A DNA stretch of 64,000 nucleotides from Candidatus Desulfarcum epimagneticum (GTDB lineage Bacteria > Desulfobacterota > Desulfobacteria > Desulfobacterales > CR-1): positions 85,902-149,901 of the forward strand of contig CAACVI010000050.1 in the NCBI GenBank assembly GCA_900659855.1, in the 5' to 3' direction. Numbering within the stretch: position 1 is the stretch's first letter; each line of letters starts with the position of its first letter. Positions 1 to 64,000 of the stretch are shown in pieces. The notes under the pieces are model-generated. The model worked only from the letters and a program-made list of their open reading frames with translations. It had not been told where the DNA came from and ran no database searches. The translations under genes were made by a program, and so were the position numbers.

Positions 1-963
1 CGTGGCGTCCATTTTCTTCCGGGCGTCGTCGATCCACACGATGGCCTGGATGTCGATGGACGAATCTCCGAAGCCTTTGGCGAACACCCGGGGCGCGGGA
101 TCGGCCATGACCCCTTCGGCGGAGGTGGCCGCGTTGAGCACGATCTCCTTGGCCATGGCGATGTCCGAGTCGTAGGAAATGCCCACGTCGACGCGGATCC
201 GGATGAGCCGGGACAGGATGGTGTAGTTGACGATGTCACGCTTCATGATCTCGTTGTTGGGGATGATGATCACGATATTGTCGGTGGTCTTGATCCGGGT
301 GGCCCGAAGGCCGATGTGAACGACATCGCCCCATGAGGACGATCCCGGCGGCGAGGCCCACACCTCGATGCGGTCCCCGACCTCAAAGGGCCGGTCGATG
401 ATGAGCAGGATGCCGGCGATGAGGTTGGACAGGGTGTCTTTGGCCGCGAAGCCGATGGCGATTCCCACGATCCCGGCTCCCGCGATAAAGGGCATGACAT
501 TGACGCCCAGGATGTCCAGGGAGGCGATGACGGCCATGGAAAAAAAGAAGGCCCCCAAAAGTTTATTCAGGACCGCGAAAACCGCGTCGTCGATGTGGGT
601 CTCGGTCCGGCGGATGATTCTTTTTTCCACGCGGTCTAAAATGGCGTCAAGAAGTCGGTAGGCCGGATGGGTCGCGGACAGGATAAACAGCGCCAGGAGC
701 GCTTTTTCAAAAAAGGCCCACGAAAACAGCCGGGCCGTGTGGATGAGGGGCAAAAAAACCGCCGCGACCAAAAGGAGCGCGCGGACGGCTTTAAAGACTC
801 GTTTTTTGAGACGGGACGTCTCCCGGTTTTCCATCCGCCTTTCGGCAAGGGCGAATGTTTTTTTTAAAATCAAAAAAACAGCGGCGCCCGCGACCAGGGC
901 CGCGGCGGCCTCGGCGGGCGCGGCGCCGAAAACCGGCGTTTTGAAAAAAGCGTCAAAGGGCAT
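1..963 (-). CDS. MscS-family mechanosensitive channel (C-terminus runs off the left edge)
   Basis: The minus-strand frame is open from position 1. The translation contains [60 protein letters not shown] and [19 protein letters not shown], typical of the MscS pore helix and beta domain. The first in-frame ATG is at 963 (11-nt overlap with the sdhB stop); an alternative ATG is at 834. It is absent from the ORF track because its stop lies outside the window. Confidence 0.8.
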
Positions 964-1714
964 CGGAGAAAAGGCCCGCTTTGATGTATTCCCGGTTCAT
1001 CCGGGCGATGTTGATGATGGAGATTTCCTTGGGGCAGGCGGCCTCGCACTCCTTTTCGTTGGAGCAGTTTCCGAACCCCCGGGCGTCCATTTCTTTGACC
1101 ATGGCCATGACCCGGGCCCGGGCCTCGGGCTCTCCCTGGGGAAGCAGTTTGAGATGGGAGATCTTGGCGCCCACAAACAGCATGGCCGAGGCGTTGGGGC
1201 AGGCGGCCACGCATGCCCCGCATCCGATGCACGCGGCGGCGTCCATGGCTTTTTCGGCCTTTTCGCTGGGAATGGGAATGGCGTTGGCGTCGGGCGCCCC
1301 GCCGGTGTTGGCGGAGACAAATCCCCCGGCCTGGATGATTTTGTCCAGACTTCCCCGGTCCACGATCAGGTCTTTAATCACCGTGAAGGGCCGGGCCCGC
1401 CAGGGCTCCGCCACGATGACATCCCCGTCCGAGAATTTTCTCATGTGAAGCTGGCAAAGCGTCATGGCCTTTTCAGGCCCGTGGGGCTCGCCGTTGATCA
1501 CGGCGCCGCAGGTCCCGCAGATTCCCTCCCGGCAGTCGCTGTCAAACTCAATGGGCTCCTCGCCCGAAAGGATGAGACGCTCGTTGACCACATCCAGCAT
1601 CTCGGCGAACGACATGTGGGTCTCCACGTCGGGGACTGAAATCACTTGAAATTTTCCCCGGTCCCGGGCGTCTTTCTGGCGCCAGACTTTCAGGGTGATA
1701 TTGATGGTTTCCAT
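953..1714 (-). CDS. sdhB: Succinate dehydrogenase / fumarate reductase iron-sulfur subunit
   Basis: 253 aa. It has a 2Fe-2S motif ([10 protein letters not shown]) and two ferredoxin-type clusters ([24 protein letters not shown]), and lies directly downstream of the flavoprotein subunit. Confidence 0.9.
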
Positions 1715-1733
1715 AATTCCTAAAATCCTAAAA

Positions 1734-3650
1734 TCATTTATAGCATCTCTGGATCAATTCCACATTCTCAAAAACCAGCCTCTCCTGGAACAGGGCCGGG
1801 GCGGCGTCGGGTCCCCTGTATTGCCACGCGAACACGCAGGAGTAATGCTCGTCGTCGCGCCGGGCCTCTCCATCCTCGGTCTGGAATTCCTCCCGGAGGC
1901 TGCACCCGCAGGACTCGTTTCGCTCAAGGGCGTCGGCGGCCATGAGCCGGGCGAATTCCAGAAAGTCGGAAAGCCGCTCTCCCTTTTGAAGGCTTAGGTT
2001 GAACTCTTTGTCCGAGCCGGGTATTTTGACGTCTTTCCAAAATATTTCACTGAGTTCCCGGATTCGATCGATGGCTTTTTCCAGGCCCTGCCCGGTCCGG
2101 GCCATGCCCACCTCGTCCACCATGACGGCGCCCAGCTCCCGGTGGATGCTGTCCACGGTCCGGGTTCCGTTGATGGACAAAAGCCTTTCGGTTTTTTCCT
2201 CCACTTCTCTCACGGACTCGTCAAAGGCCGGGTGGTCCGTGCGATTTTCCCCGGGCCGGGGGGTTTCGGCCAGGTATCCCCCTATGGTGGCGGGAATGAT
2301 GAAATAGCCGTCGGCCAGCCCCTGCATCAGGGCGCTGGCCCCGAGGCGATTGGCGCCGTGGTCCGAGAAGTTGGCCTCGCCCAGGACAAAGAGGCCCTCA
2401 ATGCTGCTCATGAGATTGTAATCCACCCACAGGCCCCCCATGGTGTAATGGGCCGCCGGGTAGATCATCATGGGCGTCTCGTAGGGGTCGTTGTCCACGA
2501 TGTTGTGGTACATGTCAAAGAGGTTGCCGTATTTTTTGGCGATGGCCGCCTTTCCCTCCCGTTTGATGGCGTCGGCGAAATCCAGATAGACGGCGTAACC
2601 GGTGGGCCCCACGCCTTTGCCCGCGTCGCACTGCTCCTTGGCGTTTCGGGAGGCCACATCCCGGGGCACCAGGTTGCCGAATCCCGGGTACTTGGTCTCC
2701 AGGTAGTAGTCCCGATCGGACTCGGGGATGTCGGCGGGGGAGCGGTGGTCTCCCCTTTTTCTGGGGACCCACACCCGGCCGTCATTCCGCAGACTTTCGC
2801 TCATGAGCGTCAGCTTGGACTGGTAATCCCCGGTGTGGGGAATGCAGGTGGGGTGGATCTGGGCGAAGCCCGGGTTGGCGAAAAGGGCGCCTTTTCGGTA
2901 GGCCTTGAAGGCCGCGCCCACGTTGCAGGACATGGCGTTGGTGGACAGATAATACACGTTGGCGTATCCGCCCGTGGCCATGACCACGGCGTCCGCCGCG
3001 TGTCTTTCCAGTTCGCCGGTGACGAGATTCCGGGTCACGATCCCGGCGGCCTTTCCGTCAATGAGCACAATATCCAGCATTTCCCGGCGGGGAAACATTT
3101 TGACCCGGCCCGCCTGAATCTGCCGGGAAAGCGCGCTGTAGGCGCCCAGAAGAAGCTGCTGGCCGGTCTGGCCCCGGGCGTAGAAGGTCCGGGACACCTG
3201 GGCTCCCCCGAAGCTGCGGTTGGCCAGAAGCCCGCCGTAATCCCGGGCAAAGGGCACGCCCTGGGCCACGCACTGGTCGATGATATTGACGCTGAGCTGG
3301 GCCAGGCGGTAGATATTGGCTTCCCTGGAGCGGAAATCGCCGCCTTTGATGGTGTCGTAAAAAAGTCGCCACACGCTGTCGCCGTCATTCTGGTAGTTTT
3401 TGGCGGCGTTGATCCCCCCCTGGGCCGCGATGCTGTGGGCGCGCCGGGGGCTGTCCTGGACGCAGAAGGTTTTGACGTTGTAGCCCAGCTCCGCCAGACT
3501 GGCCGACGCGCTGCCGCCGGCAAGCCCGGTCCCCACCACGATGATGGTGTATTTTCTTTTGTTGGCCGGGTTGACCATTTTGAGATTGAACCGATGGTTG
3601 TCCCATTTGTCCTCAAGGGGGCCTTCGGGAATTTTTGCGTCGGGAAGCAT
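1734..3650 (-). CDS. sdhA: Succinate dehydrogenase / fumarate reductase flavoprotein subunit
   Basis: 638 aa. It has an N-terminal FAD fold ([20 protein letters not shown]) and the covalent-FAD His context ([14 protein letters not shown]), with family-typical sequence throughout. Confidence 0.93.
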
Positions 3651-3699
3651 CCTGATTCCTTTCTAAAAGATTCCGTATCTGAAAATGTTTTCGCCGGGG

Positions 3700-4335
3700 T
3701 CAGGCCGAAAACGACATGAAAATGGGGATGAGGCCGAAGCCGATCCCCACCGCCAGGCTGAATAATATTCCGATCCCCTTGATGGCGGGCATATACCGGG
3801 GATGGTGGGCGCCCAGGGTCTGGAAGGCGCTCCAGAAGCCGTGGCTGATGTGGAGCGCCGCCGCGATGACCGCGATCACATAGGCGATGACGTATCCGGC
3901 CCGGGAAAACACCTGGGCCGCGATGTCGAAAACCGTTGTCCCCTCCCGGGGGGCGAAGTGAAAATCCATCAGATGAAAAATGATGAAAAGGGCCATGATC
4001 AGCCCGGTGTAGGGCATGGTGGCGGAGCCCGGGGTTCTGCCGCCGGAACTCTTGTTTTTGAAATACCGCCTGGGCCTGGCCCGGAGGTTCTGGACAAAAA
4101 TGACCGCGCCCGCCGTCACATGAAGCAGCGCCAGCGCCAGAAGGATAAATTCAAACACGGTGATAAGGGCGCCCAATGAATGCAGGGCCTTCACATACGC
4201 GTTGAAGAGGCTCTTCCCCCCGTAGATCATCAGGTTTCCGAAAAGATGGATGGCGATGAAGCCGCAGAAACACAGGCCGGTGGCCGACATGATGATTTTT
4301 TTGCCCACAGATGTTCTGAACAGATTGAAAAGCAT
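3700..4335 (-). CDS. sdhC: Succinate dehydrogenase / fumarate reductase cytochrome b membrane anchor (single-subunit, type-B-like)
   Basis: 211 aa and polytopic, with His residues in TM segments (IAIHLFGN, LHVTAG, HLMDFH, ALHISHGF). It is the first gene of the sdhCAB order. Confidence 0.75.
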   Translation of the reverse strand: MLFNLFRTSVGKKIIMSATGLCFCGFIAIHLFGNLMIYGGKSLFNAYVKALHSLGALITVFEFILLALALLHVTAGAVIFVQNLRARPRRYFKNKSSGGRTPGSATMPYTGLIMALFIIFHLMDFHFAPREGTTVFDIAAQVFSRAGYVIAYVIAVIAAALHISHGFWSAFQTLGAHHPRYMPAIKGIGILFSLAVGIGFGLIPIFMSFSA

Positions 4336-4494
4336 GCCTGGTATGCCCTCCGCTGAAAGTCGTTTGGGATAGGTTTCTTTGAACGAATCTTTAGGTATTT
4401 ATTATTTATCCCCATCGCTGTCAATATATTATTTGGACGCGCGGATTCGGGCGGCGGGGCGCTTCGACGCTTTTTGGAAAGGGAAGCAATTTGC

Positions 4495-4522
4495 TTGACA
4501 TCCCGTTCTTTTCTGGTATAGC
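4495..4522 (+). promoter_or_regulatory. Candidate sigma70-type promoter for tolQ
   Basis: TTGACA (4495-4500), a 16-nt spacer, then TATAGC (4517-4522), about 55 nt upstream of the tolQ ATG. Confidence 0.3.
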
Positions 4523-4577
4523 CTTTCAGGATTTGAAAATTTTCAACCCTTAATGACTTGAAAATCGCGGGGCGTTT

Positions 4578-5297
4578 ATGTTTCAGGAAATGGATTTTAT
4601 CCACATGGTTTTAAACGCGGGCCTGATGGTCCGTTTTGTTCTTCTCACGCTGCTTCTTTTTTCCATCGTGTCCTGGACGATTATCATCGCCAAATTTTTC
4701 CACATCCGCCGGGCCGCGGCTGAATCGGAACGCTTTTCCGATTTTTTCTGGAAGAGCCGGAGCCTGTCCGAGGCGTTTTCCAAAATCAAGCGAATCCGGC
4801 GTTTCCAGAAAAGCCCCCTGGCCGCGATTTTTCAGATCGGATTCCTGGAGCTGAAAAAAATGTCCCAGGCCGGGGTTCCCCTGTCCGCCGAAGAGGCGCC
4901 GGATATGTCCGGGCGCCCGGTGGGCCTGGACAGCCTTGAGCGCTCCCTTGAGCGGGCCATTCGAAGCGAAGTCAAGCGGATGTCCCACATGGCTCCGTTT
5001 CTGGCCACCTCGGGAAACACCACCCCGTTCATCGGTCTTTTCGGGACCGTGTGGGGCATCATGAATTCGTTTCACGGCATCGGTATCATGGGCTCGGCCA
5101 ATCTGGCGGTGGTGGCCCCGGGAATCTCCGAGGCCCTGGTGGCCACGGCGGCGGGCCTGGCCGTGGCCATTCCCTCCGTCATCGCCTACAACTATTTTAT
5201 CAATAAAATCAGAGTGATGGAATCAGACATGAGAAATTTTTCCTCGGATTTTATTAACATTGTCCAGCGGGACATGCTTCGGCCAAAGGCGGATTGA
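4578..5297 (+). CDS. tolQ: Tol-Pal system proton channel protein TolQ (MotA/TolQ/ExbB family)
   Basis: 239 aa with three TM segments and the C-terminal motif TAPFIGLFGTVWGIMNSF...ALVATAAGLAVAIPSVIAYN. It is the first gene of the tolQRAB-pal order. Confidence 0.85.
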   Translation: MFQEMDFIHMVLNAGLMVRFVLLTLLLFSIVSWTIIIAKFFHIRRAAAESERFSDFFWKSRSLSEAFSKIKRIRRFQKSPLAAIFQIGFLELKKMSQAGVPLSAEEAPDMSGRPVGLDSLERSLERAIRSEVKRMSHMAPFLATSGNTTPFIGLFGTVWGIMNSFHGIGIMGSANLAVVAPGISEALVATAAGLAVAIPSVIAYNYFINKIRVMESDMRNFSSDFINIVQRDMLRPKAD

Positions 5298-5299
5298 CC

Positions 5300-5749
5300 A
5301 TGCTTTCGAACGACCGTGACGATTTTTTGCTCTCCGAGATCAATGTCACCCCTTTTGTGGACGTCATGCTGGTGCTTCTGATTATTTTCATGGTCACGGC
5401 CCCCATGATGACCCAGGGCGTCAATGTCTCGCTCCCGGAGATTTCCTCCGCCAGGCCCCTTCCTTCGGAGGCAAAACCGGTGATTGTGAGCGTGGACTCC
5501 GACGGCGCGGCGTATATCAATGGCCGGAAAACGCCGCCGGCTCTTTTTCGCCGCTCTCTTTTGAGGACCGTCAAAGACACCGGGAAAAGGGAAGTGTTTT
5601 TGAAAGCCGACCGAAAGGTTCCATACGGCGCGGTGGCCCGGGTTATTTCTGAAATTCATGAGGCGGGGATCGTCAGTCTGGGCATTGTGGCCCTGCCGTC
5701 CGGACGGGACGCCGGAAAAACGGACAAGGGCCCGGCGCGAAAGAAATGA
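5300..5749 (+). CDS. tolR: Tol-Pal system protein TolR (ExbD/TolR family)
   Basis: It has EINVTPFVDVMLVLLIIFMV and a single TM segment. The ATG at 5300 is preferred over the TTG at 5294 used by the ORF track. The stop overlaps the tolA ATG (ATGA). Confidence 0.85.
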   Translation: MLSNDRDDFLLSEINVTPFVDVMLVLLIIFMVTAPMMTQGVNVSLPEISSARPLPSEAKPVIVSVDSDGAAYINGRKTPPALFRRSLLRTVKDTGKREVFLKADRKVPYGAVARVISEIHEAGIVSLGIVALPSGRDAGKTDKGPARKK

Positions 5750-6744
5750 TCCCGACTCGAGACGCTCAACCTTACTTTAAGCCCGCGATTTTTGTTTCCG
5801 CCCTTTTTCACGGCGTTTTCGCCGCCGCGCTGTTTTTTTTTCCGGGTCTTTCCCTTTTCTCCGTCCCTCCTCCCCCGGCCATTCATGTCCGCCTCATCGC
5901 CCCGCCCGCTCCCGCGGCCGAAGCCGCCGGGGCCAAACGGCCCGCCGTCCGGCCGGCAAAGACCCGGGCGCCTGAGAAACCAAAGGCGTCCAGACCCAAA
6001 ATCAAAAAGCCGCCCAAGCCTCCGGAGCCTGAGGCGCCCCCAAAGCCTCACAACCCCCCGGAAGCGAAGAAACCCCCGGAAGCGAAGAAGCCCCCGGCCC
6101 TTTCTTTGTCCGTTCCTGAAAAAAAGGACCCGCCCCGGGAAAAGAGGAAAAAAAAGGTCAAGGAATCCCTTAAAAAAAAGACCTATGATCCCGCGGCGGT
6201 CAAGGCCAGGGAAAAGGCCATCTCCCGGATCAGACGGAAAGTCAAGGCGTCTGAGCAGGAAAAGAAGGCCGTCCGAAAGGAGCCGGCTCCGGCGCCTGAA
6301 AAACGGGTTGAGGCCCAAACCGGGATTCAGGAAAAGGCTGAGCCGGAGGAAAAAACCGCTGAGCCGTCGTCCGAAGGAAACTCCGCGCCCGCGGCCGCGG
6401 AGCGCGACGGGGTCCGGGGCGAGCGGATGAGGCTTTACAACATGGCGGTCAAGAGCCACATCGAGGCGAACTGGGCCTATTCTCCACTTCTGACCAAGGA
6501 GTTTTCCCGTCTGGAGGCGCTGGTGTCCATCACCATCATGCCGAACGGGGAAATCCGCGCCATCCAGATCGACAAGCGATCCGGAAGCGATTATTTTGAT
6601 GAGTCCATATACAGAGCGGTGGTGAAATCCAACCCTCTTCCCCGCCCGCCGGACATTTCCCCGGGGGACCGGACGCCGCATATCATCGGGTTCAGATTCA
6701 CGCCGCCCAGGCAGCCGGGGGGAGCCGGTCTGCGCGAGGATTAA
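5746..6744 (+). CDS. tolA: TolA-like protein (N-terminal TM, Pro/Lys/Glu-rich spacer, TolA/TonB-type C-terminal domain)
   Basis: 332 aa with a low-complexity PKPPEPEAPPKPHNPPEAKKPPEAKKPP spacer and a C-terminal region reading ALVSITIMPNGEIRAIQIDKRSGSDYFDESIYRAVVKSNPLP. It sits between tolR and tolB. Confidence 0.7.
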   Translation: MIPTRDAQPYFKPAIFVSALFHGVFAAALFFFPGLSLFSVPPPPAIHVRLIAPPAPAAEAAGAKRPAVRPAKTRAPEKPKASRPKIKKPPKPPEPEAPPKPHNPPEAKKPPEAKKPPALSLSVPEKKDPPREKRKKKVKESLKKKTYDPAAVKAREKAISRIRRKVKASEQEKKAVRKEPAPAPEKRVEAQTGIQEKAEPEEKTAEPSSEGNSAPAAAERDGVRGERMRLYNMAVKSHIEANWAYSPLLTKEFSRLEALVSITIMPNGEIRAIQIDKRSGSDYFDESIYRAVVKSNPLPRPPDISPGDRTPHIIGFRFTPPRQPGGAGLRED

Positions 6745-6746
6745 TT

Positions 6747-6876
6747 TTGATGGCGTCGTAAAAAATCCGATCTACGGCGTTGCGGCGCTTATTTTTAATT
6801 GAGGCATACTACATGTATTGCCTCAATTAAAAATAAGCGCTACGCCTTGTATATCGAACTTTTTACGACGCCGTCC
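6747..6876. repeat. About 130-bp imperfect palindromic intergenic repeat, copy 1 (tolA-tolB spacer)
   Basis: A perfect 22-bp stem (6785-6806 pairs with 6819-6840) flanks the 12-nt loop tactacatgtat, and weaker pairing extends through both arms. A near-identical copy lies at 59854-59984. Confidence 0.8.
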
Positions 6877-6896
6877 ATTTTTGAAAGGGGCTTTTT

Positions 6897-8258
6897 ATGA
6901 AGAAAAAACCAGCTGACGCATGTCGGGTCATGTTTATCGTTTTGATCGTCTGGGCCGCGGCGGCCGTTTTCCTGAATCCGGCCCCGGTTTTCGCAAAGCG
7001 GGATTATATTGATATCGACAACCCCCTGCTCAGGAAGATTCCGCTGGCCATTCCCCTTTGCGTTCCCATGTCCGGCTCCGCCGACGAGCTGGACATGTCG
7101 CGCATTCTGACCGATTTTTTTGTCAACACCCTGAGATTGACGGGGTATTTCATGATCATTGATCCCGAATCCCTGGAGGCCTCGGCCCTGGGGCCCCAGA
7201 GACCGGCCCGGAAAATCGTTCTGGCCCATCGGGATTTCCCGGACTGGCTCCAAAGCGGGGCCGAGCTTCTGGTCACATGCGGGATTTCTATCAAAAACGA
7301 TATGATGGACATGGAGCTTCGGCTCTATGACATTTATCGAAAAACGCTTCTGATGGGCAAGCGATACCGGGGTCATAAAAAAGATTACCGAAAAATGGCG
7401 CTGCGCTTCTGCGGCGATCTGGCCTTTATCCTCACGGGAAGCCGCTGGCTTTTTGAAACGAAAATCGCCTTTGTCTCCACCAGCGCCGGGAAAAAAGAGG
7501 TGTACATATGCGAGTTTGACGGGCGCGATCCCACGCGTTTCAGCTTCGCAAACAGCATTGTTCTGTCCCCGTCGTGGTCTTCCGACGGCCGCTGGCTGGC
7601 CTACACCTCCTACATGGCCGGCAGGCCGGACATTTATGTCCGAAATTTGAAACACAAAGGCGGCTCCGTGATATCCAGAAAGGGAATCAACGCCTTCCCG
7701 GACTGGTTCCCGGGTCGATTCGCCTTTGCCGCCACTCTGTCGTATTCCGGGGATCCTGAAATTTATTTGTTGACCGGGGATGGGAAAATTGTTAAAAGAT
7801 TGACATATTCAAAAGGGATTGATGTGTCGCCGTCATGGTCCCCGGACGGGAAACATCTCGCCTTTGTGTCCGACCGCTCCGGGACGCCCCAGGTGTATGT
7901 CAAGAACATGGCCTCAAACCAGGTGAGACGATTGACCTTCGACGGCGCCTACAACGCGTCCCCGGACTGGTCTCCAAAGGGCGACAGGATCGCTTTTTCG
8001 GGGGTGAAAGACGGTCGGTTTCATATTTTTGTCATTGGCGCCGGCGGCGGAAAAGCCATTCAGCTTACGCGCGGCTCCGGAAACAACGAATCGCCCTCAT
8101 GGTCCCCCAACGCGAGCCATATCGCCTTTAGCTCTTCGCGTTCGGGGGCTTATCGGATATACGTGATGACGGCGTCTGGAAACGGTCAGCACCGTCTGAC
8201 GCTTTTGCCGGGCGAGCAGACCGACCCTGAGTGGTCGCCTGTGATAAAAAAAAGATAA
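6897..8258 (+). CDS. tolB: Tol-Pal system beta-propeller protein TolB
   Basis: 453 aa with a signal peptide and repeated propeller blades (SPSWSSDG, SPSWSPDG, SPDWSPKG, SPSWSPNA). Confidence 0.92.
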   Translation: MKKKPADACRVMFIVLIVWAAAAVFLNPAPVFAKRDYIDIDNPLLRKIPLAIPLCVPMSGSADELDMSRILTDFFVNTLRLTGYFMIIDPESLEASALGPQRPARKIVLAHRDFPDWLQSGAELLVTCGISIKNDMMDMELRLYDIYRKTLLMGKRYRGHKKDYRKMALRFCGDLAFILTGSRWLFETKIAFVSTSAGKKEVYICEFDGRDPTRFSFANSIVLSPSWSSDGRWLAYTSYMAGRPDIYVRNLKHKGGSVISRKGINAFPDWFPGRFAFAATLSYSGDPEIYLLTGDGKIVKRLTYSKGIDVSPSWSPDGKHLAFVSDRSGTPQVYVKNMASNQVRRLTFDGAYNASPDWSPKGDRIAFSGVKDGRFHIFVIGAGGGKAIQLTRGSGNNESPSWSPNASHIAFSSSRSGAYRIYVMTASGNGQHRLTLLPGEQTDPEWSPVIKKR

Positions 8259-8296
8259 GAAAATTAAGGAAAACAAAATAGAGGAGGAAAGGGAAA

Positions 8297-8932
8297 ATGC
8301 GAAAAAAGTTTTTGATTGGCCTGTCTCTTACTTTTATCATTCCGGGGCTTGTGATGGCCCTTGCTTCGTGCGCGGGGAAAATGGGAGATCGCAGTTCCGG
8401 GATGAGCCAGCCGGCCATGTCCCAGTCGGAAGAGGGGACGATGGCGGCGGAAGAACAGCCGGCTGTGGCGGAAGAGACGGCGGCTGAGACGGACACGGCC
8501 GTTTCCGAGCGGGAGGCGGAGGCGGACTTCCGTGAGGCCACGACCCCGACTCCCCTGACCCGGGAACAGATCGCGGCCATGGCCATTCGGGAAAGAAACA
8601 TGTTCATCAATGAAGATGTGTACTTTGACCTTGACAGCTCAAGCTTAAACGCTGTGGCCCGGACCGTTCTCCAGGAAAAAGCCGAATGGCTGCTTAAAAA
8701 CAGCCGGACAAAGGTGATCATTGAGGGACATTGCGATGATCGGGGCTCCAATGAATACAACCTGGCCCTGGGCGACAGACGCGCCGAAAGCGTCAAAGCC
8801 TTCCTGGTGGATCTCAATGTGGGGCCTGAGCGGATGAGCACCATCTCTTACGGAGAAGAAAGCCCTGTGGATTCCGGAAAAAATGAGGAGGCCTGGGCCA
8901 AAAACAGACGCGCCCATTTTACCATTGATTAA
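8297..8932 (+). CDS. pal: Peptidoglycan-associated lipoprotein Pal (OmpA family)
   Basis: It has a lipobox (MALASC) and an OmpA-like C-terminal domain (IEGHCDDRGSNEYNLALGDRRAESVKAFL...AKNRRAHF). Confidence 0.9.
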   Translation: MRKKFLIGLSLTFIIPGLVMALASCAGKMGDRSSGMSQPAMSQSEEGTMAAEEQPAVAEETAAETDTAVSEREAEADFREATTPTPLTREQIAAMAIRERNMFINEDVYFDLDSSSLNAVARTVLQEKAEWLLKNSRTKVIIEGHCDDRGSNEYNLALGDRRAESVKAFLVDLNVGPERMSTISYGEESPVDSGKNEEAWAKNRRAHFTID

Positions 8933-8974
8933 TTGATTTGACGCGTTTTCATGTTTTTCAGGCCAAACGCCATG

Positions 8975-9011
8975 ACAGGCGGCGACATTCTTATCGCCGC
9001 CTGTTTTATTT
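8975..9011 (+). terminator. Rho-independent terminator-like hairpin after pal
   Basis: An 11-bp stem (acaggcggcga / tcgccgcctgt) with an 8-nt loop, followed by ttttattt. Confidence 0.55.
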
Positions 9012-9027
9012 GGGGGGGGAATGACGG

Positions 9028-9981
9028 ATGAATATGAAAAAAAAACAACCTCGCCCGGCCAGGCTCCTGTTTTTTTCAGCGCTGGCCGCCATCGCCTGCC
9101 TTTCCGGCTGCAAGTCGCTTAATCAGCGCATCGAACGTATCGAGACGCTTTCTTTGGCCAATCAAAAAGAGAATCAGGGTCTTAAAACCCTTCTGAATCA
9201 GCGCCTCGCCGATTTGAGCCGGGCGGATCAGATCAACGACGATCTTCGGAGAAAGTCCGCCGGGACCCGGGCCGATCTGGCCCAGATCATCGAAAGGGCG
9301 AAACGGCTGGCCGGGCGCATGGATGAGCTGGAGCATCATGTCTCCAATGAGCTGAATTCCCAGAGGCTCTCCCTGGAGAGCGCGCTCAGCCGGATGTCGG
9401 GCCTGTCCCGGGAGATCGGTCAGGGCCGTGACCGCTTCGATCTTTTTGAGCGCCGGACGCGCGAATTTGAAAAAGAGACGCGCGCGGCGCTGAAGAGACT
9501 GAAGACCGTCCGCGCCGCCCCGCCGCCGGTCCGGACGACCCCCCGACCCTCTAAAACGGACGCGCCCAAAACCGGGTCTTTGAAAACGGCGTCTTCCAAG
9601 TCAAAAATGAAAGACAAGGCGGTTTACGCGCTGGCCAAAAAAGCCTTTGACAAAGGGGACCTTGAAGCGGCGAAAAAAGGTTTCCTGGATTTTTTGAAAA
9701 ACCGTCCGAACTCTTACCTGGCCGGGAATTGCCAGTTCTGGCTGGGCGAGATACACTACCGGGAAAAAAAATACGAAAAAGCCATTGTGGCCTACCAGAA
9801 TGTCCTTGAGAAATATCCCTCCAGCAACAAGGCGTCGTCTTCCCTTTTGAAACAGGGATACGCTTTTATCAAACTCAAGGACAGGCCCAACGCGTTTCTT
9901 TTTTTAAATGAAGTCATCCGGAGGTTTCCGGGGTCCCGGGAGGCGAGAATCGCGGAAAAGAAACTCAAAAGCATCCAATGA
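9028..9981 (+). CDS. cpoB: Tol-Pal system protein CpoB/YbgF (coiled coil + TPR)
   Basis: 317 aa with an LSGC lipobox or signal, a coiled-coil N-terminal half and a C-terminal TPR region (YALAKKAFDKGDLEAAKKGFLDFL...YPSSNKASSSLLKQGYAF). Confidence 0.8.
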   Translation: MNMKKKQPRPARLLFFSALAAIACLSGCKSLNQRIERIETLSLANQKENQGLKTLLNQRLADLSRADQINDDLRRKSAGTRADLAQIIERAKRLAGRMDELEHHVSNELNSQRLSLESALSRMSGLSREIGQGRDRFDLFERRTREFEKETRAALKRLKTVRAAPPPVRTTPRPSKTDAPKTGSLKTASSKSKMKDKAVYALAKKAFDKGDLEAAKKGFLDFLKNRPNSYLAGNCQFWLGEIHYREKKYEKAIVAYQNVLEKYPSSNKASSSLLKQGYAFIKLKDRPNAFLFLNEVIRRFPGSREARIAEKKLKSIQ

Positions 9982-9985
9982 CCCC

Positions 9986-10534
9986 ATGAACCCGGACCGG
10001 AATGAGACTGCCCGGGGCCATGACGCCCCGGGGACAGTGAGAATTGTTGGAATCGACCCCGGACTCGCCGCCACAGGGGTGGGCATCGTCCGGGGCTCAG
10101 GCCATCGCATCCAAAGCTGCTCCCACACCTCCATCAGCTCTTCCCCCAAAGACTCCCTTCCGGATCGGCTCAACGTGATTTTTTCGCGCGTCCGGGATAT
10201 CCTGGACGCGGAAAAGCCCCATCTGATGGTCATTGAAGACATATTCTCGAACCGGGCGCACCCCGCTTCGGGGATCACCCTGGGCAAGGTGACCGGCGTC
10301 ATCCTTCTGGCCGGGCGCCGGGCCGGCGTGCCTGTTCTGGAAGTCCCGGCCCGGGAGGCCAAGAAGGTGATCACCGGAAACGGCGCCGCCACCAAGAGCC
10401 AGATGGAGCTTTCGGTCCGGCGCATATTGAGCCTCAAAAAACCCATTCGTCCCCACCACGCCGCGGACGCCATGGGCATGTCCCTCATGGGGTTTTACCG
10501 GTATGGCCCGGCCATCGCTCGCGCGGCGTCCTGA
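9986..10534 (+). CDS. ruvC: Crossover junction endodeoxyribonuclease RuvC
   Basis: It contains RIVGIDPGLAATGVGIV, LMVIEDIF, GNGAATKSQM and HHAADAM. The internal ATG at 9986 (just after the cpoB stop) is preferred to the track start at 9908. Confidence 0.88.
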   Translation: MNPDRNETARGHDAPGTVRIVGIDPGLAATGVGIVRGSGHRIQSCSHTSISSSPKDSLPDRLNVIFSRVRDILDAEKPHLMVIEDIFSNRAHPASGITLGKVTGVILLAGRRAGVPVLEVPAREAKKVITGNGAATKSQMELSVRRILSLKKPIRPHHAADAMGMSLMGFYRYGPAIARAAS

Positions 10535-10584
10535 TCCTGTCCCTCCCTGTTTAACGCTTTTTACCTTCGTCGCCTGTTTTGTCC

Positions 10585-10626
10585 TTGACAGAACAAAATA
10601 ATATCGTTATATTCACATTTAACGAT
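10585..10626 (+). promoter_or_regulatory. Candidate promoter plus dyad operator upstream of the ArsR-family gene
   Basis: TTGACA (10585-10590), a 17-nt spacer, then TATATT (10608-10613). A 7-bp inverted repeat, ATCGTTA (10603-10609) and TAACGAT (10620-10626), straddles the -10 element. Confidence 0.45.
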
Positions 10627-10686
10627 TTACTTTAAAGGAAGGGGCCACCGGGGCGCCTCGAAAACAAGTCAAAAAACGGGAGCGGA

Positions 10687-11034
10687 ATGATGAAGGCGTT
10701 TGTCAGGGTGATGAAGGCGCTGTCGGACCCCAACCGGGTCAAGATGATGAAAATGCTCCAGAGCCGCCCGCTGTGCGTCTGCGAGATCAAAGAGGCGCTG
10801 GGAATCGCCCAGTCCACGGCCAGCAAACATTTAAAAATCCTGGAAGACGCCGATCTGGTCAAAAGCTTTAAAGACGGTTTGTGGGTGAACTATTCCCTTT
10901 CCGACGGGAGCGACTCCCCTTATTCGGCGGGAATGATCGGGAACCTGAAACGCTGGCTGGAAAACGAGCCTGAAATCCGGAAATTGAATGAGACCCTTCC
11001 CGGTATTGACCGTTTCGACATTGTTGGAAAATAA
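10687..11034 (+). CDS. ArsR/SmtB-family transcriptional regulator
   Basis: 115 aa with LSDPNRVKMMKML and a winged HTH region (CVCEIKEALGIAQSTASKHLKILEDADLV). Confidence 0.88.
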   Translation: MMKAFVRVMKALSDPNRVKMMKMLQSRPLCVCEIKEALGIAQSTASKHLKILEDADLVKSFKDGLWVNYSLSDGSDSPYSAGMIGNLKRWLENEPEIRKLNETLPGIDRFDIVGK

Positions 11035-11119
11035 CCCGGAAAAAAATTTTCGCCGCTATATCGTTAAACGGCCATATATACATATAACCATATATATAAC
11101 AGGACAAAGGAGAAAGTCG

Positions 11120-12187
11120 ATGGGCGCTCAAACCGCTTTTTCCCGCCGCATGGGGGAGAGACAATATTTGGCGATGGGGTTGTATGGGATGACGGGGGCC
11201 TTGTGCGTGTGGCTCTGGTGGATGATCTACCACCGGCTGCCGGACCTGTCCCGATGGATGTCCTACGATCTGCTGCCGCTTGAGCCGGGATCCCGCCTGG
11301 GGGATTCCGTGGAGTTTTTTTTGTATGACACCCCGAAGGTCATGATGCTTCTGGTTCTGGTGGTGTTCGGCGTGGGCGTCATCCGGAGTTTTTTCACCCC
11401 GGAGAAAACCCGGGCCTTTCTGTCCGGCAAAAGCGAATTCGCCGGAAACGTCCTGGCCGCGCTTTTGGGGATCGTGACCCCGTTTTGCTCCTGCTCGGCG
11501 GTGCCGCTGTTCATCGGGTTTGTCGCGGCGGGCGTGCCTTTGGGCGTGACCTTTTCTTTTCTGATCGCCGCGCCCATGGTCAATGAGGTGGCCCTGGGGC
11601 TTTTGTACGGCCTTTTGGGATGGAAGGTGGCGGCCATCTACATGGGAACCGGCCTGTTTATCGCCATCGCCGCGGGCTGGACCATTGGCCGCTTAAAACT
11701 TGAAAACCATGTGGAAGACTGGGTGAGTCAGACAAACGCGTCGTCGGCGGCTGTGGAAGAGGAAAAGATGACCTGGCGCGACCGCGTGGGTTACGGATGG
11801 GACGCCGTCAAAGAGATTGTGGGCCGGGTGTGGGTGTTTGTGATCATAGGTATCGCCGCGGGGGCCGGGATCCACGGGTTTGTCCCCGAGGGCGTCATGG
11901 CCGCGATCATGGGCAAGGGGGTCTGGTGGTCGGTCCCCCTGTCGGTTCTCATCGGGATTCCCATGTATTCCAACGCGGCCGGGATCATCCCGGTGGTGGA
12001 GGCGCTTTTGGGAAAAGGCGCGGCGCTGGGCTCAGTCCTGGCTTTTATGATGAGCGTCATCGCCCTGTCTTTCCCCGAGATGGTGATTTTAAGAAAAGTG
12101 TTAAAACCCAGGCTCATCGGCGCCTTTGTGGGCGTGGTGGCCGGCGGGATACTGATGGTGGGGTATTTATTTAACCTGATTTTTTGA
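11120..12187 (+). CDS. Polytopic permease (UPF0718 / ArsP-like family)
   Basis: The start is an internal ATG with the RBS aggagaaagtcg. The protein has many TM segments and the family-typical VTPFCSCSAVPLFIGF motif. This family is frequently found next to the small thioredoxin-like gene that follows. Confidence 0.8.
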   Translation: MGAQTAFSRRMGERQYLAMGLYGMTGALCVWLWWMIYHRLPDLSRWMSYDLLPLEPGSRLGDSVEFFLYDTPKVMMLLVLVVFGVGVIRSFFTPEKTRAFLSGKSEFAGNVLAALLGIVTPFCSCSAVPLFIGFVAAGVPLGVTFSFLIAAPMVNEVALGLLYGLLGWKVAAIYMGTGLFIAIAAGWTIGRLKLENHVEDWVSQTNASSAAVEEEKMTWRDRVGYGWDAVKEIVGRVWVFVIIGIAAGAGIHGFVPEGVMAAIMGKGVWWSVPLSVLIGIPMYSNAAGIIPVVEALLGKGAALGSVLAFMMSVIALSFPEMVILRKVLKPRLIGAFVGVVAGGILMVGYLFNLIF

Positions 12188-12199
12188 AAGGAGGTCGGC

Positions 12200-12433
12200 A
12201 TGGAGATCAAAGTGATGGGGCCGGGCTGCGCCCGATGCGAAAAGGCCGAAAAGGTTGTCCGGGAAGCGGTTGATGAAACCGGCGCGGACGCGACGGTGAA
12301 AAAAGTGACCGATATGATGGAGATCGCCTCATGCGGCGTTTTGGGAACGCCGGCGGTCCTGGTGGACGGAGAGGTCAAGTGCGCGGGAAAGGTTCCCAAA
12401 AAGGCGGATGTCAAAAAATGGCTGAAAGGTTGA
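12200..12433 (+). CDS. Small thioredoxin-fold protein (redox-active disulfide protein 2-like)
   Basis: 77 aa with an N-terminal GPGCARCE redox motif and a GTPAVLVDGE strand. Confidence 0.8.
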   Translation: MEIKVMGPGCARCEKAEKVVREAVDETGADATVKKVTDMMEIASCGVLGTPAVLVDGEVKCAGKVPKKADVKKWLKG

Positions 12434-12437
12434 GGAG

Positions 12438-13157
12438 GTGATGATGGAGTGGAACGGAGGCAGGGCGGGCGCCATAAAAGAAGGATTGAACGCGGGATGG
12501 CCCATCTGCCTGGGGTATCTTCCCATCGGCATGGCCTTCGGGGTTCTGGCGCAGAAGGCGGGGCTGACGACGGTTCAAATCGCCCTGATGTCCATCATGG
12601 TCTTTGCCGGAAGCTCCCAGTTTATCGCGGTCTCCATGCTGGCCGGCGGGGTCTCGGCCTCGGCCATTGTCGCCACCGCCTTTGTGGTCAATTTGCGCCA
12701 TATGCTCATGAGCTCGGCGCTGGCCGTCTATTTGCGGGCCGCCCATCGGGGCCTGCTCGCCCTGTTCGCCTATGGCGTGACGGACGAGAGTTTTGCCGTG
12801 AACATGCCCCGGTTCAAGGCCGGGACCTGGGGCCTGGGAAGGGCGCTGGCGGTAAATCAGTCCGCCAACCTGGTCTGGGTCATCAGCTCCGTGGCGGGCG
12901 GGGTCGGCGGCCGTTTTATCCCCGAAGGGGCGTTCGGCATCGATTATGCCCTCATCGCCATGTTCATCTGCCTGCTCATCTACCAGATCCGGGAATGGAT
13001 TCACCTGTTCACGGCCGTGATCGCCGGCCTGACCGCCGTCGGCCTGGCCCTTGTCATTCCAGGCAGCGGCTATATCGTCATCGCCTCCATCCTGGCCGCC
13101 ACCGCAGGGGTCGTGGCTCAACGCAAAATCGCCGGGAGGGAAACGAACAATGGCTGA
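12438..13157 (+). CDS. azlC: AzlC-family branched-chain amino acid exporter subunit
   Basis: 239 aa with LGYLPIGMAFGVLAQKAGL...MSIMVFAGSSQFIAVSML. Confidence 0.85.
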   Translation: MMMEWNGGRAGAIKEGLNAGWPICLGYLPIGMAFGVLAQKAGLTTVQIALMSIMVFAGSSQFIAVSMLAGGVSASAIVATAFVVNLRHMLMSSALAVYLRAAHRGLLALFAYGVTDESFAVNMPRFKAGTWGLGRALAVNQSANLVWVISSVAGGVGGRFIPEGAFGIDYALIAMFICLLIYQIREWIHLFTAVIAGLTAVGLALVIPGSGYIVIASILAATAGVVAQRKIAGRETNNG

Positions 13158-13491
13158 TTATATGGCGCTTCTTTTGGGCATGGGACTGGCGACCTACCTG
13201 CCCCGCTGGCTGCCCCTGCATTATCTTTCCCGGCGCTCCCTTCCGGAGTGGTTTGTCCAGTGGCTTGATCTGATTCCGGCCGCCATTCTCAGCGCCCTGC
13301 TGCTGCCGGCCCTGATTCTTGACGGGGAGCCCAGACACGTGGACCTTTTGCGGCCCGAGCTGTGGGTCGCTTTGCCGACATTCGCGATCGCCTGGCGGAC
13401 GCGGTCCCTGGGCGGAACGGTGGTGGCGGGAATGCTGATGTTCTGGCTGGCGGGAAAGGTGAATCCGGACTGGTTCGCGTGGGTGGGATAA
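13150..13491 (+). CDS. azlD: AzlD-family branched-chain amino acid exporter subunit
   Basis: The internal ATG at 13150 overlaps the azlC end by 8 nt. The product is a small four-TM protein (MADYMALLLGMGLATYLPRWLPL...). Confidence 0.8.
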   Translation: MADYMALLLGMGLATYLPRWLPLHYLSRRSLPEWFVQWLDLIPAAILSALLLPALILDGEPRHVDLLRPELWVALPTFAIAWRTRSLGGTVVAGMLMFWLAGKVNPDWFAWVG

Positions 13492-13554
13492 AAAACAGGT
13501 TGACAACAAAGCGCCGCCCGTGAGACAATGTCTTACAAAAAAGGAGGCGTGGAT

Positions 13555-13773
13555 ATGGAGACCACACTGACGATTCGTCTGTCCGAGGAGATGAAAAAGT
13601 CCCTGAATGATTTGTGTCAATCAGAGAGAAAGGGGCTCAGCGAGCTGGTGAGGGATTCTTTGGAAAACCACCTGGCGGTTAAGCGTTTCAGGCAGCTGCG
13701 CTCAAAATCTTTGCCTTTCGCGGAGGCGTCCGGTTTTCTCACGGACGAAGACGTGTTTGAGGGACTGACGTGA
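13555..13773 (+). CDS. Ribbon-helix-helix-type antitoxin
   Basis: AGGAGG lies 7 nt upstream of the ATG at 13555. The N-terminus reads METTLTIRLSEEMKKSLNDL. The stop overlaps the GTG start of the PIN gene (GTGA). Confidence 0.7.
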   Translation: METTLTIRLSEEMKKSLNDLCQSERKGLSELVRDSLENHLAVKRFRQLRSKSLPFAEASGFLTDEDVFEGLT

Positions 13774-14189
13774 AAATCGTTTTTGACTCAAATGTCTATA
13801 TCGCGGCTTTCGCGACCCATGGGATTTGTCACCTGCTTTTTGAGAGCGGCATACGCGATCATGATGTGTTCTCAAGCGCTTTTATACTGGGCGAAGTCAA
13901 CGCGAAACTGATTGAAAAAATGAAGCTGCCGGCCAAAACAGTTCATGAGATTATGGACTATTTAAGGGCTCAGACGATTGTGAACCGCCCGAAAATTCAA
14001 TTGTCGGGAATATCCAGAGACCCCGATGACGACAATGTGATTTCTCTGGCGGTGGAAGCCGGGGCCGGGCACATCGTCACCGGCGACAAAGACCTTCTGG
14101 ACCTGAAACGATACCCATCCATCCGCATTGTCTCTCCCAGAATGTTTTCTGAAATTTTGAGGTCTCAAGACATTTATCCGGATGAATAA
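13770..14189 (+). CDS. PIN-domain toxin
   Basis: 139 aa with IVFDSNVYIAA and DPDDDNVISLAVEAGAGHIVTGDKDLL (PIN acidic residues). It is coupled to the upstream RHH gene. Confidence 0.8.
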   Translation: MKIVFDSNVYIAAFATHGICHLLFESGIRDHDVFSSAFILGEVNAKLIEKMKLPAKTVHEIMDYLRAQTIVNRPKIQLSGISRDPDDDNVISLAVEAGAGHIVTGDKDLLDLKRYPSIRIVSPRMFSEILRSQDIYPDE

Positions 14190-14206
14190 TGGGAAGGAGG
14201 ATCACA

Positions 14207-15205
14207 ATGACCCCAGCGCCTGAAAAATATACCGTGACCCGCGCGGAACGATATGTGGGATTCGGAGCGCTGCTGGCGCTGGCGGCGATCGCGTTGGGAT
14301 TCTACACCGTTCAATATCGCTTCAACCCGGCGGTGAGCGCCCGCCAGGCGCTGTCGGAATCATCAGTCGCCACAGATTCGTTCTCCCTGGCGGATCTGGC
14401 GCCCGCCGGAATTGAGCCGTTTTCTCCGCCGGAGCGCTTTGGTCCGGATACGCTGTCCGACAAGATCAACGGAAAGGCGGAGCTCTATTTCAGCGCCGGC
14501 TTCCGGTCTCTGAAGACCCAGCGGTTTGCCCTGACCGCTGATCCGGCCCTCTGGTTTGAAATGTTTGTTTACGATATGGGCGCGGCCCGCGACGCTTTTT
14601 CCGTGTTCAGCATGCAGCGCCGGGGCGATCTGGAGCCCGGCGGCCCCACACCGTTTGCCTATGCCACGCCCAATGGCCGTTTTCTGGCGCGCGGTCGCCA
14701 CTACCTGGAGCTGGTGGGCTCTGAAGCGTCGGATTCCCTGATGGCGGCCGCTGACGAAATGGCGGCCGCTTTTGTTGACCGGATCGGCGCGGATGACGCC
14801 AGGGCGCCGGAGCTGGACTTGTTCCCGGAGGACAACCGGACGCCGGGCAGCCTCTCACTGGTGGCCTCCGACGCTTTCGGCATCACGGGGTTCAACCAGG
14901 TGTTCATGGCTCAATACCGGCAAAATGGGGCTGACATGATCGCCTATGTGGCCCGGCGGGAATCGGCCGCGGCGGCGCAACTGACGGCCGAAACCGTTCG
15001 GGACTTTTATCTTGAGTTCGGCGGCGTGTCCCTGGGCGGGCCGGAAGGCGTCGCCGTCATCGATATTCTGGACACCATCGAGGTCGTGCTTCACCAGGGG
15101 AGGCGCGTGATCGGCGCGCATGAGGCGCCGGACAGGGAAACCGCCCTGGCCCTTGTCGAACGAATCCGGAAACGGCTGCGGGAGATCGGTGATGACGGAT
15201 ATTAA
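14207..15205 (+). CDS. Hypothetical signal-anchored protein (one N-terminal TM helix, roughly 300-aa extracytoplasmic domain)
   Basis: The RBS ggaaggagg precedes the ATG at 14207. The TM segment reads YVGFGALLALAAIALGFYTV. I do not recognise the family. The 3' end overlaps the next gene by 14 nt. Confidence 0.6.
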   Translation: MTPAPEKYTVTRAERYVGFGALLALAAIALGFYTVQYRFNPAVSARQALSESSVATDSFSLADLAPAGIEPFSPPERFGPDTLSDKINGKAELYFSAGFRSLKTQRFALTADPALWFEMFVYDMGAARDAFSVFSMQRRGDLEPGGPTPFAYATPNGRFLARGRHYLELVGSEASDSLMAAADEMAAAFVDRIGADDARAPELDLFPEDNRTPGSLSLVASDAFGITGFNQVFMAQYRQNGADMIAYVARRESAAAAQLTAETVRDFYLEFGGVSLGGPEGVAVIDILDTIEVVLHQGRRVIGAHEAPDRETALALVERIRKRLREIGDDGY

Positions 15206-16166
15206 CCGCAGAGAGTTCATTCGCCGCTCGGTCAAAGCCGGGTTGGTTTCGGCGTCCGCGCTGGTCGCGGGATGGGGGCTGCGCGATACGAATCCTCCGG
15301 CGTTGGAGCCGGCCACCGAGGCGCTTGGCGGCATCCCTGATTTTTCTAAAGCGCCCGGCGCAGGTCCGGCCATGGCCATTGGAAAAGGAACGGATCGGGG
15401 CGATTTGGCGCGACGGACCTTAGGGGCCATGGGGGGGATGAGGCGCTTTGTCCAGCCCGGAGATCGGGTGGTGATAAAGGTCAACGCGGCATTTGCCTCA
15501 CCTCCGGCTATTTCGGCCACCTCTCATCCGGACCTGGTCAAAGAGGTGACGCTTGCATGCGTTCAAGCCGGGGCTTCCGATGTGGTGGTCACCGACAACC
15601 CCATACACGATCCGGCCGGCTGTTTTCGGCTCACCGGGATCGGGGCGGCCGCGGAAGAAGCCGGGGGCCGGGTTGTCCTGCCGGCGGCGGACCTGTTTGC
15701 GAATGTCTCCCTGCCCGGGGCCCGGTTGATCAGGGACTGGCCGGTATTGGTCGGACCGCTGGCCAAGGCGGACCGCCTCATCGGTGTGGCGCCGCTCAAG
15801 GATCATCATCGGAGCGGCGCTTCCATGACCATTAAAAACTGGTACGGCCTTCTGGGCGGCCGCAGAAACGTCTTTCATCAGGACATTCACACCATTATCG
15901 CCGAACTGGCGGCCCTGGCGCGCCCGACCCTGGTGATTTTAGACGCCGTGACCACCATGAGGCGAAACGGTCCCACGGGCGGATCGATATCGGACCTGGA
16001 CGACACAAACACGCTTGTGGCCGGCATTGATCCGGTGGCGGTGGACGCTGTCGGCGCCTGGATTTTAGGACGGGAACTGAGTCAGCTCCCCCATCTTCAG
16101 CAGGCGGCGGACGCCGGCCTGGGCGTTCTCGATTACCGAACCCTCAACCCCGTGGATGTCCCATGA
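15192..16166 (+). CDS. Tat-signal DUF362-like protein
   Basis: The N-terminus (MTDINRREFIRRSVKAGLVSASALVAG) is a twin-arginine signal. The body (VVIKVNAAF...PDLVKEV...VVTDNP...KDHHRSG...LVILDAV) resembles DUF362. The stop overlaps the next ATG (ATGA). Confidence 0.7.
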   Translation: MTDINRREFIRRSVKAGLVSASALVAGWGLRDTNPPALEPATEALGGIPDFSKAPGAGPAMAIGKGTDRGDLARRTLGAMGGMRRFVQPGDRVVIKVNAAFASPPAISATSHPDLVKEVTLACVQAGASDVVVTDNPIHDPAGCFRLTGIGAAAEEAGGRVVLPAADLFANVSLPGARLIRDWPVLVGPLAKADRLIGVAPLKDHHRSGASMTIKNWYGLLGGRRNVFHQDIHTIIAELAALARPTLVILDAVTTMRRNGPTGGSISDLDDTNTLVAGIDPVAVDAVGAWILGRELSQLPHLQQAADAGLGVLDYRTLNPVDVP

Positions 16167-18112
16167 GACTTGTCATTGTAAGACGGATTTGCCAGGCGTT
16201 TTTTCTGCTTTTATTGACCGGCAGCTGCCTTGTCACCACCGTCGGCGACCGGTGGCTCCAACTGCGGGGCTGGCCGGTCAGCTGGCTCCTGGAATTGGAC
16301 CCACTGGTGGGACTGGCCACGGTTTTGACCACAGGGCGCCTTTACAAGGGGCTGCTCTGGGGCGCGGCCATCCTGGCGGCCACCGCTTTGCTGGGCCGTT
16401 TTTTTTGCGGATGGCTCTGCCCCCTGGGAACCCTTCAGCAGATGGTCGGCGCATGGGCCGACAAGCGGCGCGGCAGACGGGCGCGGGCCGCGGGACGGCA
16501 ATCCCATCCCGGCCGGCGGATCAAATACCTGCTGCTGATCGGATTGCTGACCATGGCGGCCGCCGAGCTTGCCCGGCCATTTGTGACCATTGCGTCCGCC
16601 GGTGGCTGGATACCGCCCGGCGCGGCCATTCTGGCGGGTCTGGCCCTGATCCGATGGGGGCGGGCGCGAAGGGAAAATCGTTCATGGACCGTGTCCGCCG
16701 GCCGGACCATGGCCGGCGCCGGATGCCTGGTTCTGGTTTTGGGCGTGATGTTCCCGGGACATCGTCTGCTGACAGCGGGGTTGCAGACCGGGCTTTTAGA
16801 TCCCATCCCCCTGGTCTATCGGTCCGTTTCGCTGGCGGCGCTGCCCCTGCTTTCCCCCGGGGCCGGCGCCATTGTCGTGACCGGCGGATTGCTTACCGGC
16901 GGGGTATTTGTTCTGGTTTTGGCCCTTTCGGCCTGGCGTCCCCGGTTTTACTGCCGGTATATCTGTCCGCTGGGGGCCTTGCTGGGGATCACGGCAAAAT
17001 GGTCTTTGTGGCGGATGGGGCGACGGGACACGGGCGGTGATGAATGCGTCGGCTGCGGGCGATGCGATCATCATTGTGAAGGCGCCTGCGCGCCGGCCGA
17101 TCAGATCCGGTGGGCGGAATGCGTGCTGTGTTACAATTGCCGGGACGACTGCCCGGAGCGGATCCTGGGGTATGCGGCGCTGCCTTCGACCACAGGAGAG
17201 ATCGCCGGGCCGGATTTAAACCGCCGGGCTGTGATCGCCGCCGGGGCCTGCGGCGCGCTCCTTCTGCCTTTGGCCCGTTTGGGGGATCCCCTGGGAGTGG
17301 GGTGGCGACCCGACCTGGTTCGACCGCCGGGAGCGTTGACGGAATCTGAATTTTTGAAGCGATGCGTAAAATGCGGGCAATGCGTCCGGGTCTGCCCGAC
17401 CCGTGTGATACAGCCGGCTATGTTTGAGGCGGGCGTGGAAGGCCTCTGGACGCCTTGTCTTGATTTTCGGCTGGGCCTCAGCGGCTGCCGGCACAACTGC
17501 ATCGCCTGCGGTCATGTCTGCCCCACAGCCGCGATCCGTCCTCTTGAGCTGGATGAGCGGATGGGCCGGGGCCGTTTTGCCGAAGCCGGTCCGATCCGGA
17601 TCGGGACCGCGTTTATGGACCGGGGACGCTGTCTGCCCTGGGCCATGGGAACCCCTTGCATCGTTTGCCAGGAGAACTGCCCGGTGAGCCCCAAGGCCAT
17701 CACTACCCGGACCGTATTGGAACCGGTGGCCGGGCTGGATCGGCTGACGGTGAGCCATGTAAGATCCCGGTCCATTCATTTAAACCTGCCCCCGACCCGC
17801 AGACCTTTGGCCGGCGGGGATTATTTTCTGGTCGGACCCGCGGGGCCGAAAAACGCGCTGCGGATCGTCGGTCATCAGGCGGACCAAATTGAGCTGGAAG
17901 GCGCCCCGGATGTGGCCGGGCTCCGGAAGGACGCGTCGGCCGCCGCGCATGTCCGGCTGCAGCAGCCTTTTGTGGACCCCCATCGATGCGTCGGCTGCGG
18001 CGCCTGTCAGCACGAGTGCCCGGCGCGCGGCCGGGCCGCGATTCGTGTGACCGCCGAAAACGAGACACGAAGCCGGGACCATGCCTTGCTGGCCGGCGCC
18101 GGCATTTCATAA
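16163..18112 (+). CDS. Membrane polyferredoxin: NapH-like N-terminal half fused to a NapG/MauM-like C-terminal half
   Basis: 649 aa. The TM half has the motifs RFFCGWLCPLG and RFYCRYICPLGA. An internal RR-containing hydrophobic segment (LNRRAVIAAGACGALLLPLA) is followed by RPPGALTESEFLKRCVKCGQCVRVCP. There are six Cys-cluster motifs in total. Confidence 0.8.
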   Translation: MRLVIVRRICQAFFLLLLTGSCLVTTVGDRWLQLRGWPVSWLLELDPLVGLATVLTTGRLYKGLLWGAAILAATALLGRFFCGWLCPLGTLQQMVGAWADKRRGRRARAAGRQSHPGRRIKYLLLIGLLTMAAAELARPFVTIASAGGWIPPGAAILAGLALIRWGRARRENRSWTVSAGRTMAGAGCLVLVLGVMFPGHRLLTAGLQTGLLDPIPLVYRSVSLAALPLLSPGAGAIVVTGGLLTGGVFVLVLALSAWRPRFYCRYICPLGALLGITAKWSLWRMGRRDTGGDECVGCGRCDHHCEGACAPADQIRWAECVLCYNCRDDCPERILGYAALPSTTGEIAGPDLNRRAVIAAGACGALLLPLARLGDPLGVGWRPDLVRPPGALTESEFLKRCVKCGQCVRVCPTRVIQPAMFEAGVEGLWTPCLDFRLGLSGCRHNCIACGHVCPTAAIRPLELDERMGRGRFAEAGPIRIGTAFMDRGRCLPWAMGTPCIVCQENCPVSPKAITTRTVLEPVAGLDRLTVSHVRSRSIHLNLPPTRRPLAGGDYFLVGPAGPKNALRIVGHQADQIELEGAPDVAGLRKDASAAAHVRLQQPFVDPHRCVGCGACQHECPARGRAAIRVTAENETRSRDHALLAGAGIS

Positions 18113-18149
18113 AAAGACACCGGCATTCCATAAAAAAAGGAGTGGCATT

Positions 18150-19364
18150 ATGAACACGGAAAAATCAGGCATCAAGCGTCGCAGTTTTCTGAAAATTCTG
18201 GGGGCGGCCGGGGTTGGCGGCATGGCCGGTTCCGTCATCAAACCGACTGTCTCCGCCGCCGCGGCAAAGGTGGGCGTCCGGCCTTTTGGCCGTTCCGGCA
18301 TTCAAACGCCGATACTGTCCTTGGGAACCATGTTCGACACCGGCGCCAACCAGCTCCTGCTCCGGCAGGCGGTGAAGTGGGGGGTGACCTATTGGGACAC
18401 CGCCCAGTACTACAACCGGTGGGGCAGTGAGATGGGAATCGGAAAATATCTGGCCAAATATCCGGAAGACCGGAAGAAAATTTTTCTGGTGTCCAAGTCA
18501 CAAAATCGGGATGCGAAAGGCTTGACCGCGGAGCTCAATGACTCCCTGGATAACCTCAAGACGGATTATCTGGATCTGTTTTTCGCGCACGCCGTGTCTG
18601 ACGCCGGGTCGGAATTGACCCCGGAGATCAAAGCCTGGAGCGAAAAAATGAAATCCATGGGAAAGTTCCGTCTGTTTGGATTCAGCGCCCATTCCAATAT
18701 GGCCGAGAACCTGTCCCACGCCGCGACCCTGGGCTGGATCGATGGGATCATGACCACATACAACTATAAAGTCATGGCCACCGATGAGATGAAGCGGGCC
18801 GTCGACGCCTGCCACAAAGCCGGCATCGGGCTGACCGCGATGAAAACACAGGCCTCCTCGGTCTGGTCCCGCGCGGGCTTTGAAAGCGCCGAGAGCCGGT
18901 CCCTGGCCGAACGATTTATAGACAAAGGGATGACAAAGGAGCAGGCGAAACTGCTGGCTGTCTGGACCGACGAGCGGATCGCGTCTGTCTGTTCCCAAAT
19001 GAATACCATGACCATCCTCAAAGCCAATGTCGAAGCCGCGGTGAATCAAAAACGCCTGACCGCTTCGGATCGCCGCTGTTTCGAAGCCGAGGCCCAGGCC
19101 ACCGCCGCCCATTATTGCGCGGGATGCGCCGCCACCTGCCGGTCCGTTCTTTCCGGAGCCGTCCCGGTGGATAAAGTCATGCGATGCCTCATGTATGCCC
19201 GCGGTTACGGCGATCATTTTCGGGCGAGGGTGGAATTTCGAGAAATTCCGGGTTCGGCGCGCGGCCGACTGGCGAGTCTGGATTATTCGGAAGCCGAGCG
19301 CAATTGCCCCCAGAACATGCCCATCGGCCGGCTCATGGCCGAAGCGGCGGCGGAACTCTCTTAA
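18150..19364 (+). CDS. Tat-signal aldo/keto reductase-family protein with a C-terminal Cys-rich extension
   Basis: The internal ATG at 18150 has the RBS aaaggag. The Tat motif reads KRRSFLKILGAAGVGG. The AKR core reads YWDTAQYY...DYLDLFFAH, and the C-terminal extension reads CAGCAATC...CPQNMP. Confidence 0.8.
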   Translation: MNTEKSGIKRRSFLKILGAAGVGGMAGSVIKPTVSAAAAKVGVRPFGRSGIQTPILSLGTMFDTGANQLLLRQAVKWGVTYWDTAQYYNRWGSEMGIGKYLAKYPEDRKKIFLVSKSQNRDAKGLTAELNDSLDNLKTDYLDLFFAHAVSDAGSELTPEIKAWSEKMKSMGKFRLFGFSAHSNMAENLSHAATLGWIDGIMTTYNYKVMATDEMKRAVDACHKAGIGLTAMKTQASSVWSRAGFESAESRSLAERFIDKGMTKEQAKLLAVWTDERIASVCSQMNTMTILKANVEAAVNQKRLTASDRRCFEAEAQATAAHYCAGCAATCRSVLSGAVPVDKVMRCLMYARGYGDHFRARVEFREIPGSARGRLASLDYSEAERNCPQNMPIGRLMAEAAAELS

Positions 19365-19475
19365 TCCGTTTTTTTCACACTCATACGATATTTTAACTAT
19401 ATGCGCTATTGTGGCATGTACATGGGCAGATGATCGTCCTTTTGTTTTTAACTTGCGCATTGGAGGCGCGTTACG

Positions 19476-19794
19476 ATGCTCGCGGATGACAAAAAAATTC
19501 TTGGAGAGGTCTCTCATGGTATTCGACGGCTGTATCCCGATACTCGTGTGTGGGCTTTCGGCTCTCGCGCAAGGGGAGATGCCGCATGGGAGTCTGATTT
19601 TTGATATCCTTTTTGTTTTGCCACAAAAAGACAAGTCGGATGAATCGGCTATAATGGATATTTGTTGGGAAATCGGCTTTGAGAATGATCGAGTCATCAC
19701 TCCCGTGATTCTGGACCGGAAACAGTTTGAGCGTGGTCCGATGTCTGAAAGCGCATTAATTGATAACATCCTGCATGAAGGTGTGGCGGCATGA
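19476..19794 (+). pseudogene. MNT-type nucleotidyltransferase (antitoxin-like) disrupted by a +1 frameshift in a T5 run
   Basis: The frame from ATG 19476 (RBS ggagg) reads MLADDKKILGEVSHGIRRLYPDTRVWAFGSRARGDAAWESDF and stops at 19602-19604. Removing one T from 19596-19600 continues it as DILFVLPQKDK...ILHEGVAA through 19794. Confidence 0.65.
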
Positions 19795-19859
19795 TATCTA
19801 AAAATATCAAAGCGCTTGCGCAATACAGACTGGAGCAGGGAGATTTACACAGAAGGTGA
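19791..19859 (+). pseudogene. Probable 5' remnant of a HEPN-type toxin gene
   Basis: The ATG overlaps the MNT stop (ATGA). The ORF reads MISKNIKALAQYRLEQ and then terminates after 22 codons. The assignment rests on position and a short N-terminal resemblance only. Confidence 0.3.
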
Positions 19860-19927
19860 ATTAGACCCTCAGTCAACTATTCGAAATTTTCGAATAGTTC
19901 AAAGAGAAGGAAATAGGGAAGTTTCGA

Positions 19928-20074
19928 GGGAACAACGCGTTCAAAGACTGGTCGGGAATATTCAAAAATGACTCCACCCCGGCGTCGGCCATACTCGACC
20001 GCCTTCTGCGTCATGCCGAAACCATACTGATTCAAGGGCAAAGCTTTAGAATGAAAGACAAAATCGAGTCCTGA
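19928..20074 (+). mobile_element. 3' fragment of an IS21-family istB (transposition helper ATPase) gene
   Basis: The translation GNNAFKDWSGIFKNDSTPASAILDRLLRHAETILIQGQSFRMKDKIES* matches the conserved IstB C-terminus (AILDRLLHH...G.SYR). There is no upstream ATPase domain and no istA. Confidence 0.6.
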
Positions 20075-20080
20075 GACGTG

Positions 20081-20120
20081 ATCGCCGGGATTAAAACGGC
20101 CAATCCCGGCGATTATTTTT
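20081..20120 (+). terminator. Rho-independent terminator after the istB remnant
   Basis: A perfect 12-bp stem (atcgccgggatt / aatcccggcgat) with a 9-nt loop, followed by tattttt. Confidence 0.5.
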
Positions 20121-20175
20121 AACCGGCGCTTTCAAACCGCTATTTTTTATACATTTTTACGCCACCGCTGACAAT

Positions 20176-20385
20176 ATGGAGACCACACTGACGATCCGTT
20201 TGTCCGAGGAGGTGAAAAAGTCCCCGAATGATCTGTGTCAATCGGAAAGAAAAGGGCTCAGCGAGCTGGTGAGGGATTTGTTTGAAAATTACTTGACGAT
20301 TAAGCGTTTCAGACAGTTGCGCTCAAAATCTTTTCCTTTCGCGGAGACAACCGGTTTTCTCACGCATCAAGACGTTTTTGAGTAA
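20176..20385 (+). CDS. Orphan RHH antitoxin paralogue (second copy of the 13555 gene)
   Basis: 69 aa, METTLTIRLSEEVKKSPNDLCQSERKGLSELVRD..., clearly alignable at the DNA level with 13555-13773. Confidence 0.6.
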   Translation: METTLTIRLSEEVKKSPNDLCQSERKGLSELVRDLFENYLTIKRFRQLRSKSFPFAETTGFLTHQDVFE

Positions 20386-20390
20386 CTGAC

Positions 20391-20453
20391 GTAAAAATCG
20401 GTTTTGACTCAAATGTCTATATAGCGGCTTTCGCGACCCATTGGATTTATCAC
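20391..20453 (+). pseudogene. Remnant of the partner PIN toxin gene (start codon lost, truncated)
   Basis: The region aligns with 13770-13833, but GTG has become GTA and the similarity stops after about 63 nt. Confidence 0.6.
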
Positions 20454-20484
20454 TATGGATGATGGCCAAGGGATGATTTTCATG

Positions 20485-20513
20485 CAAAATAAAAAGGGCG
20501 GCCGAAGCCGCCC
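20485..20513 (-). terminator. Rho-independent terminator of the tRNA-Lys/tRNA-Glu transcription unit
   Basis: On the minus strand: gggcggc ttcg gccgccc followed by tttttatttt, 15 nt downstream of the tRNA-Glu 3' end. Confidence 0.6.
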
Positions 20514-20527
20514 CGCTATTTTTAAGG

Positions 20528-20605
20528 TGGCGTCCCCAAGGGGATTTGAACCCCTGTTGCCGGCGTGAAAGGCCGGTGTCCTGGACCAGGCTAGACGATG
20601 GGGAC
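20528..20605 (-). tRNA. tRNA-Glu (anticodon UUC), CCA encoded
   Basis: The minus strand reads GTCCCCATCGTCTAGCCTGGTCCAGGACACCGGCCTTTCACGCCGGCAACAGGGGTTCAAATCCCCTTGGGGACGCCA. It folds as a cloverleaf with the anticodon loop CTTTCAC. Confidence 0.9.
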
Positions 20606-20617
20606 GCGGGATGGAGA

Positions 20618-20693
20618 TGGTGGGCCGTGCTGGGCTCGAACCAGCGACTCTCTGCTTAAAAGGCAGATACTCTACCGACTGAGTTAACGGCCC
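20618..20693 (-). tRNA. tRNA-Lys (anticodon UUU), CCA encoded
   Basis: The minus strand reads GGGCCGTTAACTCAGTCGGTAGAGTATCTGCCTTTTAAGCAGAGAGTCGCTGGTTCGAGCCCAGCACGGCCCACCA, with the anticodon loop CTTTTAA. Confidence 0.9.
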
Positions 20694-20760
20694 TTTGACT
20701 TAAATTCGTAATGTAATTCTTTTTGAAAAATTTGTCAACCCAATAAATGAATTTTTTAAA

Positions 20761-22209
20761 TTATTTTCTCCAGAATTCCGGGACCAGAAGGATGATCACC
20801 GTGAATATTTCCAGTCGGCCCAGGAGCATGCACCATATCAGGAGATACTTTCCCAACAAGGGCATTTGGGAGTAGTTTTCAACCGGTCCCACCAGACCAA
20901 AGCCCGGGCCGATGTTTCCGATGGCCGAGGCCGCCGCTCCAATGGCGGTCATGAAATCCAGGCCCAGGGCCGCGAGCAGGATGGAGGCCGCCACGAATAT
21001 TCCCACGTAGAGCCCCAAAAAACCCAGAACGCTCTGGATCACATCCTCGGACACCGCCCTTCCGCCGATTTTGATGCGTTTGACCGCCCGGGGATGGATG
21101 GTGGAAAACAGCTCCTTGTAGCAGTATTTCAGGTAGAGCATGATCCTGAGTATTTTCATTCCTCCCCCGGTGGACCCTGCCGAGGCTCCGGCGAACATAC
21201 ACAGCAGGATGATGATCCGGGACATGGCCGGCCATGTTTCGTAATCCGCTGTGGCGAATCCGGTGGTGGTGATGATGGAAATCACCTGGAAGGCCCCCAG
21301 GCGGATGGATTGGCCGATGGACTCGCCCGCGTTTCCGTAAATATTGAGGCTGACGAGGGCCGTGAGGACCAGAACCGCGCGCAGGAAAAATTTGCATTCG
21401 GGGTCCTGCCACAAAGCCAGGGGGCTGCCCTTGAGCATCTGGTAGTGCAGGGAAAAGTTCACCCCGGCCAGAATCATGAAAAGCATGATCACGCAGTCTA
21501 TGTAAACGCTGTCATAGTGGGCGATGGAGGCGTTTTGGGTGGAAAAGCCGCCGGTGGGCATGGTGGTGAAGGCGTGGCACACGGCGTCGAAGGCCCCCAT
21601 TCCGCCGGCCATGAGAAGGAGAGCCTCCCCGACGGTGAAAAGCGCGTACACCTTCCAAAGCGTCATGGCGGTGTCCCGGATATGGGGTTTGAGCTTGTCC
21701 GGGACCGGGGTGGGGACTTCGGCCTTGTACAGCTGCATGCCCCCGACGCCCAGGAAGGGGAGGATGGCCACGGAAAGCACGATGATGCCCATGCCCCCGA
21801 GCCACTGGATAAAGCTTCTCCAGAAAAGCAGCGCCTTTGAAATGGACTGGATGTCGGTGAGGATGGAGGCCCCGGTGGTGGTGAAACCCGACACGGACTC
21901 AAACAGGGCGTCCACAAAGCCGGGGAACTCCCCGGTGAGGTAAAAGGGGAGGGCGCCGAAGAGCCCCACCGCGCTCCAGCCCGCCGCCACGATGGCCATG
22001 CCTTCCCGCTGGCTCATGTAGTCCGTGGGGGGGCTTTTGGAAAAAAGAAACAGAAAGAGACCTGAAAAGACGGTGATGAGCATGGAGATCAGAAGGGGGG
22101 CGGCGTTTTCCTCATGGTAATAAAGCCCGGCCAGGATGGGGAGCGTCATGAGAAAACCCAGGAAAAAAATCAGAACGCCGGTGATGTTGAGCACATAGCG
22201 CCAGCGCAT
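20761..22209 (-). CDS. trkH: Trk-type potassium uptake membrane subunit TrkH
   Basis: 482 aa and polytopic, with repeated selectivity-filter-like motifs (TTTGAS, MPTGGFS, TTTGFA, STGGGM). Confidence 0.9.
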   Translation of the reverse strand: MRWRYVLNITGVLIFFLGFLMTLPILAGLYYHEENAAPLLISMLITVFSGLFLFLFSKSPPTDYMSQREGMAIVAAGWSAVGLFGALPFYLTGEFPGFVDALFESVSGFTTTGASILTDIQSISKALLFWRSFIQWLGGMGIIVLSVAILPFLGVGGMQLYKAEVPTPVPDKLKPHIRDTAMTLWKVYALFTVGEALLLMAGGMGAFDAVCHAFTTMPTGGFSTQNASIAHYDSVYIDCVIMLFMILAGVNFSLHYQMLKGSPLALWQDPECKFFLRAVLVLTALVSLNIYGNAGESIGQSIRLGAFQVISIITTTGFATADYETWPAMSRIIILLCMFAGASAGSTGGGMKILRIMLYLKYCYKELFSTIHPRAVKRIKIGGRAVSEDVIQSVLGFLGLYVGIFVAASILLAALGLDFMTAIGAAASAIGNIGPGFGLVGPVENYSQMPLLGKYLLIWCMLLGRLEIFTVIILLVPEFWRK

Positions 22210-23568
22210 TTAAAAATACTCCAGCTTTACCGACAGGAAGTCTTCGATTTTGGGGATGGCCTGGCGTCGGGCGAAGATGATGATTTTGTCGCCGGGCTCC
22301 ACCGTGTTTCGCCCGTCGGGGATGGTGACGTCATCTCCCCGGATGATGCCCGCGATCAGGGCGCCTTTGGGAATGGAGAGCTTGTTCAGGGGTTTTCCCA
22401 CAATGTCGGATGTCTCAAGGGCCACGGCTTCCATGACCTCGGCCTGGTCCCCGATGATGGACACCGCTGAAATCACCTTGCCTCTTCGGATATGGCCCAA
22501 AATGGAGTTGATGGCGGAAAGCCGGGGGCTGATGACCTGCTCAAGGCCGATGGCCGACATCAGGGGAAAGTAGCTGAACTTGTTTATTTTGGTGATGATT
22601 TTTCGAACCCCCATGCGCTTGGCCAGAAGAGAGGTCAGGATATTGGTCTCCTCCTGGCCGGTGAGGGTGATCACGATGTCCATGTTTCCGGCGTTGACCT
22701 CGTTGAGAAGCGTCTGATCGGAGGCGTCGCCATGAAGGACCACGGTTTTGTCCAGGCTGTCGGCGAGTTTTTCGCACTGCTCCGCGTCTTTGTCGATGAG
22801 TTTGGTCTGGATGGATTTTTTTTCCAGCGAGGCGGCCAGGCGGCCCCCGATCCGGCCTCCCCCCACGATGAGGGCCCGGTTGATGGGCTCCTCCTGTTTT
22901 TTGAAAAACGCCAGGGTCTTTTGCAGGTCGCCGGCCTCGGAGATGAAATACACCAGGTCTTCTTTTTCCAGGGTGTCGTTTCCCCGGGGGATGATCAATT
23001 CCCCGTTTCTCACCACAGCGGCGATCAGGGGCTTGTCCTCATTGACTTTGGAGAGTTTGGAAAGAGGGATTCCGGTCAGCTCGTCGTTCTCCATGTGAAT
23101 GCCCACGAATTTGACCCGACCGTCGGCGAACTCGTTGACATCCACCGCCCCGGGGACGCCCATTAAGTTCTCAATGGTTTTCACCACCTCGATTTCCGGG
23201 CTGATGATGTGGTCGATGTGGGGGGGAAGATCCCGGAAGCTGTCGTGGTACTTGTCAAAGCCCGCCCCGCGCACCCGGGCGATTTTTTTGATGTGGGGGG
23301 CCACGATGCTCGCCATGAGGCTGGCCACGAGATTGGTCTCATCGTGGTTGGTGACCGCCAGGATGATCTCGGCGTTTTTGACTCCGGCCTCCTCCAGAAG
23401 AAGGGGATTGCTCCCTGAGCCGTGGATGGCCTGGACATCGATCCGCTCCGACACCCGGCGCGCCGCCTCCGGGTCGTTGTCAATGACCACCACATCTTTG
23501 TTTTCACGGGACAGGTGGCTGGCGATGTGAAAGCCCACCTCCCCGGCCCCGACAATGATGATTCTCAA
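22210..23568 (-). CDS. trkA: Trk system NAD-binding subunit TrkA (tandem RCK domains)
   Basis: 452 aa with two Rossmann motifs (IIIVGAGEVG and ALIVGGGRIGG) plus RCK_C segments. It starts with TTG. Confidence 0.92.
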   Translation of the reverse strand: MRIIIVGAGEVGFHIASHLSRENKDVVVIDNDPEAARRVSERIDVQAIHGSGSNPLLLEEAGVKNAEIILAVTNHDETNLVASLMASIVAPHIKKIARVRGAGFDKYHDSFRDLPPHIDHIISPEIEVVKTIENLMGVPGAVDVNEFADGRVKFVGIHMENDELTGIPLSKLSKVNEDKPLIAAVVRNGELIIPRGNDTLEKEDLVYFISEAGDLQKTLAFFKKQEEPINRALIVGGGRIGGRLAASLEKKSIQTKLIDKDAEQCEKLADSLDKTVVLHGDASDQTLLNEVNAGNMDIVITLTGQEETNILTSLLAKRMGVRKIITKINKFSYFPLMSAIGLEQVISPRLSAINSILGHIRRGKVISAVSIIGDQAEVMEAVALETSDIVGKPLNKLSIPKGALIAGIIRGDDVTIPDGRNTVEPGDKIIIFARRQAIPKIEDFLSVKLEYF

Positions 23569-23719
23569 TTTGATCCGGCTCCCCGTTTTGGATGTTCAGC
23601 GCCCGGGACGCTTTTTTCGAAAAACACAAACATACCCTTATATCTTATATTTTTCGTCATTGTCAAACACAAGAGGCAAAATATTTTTTTTCGCCGCCGG
23701 CCGTTTCGGGCGCATGGTG

Positions 23720-24472
23720 TCACAGCGCGGCGATGAGCGTCCCGGCGCATAAAATCGCGGCGGGGATCAGCGCTTTTTTTTTCAAGGGCTCAAATTTCAT
23801 TTGGGCCCGGCTCTCGGAATACAGACGGGCCTCCATGGCCTCGGCCAGCCGGTCGGCGCTGTCAAAGGTTTTTCGGATCAGGGGCAGGGCGGTTTTTCGG
23901 ATTTTATACACGGGATTTTTCCGGCGCTCCATGAGCCGGGCGCGCTGGGCCGTTGAGATTTCAGCGGCCTGCTCAAAAATGACCGGGATGAAACGGAGCA
24001 AAAGCCCGAGCATCATGGCGGCTTTTCGCTCCGGGATCAGGGGAACCGGCCTGAGCAGCCATTGCGCCGCGCCGCGTGTCTCGGAATGGGTCGTGGTGGA
24101 GGAAAATAAAATTCCCAAAAGCACAATGTCAAAAAGCCGCCATGCCGAAAGCGCCCCCAATCGGGCCCCCTCCCAGCTCCACTGAAGCCAGGGGCCGCCG
24201 GGCAGGTCCCCGGGGGGCGAAAAGGCCCGGACCGCGAACAAAAAAACCAGGAAGACCCCAAAGCGCCGGGTCCTCCATATGACGGACAGGATGGAAAAGC
24301 CGGCTGTTTTAAGGAAAAAGAAAAAAATGCCGGACAGGGCCAAAAGGGGGATGGCCCCGGCGTGGAGGATGGCCGGGCTGATGATCAGAACGCTGACGGC
24401 TTTGATCCGGGGATCTGTCCGGCGCAGGAGCGAATTCTCAAAACGCGGGCTGTGAAGGCTGGGCTCAAGCAT
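23720..24472 (-). CDS. bioN: ECF transporter transmembrane (T) component, BioN-like
   Basis: 250 aa, CbiQ/EcfT-like (DPRIKAVSVLII...ARLMERR). It overlaps the upstream ATPase gene by 8 nt, in bioY-bioM-bioN order. Confidence 0.8.
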   Translation of the reverse strand: MLEPSLHSPRFENSLLRRTDPRIKAVSVLIISPAILHAGAIPLLALSGIFFFFLKTAGFSILSVIWRTRRFGVFLVFLFAVRAFSPPGDLPGGPWLQWSWEGARLGALSAWRLFDIVLLGILFSSTTTHSETRGAAQWLLRPVPLIPERKAAMMLGLLLRFIPVIFEQAAEISTAQRARLMERRKNPVYKIRKTALPLIRKTFDSADRLAEAMEARLYSESRAQMKFEPLKKKALIPAAILCAGTLIAAL

Positions 24473-25232
24473 GGCGACTCTTTGGGTTTCCGGCCGGGTC
24501 CAAAACCTGTTTCCGGGAAAAGGGACCGGGCGGCATCACACCGAATTTTTCCAGGTCCACCGGCTCTTCCCCGGGTTTGAATGAGGCGGTGATGGCTCCG
24601 TTTTCCATGATCACCAGCCGGTCCGCGTGGGGCAGGACCTTATGGGGATCATGGGTGGTGAGGATGATGGCGCGGCCGTTTTCCTTCATGATCAGCATCT
24701 GGCGGATGACGGCCCGGATTCCGGGGTAATCCAGGTTGGCGAAGGGCTCGTCAAAAACGATGATCTCCGGCTCCATGGCCAGTATTCCGGCGATGGCCAG
24801 GCGGCGTTTTTCTCCCCCGGACAAAAGATGGGCCGGTCTTTGGGCCAGATCCGACAGCCCCGTGGTTTTTAAAGCGGCCCGGACCCGCCTGTCGATTTCT
24901 TCCGGGCCCAGGCCCAGGTTCTGGGGTCCGAAGGCCGTGTCCTCGTAAACCGTTTCCCCCACGATCTGGCTGTCCGCGTCCTGGAACACCATCCCCACCC
25001 GCCGGCGGGCCGCCGCCGGGTCCCTGGAGACGGGGATTCCCGACACCCGAACCTCCCCCTCCCGGGGCGTGAGCAGGCCGTTTAAATGTCGAAGCAGGGT
25101 GGTTTTTCCCGATCCGTTTCGTCCGGCGATAATCACAAACTCCCCTTTTTCAACGGTCAAACTCACGCGGTCCAGCCCCCGGACGCCGCCGGGGAAAGAG
25201 TGGGTCAGATTTTTGATTTCAATGATGCTCAT
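24465..25232 (-). CDS. bioM: ECF transporter ATPase component, BioM-like
   Basis: Walker A GRNGSGKTT, signature LSGGEKRRLAIA, Walker B IIVFDEP. Confidence 0.85.
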   Translation of the reverse strand: MSIIEIKNLTHSFPGGVRGLDRVSLTVEKGEFVIIAGRNGSGKTTLLRHLNGLLTPREGEVRVSGIPVSRDPAAARRRVGMVFQDADSQIVGETVYEDTAFGPQNLGLGPEEIDRRVRAALKTTGLSDLAQRPAHLLSGGEKRRLAIAGILAMEPEIIVFDEPFANLDYPGIRAVIRQMLIMKENGRAIILTTHDPHKVLPHADRLVIMENGAITASFKPGEEPVDLEKFGVMPPGPFSRKQVLDPAGNPKSRHA

Positions 25233-25250
25233 GGGGTGTGGTTTCGGCGT

Positions 25251-25844
25251 TTAGTCGGATGGCGGGGCCGGGGTCGGCGGTTTCGGTCGGTCCAGGTCCG
25301 GTTGAATCAGTTCCGGCCGCGTCCCGGGCCTGATGCGCCCGGCGATCCACACGGCGGCCGCGATCTTCAAGGCGTCTCCCGGGAGAAAGGGGACCATGCC
25401 GATCATCAAAGTTTTTGAGAAAGAAAAACCCGTGTGAAATGTCAGCCATGACACGCCAAGGGCGTAGATGATCAAAGACCCCAGGGCCAGGGCCGCCGCG
25501 TCGAACACGATCCCGGCTCTTTTTTCCGAAATGGCCCCGATCACAAAGGCCGCCGGGACAAATCCCGCCAGATAGCCGCCGGTGGGGCCGGCGAAATAGC
25601 CGATCCCGCCGGCCCCCCCGGCGAAAACCGGAAGCCCGGCCGCGCCGGCCAGAAGATAGACGGCCATGGAAGCCGCCCCCCATTTTTTTCCCAGGACAAG
25701 CCCGGCCAGAAGAACAAACAGGGTCTGGAGCGAGACGGGCGCGGGGCTTAAGGGAAAGGGAATGGCGATGTAGGCCCCCACAGCGGTCAGGGCGGCGAAC
25801 AGGGACGCGCGCGTCATCATTTTAAGTGAAAAATTATGGGTCAT
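25251..25844 (-). CDS. bioY: Biotin ECF transporter substrate-specific component BioY
   Basis: 197 aa, six-TM BioY-like sequence (SLQTLFVLLAGLVLGKKWGA...GPTGGYLAGF). Confidence 0.88.
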   Translation of the reverse strand: MTHNFSLKMMTRASLFAALTAVGAYIAIPFPLSPAPVSLQTLFVLLAGLVLGKKWGAASMAVYLLAGAAGLPVFAGGAGGIGYFAGPTGGYLAGFVPAAFVIGAISEKRAGIVFDAAALALGSLIIYALGVSWLTFHTGFSFSKTLMIGMVPFLPGDALKIAAAVWIAGRIRPGTRPELIQPDLDRPKPPTPAPPSD

Positions 25845-26668
25845 GGATTCGGATTTCCCCGGAGGGGCGTTTCGTCGGAAAGAGGGCGCGTGTGAAAGCA
25901 GTCGCCGTGGGTGATTTTTTCCCGGGACCCGTCTGAAAGGGCCAGGACCAGCGCCCCGTTTTCATCCACATCCTCGGCCACGCCTTCAAATACCCGGCGC
26001 CCGGTTTCGATTCTCACCTTTCGGCCGAGGGTGAGGGTCTCCTTTTTCCATTCCCCGGCCACATCCTCCATGGCCGGGGATTCGATGAAGTGCCCATAGT
26101 CGTTTAAAAATGTCATGAGCAGCGCTTTTGGGTTTGTGTCTTTTTTTAAAATGGACTTCAATGAGCATGCCCCGGGCTCGGAAGGGGACGGGTCATTGTT
26201 GACATTGATCCCCACGCCGATGTTCAAAAATGAGACAGCCCGGCCGTCGACCTCCATCTCCGAAAGGATTCCCGCGAGTTTTTTTTCTTTGACCATCACA
26301 TCGTTGGGCCATTTGACCCGGGCGTCCACTCCGAGCGTTCGGCGCAGGGTTCCGGCCAGAACAAGGGAGGCGGAGAAATTGAATTTGAAGGCGGCGGCGA
26401 GGGGTGTCCGGGGCCTGAGCACGATGGTGAAATAAAGCCCCCCCTCCGGGGAGAGCCATGTCCGCGTCAGGCGTCCCCGGCCGCCGGTCTGGCGACCGGC
26501 CGCCGCCACCGTGAAATGGGGGCAGCCCTGGTTCGCCAGATCTCTCGCCGCGTCCATGGTGGAGACGACTTCGGGAAAATAGTGAACGGCTCCCGGCGCC
26601 GGGAAAGAGCCTTCTGTTTTCCCGGCGCTGTTTTTTTCAGCGATTTTCAGACTCCCTACCAGCCCCAT
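25841..26668 (-). CDS. birA: Biotin--[acetyl-CoA-carboxylase] ligase BirA (no N-terminal HTH domain)
   Basis: It has GRQTGGRGRLTRTWLSPEGGLYFTIVLRP and KWPNDVMV. The internal ATG at 26668 is preferred, because the Arg-rich track extension overlaps the upstream gene. Confidence 0.85.
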   Translation of the reverse strand: MGLVGSLKIAEKNSAGKTEGSFPAPGAVHYFPEVVSTMDAARDLANQGCPHFTVAAAGRQTGGRGRLTRTWLSPEGGLYFTIVLRPRTPLAAAFKFNFSASLVLAGTLRRTLGVDARVKWPNDVMVKEKKLAGILSEMEVDGRAVSFLNIGVGINVNNDPSPSEPGACSLKSILKKDTNPKALLMTFLNDYGHFIESPAMEDVAGEWKKETLTLGRKVRIETGRRVFEGVAEDVDENGALVLALSDGSREKITHGDCFHTRPLSDETPLRGNPNP

Positions 26669-28077
26669 GTCAGGTAATCGTGCATGGAGTCGGCGGCTTT
26701 TCTTCCGGCGCCCATGGCCAGGATGACGGTGGCCGCTCCGGTCACGATGTCGCCCCCGGCCCACACGCCTTTTTTGCTGGTTTTTCCGTTCTCTTCATCG
26801 GCCATGATATAGCCCCACTGGTTTAAGGCGATGTCCTTTGTGGACTGGGTCAGAAGCGGGTTGGCGCCTGAGCCCACGGCGATGATCACCTGGTCGCACT
26901 CCAGCTGGAACTCGGAGCCCTTGACGGGGACCGGGCGGCGGCGTCCCGAGTCGTCGGGCTCGCCCAGCTCCATTTTGAGCCCCTCCATGGCCGTGACCCG
27001 GCCCTTTTCATCCCCGAGGAATTTGGTGGGGCTGGTGAGGAAGAAGAACTCCACCCCTTCCTCCTGGGCGTGGTGCACCTCGGCGGCCCGGGCCGGCACC
27101 TCTTCCATGGAGCGGCGATAGACGATCCGGGAGGTTTCCGCGCCCAGACGAAGGGCCGTTCGCGCGGAGTCCATGGCCACGTTTCCGGCCCCAAGGGTGA
27201 TGACATGTTTCCCTTTGATCACGGGGGTGTCGTATTTGGGATACATATACGCCTTCATCAGGTTGGAGCGGGTGAGGTACTCATTGGCGGAGAAAATTCC
27301 GATGAGGTTTTCCCCGGGAACGTTGAGGAAACGGGGAAGACCGGCGCCCACCCCGAGATAGATGGCATCGTATCCCTCTTCAAACAGCTCGTCCAGAGAC
27401 ACGGTCCGGCCCACCACCTCGTTGCATTTGACCCTGGCTCCCAGTTTTTCAAGATAGTTGACCTCGCTGGCCACGATGTCCTTGGGCAGCCTGAACTCGG
27501 GAATCCCGTAAACCAGAACCCCGCCCGCCTGGTGAAAGGCTTCGAATATGGTGACGTCATGGCCCTTTAAAAGCAGGTCCCCGGCCACCGTGAGGCCCGA
27601 GGGGCCCGAGCCCACCACCGCCACCTTTTTTCCGGTGGAATCGGCCCTGGGCGGCGTTTCGCCGGTTCCCTGGGTTCTTTCCCGGTCCGCCGCGAAGCGC
27701 TCCAGGTTGCCGATGGCCACCGGCTCGCCTTTTTTGCCCACAATGCATTTCCCCTCGCACTGAAGCTCCTGGGGGCACACCCGGCCGCATACGGCGGGCA
27801 GGGCGTTGGTCTCCCATATTTTGCGGATGGATCCCGAATAGTCCTCTTCCAGCAAAAGTTTGATGAAACCCGGGATGTCCACCGAAACGGGGCATCCGTC
27901 CATGCACGCGGGCTTTTTGCACTGGAGGCAACGGCCGGCCTCCAGGGCGGCGGCCTCGGGACTCAATCCGTGGGGGACTTCCTCAAAATTTTTCGCTCTG
28001 ACAAGGGGGTCCTGCTCAGGCATCGGCTGACGGGGAGTTTTCTTTTTTTTGGCTTTTTTATCTGTTGCTTTCGGCAT
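26656..28077 (-). CDS. nfnB: GltD/SudA-like NADPH-dependent oxidoreductase, large subunit of an NfnAB-type enzyme
   Basis: 473 aa with N-terminal Fe-S Cys motifs (CLQCKKPACMDGCP, CGRVCPQELQCEGKC) and two dinucleotide folds (VAVVGSGPSGL, VITLGAGNVAMD). Confidence 0.85.
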   Translation of the reverse strand: MPKATDKKAKKKKTPRQPMPEQDPLVRAKNFEEVPHGLSPEAAALEAGRCLQCKKPACMDGCPVSVDIPGFIKLLLEEDYSGSIRKIWETNALPAVCGRVCPQELQCEGKCIVGKKGEPVAIGNLERFAADRERTQGTGETPPRADSTGKKVAVVGSGPSGLTVAGDLLLKGHDVTIFEAFHQAGGVLVYGIPEFRLPKDIVASEVNYLEKLGARVKCNEVVGRTVSLDELFEEGYDAIYLGVGAGLPRFLNVPGENLIGIFSANEYLTRSNLMKAYMYPKYDTPVIKGKHVITLGAGNVAMDSARTALRLGAETSRIVYRRSMEEVPARAAEVHHAQEEGVEFFFLTSPTKFLGDEKGRVTAMEGLKMELGEPDDSGRRRPVPVKGSEFQLECDQVIIAVGSGANPLLTQSTKDIALNQWGYIMADEENGKTSKKGVWAGGDIVTGAATVILAMGAGRKAADSMHDYLTWGW

Positions 28078-28116
28078 GATGTCCTCTTCGTGTATGTTAT
28101 AAAGTCTGTGATATGA

Positions 28117-28944
28117 TCAGTTGTTCGCGCAAAAGGCTTTGTAGCTTTTCTGCTCCTCGTCCATGTAGGAGGCCAGGCGCATCATCAGCTCGTCGTAATC
28201 CACTTTATGACCGTCGAATTCAGGACCGTCCACGCATCCGAATTTCGTCTGTCCGCCCACCGACACCCGGCATCCTCCGCACATTCCGGTTCCGTCCACC
28301 ATGATGGGGTTTAAGCTCACCAGGGTTTTGACCTTGAACGGGCGCGTGACCTCGGAGGCGAATTTCATCATGGGCACCGGCCCGATGGCCACCACCAGCT
28401 GAATGTCCTCTTTTTCCAGGATGTCTTTGAGCACATCGGTGACAAAGCCGTGATGCCCGTACGAGCCGTCGTCCGTGCACACGCGCAGGTCGTGGGAGGC
28501 GGCCTTCATCTGATCCTCAAGGATGAGAATGTCCTTGTTCCTGGCGCCGATGATGCCGGTCACATGGTTGCCTATATTTTTCAACGCCCTGGCGATGGGG
28601 TGCAGGACGGCGATGCCTGTGCCGCCCCCCACGCACACCACATTCCCCACTTTTTCAATTTCGGTGGGTTTTCCCAGGGGGCCGATGACATCGCTGTACG
28701 CATCTCCCTCCATCAACGCCTTGAACAGGGCGGTGGACTTTCCCACCACCATATAGATGACGGTGATGGTGCCCTTTTCAGGATTGGTGTCGGCCATGGT
28801 GAGGGGGATTCTCTCCCCGGCCTCGTTGGCCATCAGTATCACGAACTGTCCCGGTTTGGCTTTCTGGGCGATTTTGGGCGCTTCGATTTCGTTGAGTATG
28901 ACGTCTCCGCCGGACATTTCCTCGCGTTTGACAATTTTAAACAT
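28117..28944 (-). CDS. nfnA: PyrK/SudB-like FAD/NAD-binding 2Fe-2S subunit (NfnA-type)
   Basis: The internal ATG at 28944 has a ggagg RBS. The protein has VCVGGGTGIAVLHPIA and the C-terminal motif CGGCRVSVGGQTKFGCVDGPEF. Confidence 0.8.
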   Translation of the reverse strand: MFKIVKREEMSGGDVILNEIEAPKIAQKAKPGQFVILMANEAGERIPLTMADTNPEKGTITVIYMVVGKSTALFKALMEGDAYSDVIGPLGKPTEIEKVGNVVCVGGGTGIAVLHPIARALKNIGNHVTGIIGARNKDILILEDQMKAASHDLRVCTDDGSYGHHGFVTDVLKDILEKEDIQLVVAIGPVPMMKFASEVTRPFKVKTLVSLNPIMVDGTGMCGGCRVSVGGQTKFGCVDGPEFDGHKVDYDELMMRLASYMDEEQKSYKAFCANN

Positions 28945-29089
28945 AAAAACCTCCGAGTGAATGGGTTGCTTGGTGGCCAAATATTTTATCCGAAATTGGC
29001 GGCAAGTCAAGAAAATACCTTGTCAACGGATGAAAAAAAATATATTTTGGTTTTTTCCAAAAAAATCAGACTGCGGGGGAAGGGCATTG

Positions 29090-29872
29090 ATGAAATGTTT
29101 CGACAGCCACTGCCATCTGGATGACCGTTATTTCAAAGATGACGCCGATTCGGCCATCCGGCGGGCCAAAGAGGCCGGGGTGTGTGAAATGATGATCGTG
29201 GGGACCGATTTGGACAGCTCCCGAAAGGTCGTGGAGATGGCCCGGAAAGGGGAGGGGCTTTACGCGTCTGTGGGCGTTCATCCCCATGACGCCGTCCGTT
29301 GCGGCCCCGGGGTCATCGATTCTTTGAGAGAGCTGGCCCAAAATCCCCGGGTCAGGGCATGGGGGGAAACCGGGCTGGATTTCAACCGGATGTATTCCCC
29401 GGCCCGGGACCAGGAGAAATGTTTTGCCCGCCAGATGGAGGCGGCCGGGGACCTGGGGCTTCCCCTGATTTTTCATGAGAGGGATTCAAAGGGCCGCTTC
29501 CTTGAAATGCTTAAAAGCCGCCTGGGCCCGAAAATGTCGGGGGTGGTCCACTGTTTCAGCGGGAGCCGCCTTGAGCTTGAACAGTATCTGGCGCTCGGTC
29601 TTCACATCGGCGTCACCGGGATCGTGACCCTATTAAAAAGGGGCGAAAAGCTTCGGGCCCTGGTCCCCCTGATTCCAAAGGACCGCATTTTGATCGAGAC
29701 AGACGCCCCCTACCTGACCCCCGCCCCTCAGAAAAACAAAACCCGCCGCAATGAGCCCGCCTTCGTGGTTTCGGTTCTGCGTAAGCTCGCCGACGCGCTG
29801 AATGAGGACCCGGCGGAACTGGCCCGGGCGCTTCGGAAAAACACCCTGGATTTTTTTAACATCCATCCATAA
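29090..29872 (+). CDS. tatD: TatD-family metal-dependent hydrolase
   Basis: MKCFDSHCHLDD...VGVHPHDA...IFHERD...VVHCFSG...ETDAPYL. The internal ATG at 29090 is preferred to the track start. Confidence 0.88.
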   Translation: MKCFDSHCHLDDRYFKDDADSAIRRAKEAGVCEMMIVGTDLDSSRKVVEMARKGEGLYASVGVHPHDAVRCGPGVIDSLRELAQNPRVRAWGETGLDFNRMYSPARDQEKCFARQMEAAGDLGLPLIFHERDSKGRFLEMLKSRLGPKMSGVVHCFSGSRLELEQYLALGLHIGVTGIVTLLKRGEKLRALVPLIPKDRILIETDAPYLTPAPQKNKTRRNEPAFVVSVLRKLADALNEDPAELARALRKNTLDFFNIHP

Positions 29873-29881
29873 GGGCTCGCT

Positions 29882-29931
29882 CAAAAAAAAAGCGCGGGGG
29901 ACAGCGTTTCGCCATCCCCCGCGCTTTTTTT
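29882..29931. terminator. Bidirectional rho-independent terminator between the convergent tatD and HAD genes
   Basis: A run of A residues, then the stem gcgcggggga / tcccccgcgc with a 13-nt loop, then ttttttt. Confidence 0.6.
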
Positions 29932-29973
29932 CGGGTTTGGATTTTTTATGTCTTCAAAATCCCTTCAAAGTCA

Positions 29974-31431
29974 TTAGAACCCCTTGAGCTTGCCGGAAGT
30001 CCTGAGCATTTTGATCACGGCGTTGGGGGTCTTCTTTTTGAACGGTTTGGCGTGGAGCCGTTTGTTCACATCATCCTGAGAAGCCACAAAACCGGGGGAC
30101 TCCTTAAAGAGAACCGGCTGGAGCATCCACTCCCCGGGAAGAGAATTTTCAATCAGGTCCAGGGTTTTTTCCTGGTATTCCATTTTTTCCAGCCGGGTGA
30201 TCCACAGCCTGTTTTCAGCCTGGTTGAGCATGGGGTGGTCATTGGGGCTGTCCCCGGCCACCAGGAAGGGCCTGCCGTAGCTGACGAACTTGAAAATATT
30301 GGCCAGCTGTCCGAAGTATCCCGTCAGGGGATACACCACCTGGGTGGTCAGCCGGTAGTTGGTCAATTCGGCGATGTCCATGTTGGCGTAGGCCTGGTTG
30401 GTTTTGGCCAGCAAAGAGTCCTGGTGCATGATTCCCGTCCGGTTGTCCTCAACCAGAACGCTGATTCCGATGACGTGATCGGGGGCGATGGCGGCCTCCG
30501 CTCCGTATTTGGCCTGAATCAGGGGATTGAGATGTTTGAGAACGATCCATCTCGCCGTCCATGTGTTGCTGGTGGAGAAGATATACACATCGTACCCGTT
30601 TTTGACCAAAAGCCCTGTCAGGTCGACCATTTCCGGGTAGAAGAAGGGCTGGAGATATCCGTTCACCTTGGTTTCCTGAAGGTTGGGATAGGTCCTGTCC
30701 AGTCTGGCGATTCCGTTGGCGTAGGCCTTTTCTGTGGAGCTGGCGATGTCGGCGGGCGTCATGCCGGCCATGATCTGGGTCAGCCACACATACCCGTTGG
30801 AATACGGGGAAAGCTCTTCGGGCTGCTCCTTGGTGACGGAAAGGAAATTGTTGTAAAACTGGGCGGGACCGCTGAAGTCGGCGATGTCCACCCGGGTGTT
30901 GTTCAGCTTGCCGGACGGGGTGATGTTGGCGGGGATGTTTCTTGAAGTGATTTTTTTGTCTCCCACCATGGAGGCGAAGGTCGCCTCGCCGATGTCCCGG
31001 CAGATGAGGGTATTGTCAAAGTCGATGATGACTTTTTTGCCCTGTCCCGCGTTCTGGGCGATTAAATTTTCCAGCCTGGACTTTACTTCAGGAATCCAGT
31101 CGCCGTTGTCCAGCGTCCCGGTTCCCGCCACAGGGGCTGAGACCGCGGTGGCCGTGGCGGCCGCGGTCTGGGGGGCGGCTTCGTCAACGGCCGCCGGAGC
31201 GTCCGCCGGGGCTTCCGGAGCGGCGGCGATCTGACCAGGGACGACTGCGGCGGGGGCTTCCGGGGCCGGGGCCGCCGGGGCGTCGGGATCGAATTCCGCG
31301 ACCGTGTCGCCCGCCGTCTCATCCGGAAAATCGGCGATAATCGATTGAGATCTTCCGGCGCAGCTCCCGAAAAGGAATGACACAATAAATAACAGACTGA
31401 TCAGGTTGATTACAATAAAACTTTTTTTCAT
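29974..31431 (-). CDS. Secreted HAD-superfamily hydrolase lipoprotein (SerB-like fold)
   Basis: The internal ATG at 31431 has a ggagg RBS. The lipobox reads LFGSCAG, followed by an Ala/Pro-rich linker and HAD motif I (VIIDFDNTLICRD). Confidence 0.65.
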   Translation of the reverse strand: MKKSFIVINLISLLFIVSFLFGSCAGRSQSIIADFPDETAGDTVAEFDPDAPAAPAPEAPAAVVPGQIAAAPEAPADAPAAVDEAAPQTAAATATAVSAPVAGTGTLDNGDWIPEVKSRLENLIAQNAGQGKKVIIDFDNTLICRDIGEATFASMVGDKKITSRNIPANITPSGKLNNTRVDIADFSGPAQFYNNFLSVTKEQPEELSPYSNGYVWLTQIMAGMTPADIASSTEKAYANGIARLDRTYPNLQETKVNGYLQPFFYPEMVDLTGLLVKNGYDVYIFSTSNTWTARWIVLKHLNPLIQAKYGAEAAIAPDHVIGISVLVEDNRTGIMHQDSLLAKTNQAYANMDIAELTNYRLTTQVVYPLTGYFGQLANIFKFVSYGRPFLVAGDSPNDHPMLNQAENRLWITRLEKMEYQEKTLDLIENSLPGEWMLQPVLFKESPGFVASQDDVNKRLHAKPFKKKTPNAVIKMLRTSGKLKGF

Positions 31432-31718
31432 TGAAGACCTCCAATTTCCCTTATTAAATAGGTGATTTTTTTCCGCATGATTTAAATCGATTTTGACGGC
31501 CTTAAACATTTGGAGCGTTTTATTTCGCCGTTTTCCATTTCCAAGGGGGGCGTGTCATGGCCGACCCGATCGTTTGTCTTTTGGTATTTACTTATAAAAA
31601 AACAACCTTTTGAACTTAGCCCGGAAAGCGGGGCTTGTCAAGACGATTATAAAAATTTAAGGGCGTTTTTCAACGCGGGCCGATTTGGAAATCTCCAGTC
31701 CGCCATGCCATCTGTAAG

Positions 31719-31746
31719 TTTATACTTTTATATCTATTATTGTCAA
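31719..31746 (-). promoter_or_regulatory. Strong sigma70-like promoter candidate facing the HAD gene
   Basis: On the minus strand: TTGACA (31746-31741), a 16-nt spacer, then TATAAA (31724-31719). This would give a leader of roughly 280 nt. Confidence 0.4.
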
Positions 31747-31774
31747 GCATTTTGAGCGACGCGACCCATATTAA

Positions 31775-32740
31775 TCAAACGGGCGCCTGGGCGGTCCGGG
31801 GACGCGGTCCGGTCCCGGGAATCTCAAGCGCCCCGATGAGAGCGCCCACGTCGCCGATCCCCTCTTCCGCGAGAAATTTTTCAATGCCGTCGATAATATC
31901 GGCGGCCGCGCGGGGATTGATAAAATGGGCCGAGCCCACCTGGACGGCCGAGGCGCCGGCCATCAGAAACTCAATGGCGTCTTCGGCGGTCATGACGCCT
32001 CCCGAGCCGATCACGGGGATGTCCACGGCCCCGGAGGCCTCCCACACCATTTTGAGGGCCACGGGTTTGATGGCGGGCCCGGAAAGCCCCCCTGTGACGG
32101 CCCCCAGTCTCGGGGACCGGGTTCGGATATCAATGGCCATTCCTGAAAGCGTGTTGATGAGACACAGGGCGTCTGCCCCTTCGGCTTCGGCGCGTTTGGC
32201 GATGGGAGTGATCCGGGACACATTGGGGCTGAGTTTTACGATCACGGGAAGGGAGGTCCTTTTCCGCACTGACGCGACCACGCGCCCGGCGGATTCCGGG
32301 TCTGTTCCGAACGCCATGCCCCCGGCCTTGACATTGGGGCAGGAGATGTTGACCTCCAGAAATGAGATTCCCTCCACCTTGTCCAGGATTTCAGCCAGAA
32401 GGGCGTATTCCTCGAAGGTTTTTCCGTATATGTTGACCACGACAGGGGAGGGGACCGTCCTGAGAAACGGCATTTTTTTCTCGATGAACGCCTCCACTCC
32501 CACGTTTTCCAGCCCGATGGAGTTCAGCATGCCCCCGGCCGTCTCCACGATCCTGGGAGGGGGATTGCCTTTTTCGGGTTTTAAGGAAAGGCCCTTGACC
32601 ACAATGGCCCCGAGCCGGCCTAAGTCCATGAGGTCTTTGAACTCCTCCCCGTAGCCGAAGGTCCCGGACGCGGTCATGACCGGATTCGCAAGCCCGACCC
32701 CCGCGATATGGACCCGGAGTCCGGGTTTTTTTTGTTTCAT
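31775..32740 (-). CDS. pyrD: Dihydroorotate dehydrogenase catalytic subunit (class 1B-like)
   Basis: LANPVMTASGTFGYG...LEVNISCPNVK...IVKLSPNV...GGLSGPAIKPVAL...IGSGGV. The internal ATG at 32740 is preferred. Confidence 0.88.
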   Translation of the reverse strand: MKQKKPGLRVHIAGVGLANPVMTASGTFGYGEEFKDLMDLGRLGAIVVKGLSLKPEKGNPPPRIVETAGGMLNSIGLENVGVEAFIEKKMPFLRTVPSPVVVNIYGKTFEEYALLAEILDKVEGISFLEVNISCPNVKAGGMAFGTDPESAGRVVASVRKRTSLPVIVKLSPNVSRITPIAKRAEAEGADALCLINTLSGMAIDIRTRSPRLGAVTGGLSGPAIKPVALKMVWEASGAVDIPVIGSGGVMTAEDAIEFLMAGASAVQVGSAHFINPRAAADIIDGIEKFLAEEGIGDVGALIGALEIPGTGPRPRTAQAPV

Positions 32741-32875
32741 GGCGTCAGCGTTTTCCAGAATGGGTGAATGGTTTTTAAAAAGTTCCGAGTTTCCATGTCC
32801 CATACCCCATGCGGCCGGATTAATCAAGACCGTTTTTTTCTTGAAATTTAAAATAAATAATATTCATTTTTCTTC

Positions 32876-32947
32876 TTGACTTGAACGGGAATAGTTTATA
32901 TTGACTGAAATGTGGATTAAAATGGATGTAAAGTGGTTTATTGTGGA
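32876..32947 (+). promoter_or_regulatory. Candidate Pmra promoter plus four phased (G/A)TGG(A/T) boxes (MraZ operator-like)
   Basis: TTGACT (32876-32881) followed by TATATT (32897-32902). TGG cores sit at 32913, 32923, 32934 and 32944, giving spacings of 10, 11 and 10 nt. Confidence 0.45.
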
Positions 32948-32989
32948 AAAACCTTTTTTCGGCGGGAAGAAACACCCCCCGGGGGCGAC

Positions 32990-33436
32990 ATGTTCAGAGG
33001 CACATCCTATAACACGCTGGATCCCAAGGGACGGTTCATTATGCCGTCGCGGTTCCGGGGGCTCATGGAGTCGGGAAAGAACGACGCTCTCATGATCACG
33101 CGCCTGGACGGGGCCCTTTTCGCCTACACCCTGGACGAGTGGAGCGCCGTTGAGTCCCGGATCCTCCAGGAGCCCACCACGAGCGCGGCGCTGCGGCGCT
33201 TCAGACGAATATTCATCGGCGGCGCCGCCCAGTGCGCCAAAGACAAGCAGGGGCGCGTTCTCATCCCGGTTCCCATGCGCGAATACGCCCATCTGAAAAA
33301 AGACATCGTCATCGTGGGGCAGATCAACCATTTTGAGATCTGGTCTAAAAAAAGGTATGAGGCGGAGGAGAAAAAGCTGGACGAGGACATGGGCCGCGAG
33401 GATGTCGGAGACGAAATCGCGAAATTCGGGCTTTAG
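32990..33436 (+). CDS. mraZ: Transcriptional regulator MraZ
   Basis: MFRGTSYNTLDPKGRFIMPSRFR plus a second SpoVT/AbrB-like repeat (DKQGRVLIPVPMREYA). Confidence 0.9.
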   Translation: MFRGTSYNTLDPKGRFIMPSRFRGLMESGKNDALMITRLDGALFAYTLDEWSAVESRILQEPTTSAALRRFRRIFIGGAAQCAKDKQGRVLIPVPMREYAHLKKDIVIVGQINHFEIWSKKRYEAEEKKLDEDMGREDVGDEIAKFGL

Positions 33437-33438
33437 TC

Positions 33439-34380
33439 ATGGATTTTGTCCATATCCCCGTCATGGTGGACGAAATCCTGGCGTCTCTGGACTGCGCGCC
33501 GGGCAAAATCGTCGCCGACTGCACCCTGGGAGGCGCGGGCCATGCCCGGGCCATTTTGGAAAAAATTATCCCGGGCGGGCTTTTGGTGGGGATGGACCAG
33601 GATCCGGACGCCATTGAAACCGCGGCGGCCCGGCTCAGGCCTTTTGAATCCGGCGTTCGGCTTTTTCAGAAAAATTACATTCATCTCAGACAGGCCCTTT
33701 CCGAGACCGGGATCAGGCGGACGGACGGCATTCTTCTGGATCTCGGCCTGTCATGGTGGCAGATCGTGGGAAGCGGCAGGGGGTTTTCCTTCAAAAAGGA
33801 CGAGCCCCTGGACATGCGCATGAACCCCGGCGCCCCGAAAACGGCGGCCCGCTTTGTGAACCGGCTTGACGAAAGGGCGCTGGCCCGGCTGTTTTATGAA
33901 TACGGCGAGGAGCCCCTGGCCCGCCGGATGGCCCGGCGAATCGTTTCGGCCAGGAAGAAAAAGCCCATTGAAACCAGCCGGGAGCTGGCCGGGATCGTGG
34001 CGGCCGCGGCGGGGAAAAATTCCCGGAAATCAAGGATCCATCCCGCCACCCGGGTGTTTATGGCGCTTCGGATCGCGGTGAACCGGGAATTGGATGTCCT
34101 GGAGGAATTCATGGGGTCCTTTATAGACACGCTCAGCCCGGGAGGCCGGATATGCGTGTTGTCTTACCATTCCTTAGAGGACCGGATCGTGAAACGGGCG
34201 CTCAAATCCCTGGAGCGGGGATGCGTGTGCCCCCCGGATTTTCCGACGTGTGTCTGCGGCAAAAAGCCCCGGGTTCGTCTTCTTTCAAAAAAAGCCCGGC
34301 GGCCCTCCGAAAAGGAGGTCGCGGCCAATCCCATGTCCAGGAGCGCGGTCATGAGGGCGGCGGAAAAATTGTGTGAATAA
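33439..34380 (+). CDS. rsmH: 16S rRNA (cytosine1402-N4)-methyltransferase RsmH
   Basis: HIPVMVDEIL...DCTLGGAGHA...DLGLS..Q...RGFSF. Confidence 0.92.
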   Translation: MDFVHIPVMVDEILASLDCAPGKIVADCTLGGAGHARAILEKIIPGGLLVGMDQDPDAIETAAARLRPFESGVRLFQKNYIHLRQALSETGIRRTDGILLDLGLSWWQIVGSGRGFSFKKDEPLDMRMNPGAPKTAARFVNRLDERALARLFYEYGEEPLARRMARRIVSARKKKPIETSRELAGIVAAAAGKNSRKSRIHPATRVFMALRIAVNRELDVLEEFMGSFIDTLSPGGRICVLSYHSLEDRIVKRALKSLERGCVCPPDFPTCVCGKKPRVRLLSKKARRPSEKEVAANPMSRSAVMRAAEKLCE

Positions 34381-34390
34381 GGTCGGGGCG

Positions 34391-34675
34391 ATGAGAAAAA
34401 AAATCGGGCGAATCCGGATGCTTCTGGCATGTTTCGCCTTTATGCTGTTTGTGTTCGCCGAGATGATGGCCTACGCGTGGCTTCGGGTTCAATGCATGGA
34501 CCTGGGCTATGAGATATCCAGGGAGACCGCCTACAACAGGCGGCTTTCCAGGCTCAGAAACAGTCTCACCATCGAGCTGGAGCGATTGAGATCTCTTCAA
34601 CGGATTGAAAGGATCGCGAAAAAGGAGCTGGGGCTCAAAGCCCCGCCCCGGGGAATCGCGATTTTTGGGCAATGA
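34391..34675 (+). CDS. ftsL: Cell division protein FtsL-like (small bitopic protein)
   Basis: A single TM segment (LLACFAFMLFVFAEMMAYAWL) followed by a short coiled coil, positioned between rsmH and ftsI. The ATG at 34391 is preferred to the GTG at 34373. Confidence 0.6.
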   Translation: MRKKIGRIRMLLACFAFMLFVFAEMMAYAWLRVQCMDLGYEISRETAYNRRLSRLRNSLTIELERLRSLQRIERIAKKELGLKAPPRGIAIFGQ

Positions 34676-36405
34676 AAGCCGGACAAAGAAAACACATTCG
34701 ATTTCGCGCGGCCCTGGTCGGCGTTTTCCTGGGAATGGCGCTGGCGGCCATCGGGGTCCGGGCTTTTTACCTTCAGGTTTTAATCAGCCGGGATTTATCC
34801 GTCAAAGCCGAGTCCGAATATAAGAAATCCGTGGTGTCCCGGGGAGAGCGGGGCGTCATTTACGACCGGAACTTAAGGGAGCTGGCCGTCAGCGTCCGGG
34901 TGTCGTCGGTGGCCGCGTATCCCGAGAAGATTCAGGACCGGAAAGCCGCCTCGCGTCTTCTCGCCCGGACCCTGGACGTGGACCGGGACGAGGCCATGGG
35001 GAAACTGGCGTCCAAAAGGCGCTTTGTCTGGATCAAAAGAAAGGCCTCGCCCAGGGAAACCGAGGCGCTGAAAGCGCTCAATATTTTCGGGATTGATTTT
35101 TTAACGGAATTCGACCGCTACTATCCGGACAGGAGCTTCGCTTCCCAGGCCGTGGGATTTTCAGGGCTGGACGGGAACGGGCTGGAGGGGATTGAATTTT
35201 ATTACAACCGTTACCTGAAAGGCGGGGCCGCGAGGCTCACGGTTTACCGGGACGCCCTGGGCCGAGGCATTGAGGACGCCCCAAGGGCGTCCGATCACCG
35301 GGGCAAGGATGTGGTTCTCACCATTGATAAGAAGATCCAGTTTATTTCCGAAAGCGCCTTAAGGGAGGCGGTGGAGCGTTTTTCCGCCAAATCCGGCATG
35401 GTCGTCGTCATGGCGCCTGAAACCGGGGAGATTCTGGCCATTGTCAATTACCCGGGATTTGATCCCAACTCCTTCGCCTCCTTCGGACGGGAGCGGTGGC
35501 GAAATCGCTGCGTCACGGACCAGTTTGAGCCGGGCTCCACCATGAAGATTTTCACTGTGGCGGCGGCCCTGGAATCGGGAAAATCCTCTCCGGACACCCT
35601 GGTTTTCTGCCACAATGGAAGGTACCGGGTGGGCAAAAGCTTTGTGCATGACATCAAGCCCCGGGCCTGGCTTTCATTGAGCCAGGTGATCAAATACTCC
35701 AGCAATATCGGGGCCGTCAAAATCAGCGAGATCATCGGTCCCGGGGCCCTGAGCCGGACCCTTAAGGACTTCGGATTCGGGGAAAAAACCGGCGTGGACT
35801 TCCCCGGCGAAAGTCCGGGGATGATTTCCCCCCATCGGACGTGGACCCGAATCGACGCCGGGGCCATCGCCTTCGGCCAGGGCATATCGGTGTCGGCCAT
35901 CCAGATGGCGGCCGCCGTGTCGGCCATCGGCAATGGCGGCGATCTCATGAGGCCCCGCGTGGTCAAAGGAATCATGGACCCGGACGGTCGATATGTCAGA
36001 CGCTTTCGCCCGGAAAGGGTCAGACGGGCCGTGTCGCCGAAGACCGCGGCGGCCATCCGGAAAATGATGGCGAGGGTGACGGCGCCGGGGGGCACCGGCG
36101 TTCGGGCCTCCCTTGGCCGGCGCGCGGTCTGCGGCAAAACCGGAACCGCGCAAAAACCCGATGAGACCGGGGGTTACTCCGACGACCGGCACATCGCCTC
36201 TTTTGTGGGATTCGCCCCGGCGTCGAATCCGGCCATCGCCGTGGTGGTGATCATCGACGAGCCCAGGGGCGAGCATTACGGCGGGGTGGTGGCGGCGCCT
36301 GTTTTCAGAAAAATCGCCGGCCAGACCCTGGATTACCTGGATGCGTATCCCGACCGGAAAAGTCCTGATCTCAGGGCGTCGGGGAAAGACGAGGCCGGCG
36401 CTTGA
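34672..36405 (+). CDS. ftsI: Peptidoglycan D,D-transpeptidase FtsI (PBP3)
   Basis: Active-site motifs STMK (FEPGSTMKIF), SSN (YSSNIG) and KTG (GKTGTA). Confidence 0.9.
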   Translation: MKAGQRKHIRFRAALVGVFLGMALAAIGVRAFYLQVLISRDLSVKAESEYKKSVVSRGERGVIYDRNLRELAVSVRVSSVAAYPEKIQDRKAASRLLARTLDVDRDEAMGKLASKRRFVWIKRKASPRETEALKALNIFGIDFLTEFDRYYPDRSFASQAVGFSGLDGNGLEGIEFYYNRYLKGGAARLTVYRDALGRGIEDAPRASDHRGKDVVLTIDKKIQFISESALREAVERFSAKSGMVVVMAPETGEILAIVNYPGFDPNSFASFGRERWRNRCVTDQFEPGSTMKIFTVAAALESGKSSPDTLVFCHNGRYRVGKSFVHDIKPRAWLSLSQVIKYSSNIGAVKISEIIGPGALSRTLKDFGFGEKTGVDFPGESPGMISPHRTWTRIDAGAIAFGQGISVSAIQMAAAVSAIGNGGDLMRPRVVKGIMDPDGRYVRRFRPERVRRAVSPKTAAAIRKMMARVTAPGGTGVRASLGRRAVCGKTGTAQKPDETGGYSDDRHIASFVGFAPASNPAIAVVVIIDEPRGEHYGGVVAAPVFRKIAGQTLDYLDAYPDRKSPDLRASGKDEAGA

Positions 36406-37979
36406 AACTTTCCCGTCTTATTCGGCGTATGGATTCTTTGGGGCTTGTCGCGGGGCCTTTCCCGGAAAAGGACCCGGATGTGGGCGCCATTCATCACCGG
36501 TCCGGGGATGTGCGTCCGGGGGGTCTGTTTGTGGCGGTTCCCGGGTTTTTAAGTGACGGCCATGACCATATCGTCGAGGCCCTGGACCGGGGGGCCGCGG
36601 CCGTGGCGGGCCAGAGATCGGTCATTGAAAAAAAGAAAATCTTGATCCCGGGGACGCCGCTGGTCCAAACAGAGGATTCCCGAAAGGCTTTGGGCGCGAT
36701 TTCCGCCGAATTTTATGGGGACCCGTCCAAAAGCCTGAAAGTGATCGGGATCACGGGGACCAACGGGAAGACCACCACGTCCTTTATTCTGGAGAGCGTC
36801 CTGAAGGCCGCCGGACTCAACCCGGGCGTCATCGGGACCGTGGACTGCCGTTATATGGGCCGGACGATTGAAACCCGGACCACCACCCCGGAGTCCGCCG
36901 ATCTCCAAAGGATGATGGCCGAAATGCTCAAAGGAGGCGCCACCCATGTGGTTCTGGAGGTCTCGTCCCACGCCGTGGATTTGAGCCGGATATTCGGCTG
37001 CCGCTTTGACGCGGGGGTTTTCACGAACCTGACCCGGGACCATCTGGACTATCACAAGACCATGGACGGGTACTGGCGCTGCAAAAAACGGTTTTTCACC
37101 GATTTTATCGCGAAAAGCGGGAAAAAAGATTCCGCCGCGATCATCAACCGCCGGGACCCCAGGGGCCGGGAGCTTTTCCGGGAGCTGGGCGAGGGCGTCG
37201 GCCGGCCCCGGCTGGTTTCGACGGGATTCGGCGAGGGCGACATGGTCCGGCCCCTGGATTTTGAGATTCATTCCTCGGGCATTTCAGGACGCGCGGCGGT
37301 TCCGGGCGGGTCTTTCGCCCTGGAGTCCGGGCTCGCGGGGCGGCACAACCTGGAGAACATCCTGTGCGCCGCGGGCGCGGCCCACGCCCTGGGAATCCCG
37401 CCTCGGGCCATGGAGGAGGGAATCCGAAGGCTGAAGTCGGCGCCCGGGCGGCTGGAGCGCGTGGAAAATGACCGGGGGCTTTTCATCTATGTGGATTACG
37501 CCCACACCCCGGACGCCCTTGAAAACGTCCTGTCCACTTTGAAAAACCTGGGGACCGGGCGGCTTGTCTGCGTGTTCGGGTGCGGGGGGGATCGGGATGT
37601 GGAAAAAAGGCCCATGATGGGGCGGATATCCGGAAGGCTGGCGGATCTGTCCATCATCACGTCGGACAATCCCAGGACCGAGGACCCGGACCGGATCATG
37701 GCCCATGTGGAAAAGGGCGCCGCTCAGACATGCCCCAAAATGTATGATCCCGGCACGCTTAAACGGCTCGGTTTTTCGGAAAAGGGTCGGGCGCTGGAGC
37801 CCGACCGGGAAAAGGCCATCCGGCTGGCCATTGACGCCTCCAGGCCCGGCGATGTCATTCTCATCGCTGGAAAGGGGCACGAGGATTATCAGATCATCGG
37901 GGACAAAAAGATTCCTTTTGACGACAAAAAAAAGGTTCTGGAGGCCATCGGCGGCCCCGGGGCCGGCGGCGGGGGGTGA
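36402..37979 (+). CDS. murE: UDP-N-acetylmuramoyl-L-alanyl-D-glutamate--2,6-diaminopimelate ligase MurE
   Basis: GITGTNGKTTT P-loop and a DNPR motif (ITSDNPRTEDP). A TTG start overlaps the ftsI stop. Confidence 0.92.
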   Translation: MKLSRLIRRMDSLGLVAGPFPEKDPDVGAIHHRSGDVRPGGLFVAVPGFLSDGHDHIVEALDRGAAAVAGQRSVIEKKKILIPGTPLVQTEDSRKALGAISAEFYGDPSKSLKVIGITGTNGKTTTSFILESVLKAAGLNPGVIGTVDCRYMGRTIETRTTTPESADLQRMMAEMLKGGATHVVLEVSSHAVDLSRIFGCRFDAGVFTNLTRDHLDYHKTMDGYWRCKKRFFTDFIAKSGKKDSAAIINRRDPRGRELFRELGEGVGRPRLVSTGFGEGDMVRPLDFEIHSSGISGRAAVPGGSFALESGLAGRHNLENILCAAGAAHALGIPPRAMEEGIRRLKSAPGRLERVENDRGLFIYVDYAHTPDALENVLSTLKNLGTGRLVCVFGCGGDRDVEKRPMMGRISGRLADLSIITSDNPRTEDPDRIMAHVEKGAAQTCPKMYDPGTLKRLGFSEKGRALEPDREKAIRLAIDASRPGDVILIAGKGHEDYQIIGDKKIPFDDKKKVLEAIGGPGAGGGG

Positions 37980-37983
37980 GAAG

Positions 37984-39429
37984 GTGGCCCGGAATTTGGA
38001 GCAAACCCCTGAATGGACCCTGGAAGAGATCATCAAGGGCTCCCGTGGGGAGCGGATATGCGGGGACCTTGAAAGCGTGTTCGCCGGCGTGTCCATCGAT
38101 TCCCGCTCCCTGCGCCCCGACGATCTGTTCGTGGCCGTCAAGGGGGAGTCCCATGACGGGCATGCGTTTCTTTCCCGGGCCGAAGAAAAAGGCGCCCGGG
38201 GCTTTTTGATTAAAGAGGGCGGGGCCAAGGCGCCGGTTTTGGAAAAGTGGCGCCGGAAAGGGCTGGCGGCGGCGGCCGTTTCGGACACGACCCGGGCGCT
38301 GGGGGCGCTGGGGGCCTTCAACCTGGCCCGGTCCGGGGCGTCGGTGGTCGCGGTGACGGGATCCAACGGCAAAACCACCACCCGGAACATGACCGCCGCC
38401 ATCGCCCGGAGACGGTTTCGGACCCTGGCCACGGCCGGCAACATGAACAACCATATCGGGCTGCCTTTGACCCTGCTTAAGCTTTCCCGGCGCCATGAGT
38501 GGGCGGTTCTGGAGATGGGCATGAATCATCCCGGGGAAATCGGATACCTGGCGGGCCTGTGCCGCCCCGCCGTGGGAGTGATCACCAACACGGGCCCGGC
38601 CCACCTGGAGGGGGTGGGGTCTCTGGAGGGCGTGGCCCATGCCAAGGGAGAGCTGCTGGAAAATCTTCAGCCCGGGGGATGGGCCGTTCTCAACGCCGAT
38701 GATCCGCGGGTGGACATCCTGGCGGAAAAAGCCGGGGAGAAGGTTTTGTATTTCGGTCTTTCAAAGACAGCGGCGGTGAGAGCCGGGTCCATTAAAAAAA
38801 AAGGATCGGCCTTTTCCTTCGACCTGGCGCTTCCGGGGGAGAGCCTTCGGGTCCGTTTGAATGTCCCGGGGCGCTTCATGATCGCCAACGCCCTGGCGGC
38901 GGCCGGCGCGGCCCATCTGATGGGGATTTCCGGTGAGGATATCCGGACGGGCCTGGAGGATTTCAGGCCGGAGCCGGGGCGGATGAGCGTTCGAAAGGCC
39001 GGAGAAATTTCGGTGGTGGACGACACCTACAACGCCAACCCGGCCTCTGTGGCGGCGGCCATCTCCGCCCTTGGCGAGCTGGCCGGGGCCGGAGGAAAAT
39101 TTTTCGTCCTGGGCGACATGATGGAGTTGGGCGAGCGCGCCGAATCCATGCACCGGGAGGCGGGATTGGCCGTCGCCAAAGCCGGGGCCGAAGGTCTGTG
39201 CGTCTCGGGCCGGTTCGCCGCGGCCGCGGCCGGTGGGGCGAGGGAAGGCGGTCTGGATCCCGGGCGGATTTTTCGCGGAACCCGGGACGAGATCGCCGCG
39301 TATATAAAAAAAAGTCTCAAACCCGGCGACTGGGTCCTGGTCAAAGGCTCAAGGGCGGCGGGAATGGAGCGGGTCGTTGAAAAACTTCTGGAGACGGACC
39401 CGAAAAAGACAGACATCAAGGCGGATTGA
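37984..39429 (+). CDS. murF: UDP-N-acetylmuramoyl-tripeptide--D-alanyl-D-alanine ligase MurF
   Basis: [26 protein letters not shown] and [11 protein letters not shown] chose the GTG at 37984, just after the murE stop; the track ORF start at 37705 lies inside murE. Confidence 0.88.
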
Positions 39430-39431
39430 GC

Positions 39432-40511
39432 ATGCTGTATCATCTTTTATACCCCCTTCACGAATATTTTTCGGTTTTCAATGTGTTTCGCTACATCACA
39501 TTCAGAACCATATACGCGTGCCTGGTGGCTTTTCTGATTTGCTTTATCATGGGGCCCGCGTTCATCGAGGCCCTTCGAAAGATGCAGGTGCGTCAGTATA
39601 TCCGCTCAAACGGCCCCAAATCCCACCTGGACAAGGCCGGGACCCCCACCATGGGGGGACTTTTGATTCTTTTTGCAGTGGCCCTTTCCACGCTCTTGTG
39701 GGCCGATTTGACCAATCCCCACATCTGGATCGCGCTTCTGTCCGCCGTGGGCTACGGCGCCATCGGATTTGCGGACGATTACCTGATGCAGATCAAAAAA
39801 AGGAGCAAGGGACTGAATGTCAGGAACAAATTCCTGCTCCAGGGGGTCCTGGGCCTCGCGGTGGGGACCCTGGTTTACCTGACGCCGGACTTTTCCACCC
39901 GGGTCGCGGCGCCTTTTTTCAAAAATGTCTCCCCGGATCTGGGGTGGGGATACATTCTGTTCGCGGCCTTTGTCATCGTGTCGGCCTCCAACGCCGTCAA
40001 TCTCACCGACGGCCTGGACGGACTGGCCATCGGGCCTGTGACCATCGCGGCCGGGACCTACATGATTTTCGCCTATGTGGCGGGGCACGCGGGGATCGCG
40101 GAGTATCTCCAGATCAATTATGTCAGAGGCTGCGGGGAGCTGACCATTTTCTGCGGGGCCATGGCCGGGGCCGGCCTGGGATTTTTATGGTTCAATTCCT
40201 ACCCCGCTGAGATTTTCATGGGGGATGTGGGCTCCCTTTCCCTGGGCGCCATGCTGGGGACTGTGGCGGTCATCACCAAGCAGGAGGCGCTTCTGGTCCT
40301 GGTGGGGGGTCTTTTTGTCATCGAGGCCCTGTCCGTGATATTCCAGGTGGGGTTTTTCAAAATGACCCGGGGACGGCGGATTTTTAAAATGGCCCCCCTT
40401 CATCACCATTTTGAATTAAAAGGGTGGAGCGAGCCCAAGATCATCGTTCGTTTCTGGATCATCGCGCTGGCGCTGGCCCTGATTTCCATGAGCGCCCTGA
40501 AATTGAGATAA
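39432..40511 (+). CDS. mraY: Phospho-N-acetylmuramoyl-pentapeptide transferase MraY
   Basis: [13 protein letters not shown]...[13 protein letters not shown]...[11 protein letters not shown]...HHHFEL. Confidence 0.93.
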
Positions 40512-40561
40512 AGGCTTTGAAAAAAGGAGCTGAGACAAATGGAGCCGGTTCATTGAAGAAG

Positions 40562-41956
40562 ATGAGCGTCGCGGGAAAAAAATTTCTGGTGGCGGGCTTG
40601 GGAAAATCAGGTCTGGCGGCGGCCCGGTTTTTAAAAGACCGGGGCGGGCGGGTGACGGCGGCGGACTCGGCCGGACCCGAAAAACTGGGCCGGTTCTTCG
40701 AGGCGGCCCGCGAGGCGGGGATCGCCCTGGAGCTGGCGGAGCGTTTCAACGCCGCCTTTGAGGACGCCGAGCGCATCGTCATCAGCCCGGGAATTCCCCA
40801 TGACATTGAGCCGGTTCAAAGGGCCCGGGAAAGGGGGGTTTCCGTGATCGGGGAGATTGAGCTGGCCTCCCGGTTCATCCCGGCCCCCATCGCGGCCATC
40901 ACGGGGACCAACGGAAAAACCACCGTCGCCACCCTCGTGGGGCGGATGCTTGAGGAGTCCGGGGCCCGGGTGTATGTGGGGGGCAACATCGGGACCCCTT
41001 TGATCGACTGCGCCGGCTCCCATGAAAAATACGACGTCGTGGTGGCCGAGATCAGCAGTTTTCAGCTTGAGACGGTGGAGACCTTTAAGCCGAAGACGGC
41101 GGTCATGCTCAATATCACCGAAGACCATCTGGACCGGCACCGGGACATGGACACGTACGCCGGGGCCAAGGCGCGGATATTTGAGAACCAGGATTCAACC
41201 GATTTCGCCGTGTTAAACGGATTTGATCCGCAGGTTCTTGAAAGGGCCGCGGGCGTCCGCTCAACGTCCCTCGTGTTCGGGGGCGGGAAGGGTTTTGACG
41301 GCGCGGCGGCCCTCCAGGGGAAAAGAATCGTTTTCGGGCCGGCCGTGAAAAGGCTTCCGGGATTCGCCCGGGCCCGGGACATTGATCTTGGACAGGCCGG
41401 ACTCGTCGGACGGCACAACCATGAAAACATCGCGGCCTCATTCCTGGCCGCGGCCGCGTCCGGGGGGACCTTCGAAGGGGCGCTGGCCGCCCTGGAAAGC
41501 TTCGGGGGGCTTCCCCACCGGATCCAGCGAGTGGGGGCCGTTGACGGGGCGGATTATTACAACGACTCCAAGGCCACCAACGCGGACGCCGCGTTAAGGG
41601 CGCTGGAGGCCTTTGACCGTCCCGTGGTCCTGATTATGGGAGGGCGGGACAAAAACGCCGATTTCGCCGTCCTTTCGGAGGCGATCCGGAAAAGGGTGAA
41701 GACCCTCGTCGTCATGGGCGAGGCCGCCAAAAAGATCGAGTCCGCGCTGGGGTACCCGGCGCCGATCAAACGGGCGGGGTCCATGGAAGAGGCGGTTTTC
41801 ATGGCGCATGGGGCCGCAAGGCCCGGGGACGTGGTCCTTCTGTCCCCGGGCTGCGCCAGTTTTGACATGTACGAAAGCTACGCCGCGCGGGGAGAGGATT
41901 TCGCCCGCGCCGTCCATGAAATCAAGGGGAGGCGACATGTCGAAGATCGGGATTGA
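40562..41956 (+). CDS. murD: UDP-N-acetylmuramoylalanine--D-glutamate ligase MurD
   Basis: VAGLGKSGLAAARFL and ITGTNGKTT. The internal ATG at 40562 is preferred. Confidence 0.9.
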   Translation: MSVAGKKFLVAGLGKSGLAAARFLKDRGGRVTAADSAGPEKLGRFFEAAREAGIALELAERFNAAFEDAERIVISPGIPHDIEPVQRARERGVSVIGEIELASRFIPAPIAAITGTNGKTTVATLVGRMLEESGARVYVGGNIGTPLIDCAGSHEKYDVVVAEISSFQLETVETFKPKTAVMLNITEDHLDRHRDMDTYAGAKARIFENQDSTDFAVLNGFDPQVLERAAGVRSTSLVFGGGKGFDGAAALQGKRIVFGPAVKRLPGFARARDIDLGQAGLVGRHNHENIAASFLAAAASGGTFEGALAALESFGGLPHRIQRVGAVDGADYYNDSKATNADAALRALEAFDRPVVLIMGGRDKNADFAVLSEAIRKRVKTLVVMGEAAKKIESALGYPAPIKRAGSMEEAVFMAHGAARPGDVVLLSPGCASFDMYESYAARGEDFARAVHEIKGRRHVEDRD

Positions 41957-43079
41957 CCGGGATGTCCCGGGGACCATGTCATACGACTTAAAACTTCTGT
42001 TTCCGGTTCTTTGCCTGGCCGGAATCGGGGTGGTGATGGTGTTCAGCGCAAGCTCGGCCCTGGCGGGACAGAAGTTCGGCTCCCACTACTATTTTTTGAA
42101 GAGACAGGCTTTTTTCCTGGGCCTGGGGTCGGGCGTCCTTTTTTTATGCCGCCACATTCCCTATGGGCTTTTCAAGCTCGCGGCCTACCCCCTTCTGGCG
42201 CTGTCCGCGATTTTCCTGGCGGCTCTTCACGTCCCTTTTTTGGGATACGCCGCCGCCGGATCCACCCGCTGGCTGGATTTGGGGCTTTTTTCTTTTCAGC
42301 CCTCGGAGATGGCGCGTTTTGCCATGATCGTGTTTCTGGCTTCGTCCATGAGCAAAAATCCGGATTCCATCAAACGGTTTTCCTCCGGATTCCTGCCCCA
42401 TATGATCGCGCTGGGCGTCTTTACGGCCCTGATATTCATGGAGCCGGACTTCGGCTCCGCCGTGATCCTGGCGGCGGTGACATGGATCATGCTCTTTGTG
42501 GGCGGGGGGCGTCTGCGCCATCTGGCGGGATCGCTGGCGCTTCTTTTGCCGGTGTTTTTCTTTTTTATGATCAACGCCCAGTACCGGGTCAAGCGTATTT
42601 TGACGTTTTTAAATCCCTGGGAAAATTCCGCCGGGGACGGCTACCAGATCGTCCATTCCCTCATGGCCTTCGGTAGCGGCGGAATATGGGGAATGGGGAT
42701 CGGCAAAGGATATCAGAAACTGTTTTACCTGCCCGAGCCCCACACCGATTTTATTTTTTCGGTCATCGGCGAGGAAATGGGGCTGGCCGGCGCTTTGTTC
42801 ATCCTGGCCCTTTATTCGGTCATTGTCTGGCAGGGGATCAAGGTGTCCCTCCATGCCAAAGACGCCTTTGGATCGTTTTTGTCCATGGGGCTCATCACCG
42901 CCATCGGGCTTCAGGCCTGCGTCAATATGGCCATGACCATGGGGCTGCTTCCCACAAAGGGGCTGGCGCTGCCCTTTTTGAGCTACGGCGGGACTTCCCT
43001 TCTCATTAACATGGCCTCTGTGGGGATACTGATGAATATCGGGGCCAACCAGGAGAAAAAGGCTTATGAAAAGCGCTGA
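41937..43079 (+). CDS. ftsW: Peptidoglycan glycosyltransferase / cell division protein FtsW (SEDS family)
   Basis: FQPSEMARFAMIVFLA...YLPEPHTDFIFSVIGEE...LPFLSYGGTS. Confidence 0.9.
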   Translation: MSKIGIDRDVPGTMSYDLKLLFPVLCLAGIGVVMVFSASSALAGQKFGSHYYFLKRQAFFLGLGSGVLFLCRHIPYGLFKLAAYPLLALSAIFLAALHVPFLGYAAAGSTRWLDLGLFSFQPSEMARFAMIVFLASSMSKNPDSIKRFSSGFLPHMIALGVFTALIFMEPDFGSAVILAAVTWIMLFVGGGRLRHLAGSLALLLPVFFFFMINAQYRVKRILTFLNPWENSAGDGYQIVHSLMAFGSGGIWGMGIGKGYQKLFYLPEPHTDFIFSVIGEEMGLAGALFILALYSVIVWQGIKVSLHAKDAFGSFLSMGLITAIGLQACVNMAMTMGLLPTKGLALPFLSYGGTSLLINMASVGILMNIGANQEKKAYEKR

Positions 43080-44205
43080 TCACGGAAAAAAAGACCGGCC
43101 CCTGGCCGTGGTCATCGCCGGGGGGGGCACCGGGGGGCATCTTTTCCCGGCCATCAGCCTGGCCGAGGCGTTTCAGGACAAGGCGCCCGGCGTCCGGATT
43201 CTTTTCGTGAACACGGGCAATGCGTTTGAGACGAAAACCCTGTCCAGGGAGGGATTTTCCTTTCAAAAAATACCGGCCCGGGGGCTGAAAGGAAAGGGCC
43301 TGGCGGGTCGGTTTAAAACGCTCATGATCCTTCCCCGGGGAATCTTCCGGTCGATTTCGATTTTAAGGGCCTTTCGCCCCGACCTCGTGGTGGGCGTGGG
43401 GGGGTATTCGTCGGGGCCCGCGGGCCTGGCCGCGAAATTTTTGGGGATTCCCCTGGCGCTGCACGAGCAGAACATCCTGCCGGGGATCGCCAACCGGTTT
43501 TTGTCCCTTTTCGCGGCCCGGGTCTATGTGTCTTTTGACGACACGCGCCTGTCGTCCGGAAAGGCGTTTTTGCCCGCCATTAATCCGGCCCGGGTTCTTG
43601 TGACCGGGAATCCCATCCGGAGGCGGATGCGAAAGGGAATCGGGCATGGGAAAAAAAACGGCGGGGCGTTTCGTGTCCTGATCCTCGGGGGAAGCCAGGG
43701 CGCCCGCGCCATCAACGAGGCGGTCATGGACGCCCTGGGACTTTTCAAAGAGGATGAAAGCGTTTTTTTGACCCACCAGACCGGGGAAAAAGACGCCGCG
43801 GAAGTGGCGGCGGCTTACCGGCGAAGCCAAACGCCGGGCCGGGTCCGGGCGTTTTTTCATGACATGGATCGGCGCTACGCCGAAGCCGATTTGATCCTTT
43901 GCCGGGCCGGGGCCGGGACGGTGTCGGAAATCGCGGCCATGGGAAAAGCGGCTGTTTTTGTTCCGTTTCCCTTCGCCGCCGACAATCACCAGGTTTTAAA
44001 CGCCATGTCCATGAAGGAAAAAGGCGCCGCTGAAATTATTTTCCAGGATGATTTGACCGGGCCGCGCATCTATGAGATGATAAAAAGTTATCAATCCGAC
44101 CGGCGGCCCCTTCTGGAGATGGCGAAAAAGGCCGGGGAAACGGGGCGGCCCGAGGCGGCGGACCGGATTGTGGAGGATTGCCTCCGTCTGACGGGGCGGC
44201 TGTGA
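43066..44205 (+). CDS. murG: UDP-N-acetylglucosamine--N-acetylmuramyl-(pentapeptide) pyrophosphoryl-undecaprenol GlcNAc transferase MurG
   Basis: AGGGTGGHLFPAISLAE...CRAGAGTVSEIAAMGKAAVFVPFP. Confidence 0.9.
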   Translation: MKSADHGKKDRPLAVVIAGGGTGGHLFPAISLAEAFQDKAPGVRILFVNTGNAFETKTLSREGFSFQKIPARGLKGKGLAGRFKTLMILPRGIFRSISILRAFRPDLVVGVGGYSSGPAGLAAKFLGIPLALHEQNILPGIANRFLSLFAARVYVSFDDTRLSSGKAFLPAINPARVLVTGNPIRRRMRKGIGHGKKNGGAFRVLILGGSQGARAINEAVMDALGLFKEDESVFLTHQTGEKDAAEVAAAYRRSQTPGRVRAFFHDMDRRYAEADLILCRAGAGTVSEIAAMGKAAVFVPFPFAADNHQVLNAMSMKEKGAAEIIFQDDLTGPRIYEMIKSYQSDRRPLLEMAKKAGETGRPEAADRIVEDCLRLTGRL

Positions 44206-44250
44206 AAAGGTTTATGAAGAATCAAATAAAAAATCCATTGAGGAGGCCCT

Positions 44251-44475
44251 ATGCTGACTGTGCGGGGAACATTTGACGGGAAAAATATCAAACCCCTTGA
44301 TCCTGTGCCGTTTGACGGGAAAACGGAAGTTTTGATCACTTTTCTGCGCCGGGACGCTCGATCAACAGCCAAAAAAACAGGGACCTGGCGGGATTTAAAG
44401 GGGAGCGCCAGGGGGGAAAACTTGACGACGGCTTTGCTGACGTCGAGAAAAAAGGATTTGATGCGTGAAAAATAA
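44251..44475 (+). CDS. Small antitoxin-like protein (DUF104/AF2212-like N-terminus)
   Basis: 74 aa, MLTVRGTFDGKNIKPLDPVPFDGKTEVLITF. It overlaps the downstream PIN gene by 11 nt. Confidence 0.55.
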   Translation: MLTVRGTFDGKNIKPLDPVPFDGKTEVLITFLRRDARSTAKKTGTWRDLKGSARGENLTTALLTSRKKDLMREK

Positions 44476-44884
44476 ATATGTTCTGGACACTTCGGCGATC
44501 TTTACCTTTTTGGAGGATGAACCCGGCGCCGATGATGTGGAAAGCCTTCTTGACAAGGCGGAAGAGGGCGGCGCCGTGATCTTTCTCTCTTTCATGACGT
44601 TTGCGGAGGTTTATTATATCTCCTTTCGTAAGCGGGGAAAAGATGTCGCGGAGCGCCGAGTGCAGGAGCTTTTCATGATGCCCGTGATACGAGTGGATTC
44701 GAACGCCGAATCGTCATATGTCGCCGGCCGGATCAAGGCGTCGCGTCGCATGTCGATGGCTGACGCCTGGATAGCGGCCCTGGCTAAAATCAAAAAAGCC
44801 GCGCTGGTTCATAAAGACCCTGAATTTGAAAGCATTGAGAATGAAGTGGAGGTCTTAAAGCTTCCTTATAAGAATGCGAACTGA
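44465..44884 (+). CDS. vapC: PIN-domain toxin VapC
   Basis: 139 aa with YVLDTSAIFTFLEDEPG...MSMADAWIAALA...LVHKDPEF. It starts with GTG. Confidence 0.8.
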   Translation: MKNKYVLDTSAIFTFLEDEPGADDVESLLDKAEEGGAVIFLSFMTFAEVYYISFRKRGKDVAERRVQELFMMPVIRVDSNAESSYVAGRIKASRRMSMADAWIAALAKIKKAALVHKDPEFESIENEVEVLKLPYKNAN

Positions 44885-44886
44885 GC

Positions 44887-45009
44887 ATGAAAATACCCAT
44901 TGATCTGGTGGTGAGCGCCAAAGGGGAATACGATATTATCTCAAATGATGAAAACACATTTTCCAGCGAGATAAAAGAGACCGGAAAAGCCCTGTATGAA
45001 AAAAAATAA
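44887..45009 (+). pseudogene. Possible C-terminal remnant of a nucleotidyltransferase-type gene
   Basis: A 40-codon ORF, MKIPIDLVVSAKGEYDI...EIKETGKALYEKK. The IDLVV and GKALYE endings resemble MNT-type proteins. The evidence is weak and short. Confidence 0.25.
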
Positions 45010-45349
45010 GAAAGGACGGGAACATGTAAACAAACAATTTAACCGTGTCGCTATGACGCCCGAGGGAAACGTGTCGATTATGGGCCTTTATGCGTTGGTT
45101 GATTACGTCCATTTTAAGGGAGATGGAACCCATCCTATAGAGGATTATGATGGGCAAAAGTGGGGACTTATGCAAGTTTTACTGGAAATGCCTGACGATG
45201 ACAGAAAAGATCCAAGAGAAAGCTTTGCGGAGGCAGCCAAGTCTATTTTAAGGAAACGCGTGGAAAAAGCCCCTGTTGATAAAAAAGAGAGAGAAAAGAG
45301 ATGGTTTCGAGTATTATGGGAACCCAGAATAAACACTTACAATTACTAA
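44996..45349 (+). CDS. Hypothetical protein (AT-rich ORF of unknown family, possibly a fragment)
   Basis: 117 aa with no family recognised. Its composition differs from the flanking mur genes. Confidence 0.35.
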   Translation: MKKNKKGREHVNKQFNRVAMTPEGNVSIMGLYALVDYVHFKGDGTHPIEDYDGQKWGLMQVLLEMPDDDRKDPRESFAEAAKSILRKRVEKAPVDKKEREKRWFRVLWEPRINTYNY

Positions 45350-45424
45350 TATACAAAATAACTTGGCAGGCCTCTATTAAGCTTCCGGAATTTTTGTAAA
45401 TATTATAGCCTTGTGTTTCAAAAC

Positions 45425-46795
45425 ATGTACAATAAAAAATACCAAATACATTTTGTGGGAATCGGGGGCATCGGCATGAGCGGCATCGCCGAGCTTCTGC
45501 TTCGGCTGGGCTACCGGGTGACCGGCTCCGACATCCGGTCCTCGGATATCACCCGCCGCCTGGAAAGCCTGGGCTGCGAGGTGAGGGAGGGCCACGCCGC
45601 CGGCCACGCCGCCGGGGCCGACATCGTGGTGGTCTCCAACGCCATCCCGCCGGACAATCCCGAGGTTCTGGCGGCCGGGGAGAACTCGACCCCCGTGATT
45701 CCCCGGGCCGAGATGCTGGCGGAGCTGATGCGTTTCAAATACGGCGTGGCCATTTCCGGCGCCCACGGCAAGACCTCCACCACCTCCGTCGTGGCCTCCA
45801 TCCTGGGGGAGGGGGGGCTGGATCCCACGGTGGTCATCGGGGGCAAGCTCAAAAGCGTGGGCTACAACGCGGTCCTGGGACAGGGGGATTTTATCGTGGC
45901 CGAGGCCGACGAAAGCGACGGGTCATTTCTCAGGATGTCGCCGTCCATCGCCGTGGTCACCAATATCGACCGGGAGCACCTGGATTTTTACAAGGACCTG
46001 GATGAGATCAAGGACGCCTTCGCGCGTTTCATCGACGGCATGCCGTTTTACGGCCTGGCGGTTCTTTGCGCCGACGACCCCCATGTGAGGGAGCTGATTC
46101 CCGGGATCAAAAAACGTTTCACCACTTACGGGACGTCGCCCGGCGCGGACCTGGAGGTGACGGACATTGAGTTCGACGGTTTGAAAACCGTGTTCCAGGT
46201 GGCGCGCTCAGGCGAAAGGCTGGGGGATATCCGGCTTAATCTTCCCGGTTTTCACAACGCCCGAAACGCGGCGGCGGGCATCGCGGTGGGCCTTGAGCTG
46301 GGCGTTTCTTTTGACAAAATTCGCTCCGCGCTTGAGGGCCACAGGGGGGTGGAGCGGCGCCTGGAGATCAAGGGAGAGGTCCGGGGGATTCTGGTGGTGG
46401 ACGATTACGGCCACCATCCCACCGAGATCGAAACCACTCTGGACGCGCTGGAGAAGAGCTTCCCGGAAAGGCGCGTGGCGGCGTTGTTTCAGCCCCATCG
46501 GCACACCCGGACCCGGGCGTTGTTCGACGAGTTTTCCCGGGTGTTTCACCGGGCCGGCGTGGTGTATGCGCTGCCGGTTTACGCCGCCGGGGAGAAGGCC
46601 GTTCCCGGCTCGGACAGCCGGGAACTCGCCGCCGCCATTGAAAAGGAAAGCGGCGTTCCGGCGTTTTATGTGAAGGATTTTGACGCCGCGGCCCTTCGCC
46701 TGGGAAAAGAGCTCGGAAACGGCGACATTCTTCTCACCCTTGGGGCCGGGGATGTGTGGAAGGCCGGGGAGCGGTTTATTCGCGATGCTGACTGA
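45425..46795 (+). CDS. murC: UDP-N-acetylmuramate--L-alanine ligase MurC
   Basis: IHFVGIGGIGMSGIAE...ISGAHGKTSTTS. The ATG at 45425 is preferred to the GTG at 45413. Confidence 0.92.
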   Translation: MYNKKYQIHFVGIGGIGMSGIAELLLRLGYRVTGSDIRSSDITRRLESLGCEVREGHAAGHAAGADIVVVSNAIPPDNPEVLAAGENSTPVIPRAEMLAELMRFKYGVAISGAHGKTSTTSVVASILGEGGLDPTVVIGGKLKSVGYNAVLGQGDFIVAEADESDGSFLRMSPSIAVVTNIDREHLDFYKDLDEIKDAFARFIDGMPFYGLAVLCADDPHVRELIPGIKKRFTTYGTSPGADLEVTDIEFDGLKTVFQVARSGERLGDIRLNLPGFHNARNAAAGIAVGLELGVSFDKIRSALEGHRGVERRLEIKGEVRGILVVDDYGHHPTEIETTLDALEKSFPERRVAALFQPHRHTRTRALFDEFSRVFHRAGVVYALPVYAAGEKAVPGSDSRELAAAIEKESGVPAFYVKDFDAAALRLGKELGNGDILLTLGAGDVWKAGERFIRDAD

Positions 46796-47735
46796 CCGTG
46801 TGAAAAAACGGCTGTCCCGGATTTCGGGCGCCCATGTCCGCTTTGACGAGCCCATGAGCCGCCACACCTCCCTGGGGATCGGCGGCCCGGCCGAGGCGCG
46901 CGCGACGCCGGAGTCTTTGAAAGACCTGGAGTCGATTTTGCGGATGGCGTCCGGGGAAGGGATTCCCTGGATGGTCATCGGAGGGGGGACGAATCTGCTG
47001 GTTTCGGACCGGGGTCTTCCGGGGCTTTGTATCTCTTTGGAAAACTGTCTCACCCGCGTGTGGGAAAAAGCCTCGGACGGCCCGGAAACCGTGGTCGGGG
47101 CCATGGCCGGGGCCAGGCTTTCAACGGCGTTCGCCTTCGCGGCGAAGCGGGGGCTTTCGGGCATGAATTTCGCCCTGGGCATTCCCGGCTCTGTGGGAGG
47201 GGCGGCCATGGTGAACGCCGGGTCCTCCCACGGGAGCATGGAGGACGTCCTGGAGGCGGCGACGGTCCTCTTTCCGGACGGGCGGAAAGAAAAAATGTCC
47301 CGGGAGGCGTTTCGGGCGTTCAGAGAAAAAGAGGGCGGGCGCTTTCCCGCCGGCGCCATCGTCTCGGAGGTTTTTTTCAGGCTGGGCGTCTCAGAGCCGG
47401 GCCGGGTTCAAAAAGAGGGGCGTATGATTCTTTCGGCCCGGAACAAAACCCAGCCCGGGGGAAAAAGCGCGGGATGTTTTTTTAAAAATCCGGAAAAAGG
47501 CCGCCCCGCCGGCATGCTCCTGGATATGGCCGGGCTCAAGGGAAAAAGAATCGGGGGCGCCCGGATTTCCGAGGTTCACGCCAACTTTATTTTAAACGTG
47601 GGAAACGCCTCGGCAAAGGATGTCCTGGATCTGATGAACATGGCCAGGGAGACGGTCTATGAGAAATTCAACGTCAGGCTTGATCCGGAGGTGAAAATTG
47701 TCGGCGTATGCCCCGGCCTCGAAAGGGCCTTATAA
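46785..47735 (+). CDS. murB: UDP-N-acetylenolpyruvoylglucosamine reductase MurB
   Basis: SRHTSLGIGGPAE...VIGGGTNLLVSD...GSVGGAAMVNAG. The internal ATG overlaps the murC end by 11 nt. Confidence 0.88.
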   Translation: MLTDRVKKRLSRISGAHVRFDEPMSRHTSLGIGGPAEARATPESLKDLESILRMASGEGIPWMVIGGGTNLLVSDRGLPGLCISLENCLTRVWEKASDGPETVVGAMAGARLSTAFAFAAKRGLSGMNFALGIPGSVGGAAMVNAGSSHGSMEDVLEAATVLFPDGRKEKMSREAFRAFREKEGGRFPAGAIVSEVFFRLGVSEPGRVQKEGRMILSARNKTQPGGKSAGCFFKNPEKGRPAGMLLDMAGLKGKRIGGARISEVHANFILNVGNASAKDVLDLMNMARETVYEKFNVRLDPEVKIVGVCPGLERAL

Positions 47736-48561
47736 AAAAAGCCCGGTTAGAAAGAGGAAAGCCGCGGCCAGGCGGGGTTTTTTCCTGGCCGGAATGGCGC
47801 TGTTTGTTGTTTTCATGGCTGTCTTGGGTTTTGTGTTCACCAAGGCCCACAACGCGGCGCTTCGCTCAGCGGCTTTCAAAGCCCGGGAGATCCGGGTGAC
47901 CGGCGCCCGATTCCTCAGCCGCCGCCAGGTCCTGGACCAGGCCGGGATCCGGGAGGGGGCCAATGTTCTGGCCGTGAATCTTTCCCTGGCCCGGAAAAGG
48001 CTCCTGGCGAATCCCTGGATCGTTGACGCCCAGGTGAAAAGACATCTTCCGGCGGGGCTGGAGATCGGGATCAGAGAACGCGCGGCCCTGGCCGCGCTGG
48101 ATGTGGGGCCGGGATTTTTGCTGGATGAAGACGGGCGGGTGTTCAAACGCCTGGAGGCGTCAGACCCGCCGGATCTGGTGAGGGTGAAAGGGCTGGCTTT
48201 TTCCGATATGGACCCGGCCCCGGAATCCGGGCCGGCGGCTTTTGCCGAGGCGATCCGGGCCCTCAAGGTGTTTGGGAGGGAAAAGAGACTTTTTGCCCCG
48301 GGGACCCTGAAAGAGATCCGGGTTGACCGGGAGCTGGGGCTTGAGCTGGCGATTTCCGGAGACGGGAAAAAGACCGGGGCCGGCGCCGCGAAAAGAATCA
48401 GGATCGGATACGGCTCCTACGGCGAAAAGCGCAAGGCCCTTGAGAGGGTGGCGCGCCACATGAAAAGCCATGGCGGCTTTTCAAAGTATTCGTTCCTGGA
48501 TCTCAGCGCCCCGGAAAGGGCGGTGGTCAGGCCGGTGGGCAGGGGCATAAAAAAACAATGA
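47698..48561 (+). CDS. ftsQ: Cell division protein FtsQ (POTRA domain)
   Basis: A basic N-terminus, one TM segment (FFLAGMALFVVFMAVLGFVF), then a POTRA-like region (IRVTGARFLSRRQVLDQAGI). It sits between murB and ftsA. The start codon is uncertain. Confidence 0.8.
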   Translation: MSAYAPASKGPYKKSPVRKRKAAARRGFFLAGMALFVVFMAVLGFVFTKAHNAALRSAAFKAREIRVTGARFLSRRQVLDQAGIREGANVLAVNLSLARKRLLANPWIVDAQVKRHLPAGLEIGIRERAALAALDVGPGFLLDEDGRVFKRLEASDPPDLVRVKGLAFSDMDPAPESGPAAFAEAIRALKVFGREKRLFAPGTLKEIRVDRELGLELAISGDGKKTGAGAAKRIRIGYGSYGEKRKALERVARHMKSHGGFSKYSFLDLSAPERAVVRPVGRGIKKQ

Positions 48562-48592
48562 TCCGTTTTACGAAAATCAAGCGAGGTGTCAC

Positions 48593-49822
48593 ATGCAAGG
48601 CCAGGAAGAAAATATTATCGTCGGCCTCGATATAGGCACGACCAAGATATGCGCCGTCGTGGGGGAGATGGCGGATGGAGACATCAACATCATCGGCATC
48701 GGGACCCATCCGTCGGAAGGGCTTCGCAAGGGCGTGGTGGTGAACATTGAATCCACGGTGAAATCGATCAAAAAGGCCGTCGAGGAGGCCGAGCTGATGG
48801 CCGGATGCGAGATTTCCTCGGTTTACGCAGGCATCGCCGGGGGGCACATCACGGGTTTCAACAGCCGGGGCATCATCGCCATCAAGGGGTCGGAGGTGAT
48901 GGAAAACGATGTGGCGCGGGTCATTGACGCGGCCCGGGCCGTGGCCATTCCCATGGACCGGGAGGTCATCCACGTGCTTCCCCAGGAGTATATCGTGGAC
49001 GATCAGGCCGGCATCCACAATCCCATCGGCATGTCGGGGGTCCGGCTGGAGGCCCGGGTGCACATTGTCACCGGCGCCGTGACATCGGCGCACAACATCG
49101 TGAAATGCGCCAACCGCGCCGGCCTGGACGTATGCGACATTGTGCTGGAATCCCTGGCTTCGGGCGAGGCGGCGCTCACAAAAGAGGAGAGGGAAATCGG
49201 GGCCGCTTTGATTGATCTGGGAGGCGGCACCACGGATCTGGCCATTTTCTCCGAGGACAACATCAAACACACGTTTGTGCTGTCTTTGGGAGGAAACAAC
49301 CTGACCAACGACATCGCGGTGGGGGTCCGGGCCTCCATCGCCTCGGCGGAGAAAATCAAAATCAATCGCGGGACCTGTCTTTTGCAGGACATCAAGCCCG
49401 ATGAGTCCATCGAAATCCCGGGGATGGGGGGAAGGGAGTCCAGGCGGCTTCCCCGCCAGATACTGGGAGAGATACTCGAGCCCCGGGTGGAGGAGATTTT
49501 TGAGCTGGTGAAACGGGAGATTCACAGGGCCGGAATGGAAAACAGCATCGTGTCCGGGGTGGTGGTGACCGGGGGGTCGGCCCTTCTGAAGGGGGTCGTG
49601 GAGATCGCCGAGATGACCTTCAATCTCCCCGCCCGGCTGGGAAAGCCCCGGGGCATCGGCGGCCTGGTGGATGTGGTGAACAGCTCCATGTACGCCACAG
49701 GGGTGGGGCTGGTGCTGTATGGGGCCTCAAGTGACTCCAAAAAGAAGTTCCGGATACGTGACGCCAATATTTTCAACCGGGTGATGCGCAGGATGAAAAA
49801 CTGGGTGAGAGAGGCGGTATGA
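48593..49822 (+). CDS. ftsA: Cell division protein FtsA
   Basis: IVGLDIGTTKICAVVGE...LIDLGGGTTDLAIF...VVTGGSALLKG. Confidence 0.93.
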   Translation: MQGQEENIIVGLDIGTTKICAVVGEMADGDINIIGIGTHPSEGLRKGVVVNIESTVKSIKKAVEEAELMAGCEISSVYAGIAGGHITGFNSRGIIAIKGSEVMENDVARVIDAARAVAIPMDREVIHVLPQEYIVDDQAGIHNPIGMSGVRLEARVHIVTGAVTSAHNIVKCANRAGLDVCDIVLESLASGEAALTKEEREIGAALIDLGGGTTDLAIFSEDNIKHTFVLSLGGNNLTNDIAVGVRASIASAEKIKINRGTCLLQDIKPDESIEIPGMGGRESRRLPRQILGEILEPRVEEIFELVKREIHRAGMENSIVSGVVVTGGSALLKGVVEIAEMTFNLPARLGKPRGIGGLVDVVNSSMYATGVGLVLYGASSDSKKKFRIRDANIFNRVMRRMKNWVREAV

Positions 49823-49861
49823 TTTTTTTCATGGGGCAACCCAAAGGGGAAAGGGATTTTT

Positions 49862-51052
49862 ATGTCTAATTTTACGTATGTCGGCAGTGATAATACTGCG
49901 AAAATCAAGGTGATCGGAGTAGGGGGGGGAGGAGGAAACGCCGTCAACAACATGATTGATTCCAATCTGCAGGGCGTCAAATTCATCGCGGCCAACACCG
50001 ACGCCCAGGCCATCGGCATTTCCAAGGCGTCCGTCCAGCTCAGGATCGGAGAAAAGCTCACCGGGGGGCTGGGCGCCGGGGCCGACCCCAACATCGGCCG
50101 CGAGGCGGCCATTGAAAACAGCGACGCCATTAAAAAGGCCCTGGAGGACAGCCACATGGTCTTCATCACCGCCGGCTTCGGGGGAGGCACAGGAACGGGC
50201 GCCACCCCGGTGATCGCTGAAATATGCAAAGAAATCGGCGCTCTGACTGTTGCGGTGGTGACCAAACCCTTTTCTTTTGAAGGCCGGAAGCGGCTGCGGC
50301 AGGCCGAAGAGGGAATCCAGGTGTTGAAAGAAGTCACCGACACTGTTATAACAGTTCCCAACGACCGGTTGAGGGGGCTGGCCTCCAAAAACGCCACCAT
50401 GCTGGATATGTTTAAAAAAGCCGACGAGGTGCTGCTTCATTCCGTGAGGGGGATCACAGACCTGATTTTAATGCCGGGTCTGGTCAACCTGGATTTCGCC
50501 GATGTCCGCTCCACCATGTCCAAGGCGGGGATGGCCATTATCGGAATCGGGGTGGCCAAGGGCGAAAACCGGGCCACCGAGGCCGCCCGGAAAGCCGTGT
50601 CTCATCCCCTTCTGGAAGATGTGCGCGTGAGCACCGCCGAAGGTGTTTTGATGAACATCACATGCGGCAGCGACCTCACCATGGAAGAGATGACCGAGGC
50701 GTCCGAGTGCATCTACAATGAAGTGGGCGAAGACACGGACATCATCTGGGGCACGGTGGTGGACGATTCCCTTGAGGATGAGATGCGGGTCACCGTCATC
50801 GCCACAGGGATAGCGTCGGAAGACGAGATTCAGTCCGGAGGGGACGCGAGAAAAAGAGGCCGTGTTCGAGACATGATTCCCGCGGGCCCCCGGGGCCAGG
50901 TGGACTATGACGAGCCCACCTTCATTCGCGTGAGAGAGTCGGAGGAAAAAAGGGGCGGGGAGCCGGAGAAGATTCACAAGGGGTTTGTGGATGGCTCGGA
51001 TGATTTCGCCTCTTTTGAGACGCCGGCGTTTTTGAGAAAAAAAGCCGATTGA
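49862..51052 (+). CDS. ftsZ: Cell division GTPase FtsZ
   Basis: IKVIGVGGGGGNAVNNM...GGGTGTGATPVIAE...NLDFADV. Confidence 0.95.
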   Translation: MSNFTYVGSDNTAKIKVIGVGGGGGNAVNNMIDSNLQGVKFIAANTDAQAIGISKASVQLRIGEKLTGGLGAGADPNIGREAAIENSDAIKKALEDSHMVFITAGFGGGTGTGATPVIAEICKEIGALTVAVVTKPFSFEGRKRLRQAEEGIQVLKEVTDTVITVPNDRLRGLASKNATMLDMFKKADEVLLHSVRGITDLILMPGLVNLDFADVRSTMSKAGMAIIGIGVAKGENRATEAARKAVSHPLLEDVRVSTAEGVLMNITCGSDLTMEEMTEASECIYNEVGEDTDIIWGTVVDDSLEDEMRVTVIATGIASEDEIQSGGDARKRGRVRDMIPAGPRGQVDYDEPTFIRVRESEEKRGGEPEKIHKGFVDGSDDFASFETPAFLRKKAD

Positions 51053-51065
51053 TGAAGGCTGATGG

Positions 51066-52544
51066 ATGGGCCGATTAATGGACAGGTATATGAGATTAAA
51101 ACGGATGACCATCCGGCAGGCGGTTTTCGGGGTCGGGCTCTGGCTCGCCCTTTGCGCCGCGCCGGGCTTTTGCATGGACGATTCCCCTTATTCCGGGGCG
51201 CGGATTTTTTTAAGCGAGGCGCGGACATTGTGCGATTATTCCCAGGAGCTGTGGGAAAAAGGAGACATGGACAGCGCCATGGAGGCCCTGGACCGGGCCT
51301 ATGGGCTCATCGGCCGGGTGAATGAGGGAAAAAACCGGATACTGGCCCGCCGAAAAGAGAGCCTGCGTTTTAAAATATCGAAACGGATTCTGGAGATCCA
51401 CACCTCCCGGCGGACCGGCCCCGACATTGTCGCGGGCGCCCATGATGAGATTCCCCTGGAGATGAACCGGCATATCCGCTCCGAGCTGGACGCCTTCACC
51501 CGCGGCCGGGAAAAGGGTTTTTTCAAACGGGCCTGGAGACGCTCCGGGAAATACCGGGAGCACATCGTGCGCAAACTCGATGCGGCCGGCATGCCTTCCG
51601 AGCTGTCCTGGCTTCCTCTCATCGAAAGTGGATTCAGACCCAACGCCCTGTCCGAGGCCAAAGCCCTGGGCCTTTGGCAGTTCATTCGGACCACCGGGGC
51701 CAAATACGGCCTGAAACGGAACCGATACATAGACGAGCGGCTGGACCCGTATAAATCCACCGACGCGGCCATCAAATACCTGTCCCGGCTGCATGAGATT
51801 TTTGGGGACTGGAACATGGCCCTGGCCGCCTACAATTGCGGCGAGGGAAGGGTTCTGAGGGAAATCAAAAGACGGGGGAAAAAATATTTCGACAATTTCT
51901 GGGACATTTATGAGCGTCTGCCCAGGGAGACGGCCCGATATGTTCCCCGGTTCCTGGCCACGCTTCATATCGTCAAAAATCCCGCGAAATACGGACTGGA
52001 CCCCGCCCGCCGGGCGTCCCCCCCGCGCTTTGAGATTGTCTCGGTTCCCAAACGGATCCGATTGAAAGACGCGGCCTTTCGCATGGGGATTTCGGAAAAA
52101 GTCCTCACGAAACTCAATCCGTCTTTGCGCGCGCGCGTCGTTCCCGCGGAAAATTATCCCCTGAAAGTGCCGCCGGGGAAAGCGGGAATCCTGGCGGCCG
52201 GCCTTGACCGCATCCGGTCTGTGAAATATTTCGCCGGCGGCGAGACCCTTTATCACCGGATCAGGCCCGGGGAAACCCTTTCGGGCATCGCCCGCCGCCA
52301 CCGGGTGAGCGTGAGGAAAATCGCGTCGGCCAACGGCATCCGGGTCAACAGCGTGATTGTGGCGGGTCGGAAATTGAAGATACCCGGCGGCGGGGAAACC
52401 TTCAAGACCTACCTGGTGAAAGACGGCGACACCCCTTTTGAGATCGCTTTGAAACACAACATGACCCTGAGCGCTTTTTTAAGGATCAATGGCCTGAGCA
52501 AACGCTCCAAAATTTATCCCGGCCAAAGACTCCTGGTGGTGTAG
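51066..52544 (+). CDS. Lytic transglycosylase (SLT domain) with two C-terminal LysM domains (MltD-like)
   Basis: SLT motif LIESGFRPNALSEAKALGLWQF...AYNCGEG. LysM repeats at YHRIRPGETLSGIARRH and YLVKDGDTPFEIALKHN. Confidence 0.85.
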   Translation: MGRLMDRYMRLKRMTIRQAVFGVGLWLALCAAPGFCMDDSPYSGARIFLSEARTLCDYSQELWEKGDMDSAMEALDRAYGLIGRVNEGKNRILARRKESLRFKISKRILEIHTSRRTGPDIVAGAHDEIPLEMNRHIRSELDAFTRGREKGFFKRAWRRSGKYREHIVRKLDAAGMPSELSWLPLIESGFRPNALSEAKALGLWQFIRTTGAKYGLKRNRYIDERLDPYKSTDAAIKYLSRLHEIFGDWNMALAAYNCGEGRVLREIKRRGKKYFDNFWDIYERLPRETARYVPRFLATLHIVKNPAKYGLDPARRASPPRFEIVSVPKRIRLKDAAFRMGISEKVLTKLNPSLRARVVPAENYPLKVPPGKAGILAAGLDRIRSVKYFAGGETLYHRIRPGETLSGIARRHRVSVRKIASANGIRVNSVIVAGRKLKIPGGGETFKTYLVKDGDTPFEIALKHNMTLSAFLRINGLSKRSKIYPGQRLLVV

Positions 52545-52554
52545 GATATCCCGG

Positions 52555-54300
52555 GTGACGCGCGGACCCGGCCCCGGAGGCCGAAAAAAGACGGGCGGCG
52601 ACGAGACCGGGGCCGTGGTCAAAAGCTGGAAAAACCGGATCAGCGTGGCCCTGGCCTACCCCAATGTCTATGGCGTGGGCATGCCCAACCTGGGGTTCCA
52701 GGCGGTTTACAGCCAGCTCAACGCCCTGGACCATGTGGTGTGTGAGCGGGCGTTTCTTTCCGGGTCCGGATCAGGCCCGCGCGCCCTCGAATCCGGAAGG
52801 CCCCTGGCCGATTTCGACATCATCGCCTTTTCCGTTTCCTTTGAAAATGATTTCGTTCATATCCCCATGATGCTCAACGCGGCGGGGATTCCCCTTTATT
52901 CCCGCCGGCGCGACCGGCCCCTGCCCCTGGTCATGGCCGGCGGCGTGGCCTGTCTTCTCAATCCCGAGCCCCTGGCCGATTTTATGGACTGCTTTCTGAT
53001 CGGCGAGTCCGAGGCCCTTTTAAAGCCTTTTTTCAACCGTTACGACCCCTCCCTGGACCGGCGCGCCCTTCTGGCGGATCTGGCCCGACACGTTTCAGGT
53101 CTTTACGTCCCTTCGTTTTACCAGGTGTCCCGCCAAAGCGACGGCTCCATCAAAAAAATCGCCCCCATCGCCGATGTTCCGCCCCGGGTCAGGCGAATGG
53201 TCAAGGCGGACATCGCCGATGAGCCGGTCCGAAGCGTGGTGCTGTCTTCCGGGTCCGCCTTCGGCCGGATGTTTCTGGTGGAGGCGTCAAGGGGCTGTTT
53301 TCGGGGATGCCGTTTCTGCGCGGCGGGTTTCGCCGGCCGCCCTCCCCGTTTTTTCTCGTTTTCCGCGCTGGAAAAGGCCATCAAAGAAGGGGCGCGAAAG
53401 TCGGACCGCGTGGGGCTGGTGGGGGCGGCCCTTTCGGATTTCAAGGACATGGATCGCCTGGGCCGCCTGGCGGCCCGGGAAGGGGTCCGGCTTTCATTCA
53501 GCTCCCTTCGGGCCGATTCCATTGACGACCGCCTGGCTGATCTGCTTCGGGAAAACGGGGTCAAAACCGCCGTCATCGCGCCCGAGGCCGGTTCTGAGCG
53601 GATGAGGCGGGTCATCAACAAGGGAATGGACGAGTCGGACATTCTGTCCGCCGCCGAAACCTTCGCGGGGCGCGGCGTTTTGAATCTCAAACTGTATTTC
53701 ATGACAGGCCTTCCCACGGAGGAGCCCGGGGACGCGGCGGCCATTGTGGACCTGTGCCGCCGCGTTCGGGAACGTTTCGCGGACGCCAGCCGGGAAAAGG
53801 GGCGCATGGGCTCGGTCACGGTGAGCCTGAATCCCTTTGTCCCCAAGCCTCTCACCCCCTTCCAGTGGGCCCCGGCGCCCGGCGTCGCCGATATGAAAAA
53901 AAAGATCCGGGCCATTTCCAATGGCCTGAGGGCCGTTCCCAACATTCGGATCCACGGCAACAGCCCGCGGGAGGCCCATGTCCAGGCCCTTTTGTCCCGG
54001 GGAGACCGGCGGACGTCCAAAGCCCTGGAGATGGCCGCCGGAGAAGGGGGGAAATGGACCCGGGTCCTGGCCGGGCTGAAATCGGACAAAGGCCCGCGGG
54101 TTGTCCGGGAAAGGGGTCCGGAGGAGCGTTTCCCCTGGGAGATCATCGACTCAGGTCTGGACCGGGACTTTCTGCGCCGGGAATATGAAAAGGCGCTGGC
54201 CGGACGCGCGTCCCCGCCATGCCCCATGACGGACTGCGATTTATGCGCCAGGGGATGCATGTCGGAAAATATTTTCAAAAAAAATGGTTTAAAGCCTTGA
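52555..54300 (+). CDS. Radical SAM protein with an N-terminal B12-binding-like domain
   Basis: 581 aa with SRGCFRGCRFCAAG (CxxxCxxC). A GTG start is used in the track, so the exact start is uncertain. Confidence 0.8.
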   Translation: MTRGPGPGGRKKTGGDETGAVVKSWKNRISVALAYPNVYGVGMPNLGFQAVYSQLNALDHVVCERAFLSGSGSGPRALESGRPLADFDIIAFSVSFENDFVHIPMMLNAAGIPLYSRRRDRPLPLVMAGGVACLLNPEPLADFMDCFLIGESEALLKPFFNRYDPSLDRRALLADLARHVSGLYVPSFYQVSRQSDGSIKKIAPIADVPPRVRRMVKADIADEPVRSVVLSSGSAFGRMFLVEASRGCFRGCRFCAAGFAGRPPRFFSFSALEKAIKEGARKSDRVGLVGAALSDFKDMDRLGRLAAREGVRLSFSSLRADSIDDRLADLLRENGVKTAVIAPEAGSERMRRVINKGMDESDILSAAETFAGRGVLNLKLYFMTGLPTEEPGDAAAIVDLCRRVRERFADASREKGRMGSVTVSLNPFVPKPLTPFQWAPAPGVADMKKKIRAISNGLRAVPNIRIHGNSPREAHVQALLSRGDRRTSKALEMAAGEGGKWTRVLAGLKSDKGPRVVRERGPEERFPWEIIDSGLDRDFLRREYEKALAGRASPPCPMTDCDLCARGCMSENIFKKNGLKP

Positions 54301-54444
54301 AAGCCGCCTCCAATTGTGTTAGCTAATCCGTGTTTTGTTCGGCGTCCCTTTCGGGAATGAAAGGGCCCGAATACTGAAAATGAATCAGGCAAACGGATAT
54401 TTCTTTAATCGAAGAATATCTTTAACCCGGGGATTTTGGCGAAA

Positions 54445-54873
54445 ATGACTGAAAAAAAAGAATTGCGGACAGCGTATATCATTGCCATGGTTTTGTTCTT
54501 TGTCGGCGTGGCGTCCTACGCGGGGTTCTCCGGCCCACAGCCCGAGAGCCCGGCGCGGCTGATGTTTAAAAGCGTGGCGGGAAATGTTTTGTTTGATCAC
54601 AAAGCGCATCTGGACGACTCCGGGTACGCCATCGCCTGCCTGGAATGCCACCATCATCCGGCCGAGGAGGAAAACCTGGCCTCCTGCGGCTCGTGCCACG
54701 CCAAAGACAAAAAAGAAACGGCGTCGCTGTCGTGCCTCGACTGCCATGAGGCCGATGAGGTGGACGCCGGGGAGACTCCGGCAAGATCCGACGCCTTTCA
54801 CGACCAGTGCGTCGGCTGCCACAAGGATGGCGGGGCGGGGCCCGAGGAATGCGGCTCATGCCATGTGATGTGA
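54445..54873 (+). CDS. Membrane-anchored multihaem cytochrome c (five CXXCH motifs)
   Basis: One N-terminal TM segment (YIIAMVLFFVGVASYAG) and the motifs CLECH, CGSCH, CLDCH, CVGCH and CGSCH. It lies immediately upstream of the rnf genes. Confidence 0.8.
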   Translation: MTEKKELRTAYIIAMVLFFVGVASYAGFSGPQPESPARLMFKSVAGNVLFDHKAHLDDSGYAIACLECHHHPAEEENLASCGSCHAKDKKETASLSCLDCHEADEVDAGETPARSDAFHDQCVGCHKDGGAGPEECGSCHVM

Positions 54874-54932
54874 TTTTCAGGTCCGGGGACGGATTCCCGG
54901 GGTCATGAAAGGATTTGAGAAAAGGTTGGATT

Positions 54933-56219
54933 ATGATGAAAAATTTTTTAATGGGACTGGGCGGCGTGAAACTCCAATATGAAAAGCCGGAGGGCGTTTT
55001 CCCGGAGCCGGAAACCATCGTTCCGCCTCAAAACGCCACCCTTCTGATGGCCCCCGGCGGGGGAGTTCTGGAAAAAAGAGCGCTGGCCCCGGGAGATTCC
55101 GTTGAGGCCGGCCGGCGTCTTCTCCTTTATACGGACGACGAGCGATGCGCGGTTTCGCCGATCTCCGGAACAGTGGCGTCCATATCCACGGTTTCAGACG
55201 ATCAGGGCCGGGACTGGACCCAGGTGTCCATCACGGGGTCTTCGGACCCGGACCCCGGGGTCGAGCTGGATGATCTGGCCGGGGAGCCATCCCTTGAGGG
55301 CGCCCGCCGCTGTCTGGCCCACGTTCCCGGCGCGCCCTGCCTGGACTGCTTTTCCAGTGATTCCGAATCTCTTGAGCCCCGGAACATGGAGGTCATCGTC
55401 ATCAACGGCGTCTCTTCCGACCTGATGCTTCTGACCGCCCCGTTTCTTTTGTTTTCCGCCGCCGACGCCATCGGAAAGGGCGTGGAGGTTCTGAAAAAGA
55501 TCACCGGGGTCGGGCGCGTGATCCTGGCGGTCCCGTCGGATTTCTCCGGCTCCCTGGACGTGACGGGGGCCGAGATCCAAAAGGTTTCCCCCCTCTATCC
55601 CCAGGGAAACCCGGCCCTGATCATGAAAAACGTTCTGGGCATGGAGGTTCCGGCCGGCGGCTCCCCGGCCGATCTGGGCGTGGCCTTTTTCAGCCTGGAG
55701 GCCGCGATCTCCCTGGGACAGGCCTTTGAAACCGGGCGCCCGCCCCAGGAAAAGCTTTTGACCCTTGTGGACAAGAAGGGGGCCGGACGGCTGGTTTACG
55801 CGAGAATCGGAACGCCTGTGGGCCATGTGATCCAAAGCTGCGGCGTGGAAATCGATGAAGACGATCTCATCATCATGGGGGGCCCCATGACGGGCTCCGC
55901 CGTGTATTCGGAGAATTTTCCGGTGAGGCCGGACACGGACGGCCTGATGATTCTCAAAAAAGATGATGTCCATTATTACAGCGATTACCCGTGCGTCAAC
56001 TGCGGGGAATGCGTCCGGGTCTGCCCGACCGGCGTGCCGGTGAACATGCTGGTCCGTTTTCTGGAGGCGGGCCGCTACGAGGAGGCCGCCGAGTCCTGGG
56101 ACCTCATGTCGTGCGTGGACTGCGGCCTGTGCGCCTTTGTGTGCGTGGCCCGGATGCCGGTTTTTCAGTATATCCGGCTGGCGAAACACGAGATTTCAAA
56201 AACAAACGCCGCGGCTTAA
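54933..56219 (+). CDS. rnfC: RnfC-like subunit (two 4Fe-4S motifs retained, NADH/FMN motifs apparently missing)
   Basis: It has an N-terminal barrel-like domain (PGDSVEAGRRLL...SPISGTVASI) and the C-terminal motifs CVNCGECVRVCP and CVDCGLCAFVC. There is no GGAGFP-like or ECEP-like motif in the middle domain. Confidence 0.75.
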   Translation: MMKNFLMGLGGVKLQYEKPEGVFPEPETIVPPQNATLLMAPGGGVLEKRALAPGDSVEAGRRLLLYTDDERCAVSPISGTVASISTVSDDQGRDWTQVSITGSSDPDPGVELDDLAGEPSLEGARRCLAHVPGAPCLDCFSSDSESLEPRNMEVIVINGVSSDLMLLTAPFLLFSAADAIGKGVEVLKKITGVGRVILAVPSDFSGSLDVTGAEIQKVSPLYPQGNPALIMKNVLGMEVPAGGSPADLGVAFFSLEAAISLGQAFETGRPPQEKLLTLVDKKGAGRLVYARIGTPVGHVIQSCGVEIDEDDLIIMGGPMTGSAVYSENFPVRPDTDGLMILKKDDVHYYSDYPCVNCGECVRVCPTGVPVNMLVRFLEAGRYEEAAESWDLMSCVDCGLCAFVCVARMPVFQYIRLAKHEISKTNAAA

Positions 56220-56237
56220 AAAAGCGAGGATCCATAT

Positions 56238-57197
56238 ATGTTTAACGGGAAAAAAGTCATCGTCTCACACGCTCCCTTCTCTCACGTCGGGAGCCGGATT
56301 TCGGAAAGAAGCCTTCACAAGATTTTCGCGCTTCTTCCGGCCGTCTTTCTGGGAATCTTTTTTTACGGAGCGCCGGCTTTGGGAGCGGCGGCCCTGTCCG
56401 TTTCCACCGCCGTCATGTGGGAGTCGCTGTTCAACCGGGTGGCCAAACGCCCGGACACGGTGGCGGACGGCGACGCCGCGCTCATCGGTCTTCTGTTCGC
56501 GGCGCTGATCCCGGCCACAAGCCCCTGGTGGTTTGTGGTCGTCGGCACATTCATCGCCGTGGTCATCGGAAAGCAGATATTCGGAGGCATCGGGGCCAAC
56601 CCGGTGAACCCGGTTCTTTTGGCGGTGGCCATTCTGATGGTGTCCTGGAAAGACCTGCTCGACTTCGACGCCGCTTTGCTGAATTACGACCTGGCCTTTA
56701 AGGCGCTTGAGCCCCTGAAGGCTCTCAAAGGGCTCGGCGTGGAGGCCGCGGCCGATTTCAGCATGGGAGACCTCCTCATGGGAAGGCAGGTGGGAGGCGT
56801 CGGCGCCACGTTCGGCCTGGGCCTCATCGCCGGGGGGCTGTACCTCATCGCCAGGGGATTCATCCGCTGGGAGATCCCCGTCTCTTTTCTGGCCGGGGTC
56901 TTTGTGACCGCGCTTTTTTTCAATATGGCCGACCCCGCCGCCTACGCCGGCCCCCTGTTTCACATATTCACGGGATACACCCTTATCGGGGCGTTTTTTC
57001 TGGCCGCCGAAGACGCCTCCTCGCCGGTCCATCTCATCCCCATGCTGATATACGGGGCCGGGGCCGGAATCATGGTCATACTGATCCGGAACATCGGGGT
57101 TTACGCCGACGGAGTGGTTTTTGCCATACTGGTTTTCAATTTAATCAATCCCCTTTTGGATAAAATAAGGCCAAAGGCCATGGGAAAGGTGATTTGA
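56238..57197 (+). CDS. rnfD: Rnf complex membrane subunit RnfD
   Basis: 319 aa and polytopic, with GKQIFGGIGANPVNPVL...AAEDASSP typical of RnfD/NqrB. Confidence 0.88.
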   Translation: MFNGKKVIVSHAPFSHVGSRISERSLHKIFALLPAVFLGIFFYGAPALGAAALSVSTAVMWESLFNRVAKRPDTVADGDAALIGLLFAALIPATSPWWFVVVGTFIAVVIGKQIFGGIGANPVNPVLLAVAILMVSWKDLLDFDAALLNYDLAFKALEPLKALKGLGVEAAADFSMGDLLMGRQVGGVGATFGLGLIAGGLYLIARGFIRWEIPVSFLAGVFVTALFFNMADPAAYAGPLFHIFTGYTLIGAFFLAAEDASSPVHLIPMLIYGAGAGIMVILIRNIGVYADGVVFAILVFNLINPLLDKIRPKAMGKVI

Positions 57198-57198
57198 C

Positions 57199-57801
57199 AT
57201 GCGTGAAATGATAAAAATGGCGGTGACGCTCACCGTTCTGTGCTTCATCTCAGGGCTGCTTCTGGCCGCCCTCCGAAACGGAACAAAGGATAAGATCGAA
57301 TACCAGGAGCTTAAATTCGTCAAAGGCCCGGCCATTCTCGACATACTGGCCGGCGCTTCCAACAATCCCCTGGAAGACCGGTTCAAACTCATGGACGGAG
57401 ACGTGGAAAGAAGTTTTTTCGTGGGCCTGTTCGATGACCGGGACACCGCCATGATCGCCTTTGAAAGCTCGGGAAAAGGATATGGCGGCGATATCGGCGT
57501 CATGGCGGGCGTGACTCTTGGGGATGACAAGATTTCAGGCGCGGGCGTCACCACCCACAGCGAAACCCCGGGCGTGGGATCCAGGGCCAAGACCGAGCCG
57601 GGCTTCGCGGCCCAGTTCAAGGGCCTGGACACCAACCAGGTCTTCAAGGTGAAAGGCGACGGGGGGCAGGTGGACGCGCTCTCAGGCGCCACCATCACTT
57701 CCAGGGGAGTCGCGGCGGCCCTGACCGACGCCGGAGCCGTGTACAACCGTTTAAAACCCCGGTTGATGGCCAAACTCAAGGAAATCAGGGACAAACGCTG
57801 A
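57199..57801 (+). CDS. rnfG: Rnf complex FMN-binding subunit RnfG
   Basis: An N-terminal anchor, HSETPGVGS, and the covalent-FMN motif DALSGATITSRG. Confidence 0.85.
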   Translation: MREMIKMAVTLTVLCFISGLLLAALRNGTKDKIEYQELKFVKGPAILDILAGASNNPLEDRFKLMDGDVERSFFVGLFDDRDTAMIAFESSGKGYGGDIGVMAGVTLGDDKISGAGVTTHSETPGVGSRAKTEPGFAAQFKGLDTNQVFKVKGDGGQVDALSGATITSRGVAAALTDAGAVYNRLKPRLMAKLKEIRDKR

Positions 57802-57816
57802 CAGACCGTTTCATCA

Positions 57817-57836
57817 GCCTCGATTAAAAAGAAGCG
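57817..57836. repeat. 20-nt fragment matching the right core of the palindromic repeat family
   Basis: gcctcgattaaaaagaagcg here versus gcctcgattaaaaataagcg at 59927-59946, a 19 of 20 match. Confidence 0.4.
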
Positions 57837-57864
57837 AAAAAACAAAATATAACGGGAGATAATC

Positions 57865-58479
57865 ATGGCGACAAAGTCGATCGCTCAGGAATTCGCAAAG
57901 GGCCTGTGGGCGGAAATACCGCCTTTCCGGCTGGTTTTGGGTCTTTGCCCCGTGCTGGCGGTGACCAAGACCGTGGAGAACGGCATCGGGATGGGGCTTG
58001 CCACCACATTCGTGCTGATCTGCTCCAACCTGCTGGTCTCCGCCCTGCGCAAAGCCATACCGACCAAGGTCAGGATCGCCTGTTTCATCATTGTCATCGC
58101 CACATTTGTGACCATTGTGGAGCTGCTGATGCAGGCGTACGCCTACCCTCTTTTTCAGAAACTGGGAATATTCATCCCGCTCATCGTGGTCAACTGCGTT
58201 GTCCTGGGCCGGGCCGAGGCGTTCGCCTATAAAAACGGCGTGGCCGCCTCTGTGGCCGATGGTCTGGGTATCGGGGTGGGATTCACCCTTTCCCTGGCGG
58301 CCCTGGGCGCTGTTCGGGAATCTTTGGGAAGCGGGGCGCTCACCTTCTGGGGAGACATCGCGATTCCCATGCTGTTCGGCCCTTCGTTTCAACCCTTTTC
58401 ATTCATGGTGGAGGCCCCCGGCGCATTTGTCTGCCTGGGTCTGATGCTTTGCGGCATGAATCTTTTGGGAAAAAAATAG
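57865..58479 (+). CDS. rnfE: Rnf complex membrane subunit RnfE
   Basis: LGLCPVLAVT...FIPLIVVNCVVLGRAEAFA, the RnfE/NqrD pattern. Confidence 0.9.
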   Translation: MATKSIAQEFAKGLWAEIPPFRLVLGLCPVLAVTKTVENGIGMGLATTFVLICSNLLVSALRKAIPTKVRIACFIIVIATFVTIVELLMQAYAYPLFQKLGIFIPLIVVNCVVLGRAEAFAYKNGVAASVADGLGIGVGFTLSLAALGAVRESLGSGALTFWGDIAIPMLFGPSFQPFSFMVEAPGAFVCLGLMLCGMNLLGKK

Positions 58480-58489
58480 GAGATTACAC

Positions 58490-59065
58490 ATGGGCGATTT
58501 CATAGTCCTTGCCATCAGCTGCATATTCGTCAATAACATTCTTCTGGCCCAGTACCTGGGAAACTGCCCGTTCCTCGGAACGTCCAAAAAGATGGAGACC
58601 GCCATCGGCATGTCCATGGCGGTGATCTTTGTCCTGGTCATGGCCGGGGTCATCACCTGGATCACGGACAACTACGCGCTCAAACCCCTTGGCCTTGAAT
58701 ATTTGCGAACCATCGCCTTTATCCTGGTCATCGCGTCCCTGGTTCAGTTTGTGGAGATGTTTTTGAAAAAAAGCATTCCCGCCCTGTACGCGGGCCTGGG
58801 GATTTTCCTGCCCCTGATCACCACCAACTGCGCGGTCATGGGCGTGTGCCTGATCAACATCAACGAGGAGTACGACTTCATAAACGCCCTGGTGGCCTCA
58901 TTCGCCTATGCCGTGGGCTTCGGCGTGGCGCTTATCATCTTCGCCGGTCTCCGGGAGCGGACTTTCCTGGCCCGGGTTCCCAGACCCCTTCAGGACACCT
59001 CCATCGGCCTGGTGACCGCCGGCATCATCGCCCTGGCCTTTTTCGCCTTTAAGGGGATGGCTTAA
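58490..59065 (+). CDS. rnfA: Rnf complex membrane subunit RnfA
   Basis: NNILLAQYLGNCPFLG...FLPLITTNCAVMGV, the RnfA/NqrE pattern. Confidence 0.9.
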   Translation: MGDFIVLAISCIFVNNILLAQYLGNCPFLGTSKKMETAIGMSMAVIFVLVMAGVITWITDNYALKPLGLEYLRTIAFILVIASLVQFVEMFLKKSIPALYAGLGIFLPLITTNCAVMGVCLININEEYDFINALVASFAYAVGFGVALIIFAGLRERTFLARVPRPLQDTSIGLVTAGIIALAFFAFKGMA

Positions 59066-59255
59066 GCCAAACGATCCAATTCCTTGCGGGGGCGGCGGCC
59101 CCCGCTGAAAACAGTTCGATTCTCCACACAAATAAAACCCCTCCTGCGACCTTGACGATATCCGAGAAAATATCTTGCGGAAATGAGACAAGGCATGCCT
59201 TGTCTCCCATGTCTTAAGAGGGGACCAATTACCAACCTCATGTCCTTTGCGTTTG

Positions 59256-59492
59256 TCAAAGGCGCCGGCCGGATTCCGCTTTGATCCGTTCCGCAATCCA
59301 GACTTTGATGATAGACTGTCTTGTGACGCCGATTCGGGTCGCCTCGCGGTCCAGGGAGCGGATCATCCAAGCCGGAAAATTAACATTGACCCGCCTTTGC
59401 TCTAAAGCGGGCCGTTTTTGGGTGGCGAGATCCAGATACGGCGTGATATCCTCGCCATTATCGAAAAGTTCGTCAAGTTTTTCAGCTTTCAT
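59256..59492 (-). CDS. brnA: BrnA-type antitoxin (RHH/CopG-like C-terminus)
   Basis: 78 aa, RVNVNFPAWMIRSLDREATRIGVTRQSIIKVWIAERI. It overlaps brnT by 11 nt. Confidence 0.75.
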   Translation of the reverse strand: MKAEKLDELFDNGEDITPYLDLATQKRPALEQRRVNVNFPAWMIRSLDREATRIGVTRQSIIKVWIAERIKAESGRRL

Positions 59493-59745
59493 TATATAGT
59501 CTCCTTTCGCCTTTTCCGGACCTTCGGACTGAAATAATTCTGACGCGGCTTTCCCGTATTGTGAAAAAAGCGCTCCATAGTTTGCCCCGATAAGAAGCGA
59601 TTAGGGCATATCGGGATTCAGTTTCACTTTTGGCCTGAACTTGGAGTCTGTTCACATCTTCCCAAAGGCGTTTGGCCTCTTCGAAGTCAATTCCATGTTT
59701 CTTTTTGTTCGTTTCGCTTTTATTCGGGTCATATTCAAATTCCAT
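59482..59745 (-). CDS. brnT: BrnT-type toxin (DUF497 ribonuclease family)
   Basis: MEFEYDPNKSETNKKKHGIDFEEAKRLWED...RIISVRRS. The internal ATG at 59745 is preferred. Confidence 0.8.
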   Translation of the reverse strand: MEFEYDPNKSETNKKKHGIDFEEAKRLWEDVNRLQVQAKSETESRYALIASYRGKLWSAFFTIRESRVRIISVRRSGKGERRLYNES

Positions 59746-59853
59746 GATGCCCCAAGATATCACAGACCCCACATTCCCTCAATAAAAATCATTCGGCGAG
59801 GCGCTTCTCCGCCATTTTTTTTGCATTCCCTTGTCTTGTGTGATACGGATTCA

Positions 59854-59984
59854 TTGATGGCGTCGTAAAAAATTCGATCTACCGCGTTGCGGCGCTTATT
59901 TTTAATCGAGGCATACTACATGTATTGCCTCGATTAAAAATAAGCGCCACGCCTTGTATATCGAATTTTTTGACTTAGCCATCC
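59854..59984. repeat. About 130-bp imperfect palindromic intergenic repeat, copy 2
   Basis: A perfect 22-bp stem (59892-59913 pairs with 59926-59947) with the same 12-nt loop as copy 1. The two copies are near-identical over roughly 110 nt and diverge in the right-hand terminus. Confidence 0.8.
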
Positions 59985-60112
59985 CAAGCTTTTTTACGAG
60001 TTTATCATTTATTGTCTCAAAATTTTTTTCACGCTTTTCCGGAAAGCGCCGGGGCGGGCCCGGGGACTCCAGGGAGAGCCGATTTGACGGAACCGGACAG
60101 GGGGAGGATATC

Positions 60113-61522
60113 ATGGGGGATGATCAAAAGAAGGGGAAAAAACTTGCGATCCTGGGCGCTTTTGTTTTGGCCGCGTTTTTGATGACGGCGCCGCCGGCGA
60201 TCTCCAAACCCCAGGGAGAAACAGGGGAAGAGCTGTACCAGAGGCTCTCTGAAATCGCCGCTGGAAAGGGCGATATCAAGCTGTTTGAAACCTTAAAGCG
60301 CGAGTCCGGGAAACTGGACTGGACAAAATCCCGGGAAATGGAATTTTCAGGAAACCTTCGCATTCTTAAATCCGGCGCGGACCCGGCCCCGGAAAGCGCC
60401 GGAAACGTGTATCTTTTAAGGAGGCTTGACGGGGAGGTTTTTATTTTATCGCTTCCCGAAGACCCCGCCATGCTGGGGGAGAACGCGGATTCCTTTTACG
60501 CCGGCCTTGAAGGCATGTACAAAAACAAAATGATCTTCAAGGTAGGGACAATCCGGGGGCAAGTGGAAGGGCATGTGTATGACTTTGTCCGTCTCATGGA
60601 GAAACCCCAACCTCTTTTGTTGGATAAGATATTTAAAATATTCATTATACTTATGCTTTTCTTTGTCATGGTCGGCATGGGGCTCACCTTGACCTTAAAG
60701 GAGTTCGCCCTGGTCTTTAAAAAACCGAGGGGAATCATCGTCGGCCAGATCCTGCAATTCGGACTGATGCCCCTTCTTGCCATGGGACTGGGGCATCTGC
60801 TGGGGTTTTATGAGCGCTATCCCTTTATTTTTGTGGGCATGATTCTGATCACCGCGATCCCGGGGGGCGTGACCTCGAATCTGATGACCTACTACGCCAA
60901 AGGGGATCTGGCTCTTTCCATATCCCTGACATCCTTTTCCACCGTCCTTTCCATTTTTTTCACGCCCATGCTGCTGGCGCTTTATTGCGCGAATCTGCCT
61001 GAAATTGTGATTCCGGTGAAAGTCGTGGTTCAAACCATTCTGATCCTGGTCATCGCGCCCCTTGCCACGGGCATGTCCCTGCGACATAAATGGCCGGCGT
61101 TCGCGGAAAAATCCACGCCGTTTTTTTCCGGGTTGGGAATCGTGGCCCTGCTGATACTGGTTGTGGCGGGAATTTCAAGCAATCTGAACTCGTTTGCGGA
61201 CACGGCCCGGTATGGCGTCAAATTTTACTCGACGGTTTTCTCCCTGACCTTTTTGGGAATGATCCTGGGCGTTTTGTTTTCCAAAGCGTTTTCCGTCAAC
61301 AATTACCAGACCCGGGCGATTTCCCTTGAAACCGGTTTGCGAAACGCCTCACTGGCCATGACCATCGCTTTGCTGATCCAGGACGCCACCGGGGATTTCC
61401 ACAGCTCCATGTTCTTCACCTCCGGAATATTCGGATTGGCGATGTATTTCGCCGGGCTTCTTTCAATCGTTTTGTACAAGCCGCTGCTGCCGGTCCAGCC
61501 CGGGGAATCGTCCTCCGGCTGA
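60113..61522 (+). CDS. Bile acid:sodium symporter (BASS/SBF) family transporter with an extra N-terminal extracytoplasmic domain of roughly 170 aa
   Basis: The RBS ggagg precedes the ATG at 60113. A signal or TM segment (LAILGAFVLAAFLMTAPPA) is followed by a soluble segment and then the BASS core (GMGLTLTLKEF...GLMPLLAMGL...IPGGVTSNLMTY). The track start at 59954 lies inside the repeat. Confidence 0.8.
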   Translation: MGDDQKKGKKLAILGAFVLAAFLMTAPPAISKPQGETGEELYQRLSEIAAGKGDIKLFETLKRESGKLDWTKSREMEFSGNLRILKSGADPAPESAGNVYLLRRLDGEVFILSLPEDPAMLGENADSFYAGLEGMYKNKMIFKVGTIRGQVEGHVYDFVRLMEKPQPLLLDKIFKIFIILMLFFVMVGMGLTLTLKEFALVFKKPRGIIVGQILQFGLMPLLAMGLGHLLGFYERYPFIFVGMILITAIPGGVTSNLMTYYAKGDLALSISLTSFSTVLSIFFTPMLLALYCANLPEIVIPVKVVVQTILILVIAPLATGMSLRHKWPAFAEKSTPFFSGLGIVALLILVVAGISSNLNSFADTARYGVKFYSTVFSLTFLGMILGVLFSKAFSVNNYQTRAISLETGLRNASLAMTIALLIQDATGDFHSSMFFTSGIFGLAMYFAGLLSIVLYKPLLPVQPGESSSG

Positions 61523-61621
61523 TCGCGCCGCTGAGACGAAACGATTTTCAAACGTTTATAGTCAAAAGCATAAAATGCACAGATGATCAAAGACCTTCAA
61601 ATTACAATATTTTGGTTATAA

Positions 61622-61638
61622 TTTTTACGATGCCGTCC
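61622..61638. repeat. 17-nt fragment matching the terminal arm of the palindromic repeat family
   Basis: tttttacgatgccgtcc here versus tttttacgacgccgtcc at 6860-6876, a 16 of 17 match. Confidence 0.35.
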
Positions 61639-61696
61639 GATCTGTTTTTTACGGGTTTATCAATTTCCTTAAGTGTGAAAAAGGAGCAATGTAGAA

Positions 61697-62926
61697 ATGC
61701 CTGAAAGAAAAGTATTCGTTAACAGTTTAAAACTTAAGAATCTTTTGTCTTTTGGCGATAAAAGCGATGATATTGAACTGGGTCCTTTGAATGTCCTGAT
61801 CGGGAAAAATTCGTGCGGAAAATCAAATTTCATTGAAGCCTTTTCTTTGTTAAAATCTTTGCCGAAAGATTTGCTTGCTCCCATACGAAGAGGCGGAGGG
61901 ATCAGGGAATGGCTTTGGAAAGGTTCCGACGAAAGTTCGGTCGCGGAGTTGAATTTGTCGCTCAATTATCCCGGGGACCCTATTCCTTTGAGATACAGGC
62001 TTAACTTTTCGGAAGTCAGCCAGCGCCTTGAGATTTTTGATGAAGCCATTGAGAGCGCTCGCAAAACCCATGAATCAGAGGATGACGTCTATTTTTATTA
62101 CCGGTATATGGGTGGCTCGCCTGTTTTAAATGTTCGAAATCCTGAAAGTCGCGCTCCGGAACAAAACGATGGAAGGGGCGGGATCAAGCGAAAACTCCAC
62201 AGGGAAGACTTGGGGATCAATCAGTCTGTTTTGTCCCAGAGAAAAGATCCGGATCTGTACCCGGAGCTGACGTTTATCAGCAATCGCTTTTCAGAGATCA
62301 GGTTGTTCAGGGACTGGAATCTTGGAAGGCGCTCGCCGCCTCGTCTTCCCCAAAGCCCGGATCTGCCGGAAGATTTTCTTTTGGAAGATATGAGCAATCT
62401 TGGGCTTGTCCTGAACAATCTCCAGCATGAACCAGCGGCCAAGCGGGCTATTTTGGAGAATTTGAATTATTTTTATGATGAATTTGATGATATTTCGACG
62501 AAAATTCATGGCGGAACCGTTCAGATTTTTCTGCACGAAAAAAAATTGACCCAGCCTGTTCCGGCCACGCGCCTTTCCGATGGAACGCTTCGTTTTTTAT
62601 GCCTGATCGTTATTCTATGCCATCCCGACCCTCCGCCGCTGATCTGCATTGAAGAGCCGGAATTGGGATTGCATCCTGATATTTTACCGCATGTCGCCAG
62701 GATGCTTCTGCAAGCCTCTGAAAAAACACAGCTGATTGTGACGACCCACTCCGATATCATTGTCGATGAGCTGACGGACCGCCCGGATTCAGTGGTGGTT
62801 TGTGAAAAACATGACGGTTTGACGAAGACGCGCCGCCTGGACGCAGAGTCGCTTAAAGGGTGGCTTAAAGAATATTCTTTGGGAGAGTTGTGGCGAAGTG
62901 GCGAAATCGGGGGAAATCGATGGTAA
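61697..62926 (+). CDS. ABC/SMC-type (AAA_21/AAA_15-like) ATPase, OLD-family-like
   Basis: Walker A LIGKNSCGKSN, signature-like LSDGTLRF, Walker B LICIEEPELGLHP, H-loop LIVTTHS. The gene is AT-rich relative to its neighbours. Confidence 0.8.
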   Translation: MPERKVFVNSLKLKNLLSFGDKSDDIELGPLNVLIGKNSCGKSNFIEAFSLLKSLPKDLLAPIRRGGGIREWLWKGSDESSVAELNLSLNYPGDPIPLRYRLNFSEVSQRLEIFDEAIESARKTHESEDDVYFYYRYMGGSPVLNVRNPESRAPEQNDGRGGIKRKLHREDLGINQSVLSQRKDPDLYPELTFISNRFSEIRLFRDWNLGRRSPPRLPQSPDLPEDFLLEDMSNLGLVLNNLQHEPAAKRAILENLNYFYDEFDDISTKIHGGTVQIFLHEKKLTQPVPATRLSDGTLRFLCLIVILCHPDPPPLICIEEPELGLHPDILPHVARMLLQASEKTQLIVTTHSDIIVDELTDRPDSVVVCEKHDGLTKTRRLDAESLKGWLKEYSLGELWRSGEIGGNRW

Positions 62927-63531
62927 AAATTTATGTCGAAGGCGGCGGAGATCAGGCGAGATCGAAATCTCAGTTCAGGAGGGGATTCAGCGAGTTTTTT
63001 TCCGGAGCCCTTCCTGAAGGCAAAAAGCCGAGAATCATTGCCTGCGGCAGTCGGAAAAAAGCGTATGACCGCTTCCACACGGCCATTCGTGAAAATAAAA
63101 ATGAATTTTGCATGCTCCTTGTGGACAGCGAAGGGCCTGTCCATGATGGTATCAAACGATGGGATTTTTTGAAAATCCGAAGGGCTGATGGATGGGAGAA
63201 GCCCGACGGCGCCCATGAAGACAATGTTCAGTTCATGGTTCAATGCATGGAAAGCTGGTTTCTGGCCGATAAAGATTGTCTTGCGGATTTCTTTGGCCAA
63301 GGTTTCAATCCCGGGGCGCTTCCGAACAATCCGGAAATTGAAAGGGTTCCCAAAAAGGATGTGTTTGGAGGTTTAAAAAACGCCTCCCGGCATGCAAGGA
63401 CCAAAGGCGGGTATAAGAAAGGACGTCATTCTTTCGAAATTCTGGCAAAGATCAATCCCCAAAAAGTGTGTGAGGCGTCTGATCACGCGAGAAATTTGAT
63501 TGACACCTTGAAAAATAAAATGGTAGGTTAG
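62920..63531 (+). CDS. DUF4276-like (Toprim-like) protein
   Basis: The internal ATG overlaps the ATPase stop (ATGGTAA). The protein reads MVKIYVEGGGD...LLVDSEGPV...QCMESWFLAD, the conserved acidic pattern I associate with DUF4276. Confidence 0.7.
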   Translation: MVKIYVEGGGDQARSKSQFRRGFSEFFSGALPEGKKPRIIACGSRKKAYDRFHTAIRENKNEFCMLLVDSEGPVHDGIKRWDFLKIRRADGWEKPDGAHEDNVQFMVQCMESWFLADKDCLADFFGQGFNPGALPNNPEIERVPKKDVFGGLKNASRHARTKGGYKKGRHSFEILAKINPQKVCEASDHARNLIDTLKNKMVG

Positions 63532-63619
63532 ATCGTCGCATTGGGTTTGAAAAATTCGTAAAAACCGATCAGGCGCCGTGATGTTTTGACGCAAAGCAAA
63601 TGGTCCGGGGAAGGCAAAG

Positions 63620-64000
63620 ATGAAAGACGAGATAAAGAAAATCGTTCAAAATAAAAAGTCCGGGAAGATCAAAAGGTGGGTCAGGATGACCCTGGCCATT
63701 TTCGTTCTGCCTTCGGTTCTCTTTGTCGCGGGGGCGGCCCAGGCGGGAGAGGAATGGCCCCGCGTGGTCGCCTCCGGGGACGGGGTTCCCATCTCCTATG
63801 AGGTTTATGGGAAAGGCGATCCGGCCCTTGTGTTTGTGCATGGCTGGAGCTGCGACGCCCGGTACTGGCGGGCCCAGACCCCGCGTTTTTCCCGAAAACA
63901 CAGGGTGATTCTCCTGGACCTGGCCGGGCATGGCCATTCGGGACACGGACGCTCGCGGCACACCATGAGGGCTTTTGGGGAGGATGTCCGGGCCGTGGCC
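63620..64000 (+). CDS. Alpha/beta-fold hydrolase with an N-terminal signal/anchor (3' end outside the window)
   Basis: The frame is open to the window edge and contains PALVFVHGWSCDARYW...VILLDLAGHGHS. Confidence 0.75.
   Translation, partial: MKDEIKKIVQNKKSGKIKRWVRMTLAIFVLPSVLFVAGAAQAGEEWPRVVASGDGVPISYEVYGKGDPALVFVHGWSCDARYWRAQTPRFSRKHRVILLDLAGHGHSGHGRSRHTMRAFGEDVRAVA

Follow-up and report, generated by a model that had tools for sequence, protein, structure and literature searches.

A conserved four-gene cluster of Candidatus Desulfarcum epimagneticum encoding DUF6599, DUF362, polyferredoxin, and NphT-like aldo/keto reductase proteins: a putative periplasm-facing redox system

Four adjacent genes of Candidatus Desulfarcum epimagneticum, found in a 64,000-nucleotide stretch of DNA analyzed as a whole (the window), raise the question of whether they form a functional unit and, if so, what kind of redox reaction such a unit could serve. 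An earlier, sequence-only reading had described them as a four-gene cluster of extracytoplasmic or membrane redox proteins, probably a single operon, with a composition matching no described pathway. The open reading frames were confirmed on the forward strand (Table 1), and the last of these claims held in the literature searched: full-text searches for DUF6599, DUF362, and PF04015 yielded no functional description, no published account of the cluster was found, and it appears to be uncharacterized.

Table 1. Genes and sequence features of the cluster (positions in the window).
Feature	Position	Strand	Basis
g1: DUF6599 protein, 332 aa	14207..15205	+	ORF, Pfam
g2: Tat-signal DUF362 protein, 324 aa	15192..16166	+	ORF, Pfam
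g3: NapH-NapG fusion polyferredoxin (PFD family), 649 aa	16163..18112	+	ORF, Pfam, NCBIfam
g4: Tat-signal aldo/keto reductase (AKR), NphT (nickel-pincer) type, 404 aa	18150..19364	+	ORF, Pfam, PDB match
g2 twin-arginine codons, R6 R7 in NRREFIRR	15207..15212	+	sequence reading
g3 internal twin-arginine motif (R354 R355) and subsequent weakly hydrophobic TM segment VIAAGACGALLLPLAR	17222..17275	+	MLMS-1 PFD alignment
g4 twin-arginine codons, R10 R11 in KRRSFLK	18177..18182	+	sequence reading
g4 C-terminal Cys motif C323-x2-C326-x3-C330 ... C386-P387	19116..19310	+	orthologue conservation

Ribosome-binding sites lie ahead of all four genes, with AAGGAGG, GGGAG, and AAAGGAG read upstream of the ATG starts of g1 (14207), g2 (15192), and g4 (18150), and the start of g3 falls inside an ATGA overlap with g2 (16163–16166, 4 nt). 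The g1 stop codon (15203–15205) creates a 14-nt overlap with g2, and the g3 stop (18110–18112) leaves a gap of 37 nt before g4; the two overlaps had been read correctly, the gap as 38 nt. GC3 is even across g1–g4 (0.71–0.74), and the lower overall GC of g4 is attributable to amino-acid composition, not to a separate origin. A consensus terminator scan returned terminator-like sites at chance level (10 found vs. 9.1 expected). In this genome, the cluster is flanked by two copies of a toxin–antitoxin module and lies next to an IS21 remnant and two tRNA genes.

Genomes of at least 529 species carry a relative of g1, and neighborhood counts were drawn from the best 80 of these loci, the denominators being informative loci in other genomes. 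g2 adjoins the g1 relative in 77/77 loci and g3 is present in order after g2 in 60/60, so that the order DUF6599–DUF362–polyferredoxin is held throughout, with the g1 family as first cluster gene in every case. Of 55 loci, 50 have an AKR gene downstream of g3, directly next to it in most; the other five lack it, and genes are sometimes inserted between the two. The four genes stay together in hundreds of species of anaerobic bacteria, at orthologue identities as low as 35–40%, the flanking genes are wholly different from locus to locus, and the same cluster is reached when starting from an AKR of only 39% identity (locus L090). An alternative is that the genes are functionally unlinked, their adjacency being due to chance or to a recently inserted island. 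In its favor stand the toxin–antitoxin copies, IS21 remnant, and tRNA genes around the cluster in this genome; against it stand tight coupling junctions, even GC3, and synteny kept over this phylogenetic range amid unrelated flanks, by which it is effectively refuted and all but excluded. Gene structure and co-conservation are thus shown, and the single operon, inferred from junctions, ribosome-binding sites, even GC3, and synteny in the absence of expression data, is supported.

The extracytoplasmic or membrane location is likewise supported. A twin-arginine (RR) motif followed by a hydrophobic stretch occurs in 78/79 g2 orthologues, with R6/R7 invariant or nearly so, and in 55/55 g4 orthologues, with R10/R11/F13 invariant; the RR motif is also found in 60 of 68 more distant representatives of the g4 family. 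Because these motifs are conserved in both sets of orthologues, the true starts must lie upstream of them. g1 carries an N-terminal signal anchor, with a hydropathy-predicted TM segment at about aa 17–35 preceded by basic residues, and most of the protein is therefore expected to be periplasmic. The topology of the cluster proteins rests throughout on motifs, hydropathy, and homology to an experimentally studied protein. The first protein, previously of unknown family, can be assigned to Pfam DUF6599 (E 9e-44), which is itself a named family of unknown function. Its AF2 model (pLDDT 88) consists of two tandem alpha+beta repeats without a significant match among PDB folds, and among the orthologues no Cys is conserved and no His is invariant; g1 may be a cofactor-less, membrane-anchored periplasmic accessory subunit, perhaps a scaffold or substrate-binding protein. 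None of the observations that would have overturned the sequence-only reading was made, these being a lack of co-conservation, Tat N-termini that are unsupported or lie upstream of the true starts, or membership of the first protein in a family of known but unrelated function.

The description of g3 as a 649-aa membrane polyferredoxin held, with the correction that experimental work on Sec/Tat biogenesis exists for its family (PMC5449189). Pfam recognizes two Fer4_5 (NapH-type) domains and Fer4 domains, and NCBIfam gives partial matches to NapG and NapH, as well as to MauM/NapG, NosR, and CcoG, every score falling far under the family cut-offs. Two CX3CP motifs (C82/C86 and C264/C268), two cytoplasmic four-Cys motifs (295–330), and four NapG-type four-Cys motifs (401–411, 442–453, 490–506, and 609–619) are present, and all 28 motif Cys are 100% conserved in 50 orthologues. 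BLASTP aligns g3 colinearly with residues 1–364 of the MLMS-1 PFD Q1NSB0 (31% identity, E 3e-33), and identity to the Desulfurivibrio alkaliphilus PFD is 35%. Dual Sec/Tat insertion of the MLMS-1 protein, described as a NapH-NapG fusion of which the NapGH quinol dehydrogenase is the split relative, has been shown experimentally, including the Tat dependence of the last TMD by reporter fusions and the Tat-dependent translocation of the C-terminal side (Tooke et al., 2017, eLife; PMC5449189). In both proteins, the membrane part is NapH-like and bears two CX3CP motifs, Cys clusters lie on the cytoplasmic side, and the C-terminal domain is NapG-like; g3 differs in being ~90–130 residues longer, with inserts at about aa 140–200 and 510–600. 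R354 R355 of g3 and the next segment (Kyte-Doolittle 1.28, with R372 behind it) align with the RR motif and weakly hydrophobic TMD5 of the MLMS-1 PFD, and R355 is conserved at ≥95%. By analogy, this segment is proposed to serve as the last TMD, inserted by Tat, so that the NapG-like domain comes to lie in the periplasm. NapGH, NosGH, and MauMN resemble g3 in both building blocks, in cluster-binding motifs, and in a presumed electron path between membrane quinone and periplasm (PMC5449189), whereas g3 fuses both parts in one polypeptide, has no nap, nos, or mau genes nearby, and is partnered by DUF362, AKR, and DUF6599 proteins rather than cytochromes or molybdoenzymes.

The second protein had been read as DUF362-like with a twin-arginine signal, which also held (Pfam DUF362, E 1.6e-39). 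It is the most conserved of the four, with 107 positions conserved at ≥95%. C123/C144 are conserved, and a motif H205-x9-K215-x13-H229 is present in 77/77 orthologues and in 6/6 DUF362 proteins checked at loci L085–L090. Its AF2 model (pLDDT 88) finds as best PDB folds the LarA-family racemases (7s91; Foldseek E 3e-5, prob 1.0, TMq 0.50), and this fold, a result of model prediction, agrees with the placement of DUF362 and LarA in one Pfam clan, CL0471 (PMC11770544). The LarA counterpart of the motif is H174-x9-K184-x15-H200, in which H174 is catalytic, K184 tethers the cofactor, and H200 is a nickel ligand. The resemblance is predicted at the level of sequence motif and overall fold only, without residue-level superposition. 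Unlike the LarA superfamily (DUF2088; PDB 5HUQ, 7S91, and 9Q3J), g2 lacks a detectable sequence-profile match (neither HMMER nor Pfam Lar_N linked the two families), is ~100 residues shorter with ~40–50% covered by TM-score, and is a Tat substrate whose partner is an Fe-S protein, outside any racemase context; its binding of a cofactor is inferred. larB, larC, and larE were absent from all Pfam-annotated flanks examined, a result limited to flanks and not extending to the remainder of the genomes.

At MLMS-1-type PFD loci, a Tat-DUF362 gene lies directly upstream of the PFD gene in four of five cases and near it in the fifth, every DUF362 protein carrying an RR motif; the MLMS-1 study dealt with biogenesis only, named no partner or function, and did not mention DUF362 (PMC5449189). 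These pairs, from Desulfurivibrio and Nitrospirota, occur without DUF6599 or AKR genes in 5/5 loci, and the conserved core is therefore DUF362 plus polyferredoxin, not the AKR. It is conceivable that DUF6599, DUF362, and PFD are not catalysts themselves but serve in maturation or maintenance, in the manner of MauM/MauN, NosR, or CcoG, holding a periplasmic enzyme, or the metal cofactor of that enzyme, in a reduced or assembled state; the client would be the AKR here and another protein in different lineages. Several NapH/NapG relatives do serve such roles, g3 has partial matches to three of these families, and the DUF362-PFD pair behaves as a small stand-alone module in varied contexts. The strong conservation, enzyme-like fold, and active-site-like His/Lys/His motif of DUF362 argue against this explanation, as does the lack of an obvious client gene adjoining the stand-alone pairs, and it is considered unlikely.

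g4 was confirmed as an AKR (Pfam Aldo_ket_red, E 1.2e-25, covering only profile positions 24–200 of 291) with a Tat motif and a conserved Cys-rich C-terminal extension. Its catalytic tetrad, D83/Y88/K116/H147, is conserved and canonical. The top PDB sequence match of the family profile is NphT (9YEB, E 1.2e-24 over residues 48–321), a value barely better than those for canonical AKRs (1e-23), and identity to NphT is only 23%. In NphT, a nickel-pincer mononucleotide is held covalently via K200, NAD(P)(H) gave no product formation, and aldehydes such as butanal are reduced (Semersky et al., 2026, Nat Chem; PMC13524815). HMMER and MAFFT mapping equates H181 of g4 with the nickel-binding H144 of NphT and K232 with the tethering K200 (S179 aligning with T142 and M231 with I199), and both diagnostic residues are present in 67/68 g4-family representatives. 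The residues that canonical AKRs have at the nicotinamide-carboxamide and 2'-phosphate positions are replaced: T/A180 stands in for Asn160 and M201 for Gln183, IPKS has become ICSQ, and no conserved Arg precedes N293. NphT shares with g4 the barrel, the tetrad, and hydrophobic residues at the nicotinamide-binding Asn/Gln positions. It is, however, cytoplasmic, without an Fe-S domain, and engaged in redox-neutral hydride shuttling, whereas g4 carries a Tat signal, a C-terminal extension of ~110 residues in which four Cys are conserved, and a further two conserved Cys (C221 and C281), and belongs to an operon containing a polyferredoxin rather than larBCE or sugar-catabolic genes; Tat, periplasm, iron-sulfur, and ferredoxin go unmentioned in the NphT paper (PMC13524815). 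The C-terminal Cys motif is kept in 51–52/52 orthologues and 64–68/68 family representatives, and weak Fer4 Pfam matches occur in a distant member; the four Cys are inferred to bind a single iron-sulfur cluster, for which there are no binding data.

The suggestion that the AKR uses an electron route other than free NAD(P)H is thereby supported and sharpened, the NAD(P)H-binding residues being replaced and the NphT His/Lys pair present. A competing explanation holds that the AKR leaves the cytoplasm with NADP(H) tightly bound, as does the Tat-exported glucose-fructose oxidoreductase (GFOR) of Zymomonas mobilis, and works by a ping-pong mechanism independent of the polyferredoxin, with DUF362, PFD, and DUF6599 forming a separate system in a shared operon. 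Tat export of a nicotinamide-bound oxidoreductase has precedent, the tetrad of g4 is canonical, the AKR is missing from or displaced at some loci, and Tat-AKR family members occur without any PFD (loci L091 and L092). This remains improbable in view of the replaced cofactor-binding positions, the retained His/Lys motif, the conserved four-Cys motif fused to the barrel, and the usual placement of the AKR immediately after g3.

A reading that we consider as likely to be wrong as right is that the cluster encodes a membrane-bound, periplasm-facing oxidoreductase complex in which two nickel-pincer-type enzymes are linked via g3 to the quinone pool. g2 and g4 would be the catalytic subunits, each most likely bearing a covalently tethered nickel-pincer nucleotide, and their export by Tat in a folded, cofactor-loaded state would reflect, by inference, cofactor insertion in the cytoplasm. 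g3 would conduct the electrons: its NapH-like half, which has two CX3CP motifs and, facing the cytoplasm, two [4Fe-4S] sites, would lie in the membrane and exchange electrons with menaquinone or menaquinol, and its NapG-like half (four [4Fe-4S] sites) would be moved in folded form to the periplasm through the internal RR and weakly hydrophobic last helix. A periplasmic alcohol, aldose, or 2-hydroxy-acid would donate hydride to the pincer cofactor, and electrons would then pass singly along the Fe-S chain to menaquinone. The physical complex, cofactor identity, quinone coupling (assumed from NapH by analogy), substrate, electron-flow direction, and function are all inferred, without expression or biochemical data, and Fe-S clusters are not, to our knowledge, known to re-oxidize a pincer cofactor in one-electron steps. 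Also counting against this reading are the absence of larB, larC, and larE from the annotated flanks, the restriction of the g2–LarA resemblance to motif and overall fold, the cytoplasmic location and redox-neutral chemistry of NphT, the nearly equal match of g4 to canonical AKRs, and the Tat-AKR family members without a PFD.

The same complex could possibly run in the opposite direction, with the polyferredoxin as a NapGH-type menaquinol dehydrogenase and the DUF362 and AKR proteins as periplasmic reductases, whether of toxic aldehydes, ketones, or quinones, of damaged cell-envelope components, or of an alternative electron acceptor, a logic akin to that of NapGH, NosGH, or MsrPQ. The matches of g3 to NapH and NapG models, together with the relationship of PFD to NapGH (PMC5449189), are consistent with this, as are the typical reduction of carbonyls by AKRs and of aldehydes by NphT (PMC13524815). 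At locus L083, the place of the AKR after g3 is taken by a sulfite-oxidase-family molybdoenzyme and a methyltransferase, which is compatible with a generic electron-delivery module; this is a single case, and no sequence feature gives direction. At about -74 mV, menaquinol makes a weak electron donor to the aldehyde/alcohol and keto/hydroxy-acid couples (about -190 to -200 mV), and on these textbook potentials the reductive direction is disfavored.

For the proposed complex, functional parallels are available. GFOR is Tat-exported with its cofactor bound, and PQQ-dependent periplasmic sugar/alcohol dehydrogenases pass electrons to the quinone pool; like the proposed complex, both carry out hydride-type redox chemistry on sugars or alcohols in the periplasm, but their folds and cofactors are unrelated to those of the cluster, and the analogy is functional only, with no homology implied. 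MsrPQ and heme-Moco Sec-Tat fusions, which have no sequence relationship to the cluster and use heme b and Moco rather than Fe-S and a putative nickel-pincer nucleotide, similarly join a redox anchor in the membrane, which draws on the quinone pool, to a Tat-exported, cofactor-bearing periplasmic catalytic domain (PMC5449189).

In the window from Candidatus Desulfarcum epimagneticum, four genes lie in tandem on one strand and encode, in order, a DUF6599 protein (g1), a DUF362 protein (g2), a polyferredoxin in which NapH- and NapG-like parts are fused (g3), and an aldo/keto reductase (AKR; g4). The g1 and g2 sequences show 100% identity to proteins annotated for this organism. All four reading frames are intact, and their coordinates are collected with those of the other features in the table below. 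The genes had been proposed, from sequence alone, to form a redox operon with an AKR exported by the twin-arginine (Tat) pathway, and the operon structure is shown by direct reading of the sequence. A Shine-Dalgarno sequence is situated 6-8 nt 5' of every start and orthologues share the same first residues, so the start codons originally assigned are correct. The 14-nt overlap of g1 with g2 and the ATGA overlap of g2 with g3 also held, whereas the gap between g3 and g4, given as 38 nt, is in fact 37 nt. GC content at third codon positions (GC3) is uniform across g1, g2, g3, and g4 (0.74, 0.71, 0.73, and 0.71, respectively), and the lower total GC of g4 is thus a matter of amino acid composition; a separate origin of g4, suspected from this lower GC, was rejected. 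A scan for consensus terminators returned 10 terminator-like sites against 9.1 in shuffled sequences, no excess over chance.

Features of the cluster, its setting in the window, and selected loci from other genomes
Feature	Sequence	Coordinates	Strand	Remarks
Four-gene cluster	window	14207-19364	+	
g1	window	14207-15205	+	DUF6599 protein
g2	window	15192-16166	+	Tat-signal DUF362 protein
g2 Tat signal region	window	15192-15290	+	residues 1-33
g3	window	16163-18112	+	polyferredoxin
g4	window	18150-19364	+	Tat-signal AKR
g1/g2 overlap	window	15192-15205	+	
g2/g3 overlap	window	16163-16166	+	
g3-g4 gap	window	18113-18149		
Direct repeat, copy 1	window	13553-13832		280 nt, 88% identity between copies, which bracket the cluster; within 13528-14189, intact RHH antitoxin and PIN toxin
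Direct repeat, copy 2	window	20174-20453		degenerate RHH gene and start of PIN gene, with stop codons
Small ORF 3' of g4	window	19480-19794		low GC3 (0.51), no Pfam match
Truncated ORF 3' of g4	window	start 19791		
IS21 IstB ATPase gene remnant	window	~19898-20074		last ~45 codons; Pfam IstB_IS21 positions 193-237 of 238, E 9e-10
tRNA-Glu(UUC), tRNA-Lys(UUU)	window	20528-20693	-	directly after repeat copy 2
Housekeeping neighbours	window	953-13491		
Housekeeping neighbours	window	20761-33436		
ORF without Pfam match	window	29974-31509	-	511 aa
ORF without Pfam match	window	3700-4335		
ORF without Pfam match	window	8128-8844		
Upstream signalling gene	L003	6783-7745		response-regulator-GGDEF (diguanylate cyclase)
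Upstream signalling gene	L033			HAMP histidine kinase
Locus lacking the AKR	L083	14199-16234		
PFD locus with distant DUF362 gene	L086	1745-7542		Dissulfurispiraceae
Tat-AKR beside GH3 gene	L091	4830-8206		

Relatives of g1 were sought with a DUF6599 alignment in one genome per species, and occur in at least 529 species, mostly Desulfobacterales and Syntrophobacterales together with a few bins labelled Verrucomicrobiota. Complete genomes with the cluster include those of Desulfosarcina widdelii (AP021875), D. alkanivorans (AP021874), and D. ovata and the MAG chromosomes CP070692/697/746/652, and Desulfobacula and NaphS2 are further cultivated carriers. Gene order was then counted in the best 80 loci, using at each step only those with enough downstream sequence. 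A DUF362 gene directly follows the g1 relative in 77/77 loci with room, the polyferredoxin gene follows in order in 60/60, and the AKR gene in 50 of 55, while the genes flanking the cluster are unrelated from locus to locus. The sequence-only reading would have been refuted had the four families not been co-conserved, and it withstands this test. An AKR 39% identical to g4 was likewise traced back to the same four-gene cluster in a different context (L090). At some loci, genes are inserted between those for g3 and g4 (caspase-like, DUF3800, and unknowns), and these are not conserved. A frequent antisense "family" at the loci was dismissed as a shadow ORF.

The g3 protein (649 aa) carries two NapH-type Fer4_5 domains; its two CX3CP and six 4-Cys motifs together contain 28 cysteines, none of which varies among 50 orthologues. 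Polytopic polyferredoxins termed PFD, which are NapH-NapG fusions with a twin-arginine preceding a weakly hydrophobic fifth transmembrane domain (TMD), have been described by Tooke et al. (eLife 2017; PMC5449189), and the Tat-dependent C-terminal translocation of one of these, the MLMS-1 protein Q1NSB0, was demonstrated by reporter fusions (PMC5449189). The same features are present in g3. Its NapH-like part contains the CX3CP motifs C82/C86 and C264/C268 and two cytoplasmic 4-Cys motifs (C295-C330), and its NapG-like C-terminal domain contains 4-Cys motifs at residues 401-411, 442-453, 490-506, and 609-619, all of them 100% conserved. Between the two, R354/R355 is followed by VIAAGACGALLLPLAR (Kyte-Doolittle 1.28) and then by R372; R355 is conserved in at least 95% of sequences, and the segment aligns with the RR motif and TMD5 of Q1NSB0. 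Residues 1-364 of Q1NSB0, taken from the supplement of that paper, are colinear with g3 residues 36-376 at 31% identity (E 3e-33), in an alignment that takes in the two CX3CP motifs, the Cys motifs on the cytoplasmic side, "GPDLxRR," and the TMD. This colinearity supports a topology for g3 in which the two clusters of the NapH half are on the cytoplasmic side and the NapG half, with its four, is periplasmic, although translocation itself is inferred. In contrast to the NapGH quinol dehydrogenase, where NapG and NapH are separate polypeptides, g3 is a single fused ORF; it matches part of a NapG model (E 4e-18) but reaches only 64-65 bits against the NapG/NapH family models, far under their cut-offs of 213-269, and no nap genes were present in the flanks examined.

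The study of the PFD family is silent on partners and function (PMC5449189). Five loci of the MLMS-1 subfamily were inspected: that of Desulfurivibrio alkaliphilus, one each from bins assigned to Dissulfurispiraceae and Nitrospiraceae, and two from other assemblies. A gene for a DUF362 protein of ~300 aa lies immediately 5' of the PFD gene on the same strand in four of the five, and in the remaining one (L086) it is placed 3.3 kb farther 5'. Over the aligned regions, these DUF362 proteins share 34-36% identity with g2, and all have an N-terminal RR; they are shorter than g2, and their signals look ordinary and cleavable. No DUF6599 or AKR genes were found at the five loci. Since PFD genes are thus paired with DUF362 in the absence of the other two families, Tat-DUF362 and PFD constitute a widespread two-gene module, of which the window cluster is an elaborated version with DUF6599 and AKR added. 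The window polyferredoxin is also ~90-130 residues longer than PFDs of the MLMS-1 type.

The g2 protein (324 aa) belongs to Pfam DUF362 (E 1.6e-39; 136.5 bits against a gathering threshold of 24). Its N-terminus reads NRREFIRR followed by the mildly hydrophobic AGLVSASALVAGWGL, and that of g4 reads KRRSFLK followed by ILGAAGVGGMAGSVI; both conform to the Tat consensus of an (S/T)RRxFLK-type motif and a moderately hydrophobic region. The two elements are kept in 78 of 79 g2 orthologues, in all 55 g4 orthologues, and in 60 of the 68 full-length sequences that represent the wider g4 family after clustering at 50% identity. The Pfam TAT_signal match of g4 is weak (17.1 bits, below the cut-off of 22.7). 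The earlier assignment of Tat N-termini to both proteins, which lack of support would have overturned, consequently stands on the strength of the motif, with export itself remaining an inference. In g2, the signal region is unusually well conserved (R12, KAG, D32, P36) and has a weak similarity (E 0.78), no more than a hint, to the Tat signal-anchor that stays uncleaved in bacterial Rieske proteins (PDB 2yiu/9fks); g2 may possibly remain membrane-anchored. Searches of the PDB with the g2 sequence and profile otherwise gave nothing useful.

The fold predicted for g2 is that of the LarA superfamily. The best Foldseek match to its AlphaFold model (pLDDT 88) is the LarA-family structure 7s91 (E 3e-5, prob 1.0, TMq 0.50), with further matches to 9q3j, 6d6z, 4nar, and 9q3k (prob 0.97-1.0 over the set), in agreement with a Pfam clan that unites DUF362 with the LarA N-terminal domain (PMC11770544). 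In LarA, K184 tethers the nickel-pincer nucleotide, H200 ligates nickel, and H108 and H174 are the catalytic bases, the relevant stretch being H174-FFAGFSGGR-K184. A comparable motif in g2, H205-HRSGASMTI-K215 ... H229 (H-x9-K-x13-H), is retained in 77/77 orthologues, in 115 of 116 database matches, and in all six DUF362 proteins checked in L085-L090. The spacing in LarA is H174-x9-K184-x15-H200, and the two motifs share a Gly and a Ser in the stretch from His to Lys. This likeness is suggestive only, being inferred from sequence at the level of a motif without residue-level superposition. In Pfam searches, DUF362 was the sole match to g2 even at E <= 10, with none to Lar_N/DUF2088, and the g2 family profile found no LarA chain in the PDB, such that HMMER and Pfam leave the families unlinked.

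In g4 (404 aa), the Pfam AKR match is limited to profile positions 24-200 of 291, and a cysteine-bearing tail follows (C323-x2-C326-x3-C330 ... C386-P). When a profile of 25 orthologues was searched against the PDB, the best solved relative was 9YEB (E 1.2e-24, residues 48-321), the structure of NphT, reported in June 2026 as the first of the nickel-pincer-mononucleotide-dependent AKRs (PMC13524815). In NphT, K200 binds the cofactor covalently, H144 ligates nickel, and the AKR tetrad is kept; NAD(P)(H) in place of the pincer cofactor gave no products (PMC13524815). A HMMER alignment and an independent MAFFT alignment agree in placing g4 H181 at the nickel ligand H144, K232 at the tether K200, S179 at the cofactor contact T142, M231 at I199, which makes hydrophobic contact to the pyridine ring, and D83, Y88, K116, and H147 at the catalytic tetrad D47, Y52, K75, and H106. 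The tetrad is invariant in 52 orthologues, and the His and Lys are both present in 52/52 orthologues and in 67 of 68 representatives of the Tat-AKR family, which comprises 163 representative clusters at E <= 1e-30. Thus, by alignment, g4 has the fold, tetrad, and His/Lys pair of NphT; binding of the cofactor is inferred.

The g4 protein scores barely better against NphT than against canonical AKRs. The residues by which canonical AKRs bind the nicotinamide and 2'-phosphate (Ser-Asn, Gln, the IPKS loop, and an Arg before Glu-Asn) have roles known from AKR1B1, and this set is not met in g4, where S179-T/A180, M201, and I-C281-S-Q stand at these positions by alignment and N293 is not preceded by a conserved Arg. 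The NphT family was found by adjacency to larB/larC/larE, and the g4 cluster differs in this respect: none of these genes occurs in the Pfam-annotated flanks at the 13 loci so examined or in the half of the window that was scanned, the rest of each genome being outside the search. The NphT paper lists 798 homologues and makes no mention of Tat, periplasm, iron-sulfur, ferredoxin, or DUF362 (PMC13524815).

The first protein, g1 (332 aa), matches Pfam DUF6599 (E 9e-44; 149.7 bits against a gathering threshold of 27) and contains, near its N-terminus, a single strongly hydrophobic segment (aa 17-35) with arginines before it. Its orthologues have no conserved Cys and no invariant His. The AlphaFold model (pLDDT 88) comprises two tandem alpha+beta repeats without a significant PDB fold match, and the fold family remains unassigned, Foldseek having given only weak, low-TM matches (PknH sensor domain, TP0453, TiME, RseB, TBP-like); PDB searches with the single sequence and with a profile gave nothing useful.

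Taken as a whole, the cluster is inferred to encode a periplasm-facing, quinone-linked oxidoreductase, for which neither the complex nor the quinone link has biochemical data. In the proposed mechanism, g2 and g4 would be loaded with cofactors in the cytoplasm, which would be why they use Tat. These putative cofactors, for which there are no binding data, would be a covalently tethered nickel-pincer nucleotide in each and, in g4, additionally one Fe-S cluster. Both proteins would bind to g3 at its periplasmic NapG-like domain, and g3 would link them to menaquinone; g1 may be an accessory subunit, anchored in the membrane and without a redox role, that goes only with the long PFD variant. Electrons would pass from an alcohol, aldose, or 2-hydroxy-acid via the pincer hydride and Fe-S clusters to menaquinone. 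Data on direction are lacking, and the main rival is the reverse, NapGH-like direction. By textbook potentials, menaquinol is a poor reductant for carbonyls, and substrate oxidation is therefore favoured. Against the favoured mechanism stand the absence of larB, larC, and larE from the flanks searched and the narrow margin by which g4 prefers NphT to canonical AKRs. In addition, Fe-S clusters are not known to re-oxidise a pincer cofactor one electron at a time, and some Tat-AKR family members have no PFD neighbour.

Hints at carbohydrate-type substrates are weak. NphT acts on aldoses (PMC13524815), a GH5 cellulase gene adjoins the L090 cluster, and fusions of DUF362 to CBM9 and dockerin modules have been reported (PMC5742341). 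DUF362 is a large family without an assigned function, often fused to ferredoxin domains and in some lineages to carbohydrate-binding or dockerin modules. In L091, the gene for a Tat-AKR homologue with 37% identity, an RR motif, and the Cys tail is located 12 nt downstream of a GH3 glycosidase gene and shares its operon with this and sugar-acid dehydratase-family genes; its flanks carry mandelate-racemase/enolase-family and Ldh_2 genes and no polyferredoxin gene. This arrangement hints at substrates of the sugar or sugar-acid type and at a use of this AKR type without PFD.

The building blocks are already known, namely NapGH-type conduits, AKRs, and the LarA clan. No functional description was found in the searchable literature for DUF6599, DUF362, PF04015, or Tat-exported AKRs, and the combination of a Sec/Tat polyferredoxin with Tat-DUF362, to which DUF6599 and an NphT-type AKR, Tat-exported and Fe-S-tailed, are added, is undescribed there. 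A bolder reading is that this is the first nickel-pincer-nucleotide enzyme system outside the cytoplasm, plugged into the respiratory chain, in which a LarA-fold DUF362 and a structurally unrelated AKR of the NphT type, both of them pincer enzymes, would be Tat-exported in holo form, and electrons from hydride chemistry would be passed singly to the Fe-S polyferredoxin and then to menaquinone; as a joint reading, this is judged clearly more apt to be wrong than right. Before the June 2026 report on NphT, nickel-pincer chemistry was not known, to our knowledge, beyond the cytoplasmic LarA racemases. Were the reading correct, DUF362 would be a third nickel-pincer class, whose members would be neither racemases nor hydride shuttles but true dehydrogenases, as well as the long-missing partner of a polyferredoxin family so far studied only as a model of Sec/Tat co-operation. 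DUF362 and DUF6599 would gain a first functional context, and nickel-pincer biochemistry would extend to exported, Fe-S-coupled, possibly energy-conserving enzymes. It would also imply an unrecognised entry to or exit from the menaquinone pool in sulfate reducers, syntrophs, and other sulfur-cycling anaerobes, and a Tat signal combined with the His/Lys motif would provide a testable rule for spotting more nickel enzymes. Should the pincer idea fail, a strictly conserved four-gene periplasmic redox module is still a worthwhile target.

In the window, an RHH/PIN toxin-antitoxin module occurs on both sides of the cluster as a direct repeat, and the intervening segment looks like the product of insertion or recombination. 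This setting, with its repeats, IS21 remnant, and tRNAs, together with the unrelated flanks elsewhere, suggests that the four genes could move as a unit. The tRNA pair beside the second repeat copy is a typical neighbourhood for island integration. In L086, the DNA between the DUF362 and PFD genes contains two toxin-antitoxin pairs (HigB/HTH_3 and BrnT/CopG) and small enzyme genes, and toxin-antitoxin genes thus accompany the DUF362-PFD pair in two genomes that are not related. The scan of the window beyond the cluster covered about 30 kb and left out the region after mraZ. The neighbours are housekeeping genes without relation to the cluster, including those for fumarate reductase/succinate dehydrogenase subunits, Tol-Pal, RuvC, ArsR with an ArsP-type permease, AzlCD, TrkAH, an ECF biotin transporter with BirA, GltD-like, PyrK-like, and PyrD proteins, TatD, and MraZ; three ORFs had no Pfam match.

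Several departures from the common arrangement were observed. In L083, from one MAG chromosome, the AKR gene is missing and g3 is followed by genes for a cyclopropane-fatty-acid-synthase-type methyltransferase and a sulfite-oxidase-family molybdoenzyme, conceivably an alternative periplasmic partner. A second Tat-AKR copy is present 5' of g1 in L005, L015, L025, and L062, and after g4, in tandem or inverted, in L051, L068, and L076; such duplicates would be in line with the AKR being the component that sets substrate specificity and diversifies. The cluster is also found, with ~40% identity to g1, in bins labelled Verrucomicrobiota/Limisphaerales and, in one case, Bifidobacteriaceae (L066, L073, L081, and L061), which may reflect lateral transfer or else binning errors. 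Apart from signalling proteins, no further neighbour family recurs among the 80 loci. In ~11 loci of one subclade, a signalling gene, of the response-regulator-GGDEF kind in L003 and a HAMP histidine kinase gene in L033, lies directly 5' of the DUF6599 gene on the same strand (L003 and L033, together with L032, L034, L044, L045, L049, L064, L070, L077, and L080), a possible hint that the cluster is regulated by a signalling pathway or by c-di-GMP.

Follow-up and report, generated by a model that had tools for sequence, protein, structure and literature searches.

The 64,000-nucleotide stretch of the genome of Candidatus Desulfarcum epimagneticum that was analysed here, which we call the window, carries a family of AT-rich, almost fully palindromic repeats of approximately 130–155 nt. 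The palindromic repeat family is real and previously undescribed, and it probably represents a mobile element that is non-autonomous and MITE/REPIN-like. The repeat itself is far beyond chance. One full copy (copy 1) lies in the sense orientation within the tolQ-tolR-tolA-tolB-pal cluster and the other (copy 2) lies between two divergent genes (Table 1). Together with partial members, the local density is two full copies, one inferred copy edge and two relics or fragments in approximately 66 kb. The host is an uncultured sulfate-reducer of the Desulfobacteraceae that lives as a magnetotactic ectosymbiont on a protist. In symbiont genomes of this kind small mobile DNA is expected to proliferate, and, to our knowledge, this has been little documented.

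Copy 1 (6747–6864) and copy 2 (59854–59971) align without gaps and are identical at 112 of 118 positions (94.9%; direct reading and alignment), which bears out the near-identity described in the original prediction. Both contain the same 22-nt arm, GCGCTTATTTTTAAT[T/C]GAGGCA, together with its exact reverse complement (6785–6806 and 6819–6840 in copy 1, 59892–59913 and 59926–59947 in copy 2), and the 12-nt loop between the arms, TACTACATGTAT, is identical in the two copies. A pattern search finds four exact arm matches in the window with none expected in shuffles, and the perfect 22-bp stem with a shared loop that had been claimed for each copy is therefore sound. The perfect stem of copy 2 reaches 23 bp through one more pair, G59891-C59948, where copy 1 has G·T. 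The six differences over the 118 nt are, as copy 1/copy 2, 6767 C/T, 6776 G/C, 6800 T/C, 6825 A/G, 6841 T/C and 6859 C/T. A covariance model derived from copies 1 and 2 recovers, when applied unfiltered to both strands, exactly these two full copies in the 64 kb, at 162.5 bits for copy 1 and 164.8 bits for copy 2. No diverged copies were detected with this model in the window or in the corresponding loci of relatives.

The whole element, at approximately 127 nt, is an imperfect inverted repeat that forms an imperfect hairpin of approximately 55 bp. The minimum free energy of the RNA is -75.4 kcal/mol for copy 1 and -70.7 kcal/mol for copy 2 (z -13.9 and -10.8, respectively), and folding as single-stranded DNA gives -49 and -46 kcal/mol. 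The plus and minus strands of the element fold about equally. Its GC content is 0.41–0.43, compared with 0.578 for the window, and it is without coding capacity, all six frames being interrupted or startless. The similarity between the copies ends at the element boundaries and the flanks are unrelated. Small size, absence of coding sequence and the occurrence of several copies at unrelated loci are features expected of a MITE, and they are all found here.

The element also has terminal inverted repeats. The 5' module of copy 1 has its exact complement at 6860–6872, and the terminal arms are 27 nt long and 85% complementary. The right end is comprised of two modules in tandem, a TTTTT(T)ACGAYGCCGTCC-like module followed by the outer module TTTTTTACGRSTTTATCA, and the left terminal module, TGATGGCGTCGTAAAAAA, is a variant of each of them in inverted form. 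From left to right, copy 2 contains the 5' module, the long hairpin, the inner 3' module (59966–59984) and the outer 3' module. Copy 2 had been delimited as 59854–59984, but its 3' end is further on, since the outer module reaches 60007. Because copy 2 carries this module 3' of the region first delimited, the full-length form of the element is taken to be approximately 154 nt. Copy 1 has apparently lost its outer module (approximately 19–25 nt) by deletion between ATTTTT repeats. The inner module exists as sub-variants, GACTTAGCCATCC in copies 2 and 3 and ACGAYGCCGTCC in copy 1, the relic and the closest relative, whose TolB is 87% identical. When the 3' ends of four members are aligned, the outer module is shared and the sequence beyond it is unrelated. 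Candidate target-site duplications are (A)ATTTT at copy 1 and CATT at copy 2; they differ in length and lie in AT-rich flanks, next to element ends that are uncertain by a few nucleotides.

Table 1. Positions of the repeat copies, their parts and the adjoining genes within the 64,000-nucleotide window
Feature	Position	Strand	Remarks
tolA/TonB-C-type gene	5746..6744	+	Upstream of copy 1; stop codon 6742-6744
Copy 1 of the palindromic repeat	6747..6876	+	3'-truncated, without outer terminal module; within the 152 nt between tolA and tolB, tol-pal operon
Copy 1 apex: 22-bp stem, 12-nt loop 6807-6818	6785..6840	.	T6800 pairs with A6825
Copy 1 inner 3' terminal module TTTTTACGACGCCGTCC	6860..6876	+	Inverted partner of the 5' module GGCGTCGTAAAAA (6755-6767)
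tolB, VEN75249.1	6897..8258	+	21 nt downstream of copy 1; ATG 6897
Possible inner 3' arm fragment CCTCGATTAAAAAGAAGCGA	57817..57836	+	19/20 to copy 2; rnfG-rnfE spacer
BrnT-family toxin gene	59482..59772	-	Diverges from copy 2; antitoxin 59256-59492
Copy 2, full-length form, approximately 154 nt	59854..60007	+	Divergent spacer between brnT (-) and SBF-type transporter (+)
Copy 2 apex: 23-bp stem 59891-59913/59926-59948, loop 59914-59925	59891..59948	.	C59907 pairs with G59932
Outer 3' terminal module TTTTTTACGAGTTTATCA	59990..60007	+	Common to the relic, the third copy and, by back-translation, the 87% relative
SBF-family transporter	60113..61522	+	Start ATG 60113 from the Logan gene call
Relic with just the two 3' terminal modules: TTTTTACGATGCCGTCC, gatctg, TTTTTTACGGGTTTATCA	61622..61662	+	35 nt upstream of the HEC-01A ATPase gene

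The additional members came to light when copies 1 and 2 were compared by sensitive blastn with the window and with Logan contigs, and the matching stretches were then read directly. The far end of one contig, L004 (5604–5632), is the reverse complement of the copy 2 outer module and the preceding CCATCCCAAGC, with 28 of 29 nt matching (E 1e-8). This position is equivalent to approximately 65.58–65.61 kb, which is 17 nt from the start of yefM and 1.6 kb past the window. From these 29 nt at the contig end we infer a third copy, in inverted orientation. The possible fragment at 57817–57836 has 3 mismatches in 22 to the arm, with no such match expected, and a blastn E of 0.003.

Copy 2, the relic and the third copy are all within a region of 0.41–0.52 GC that starts at approximately 59.2 kb. 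This low-GC island contains the brnT/brnA toxin-antitoxin pair (59256–59772, minus strand), the transporter, the HEC-01 candidate defence pair, a hydrolase, a CopG-type antitoxin and YoeB-YefM. Most copies of the element are thus clustered in an accessory island that is rich in toxin-antitoxin and defence genes, and this accumulation, along with the truncated relics and the sub-variants, fits mobile DNA. In the two cases where the element is between tandem genes (copy 1 and the relic), its 3' end is toward the start of the downstream gene.

The Logan contigs of run ERR2856278 stop on either side of both copies, at 6770|6857 and at 59904|59981. Copies 1 and 2 have no exact run above 24 nt in common, and the assembler k for these contigs is presumably 31. 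Since shared runs of 24 nt or less are shorter than this k, the breaks suggest either further near-identical copies or a loss of coverage related to the hairpin. The element has also disturbed gene calling. The TTG at 59954, given as the start of the transporter in the list of open reading frames, is the TTG of TTGTATATCGAA in the 3' arm of the element. It is an artefact, as had been suspected from the start, because the Logan call begins at 60113, with the SBF domain starting only at residue 180 of the product.

The tolA-tolB spacer gives a view of the insertion history. From the tolA stop to the tolB ATG there are 152 nt here, 15 nt in the relatives L008 and L007 (TolB 65%) and 28 nt in L009 (TolB 68%). 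The tolA end GATTAA is ancestral, because it is also present in L008. Since both GATTAA and the tolB ribosome-binding region AAGGGGGCTTTTATG can still be made out at the flanks of copy 1, the copy is an insertion into a short ancestral spacer. In the closest relative, P0013 (JGI metagenome 3300072015), TolB is 87% identical and the tolA-tolB spacer, from gene coordinates, is approximately 177 nt; the element in this organism is read solely via these coordinates and a mis-called protein N-terminus. Its TolB has been called 26 codons upstream of the MKKK start, as LYIESLQCRLIHFLRVYQFLKGKGLF-MKKK. Within the extension, LYIE equals TTGTATATCGAA of the 3' arm and FLRVYQ equals the outer module, TTTTTTACGGGTTTATCAA. 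When the extension is compared with all six reading frames of the window, the relic ranks first, as LRCRPICFLRVYQF (11/14, E 8e-4), with the 3' ends of copies 1 and 2 among those that follow. The TTG of the element lies 99 nt from the tolA stop in P0013 and 102 nt from it here. As the extension reads through the 3' arm and the outer module, the orthologous site in P0013 is filled, with the full two-module end. Orthologous sites are therefore found both empty (L008 and L009) and filled (here and P0013), as would be expected of a MITE. The tolA-tolB copy predates the split from the 87% relative and has been retained, as would also be expected of a useful cis-element.

The original prediction had not recognised the sequence, and the database searches agree with this. 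Two tRNAs alone reach the gathering threshold when the window is searched against Rfam, and the element reaches none. With permissive settings, plant and animal miRNA-precursor models give 25–44 bits on both strands against thresholds of 75–230, and these matches are generic hairpin resemblance. No blastn match (word 11, E ≤ 0.01) was found in 20,395 E. coli records (5,426 complete genomes), and membership of ERIC or of E. coli REP/BIME is ruled out by sequence on this basis. There was likewise no blastn match to the element in plasmids or phages, and a two-arm gapped pattern had no match in viral contigs. The inner arm, GCGCTTATTTTTAATNGAGGCA, had one single-arm chance match each in the GTDB representative genomes and the JGI metagenomes (L001, in a Glaciecola coding region, and L003), and the source genome is evidently absent from both collections. 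At the protein level, six-frame translations of the element returned no candidate at E ≤ 10 from a database of 5.8 billion proteins. The 44-aa open frame of copy 2, compared with 1.84 billion representatives, matched only a repetitive 1567-aa protein through summed weak matches, and was rejected as spurious. Simple scans of the element found neither an outward promoter nor an IHF site.

Other classes of structured element were considered and rejected. Integron attC sites occur in a cassette array, are co-oriented and have R''/R' boxes of the form RYYYAAC...GTTRRRY; here the third copy has the opposite orientation, copy 1 belongs to the tol-pal operon, and the element ends read TGATGGCG... and ...TTTATCA. 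CRISPR arrays, retron or RT-linked ncRNAs and structures of the IS200/605 omega-RNA type were set aside because the partner genes that they require are absent nearby and there is no Rfam match.

Among described families, the closest in form include bacterial MITEs that are palindromic throughout, such as the Correia repeat enclosed elements of Neisseria, which are likewise 100–160 nt with terminal inverted repeats and a long hairpin (PMC2649163, PMC2229807, PMC10969869). They too are intergenic, often co-transcribed, and present as several copies with relics and with filled and empty sites. Unlike these, the element described here has no established sequence similarity to them, no TA or other consistent target-site duplication, no detected IHF site or outward promoter, and a right end made of two tandem terminal modules. 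REPINs are also symmetrical hairpins of approximately 100 nt or more that are built from two inverted halves and are extragenic, and their long-lived, vertical inheritance would agree with the presence of an orthologous copy in the 87% relative (PMC3116915, PMC3337134). The long symmetrical hairpin that defines the REPIN shape is present. REPINs number tens to hundreds of extragenic copies; the local density here is 2–3 full copies per 66 kb. However, the arms here are AT-rich with a 22-bp perfect apex and have only a weak local hairpin of 5 pairs, in contrast to the two short GC-rich palindromes of a REPIN. The ERIC/IRU elements of the Enterobacteriaceae are imperfect palindromes of approximately 127 nt in transcribed intergenic sequence, as is copy 1 (127–130 nt), but they share no sequence similarity with it and belong to a different host phylum. 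The comparison with ERIC and MITE elements in the original prediction was one of size and shape, and to that extent a palindromic interspersed repeat is confirmed.

Copies 1 and 2 differ within the stem at one pair only, T6800·A6825 in the former and C59907·G59932 in the latter, just as had been reported. Is this the result of selection on the pairing of the hairpin, as RNA or as cruciform DNA? Or, has the same change simply been made on both arms? The paired change is real, yet too weak to show selection on RNA. When six substitutions were placed randomly on 118 nt with the observed transition bias, at least one pair-preserving double change arose in 3–6% of the simulated trials (p approximately 0.03–0.06). 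Double-sided pairs number 1 of 43, a value reached by 251 of 500 shuffles, and with two sequences (n=2) this comparison has almost no power. The statistically supported covariation that marks a structured RNA was accordingly not found among these two sequences. Four of the differences affect one side only, and pairs are broken by three of them: C6767 and C6859 produce C·A and A·C mismatches in the plus strand of copy 1, which is transcribed with tol-pal, and would be G·U in the antisense strand alone, and C59883 gives a C·C mismatch in copy 2. The fourth, T6841, gives G·U in copy 1 where copy 2 has G-C. With one event among six, a p of approximately 0.03–0.06 and three other differences that break pairs, selection on hairpin pairing is unproven, and the argument for it in the original prediction does not stand.

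The substitution is the same on each arm when read 5' to 3' (AATTGAGGCA versus AATCGAGGCA) and sits at the CpG of TCGA. Templated correction from one arm to the other, or parallel mutation at a hotspot, explains it equally well. Quasi-palindrome template switching is a mutational mechanism from E. coli genetics; it alters the two arms of an imperfect inverted repeat identically and so mimics compensatory evolution, although it is a mechanism rather than an element family. The most economical causes are arm correction, by such template switching or by conversion within the element, or a need for hairpin integrity in transposition, and the change between T·A and C·G can be explained without selection for a functional RNA. 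Two-sided changes are common in the hairpins of mobile REPINs (PMC3116915).

Could the element instead be a selected cis-acting RNA hairpin, whose duplex processes or stabilises mRNA and whose paired change reflects purifying selection on pairing? We regard this as possible but unlikely, and give the same standing to the roles that have been proposed for such an RNA, the uncoupling of tolQRA from tolB-pal by an RNase III site or a barrier to 3'-exonucleases, and a 5'-UTR element of the transporter. It would account for one true double-sided change within the 22-bp perfect stem, for the sense placement of copy 1 inside an operon so close to the tolB start, for a site that is still filled in the 87%-TolB relative and for the direction of the element 3' end toward the downstream start in copy 1 and the relic. 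Neisseria Correia elements provide a precedent, being documented RNase III substrates that alter the expression of their neighbours (PMC2649163). However, the simulated p is only approximately 0.03–0.06 for a single event, the shuffle control lends no support, the C·A, A·C and C·C mismatches include two in the transcribed strand of copy 1, the two strands fold equally and no Rfam family matches. Relatives with spacers of 15–28 nt manage without the element, and the relics and island clustering suit mobile DNA better. A REPIN in the strict sense, comprised of two inverted REP-like units and mobilised through its single-stranded DNA hairpin by a single-copy RAYT (an IS200-like tyrosine transposase), seems rather unlikely to us. 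The minus strand has GTAG (copy 1) or GTGG (copy 2) directly 5' of the perfect stem, a tetranucleotide that we take to resemble the GT[AG]G of REP sequences and treat as a lead. The strong single-stranded DNA hairpin (-46 to -49 kcal/mol), the size and the symmetrical doublet-hairpin shape agree with a REPIN, of which two-sided changes are typical (PMC3116915). Against these points, the arms contain no convincing short GC-rich REP palindrome, the sole candidate being a stem of 5 pairs of which two are G·T, and the tandem A/T-rich terminal modules look more like terminal repeats bound by a transposase. Neither a RAYT nor another transposase is present among the window ORFs scanned, and there is no similarity to E. 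coli REP/BIME.

Two further possibilities concern what a mobile repeat might have become, and the case for either is doubtful: a domesticated hairpin acting as a switch of RNA processing or stability, or a MITE-bounded composite transposon formed by copy 2 and the inverted third copy. If the former were true, pairing would be selected and every transcribed copy would be a switch, for example in the tol-pal operon. In the latter case, copy 2 and the inferred third copy, with 5.6 kb of low-GC sequence between them (SBF transporter, HEC-01 pair, hydrolase, CopG and YoeB-YefM), would together move a defence and toxin-antitoxin island within a symbiont genome. It is very unlikely that the element is a DNA-level or termination signal, that is, a bidirectional intrinsic terminator or attenuator or a protein-binding palindrome between transcription units. 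A small GC hairpin followed by TTATTTTTAAT does occur in each arm, a terminator scan is positive on both strands, and CATTTTTG follows the base of the full hairpin in copy 1. Yet these small hairpins, with 3 G-C and 2 G·T pairs, are weak and face competition from a long hairpin of -75 kcal/mol. Termination at the intra-operonic copy 1 would silence tolB-pal, and the divergent genes around copy 2 have no need of a terminator. This reading would also leave the relics, the terminal modules and the empty sites in relatives unexplained. That the repeat is the product of chance or of a segmental duplication, with no family behind it, was already disfavoured and is hardly credible. The number of full copies read, which is two, would allow it, but the similarity stops at the element ends with unrelated flanks, no matches are expected in shuffles, and there are extra partial members and an orthologous copy in another organism.

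For a non-autonomous mobile repeat of the MITE/REPIN type, the following mechanism may be proposed. A transposase encoded elsewhere in the genome would move the element in trans, and would recognise the terminal modules, the single-stranded DNA hairpin, or both. Where the element has entered a transcribed spacer, it would be co-transcribed, and its RNA would fold as a long duplex. This duplex may incidentally be a target of RNase III, a barrier to exonucleases or a partial terminator between the genes on either side.

The repeat family does not overturn current understanding. It adds an undescribed palindromic repeat family for a poorly studied lineage, and, if abundant, the family could serve in strain typing and offer a case in which selection on a hairpin might be told apart from arm-to-arm correction. 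The element also accounts for several oddities of the public data, including the spurious ORF start at 59954, the artificial 26-codon extension of TolB in the metagenome relative, the breaks in public assembly contigs at every copy and the unusually long tolA-tolB spacer. With regard to other genes of this genome, the RnfA protein is VEN75301.1. An RHH antitoxin is duplicated in the window, and a search for its paralogues matched just those two and one unrelated sample.

The accessory island around copy 2 of the palindromic, MITE-like repeat has a GC content of 0.41–0.52 versus 0.586. Its 5.6-kb core is flanked by copy 2 and by an inverted third copy, inferred from 29 nt at the far end of Logan contig L004, past the window. 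The ends of these copies that carry two tandem 3' terminal modules point inward. From this arrangement, the two copies could bound a composite unit. Within the island, an AAA-ATPase and a DUF4276 protein match the candidate defence system HEC-01 in sequence comparison (HEC-01A 7e-178; HEC-01B 4e-78).

Features in and adjoining the window
Feature	Window position	Remarks
RHH antitoxin and PIN toxin module	13528-14189	
Second RHH antitoxin copy	20176-20385	degenerate, without toxin
511-aa ORF	29974-31509	minus strand, amid housekeeping genes
Accessory island	~59200-64000, and L004 to ~65612	BrnT/BrnA, SBF transporter, HEC-01, alpha/beta hydrolase, CopG-type antitoxin, YoeB-YefM
HEC-01 candidate defence pair	61697-63531	AAA-ATPase (409 aa) and DUF4276 protein (203 aa); PADLOC match
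Contig stops at element copies	6770, 6857, 59904, 59981, ~65612	Logan run ERR2856278

All Logan contigs that reach a copy of the element (L002, L004, L005 and L010; ERR2856278) end in or near it, and the hairpin core is absent from each of the four. An end of L005 is a perfect 22-nt palindrome, GGGGCGAAAAATTTTTCGCCCC (L005 positions 6915-6936, ~145-165 nt before window position 1). This palindrome has no sequence relationship to the repeat family. It follows directly on an MscS-type channel gene and probably terminates transcription in both directions.

Outside the copies, the top score of the covariance model built from copies 1 and 2 is 14.8 bits, at 3345-3364. Here TTTGATGGTGTCGTAAAAAAG matches the left (5') terminal module of the element at 19 of 20 positions (E 0.003), within a minus-strand gene for a succinate dehydrogenase/fumarate reductase flavoprotein (1734-3650). 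The match may be due to chance or may point to the target or origin of the element.

The two RHH antitoxin copies are 88% identical over 280 nt and 83% identical as protein. The degenerate copy lies upstream of a pair of adjacent tRNA genes on the minus strand (20531-20693), at a distance of ~150 nt. Among 5.8 billion proteins searched, the antitoxin has only one further close relative, a 76% homologue from the unrelated run SRR28369931. For the 511-aa ORF no Pfam family scored above threshold, the best being only a 19-bit HAD fragment.

In the nearest relative of TolB (87% identity; 3714-bp contig, JGI 3300072015), an artificial extension of 26 residues precedes the MKKK start and is a translation of the orthologous repeat element. 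Repeat-derived start codons therefore contaminate protein databases. For the window itself, the ATG at 6897 lies 11 codons upstream of the start that NCBI annotates for TolB (VEN75249.1, 442 aa). This ATG lines up with the relative's MKKK start and is served by a good ribosome-binding site, GAAAGGGG; the deposited protein is therefore probably too short at its N-terminus.

Follow-up and report, generated by a model that had tools for sequence, protein, structure and literature searches.

Listed in Table 1 are the features of a two-gene locus and its surroundings within a 64,000-nucleotide stretch of DNA from Candidatus Desulfarcum epimagneticum, referred to here as the window. The first gene, A, encodes an ATPase that is 100% identical to the "SMC domain-containing protein" of that organism, and the second, B, encodes a DUF4276 protein. 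A previous inspection, hereafter the sequence-only reading, had placed the start of gene B within the end of gene A in the motif ATGGTAA, and both the open reading frames and the junction sequence, cgATGGTAAaaa, confirm this arrangement. The start codon of gene B occupies positions 62920-62922, and the stop codon of gene A follows at 62924-62926. On account of this stop/start overlap, the two genes are predicted to be translationally coupled. For gene B, two lines of evidence, the N-termini of homologs and gene calling on the source contig, favor the ATG codon over an upstream GTG at 62890. A promoter scan around the pair yielded one promoter-like site, which is below the count for shuffled sequence, and a terminator scan revealed no terminator-like site in the gap 3' of gene B.

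Table 1 Features of the A/B locus and its neighbors (window positions)
Feature	Position	Strand	Remarks
BrnT/BrnA	59256-59772	-	neighbor
Palindromic repeat, 133 nt	59853-59985		neighbor
SBF-family transporter	60113-61522		between BrnTA and the pair
AAGGAG, Shine-Dalgarno-like	61681-61686	+	10 nt 5' of the A start codon; direct read
Gene A (HEC-01A)	61697-62926	+	ORF of 409 aa, ATG start; ABC/SMC-head-type ATPase without coiled coil
Walker A, GKNSCGKSN	61802-61828	+	protein A, residues 36-44
Signature, RLSDGT	62570-62587	+	protein A, residues 292-297
Walker B, LICIEEPE	62639-62662	+	protein A, residues 315-322
H-loop, TTHS	62741-62752	+	protein A, residues 349-352
GGGGA, Shine-Dalgarno-like	62910-62914	+	before B, within Gly-Gly codons of the conserved tail of A
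ATGGTAA stop/start overlap	62920-62926	+	7 nt, shared by A and B
Gene B (HEC-01B)	62920-63531	+	ORF of 203 aa, ATG start; DUF4276 protein
YVEGGGD with E7	62938-62940 (E7)	+	protein B
LLVDSE with D69-S-E71	63124-63132 (D69-S-E71)	+	protein B
QCMESWFLAD (E111, D117)	63241-63270	+	protein B, residues 108-117
Alpha/beta-hydrolase	start 63620		neighbor

The pair had been judged by eye to be richer in A and T than its flanks. Indeed, its GC content is 46.9% versus a mean of 57.9% (sd 3.9%) for the window, in which it is the lowest-GC segment, and only 0.6% of equal-sized windows have a GC content as low. Likewise, the GC3 value is 0.49 as compared to 0.61-0.71 in the flanking genes. Horizontal acquisition of the pair, with its foreign composition, forms part of the best explanation for the locus.

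The BrnTA module, the repeat element, and the hydrolase noted previously as neighbors are all in place, and an SBF-family transporter that had gone unmentioned lies between BrnTA and the pair. Further neighbors on the contig include Rnf genes, a CopG/BrnA-like gene, and a YoeB-YefM module, such that toxin-antitoxin modules flank the pair on both sides. The description of the region as a defense islet holds with respect to its richness in these modules, but no other recognized defense system is found in the local context, and no methyltransferase, BREX, or Hma genes adjoin the pair.

Copies of the repeat motif bracket the pair, and carriage as cargo of the palindromic repeat element was considered. 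This was rejected because the flanking fragments are the outward-facing ends of separate, degenerate intergenic palindromic repeats; among the fragments around the pair, no set of a left end and a right end encloses genes. An integron-cassette reading was also set aside, as the hairpin is perfectly palindromic, attC-like features are absent by eye, and the gene orientations are mixed. The repeat element corresponds to no Rfam family and has no exact match in metagenome contigs.

Sequence and predicted structure of the two proteins

The motifs quoted in the sequence-only reading for both proteins are all present in the translations. In protein A, the Walker A, signature, Walker B, and H-loop motifs are invariant in 29 and 30 orthologs, and the C-terminal tail, LGELWRSGEIGGNRW, is conserved (consensus LGxLWxxGExGGNRW) with an invariant GGNRW. 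Across phyla, these four motifs of A and residues E7, D69, and E71 of B are each either invariant or at least 90% conserved. A loop of protein A at residues 210-233 is likewise conserved, although modeled with low confidence. Protein A matches the Pfam families AAA_21 (2.9e-38, full length) and AAA_15 (5.9e-18), and residues 6-409 align with positions 3-393 of the 393-position PADLOC model HEC-01A (PDLC04177) at 7.4e-178 and 589.5 bits. The AF2 model (pLDDT 80, pTM 0.83) retrieves SMC heads, Rad50, PtuA, and GajA in Foldseek searches at 6e-14 to 8e-11, with SMC and Rad50 heads at the top and PtuA and GajA at about 1e-11. Comparison with the ATPase region of P2 Old by HHalign gives a probability of 96.5% (E = 7.5e-10), and phmmer matches protein A to the OLD structure 6p74 at 4.8e-5.

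Protein B matches Pfam DUF4276 at 8e-23 (1-191 of 192), and its residues 2-201 align with positions 4-200 of the 202-position PADLOC model HEC-01B (PDLC04201) at 4.2e-78. It matched no other PADLOC model, and an NCBIfam search gave zero matches. The AF2 model, with a pLDDT of 94.3, displays a β-α-β-α-β-α-β core in which E7 follows strand 1 (residues 2-6) and D69-S-E71 lies at the end of strand 3 (residues 63-69). A glutamate after the first strand and an acidic pair after the third, set in such a core, constitute the Toprim layout, although the pair is a variant D-x-E as opposed to the canonical DxD. E7, G9, G10, D69, E71, and D117 are invariant in 32 sequences. The best thematic match of the model in Foldseek is the OLD nuclease 6p74 with a probability of 0.77, a TM score of 0.44, and a weak E of 0.3. 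It is the sole structural match with a probability above 0.5; nothing was returned at E ≤ 0.001, and nothing meaningful among the BFVD viral structures.

Sequence profiles do not connect protein B with Toprim domains. At E ≤ 10, 32 homologs of B matched DUF4276 alone in Pfam and none of Toprim_Old, DUF4435, RloB, or Toprim_2/4. HHalign comparison of the B profile with P2 Old showed no Toprim similarity (probability 0.2%, with a single-sequence template and hence low sensitivity), and a sequence-profile search of the PDB with the B alignment returned nothing. DUF4276 was, however, placed in the Toprim superfamily in a 2025 NAR paper. The DUF4276 match in the original assignment is strong, whereas the Toprim part draws on published work, the weak OLD nuclease match, and the motif layout (E7, D69-x-E71). 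On these grounds, protein B is predicted to be a Toprim-like, metal-dependent nuclease effector.

RecF-RecR likewise combines an SMC-type ABC ATPase with a partner that carries a Toprim domain, and the locus could in principle encode a housekeeping DNA-repair pair of the RecF/RecR or SbcCD type with no role in conflict. The top Foldseek matches of protein A, together with weak N-terminal matches to RecF, Rad50, and SMC_N, point in that direction. Such a role is nevertheless very improbable. The RecF and Rad50 NCBIfam scores of protein A all fall far under their cut-offs, and protein B keeps the complete set of acidic catalytic residues that is typical of nucleases and has no Pfam match beyond DUF4276. 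Moreover, the pair is foreign in GC content and patchy in distribution, some genomes carry it within a BREX operon, and the genes that flank it differ in every genome.

Conservation and context in other genomes

The sample comprised 80 loci from 80 genomes of many phyla, 79 of which contain enough sequence for the gene order to be judged. Gene A lies immediately upstream of gene B on the same strand in all 79. Neither a missing DUF4276 match nor a lack of co-conservation, both named in the sequence-only reading as grounds for refutation, is observed. Overlaps of 4 nt (GTGA) or 7 nt (RTGGTRA) occur at 65 of the 77 measured junctions, with nine more showing the same context as CTGGTGA, and the overlap is also present in the contig of the closest relative. 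The two proteins have evolved together, with a Mantel r of 0.69 that was reached by none of 999 permutations. Among the best 150 of 2,493 B representatives, the longest of which is 286 aa, no fused A-B form was found. The family is large and spans many environmental phyla: clustering at 50% identity gives 2,493 groups for B, and clustering at 90% identity gives over 4,800 for B and at least 8,000 for A.

Twelve of the 80 loci have the pair behind BrxC in a type 1 BREX operon, nine of them with PglX downstream. At the one BREX locus checked, L057, the gene boundaries overlap or nearly abut, with a 4-nt overlap between the B stop and the start of PglX. Tandem paralogous A/B pairs are observed in two of the 12. 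The remaining 68 loci have no adjoining BREX or methyltransferase genes. Outside of BREX, the immediate neighbors are mostly metabolic, and in most genomes the two genes form an isolated insertion between housekeeping genes. The association with classical defense islands is weak there, given that only 3 of 139 neighbors (39 loci) match any defense model. A tblastn search with B uncovered no homolog in 50,697 phage records or 72,556 plasmid records, and PHROGs likewise yielded none.

These contexts bear on whether the pair might be a selfish addiction module of the toxin-antitoxin kind, with a nuclease toxin and an ATPase regulator maintained by post-segregational killing rather than for phage defense. 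In Pfam, AAA_21 carries the description "putative AbiEii toxin, Type IV TA system", and the pair in the window, foreign in composition, sits among BrnTA, CopG/BrnA-like, and YoeB-YefM modules; the isolated insertions in most genomes would also fit. Addiction modules are typically enriched on plasmids and phages, however, and no copies of the pair were found on those searched. The recurrent embedding in BREX operons likewise points to immunity. Selfish maintenance of this type is thus considered quite improbable as the explanation, and a toxin-antitoxin role and defense by abortive infection are, in any case, mutually compatible.

HEC-01 and the proposed function

Protein A matches the HEC-01A model, protein B matches the HEC-01B model, and the genes adjoin in one operon with a 7-nt overlap. 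The pair is an intact member of HEC-01. As HEC-01 is already catalogued as a candidate anti-phage system, the locus represents a further example of a known, little understood kind rather than a discovery. HEC-01 (Hma-embedded candidate 01, PADLOC-DB v2) was first found embedded in Hma systems; in the description by Payne et al. [quoted passage not shown] The sequence-only reading further held that such a pairing lacked an experimentally defined function. The family has, in fact, been named and tested twice with mixed results. The representative of Payne et al. gave zero protection against any phage of their panel, whereas E. coli B carrying a cloned HEC-01 from a cold seep, without further systems, was protected from at least one of T4, T5, and T7.

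The preferred explanation, to which a probability of roughly 0.6 is assigned, is that the locus carries a horizontally acquired, intact HEC-01 member in which a compact ABC ATPase of the SMC-head/OLD type is co-translated with a small DUF4276 protein bearing a Toprim-like acidic metal site, and that the two would most likely function as an ATPase-gated nuclease in abortive anti-phage defense. By analogy with PARIS, P2 OLD, Gabija, and Septu, an oligomer of the ATPase would hold or gate the DUF4276 nuclease. A phage cue, conceivably a phage protein, aberrant nucleic acid, or changed nucleotide levels, would be sensed, and binding or hydrolysis of ATP by the ATPase would release or activate the nuclease. 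The Toprim domains of PARIS AriB and P2 OLD are tRNases that are similarly released or activated. Cleavage of tRNA or other RNA, or of DNA, would then abort the infection. The pair in the window probably acts on its own, because it is not adjoined by methyltransferase, BREX, or Hma genes.

Alternatively, HEC-01 pairs might serve as accessory effectors of methylation-based systems (BREX, MADS, or Hma) and depend on a partner methyltransferase/ATPase complex for self/non-self discrimination, in which case the copy in the window would be an orphan with no autonomous function. The position between BrxC and PglX in BREX operons, including the 4-nt overlap with PglX at L057, agrees with such dependence, as do the embedding in Hma and the inactivity of the standalone HEC-01 of Payne et al. 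In MADS, mad3 and mad4 are required within an eight-gene system, and mad5 can be deleted only together with mad2 or mad3. Yet both genes are intact, with invariant catalytic motifs, in the window and in the 68 loci lacking BREX or methyltransferase neighbors. Furthermore, the cold-seep HEC-01 was protective by itself, and HEC-02 and HEC-03, the two active two-gene, Hma-embedded systems tested gene by gene by Payne et al., both defended when expressed alone. A strictly accessory role is, for these reasons, unlikely.

Beyond the preferred explanation of the locus, a broader and rather doubtful suggestion is that HEC-01 pairs form a further, autonomous class of OLD-like immunity. In this class, a compact ABC ATPase would gate a very divergent and always split Toprim protein (E...D-x-E) acting as an abortive RNase or tRNase, and the pairs would reside only on chromosomes of environmental bacteria, not being carried on phages or plasmids, and in some lineages would be plugged into BREX. 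If so, a pair placed behind BrxC, most often directly ahead of PglX, could supply the nuclease activity that BREX lacks.

HEC-01 is a large family for which the two published phage tests disagree. The copy in the window, which is intact, foreign in composition, and carried by a protist ectosymbiont, enlarges it by a single data point without introducing a new principle. For mechanistic studies of HEC-01, the strict A-then-B translational coupling and the recurrent BrxC-PglX placement may prove useful, and the invariant E, D-x-E, and E-D residues of B, together with the GGNRW tail of A, provide ready targets for mutagenesis.

Comparison with known systems

Judged by the defining components of PARIS, AbiL, MADS, and Gabija, the pair belongs to none of these systems, and it is likewise no fused OLD protein. 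The label "PARIS/AbiL-like" in the sequence-only reading, if taken as membership, fails, given that protein B matches none of AriB, DUF4435, AbiLii, and RloB. PARIS is nonetheless the likely working analogy in that it, too, is a two-gene split of an ABC ATPase (AAA_15/21) and a small Toprim-type effector; the AriA ATPase scaffold releases AriB, a DUF4435 Toprim tRNase, upon sensing of its trigger. Protein A matches PADLOC AriA (PDLC02980) at 1.2e-38, far below its HEC-01A match and with coordinates that coincide with those of the generic Pfam AAA_21 match (residues 31-357 aligned with positions 1-304 of 304), and AriA is absent from its top 50 Foldseek matches. Protein B has no match to AriB or DUF4435 in Pfam or PADLOC at E ≤ 0.1, nor do its 32 homologs at E ≤ 10. 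PARIS and OLD often ride on mobile elements, and PARIS often on phage satellites, whereas B is absent from the phage and plasmid collections searched.

With the OLD family (class 1 P2 Old and the Thermus and Burkholderia structures), the locus shares a homologous ATPase and, in B, the pattern of a glutamate that follows strand 1 and acidic residues that follow strand 3; the OLD nuclease 6p74 is also the one structural match of B, a weak one, whose probability exceeds 0.5. OLD proteins, however, fuse the ATPase and Toprim domains in one polypeptide, whereas A and B are separate ORFs in all loci examined, and B carries D-x-E in place of DxD with no sequence-profile similarity to the Old Toprim region. 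The ATPase fold and motifs are also common to protein A, PtuA, GajA, and AbiLi, although the PADLOC AbiLi match of A (1.4e-23) is far weaker than that to HEC-01A. Gabija differs in its fused Toprim domain and its UvrD-like helicase GajB, and no helicase gene adjoins the pair. Septu has an HNH partner, PtuB, that neither adjoins the pair nor is matched by B, and the AbiL partner, AbiLii, is RloB-like, unlike protein B.

In the MADS system of Pseudomonas aeruginosa, mad3 and mad4, both needed for defense, encode an ABC ATPase and a protein classed as a DUF4276 homolog (NAR 2025 paper). Protein A matches PADLOC mad3 over its full length at 1.1e-20, but with 86.8 bits it falls short of the NCBIfam MAD3 cut-off of 420. 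In addition, MADS is an eight-gene, methylation-linked system, and mad1, mad2, and mad5-8 are all absent next to the pair. With HEC-01, by contrast, the agreement extends to the order of an ABC ATPase gene followed by a TOPRIM-like gene, to full-length model matches of both proteins, and to orthologs placed inside multi-gene systems of the methylation type, which in the genomes sampled here are BREX operons. The copy at 61697-63531 differs only in standing alone, outside of Hma and BREX, and in residing in a Desulfobacterales symbiont.

A gene pair of foreign origin

Listed in the table are the features discussed here. The sequence-only reading had described an ATPase gene translationally coupled to a DUF4276-like gene (genes A and B) in an AT-rich islet, and both open reading frames, together with all of the motifs quoted from the translation, were found as described. 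The junction reads cgATGGTAAaaa, with a 7-nt overlap of the B start codon with the A stop codon. The sequences AAGGAG and GGGGA lie 10 nt and 5 nt 5' of the A and B start codons, respectively. On the basis of homolog N-termini and the source-contig gene call, the ATG of B is favored over a GTG further upstream at 62890. The AT-richness, originally judged by eye, is borne out by calculation: the pair has a GC content of 46.9%, the window averages 57.9% (sd 3.9%), and values this low occur in just 0.6% of windows of the same size. The GC3 value is 0.49, as compared to 0.61-0.71 for the Rnf, transporter, and hydrolase genes. The pair is of foreign origin.

Features of the window and of the adjoining source contig
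Feature	Position	Strand	Remarks
133-nt repeat, second copy	6746-6878		
280-nt repeat, copy 1	13553-13832		runs on into 139-aa ORF (13770-14189)
4Fe-4S protein gene	16163-18112		shared 45-nt stretch at 17363-17407
280-nt repeat, copy 2	20174-20453		truncated
tRNA-Glu	20528-20605		
tRNA-Lys	20618-20693		
RnfC, D, G, E, A	54915-59065	+	upstream of pair; shared 45-nt stretch at 55992-56036 in RnfC-like gene (54915-56219)
BrnT/BrnA	59256-59772	-	upstream of pair; 48.4% GC
133-nt repeat	59853-59985		central hairpin 59891-59913 / 59926-59948
SBF-family transporter	60113-61522	+	upstream of pair
Repeat end fragment	61622-61662		
Gene A	61697-62926	+	409 aa
Gene B	62920 (ATG)-63531	+	203 aa
Repeat end fragment	63548-63585		
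Alpha/beta-hydrolase	from 63620		downstream of pair
CopG/BrnA-like gene (128 aa) and YoeB-YefM	4459-5587 of source contig (L081)	-	past window end, 3' of hydrolase

Candidatus Desulfarcum epimagneticum, a magnetotactic member of the Desulfobacterales, lives as an ectosymbiont of a marine protist, and protein A is 100% identical to its "SMC domain-containing protein." Toxin-antitoxin modules are positioned on either side of the pair, namely BrnT/BrnA, which is also compositionally foreign, and the CopG/BrnA-like gene with YoeB-YefM. The most fitting description of the region is that of a small variable patch, rich in such modules, into which two genes of foreign composition, the pair, are inserted. 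That the pair is itself an addiction or toxin-antitoxin-like module would suit these neighbors, though this is improbable.

The 133-nt repeat located between BrnT and the transporter gene is a nested palindrome, MITE- or REP-like, bounded by 28-nt terminal inverted repeats and centered on a perfect 23-bp hairpin. Over 118 nt, the second copy has 95% identity to it, and the hairpin remains perfect in both owing to a compensatory change of T·A to C·G. Degenerate fragments of the repeat ends lie on either side of the pair and also of the transporter gene. Three copies of the motif TTTTTACGRGTTTATCA are present in the window, always at islet borders, versus 0.11 expected by chance. A transposon carrying the pair between such ends was considered and rejected; the orientation of the fragments does not fit this arrangement and fits separate intergenic copies. 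A search of Rfam with the repeat yielded no family, only sub-threshold hairpin matches, and no exact match was found in metagenome contigs.

Two further repeats were observed. One is a 280-nt direct repeat with copies 88% identical to each other; it encodes a small antitoxin of the RHH/CopG type and, for a PIN (VapC-like) toxin, the first ~20 codons. Its copies are separated by 6.6 kb encoding DUF6599, DUF362, a 4Fe-4S protein, and an aldo-keto reductase, and the second lies ~75 nt from the tRNA genes. The arrangement may be what is left of an integration or a duplication. The 4Fe-4S protein and RnfC-like genes share a 45-nt stretch (89% identical), which is probably a conserved ferredoxin cluster-binding motif rather than a mobile repeat.

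Family assignment and protein architecture

Protein A matches Pfam AAA_21 (2.9e-38, full length) and AAA_15, and protein B matches DUF4276 (8e-23, positions 1-191 of 192). Near-perfect, full-length matches were obtained to the PADLOC-DB models HEC-01A (PDLC04177, 7.4e-178) and HEC-01B (PDLC04201, 4.2e-78), with all remaining models scoring far lower. In NCBIfam no family qualifies for A, MAD3 reaching only 86.8 bits where the cut-off is 420, and for B there is no match. The pair is thus almost certainly a canonical member of HEC-01 (Hma-embedded candidate 01), a catalogued candidate anti-phage system.

The Walker A motif of A (Gly 36-x-Asn 38-x-x-Gly 41-Lys 42-Ser 43-Asn 44), the candidate Q-loop (Arg 216-x-Pro 218-Gln 219), the signature (R292-L-S-D-G-T297), the Walker B motif and D-loop (C317-I-E-E-P-E322), the H-loop (T-T-H351-S), and the C-terminal tail ending in GGNRW are all invariant or at least 90% conserved. 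The Gly-Gly codons of this tail (GGAGG or GGGGG) would appear to serve also as the ribosome-binding site for B. The ATP-binding and hydrolysis motifs of A are intact, and the acidic cluster of B is invariant.

The AF2 model of A (pLDDT 80, pTM 0.83) displays an ABC head with a β-rich insert at residues 83-144 and without a long coiled coil; residues 148-164 and 210-233 are conserved, yet modeled with low confidence. Foldseek matches include SMC heads (6e-14), Rad50, PtuA of Septu and retrons Eco7/Ec78 (~1e-11), and GajA (8e-11), with AriA absent from the top 50. The SMC and Rad50 matches might suggest a RecFR-like repair pair, but this reading is highly improbable. Alignment of the A profile with P2 Old (HHalign) covers the signature, Walker B, and H-loop region with a probability of 96.5%, and a phmmer search of the PDB gave only weak matches, to OLD (6p74) and the retron Eco8 OLD nuclease.

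An obligate pair and its genomic settings

Protein A falls into at least 8,000 clusters and protein B into more than 4,800 at 90% identity, or 2,493 representatives at 50% identity (E ≤ 0.001). The best 150 of these 2,493 are all stand-alone proteins of at most 286 aa, most of ~200 aa, and none is fused to an ATPase. B has no match in the phage collection, the plasmid collection, or PHROGs. A genome scan yielded 80 ortholog loci from Desulfobacterales, Myxococcota, Latescibacterota, Nitrospirota, Acidobacteriota, Gemmatimonadota, Alpha- and Gammaproteobacteria, Planctomycetota, Binatia, Chloroflexota, and others. In 79 of the 80, A lies directly 5' of B and in the same orientation; in the sole exception, L061, the contig end cuts the locus 41 nt before B. 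Stop and start codons overlap by 4 nt (GTGA) in 48 junctions and by 7 nt (RTGGTRA) in 17, the window included, and nine further junctions have the CTGGTGA context of the overlapping ones. Across 75 pairs, the identities between A orthologs track those between B orthologs (Mantel r = 0.69, reached by 0/999 permutations). The nearest relative of both window proteins among the 80 loci is in a Desulfobacterales MAG (A 72%, B 61% identity). The ATPase and DUF4276 proteins form an obligate, co-translated, and co-evolving pair.

Note that in two loci the DUF4276 gene is intact and gene A appears disrupted, by a frameshift in L011 (6833-7998) and an in-frame stop in L053 (6800-7995), which could be pseudogenization or assembly error.

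In a minority of genomes the pair is associated with BREX. It follows BrxC in a type 1 BREX operon in 12/80 loci (L018, L021, L030, L034, L039, L047, L051, L057, L066, L069, L071, and L077), with PglX found 3' in nine, and the PADLOC matches are strong (BrxC and PglX, E = 0; BrxA, E = 1e-91). In L057 (1996-15998), A starts 13 nt past the BrxC end and the stop of B shares 4 nt with the start of PglX, and thus the pair there appears co-transcribed with BREX. Two Vicinamibacterales loci, L039 and L047 (about 6796-10384), contain a second, diverged paralogous pair in tandem (A1-B1-A2-B2), that of L047 sharing only ~47% and ~37% identity with the proteins of the window; BrxC is upstream in both, and PglX was found downstream in L047. 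For the 39 non-BREX loci, 3 of 139 immediate neighbors match any PADLOC model, these being other ABC ATPases or AbiLi-like, and the others are mostly metabolic genes. No methyltransferase, BREX, Hma, or other recognized defense gene adjoins the pair in the window or its source contig.

Function and comparison with known systems

[quoted passage not shown] In a cold-seep survey, one representative shielded E. coli B from at least one of T4, T5, and T7 (bioRxiv 10.1101/2024.09.26.614923). The family was thus known before, being named, modeled in PADLOC, annotated structurally as an ABC ATPase with a TOPRIM protein, and the subject of two tests, and the architecture proposed from the sequence alone is the one the literature assigns to it. 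The locus in the window is a further member, not a new kind. DUF4276 and RloB have been placed in the Toprim superfamily, with Mad4 listed as a DUF4276 homolog (2025 NAR paper on Menshen), and "AbiL and MADS3-4" are counted among ABC-ATPase and TOPRIM systems (PARIS Nature paper). The literature surveyed on DUF4276 and HEC-01 reports no trigger, substrate, or experimental structure.

In MADS, deletion of mad3 or mad4 weakens defense, and both genes are accessory. The pair could likewise be an accessory effector dependent on BREX, MADS, or Hma, as the BREX operons and the Hma-embedded definition would suggest; alongside the non-BREX loci, this is unlikely. An immunity function for the pair has a probability of roughly 0.65. 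What interest remains attaches to the mechanism of the HEC-01 family and to how abundant it is among environmental bacteria rather than to the copy in the window.

By analogy, an oligomer of A would probably sequester or gate the predicted nuclease B, a phage cue would probably lead A to license it, and the licensed nuclease, with tRNA/RNA or DNA as candidate substrate, would probably bring about abortive infection. This specific gated-release mechanism is offered tentatively. It is modeled on PARIS, in which sensing of the trigger causes the AriA hexamer to let go of the AriB tRNase, and on P2 OLD, in which the Toprim site becomes open to tRNA cleavage once the tetramer is destabilized. Further analogies are Gabija and Septu.
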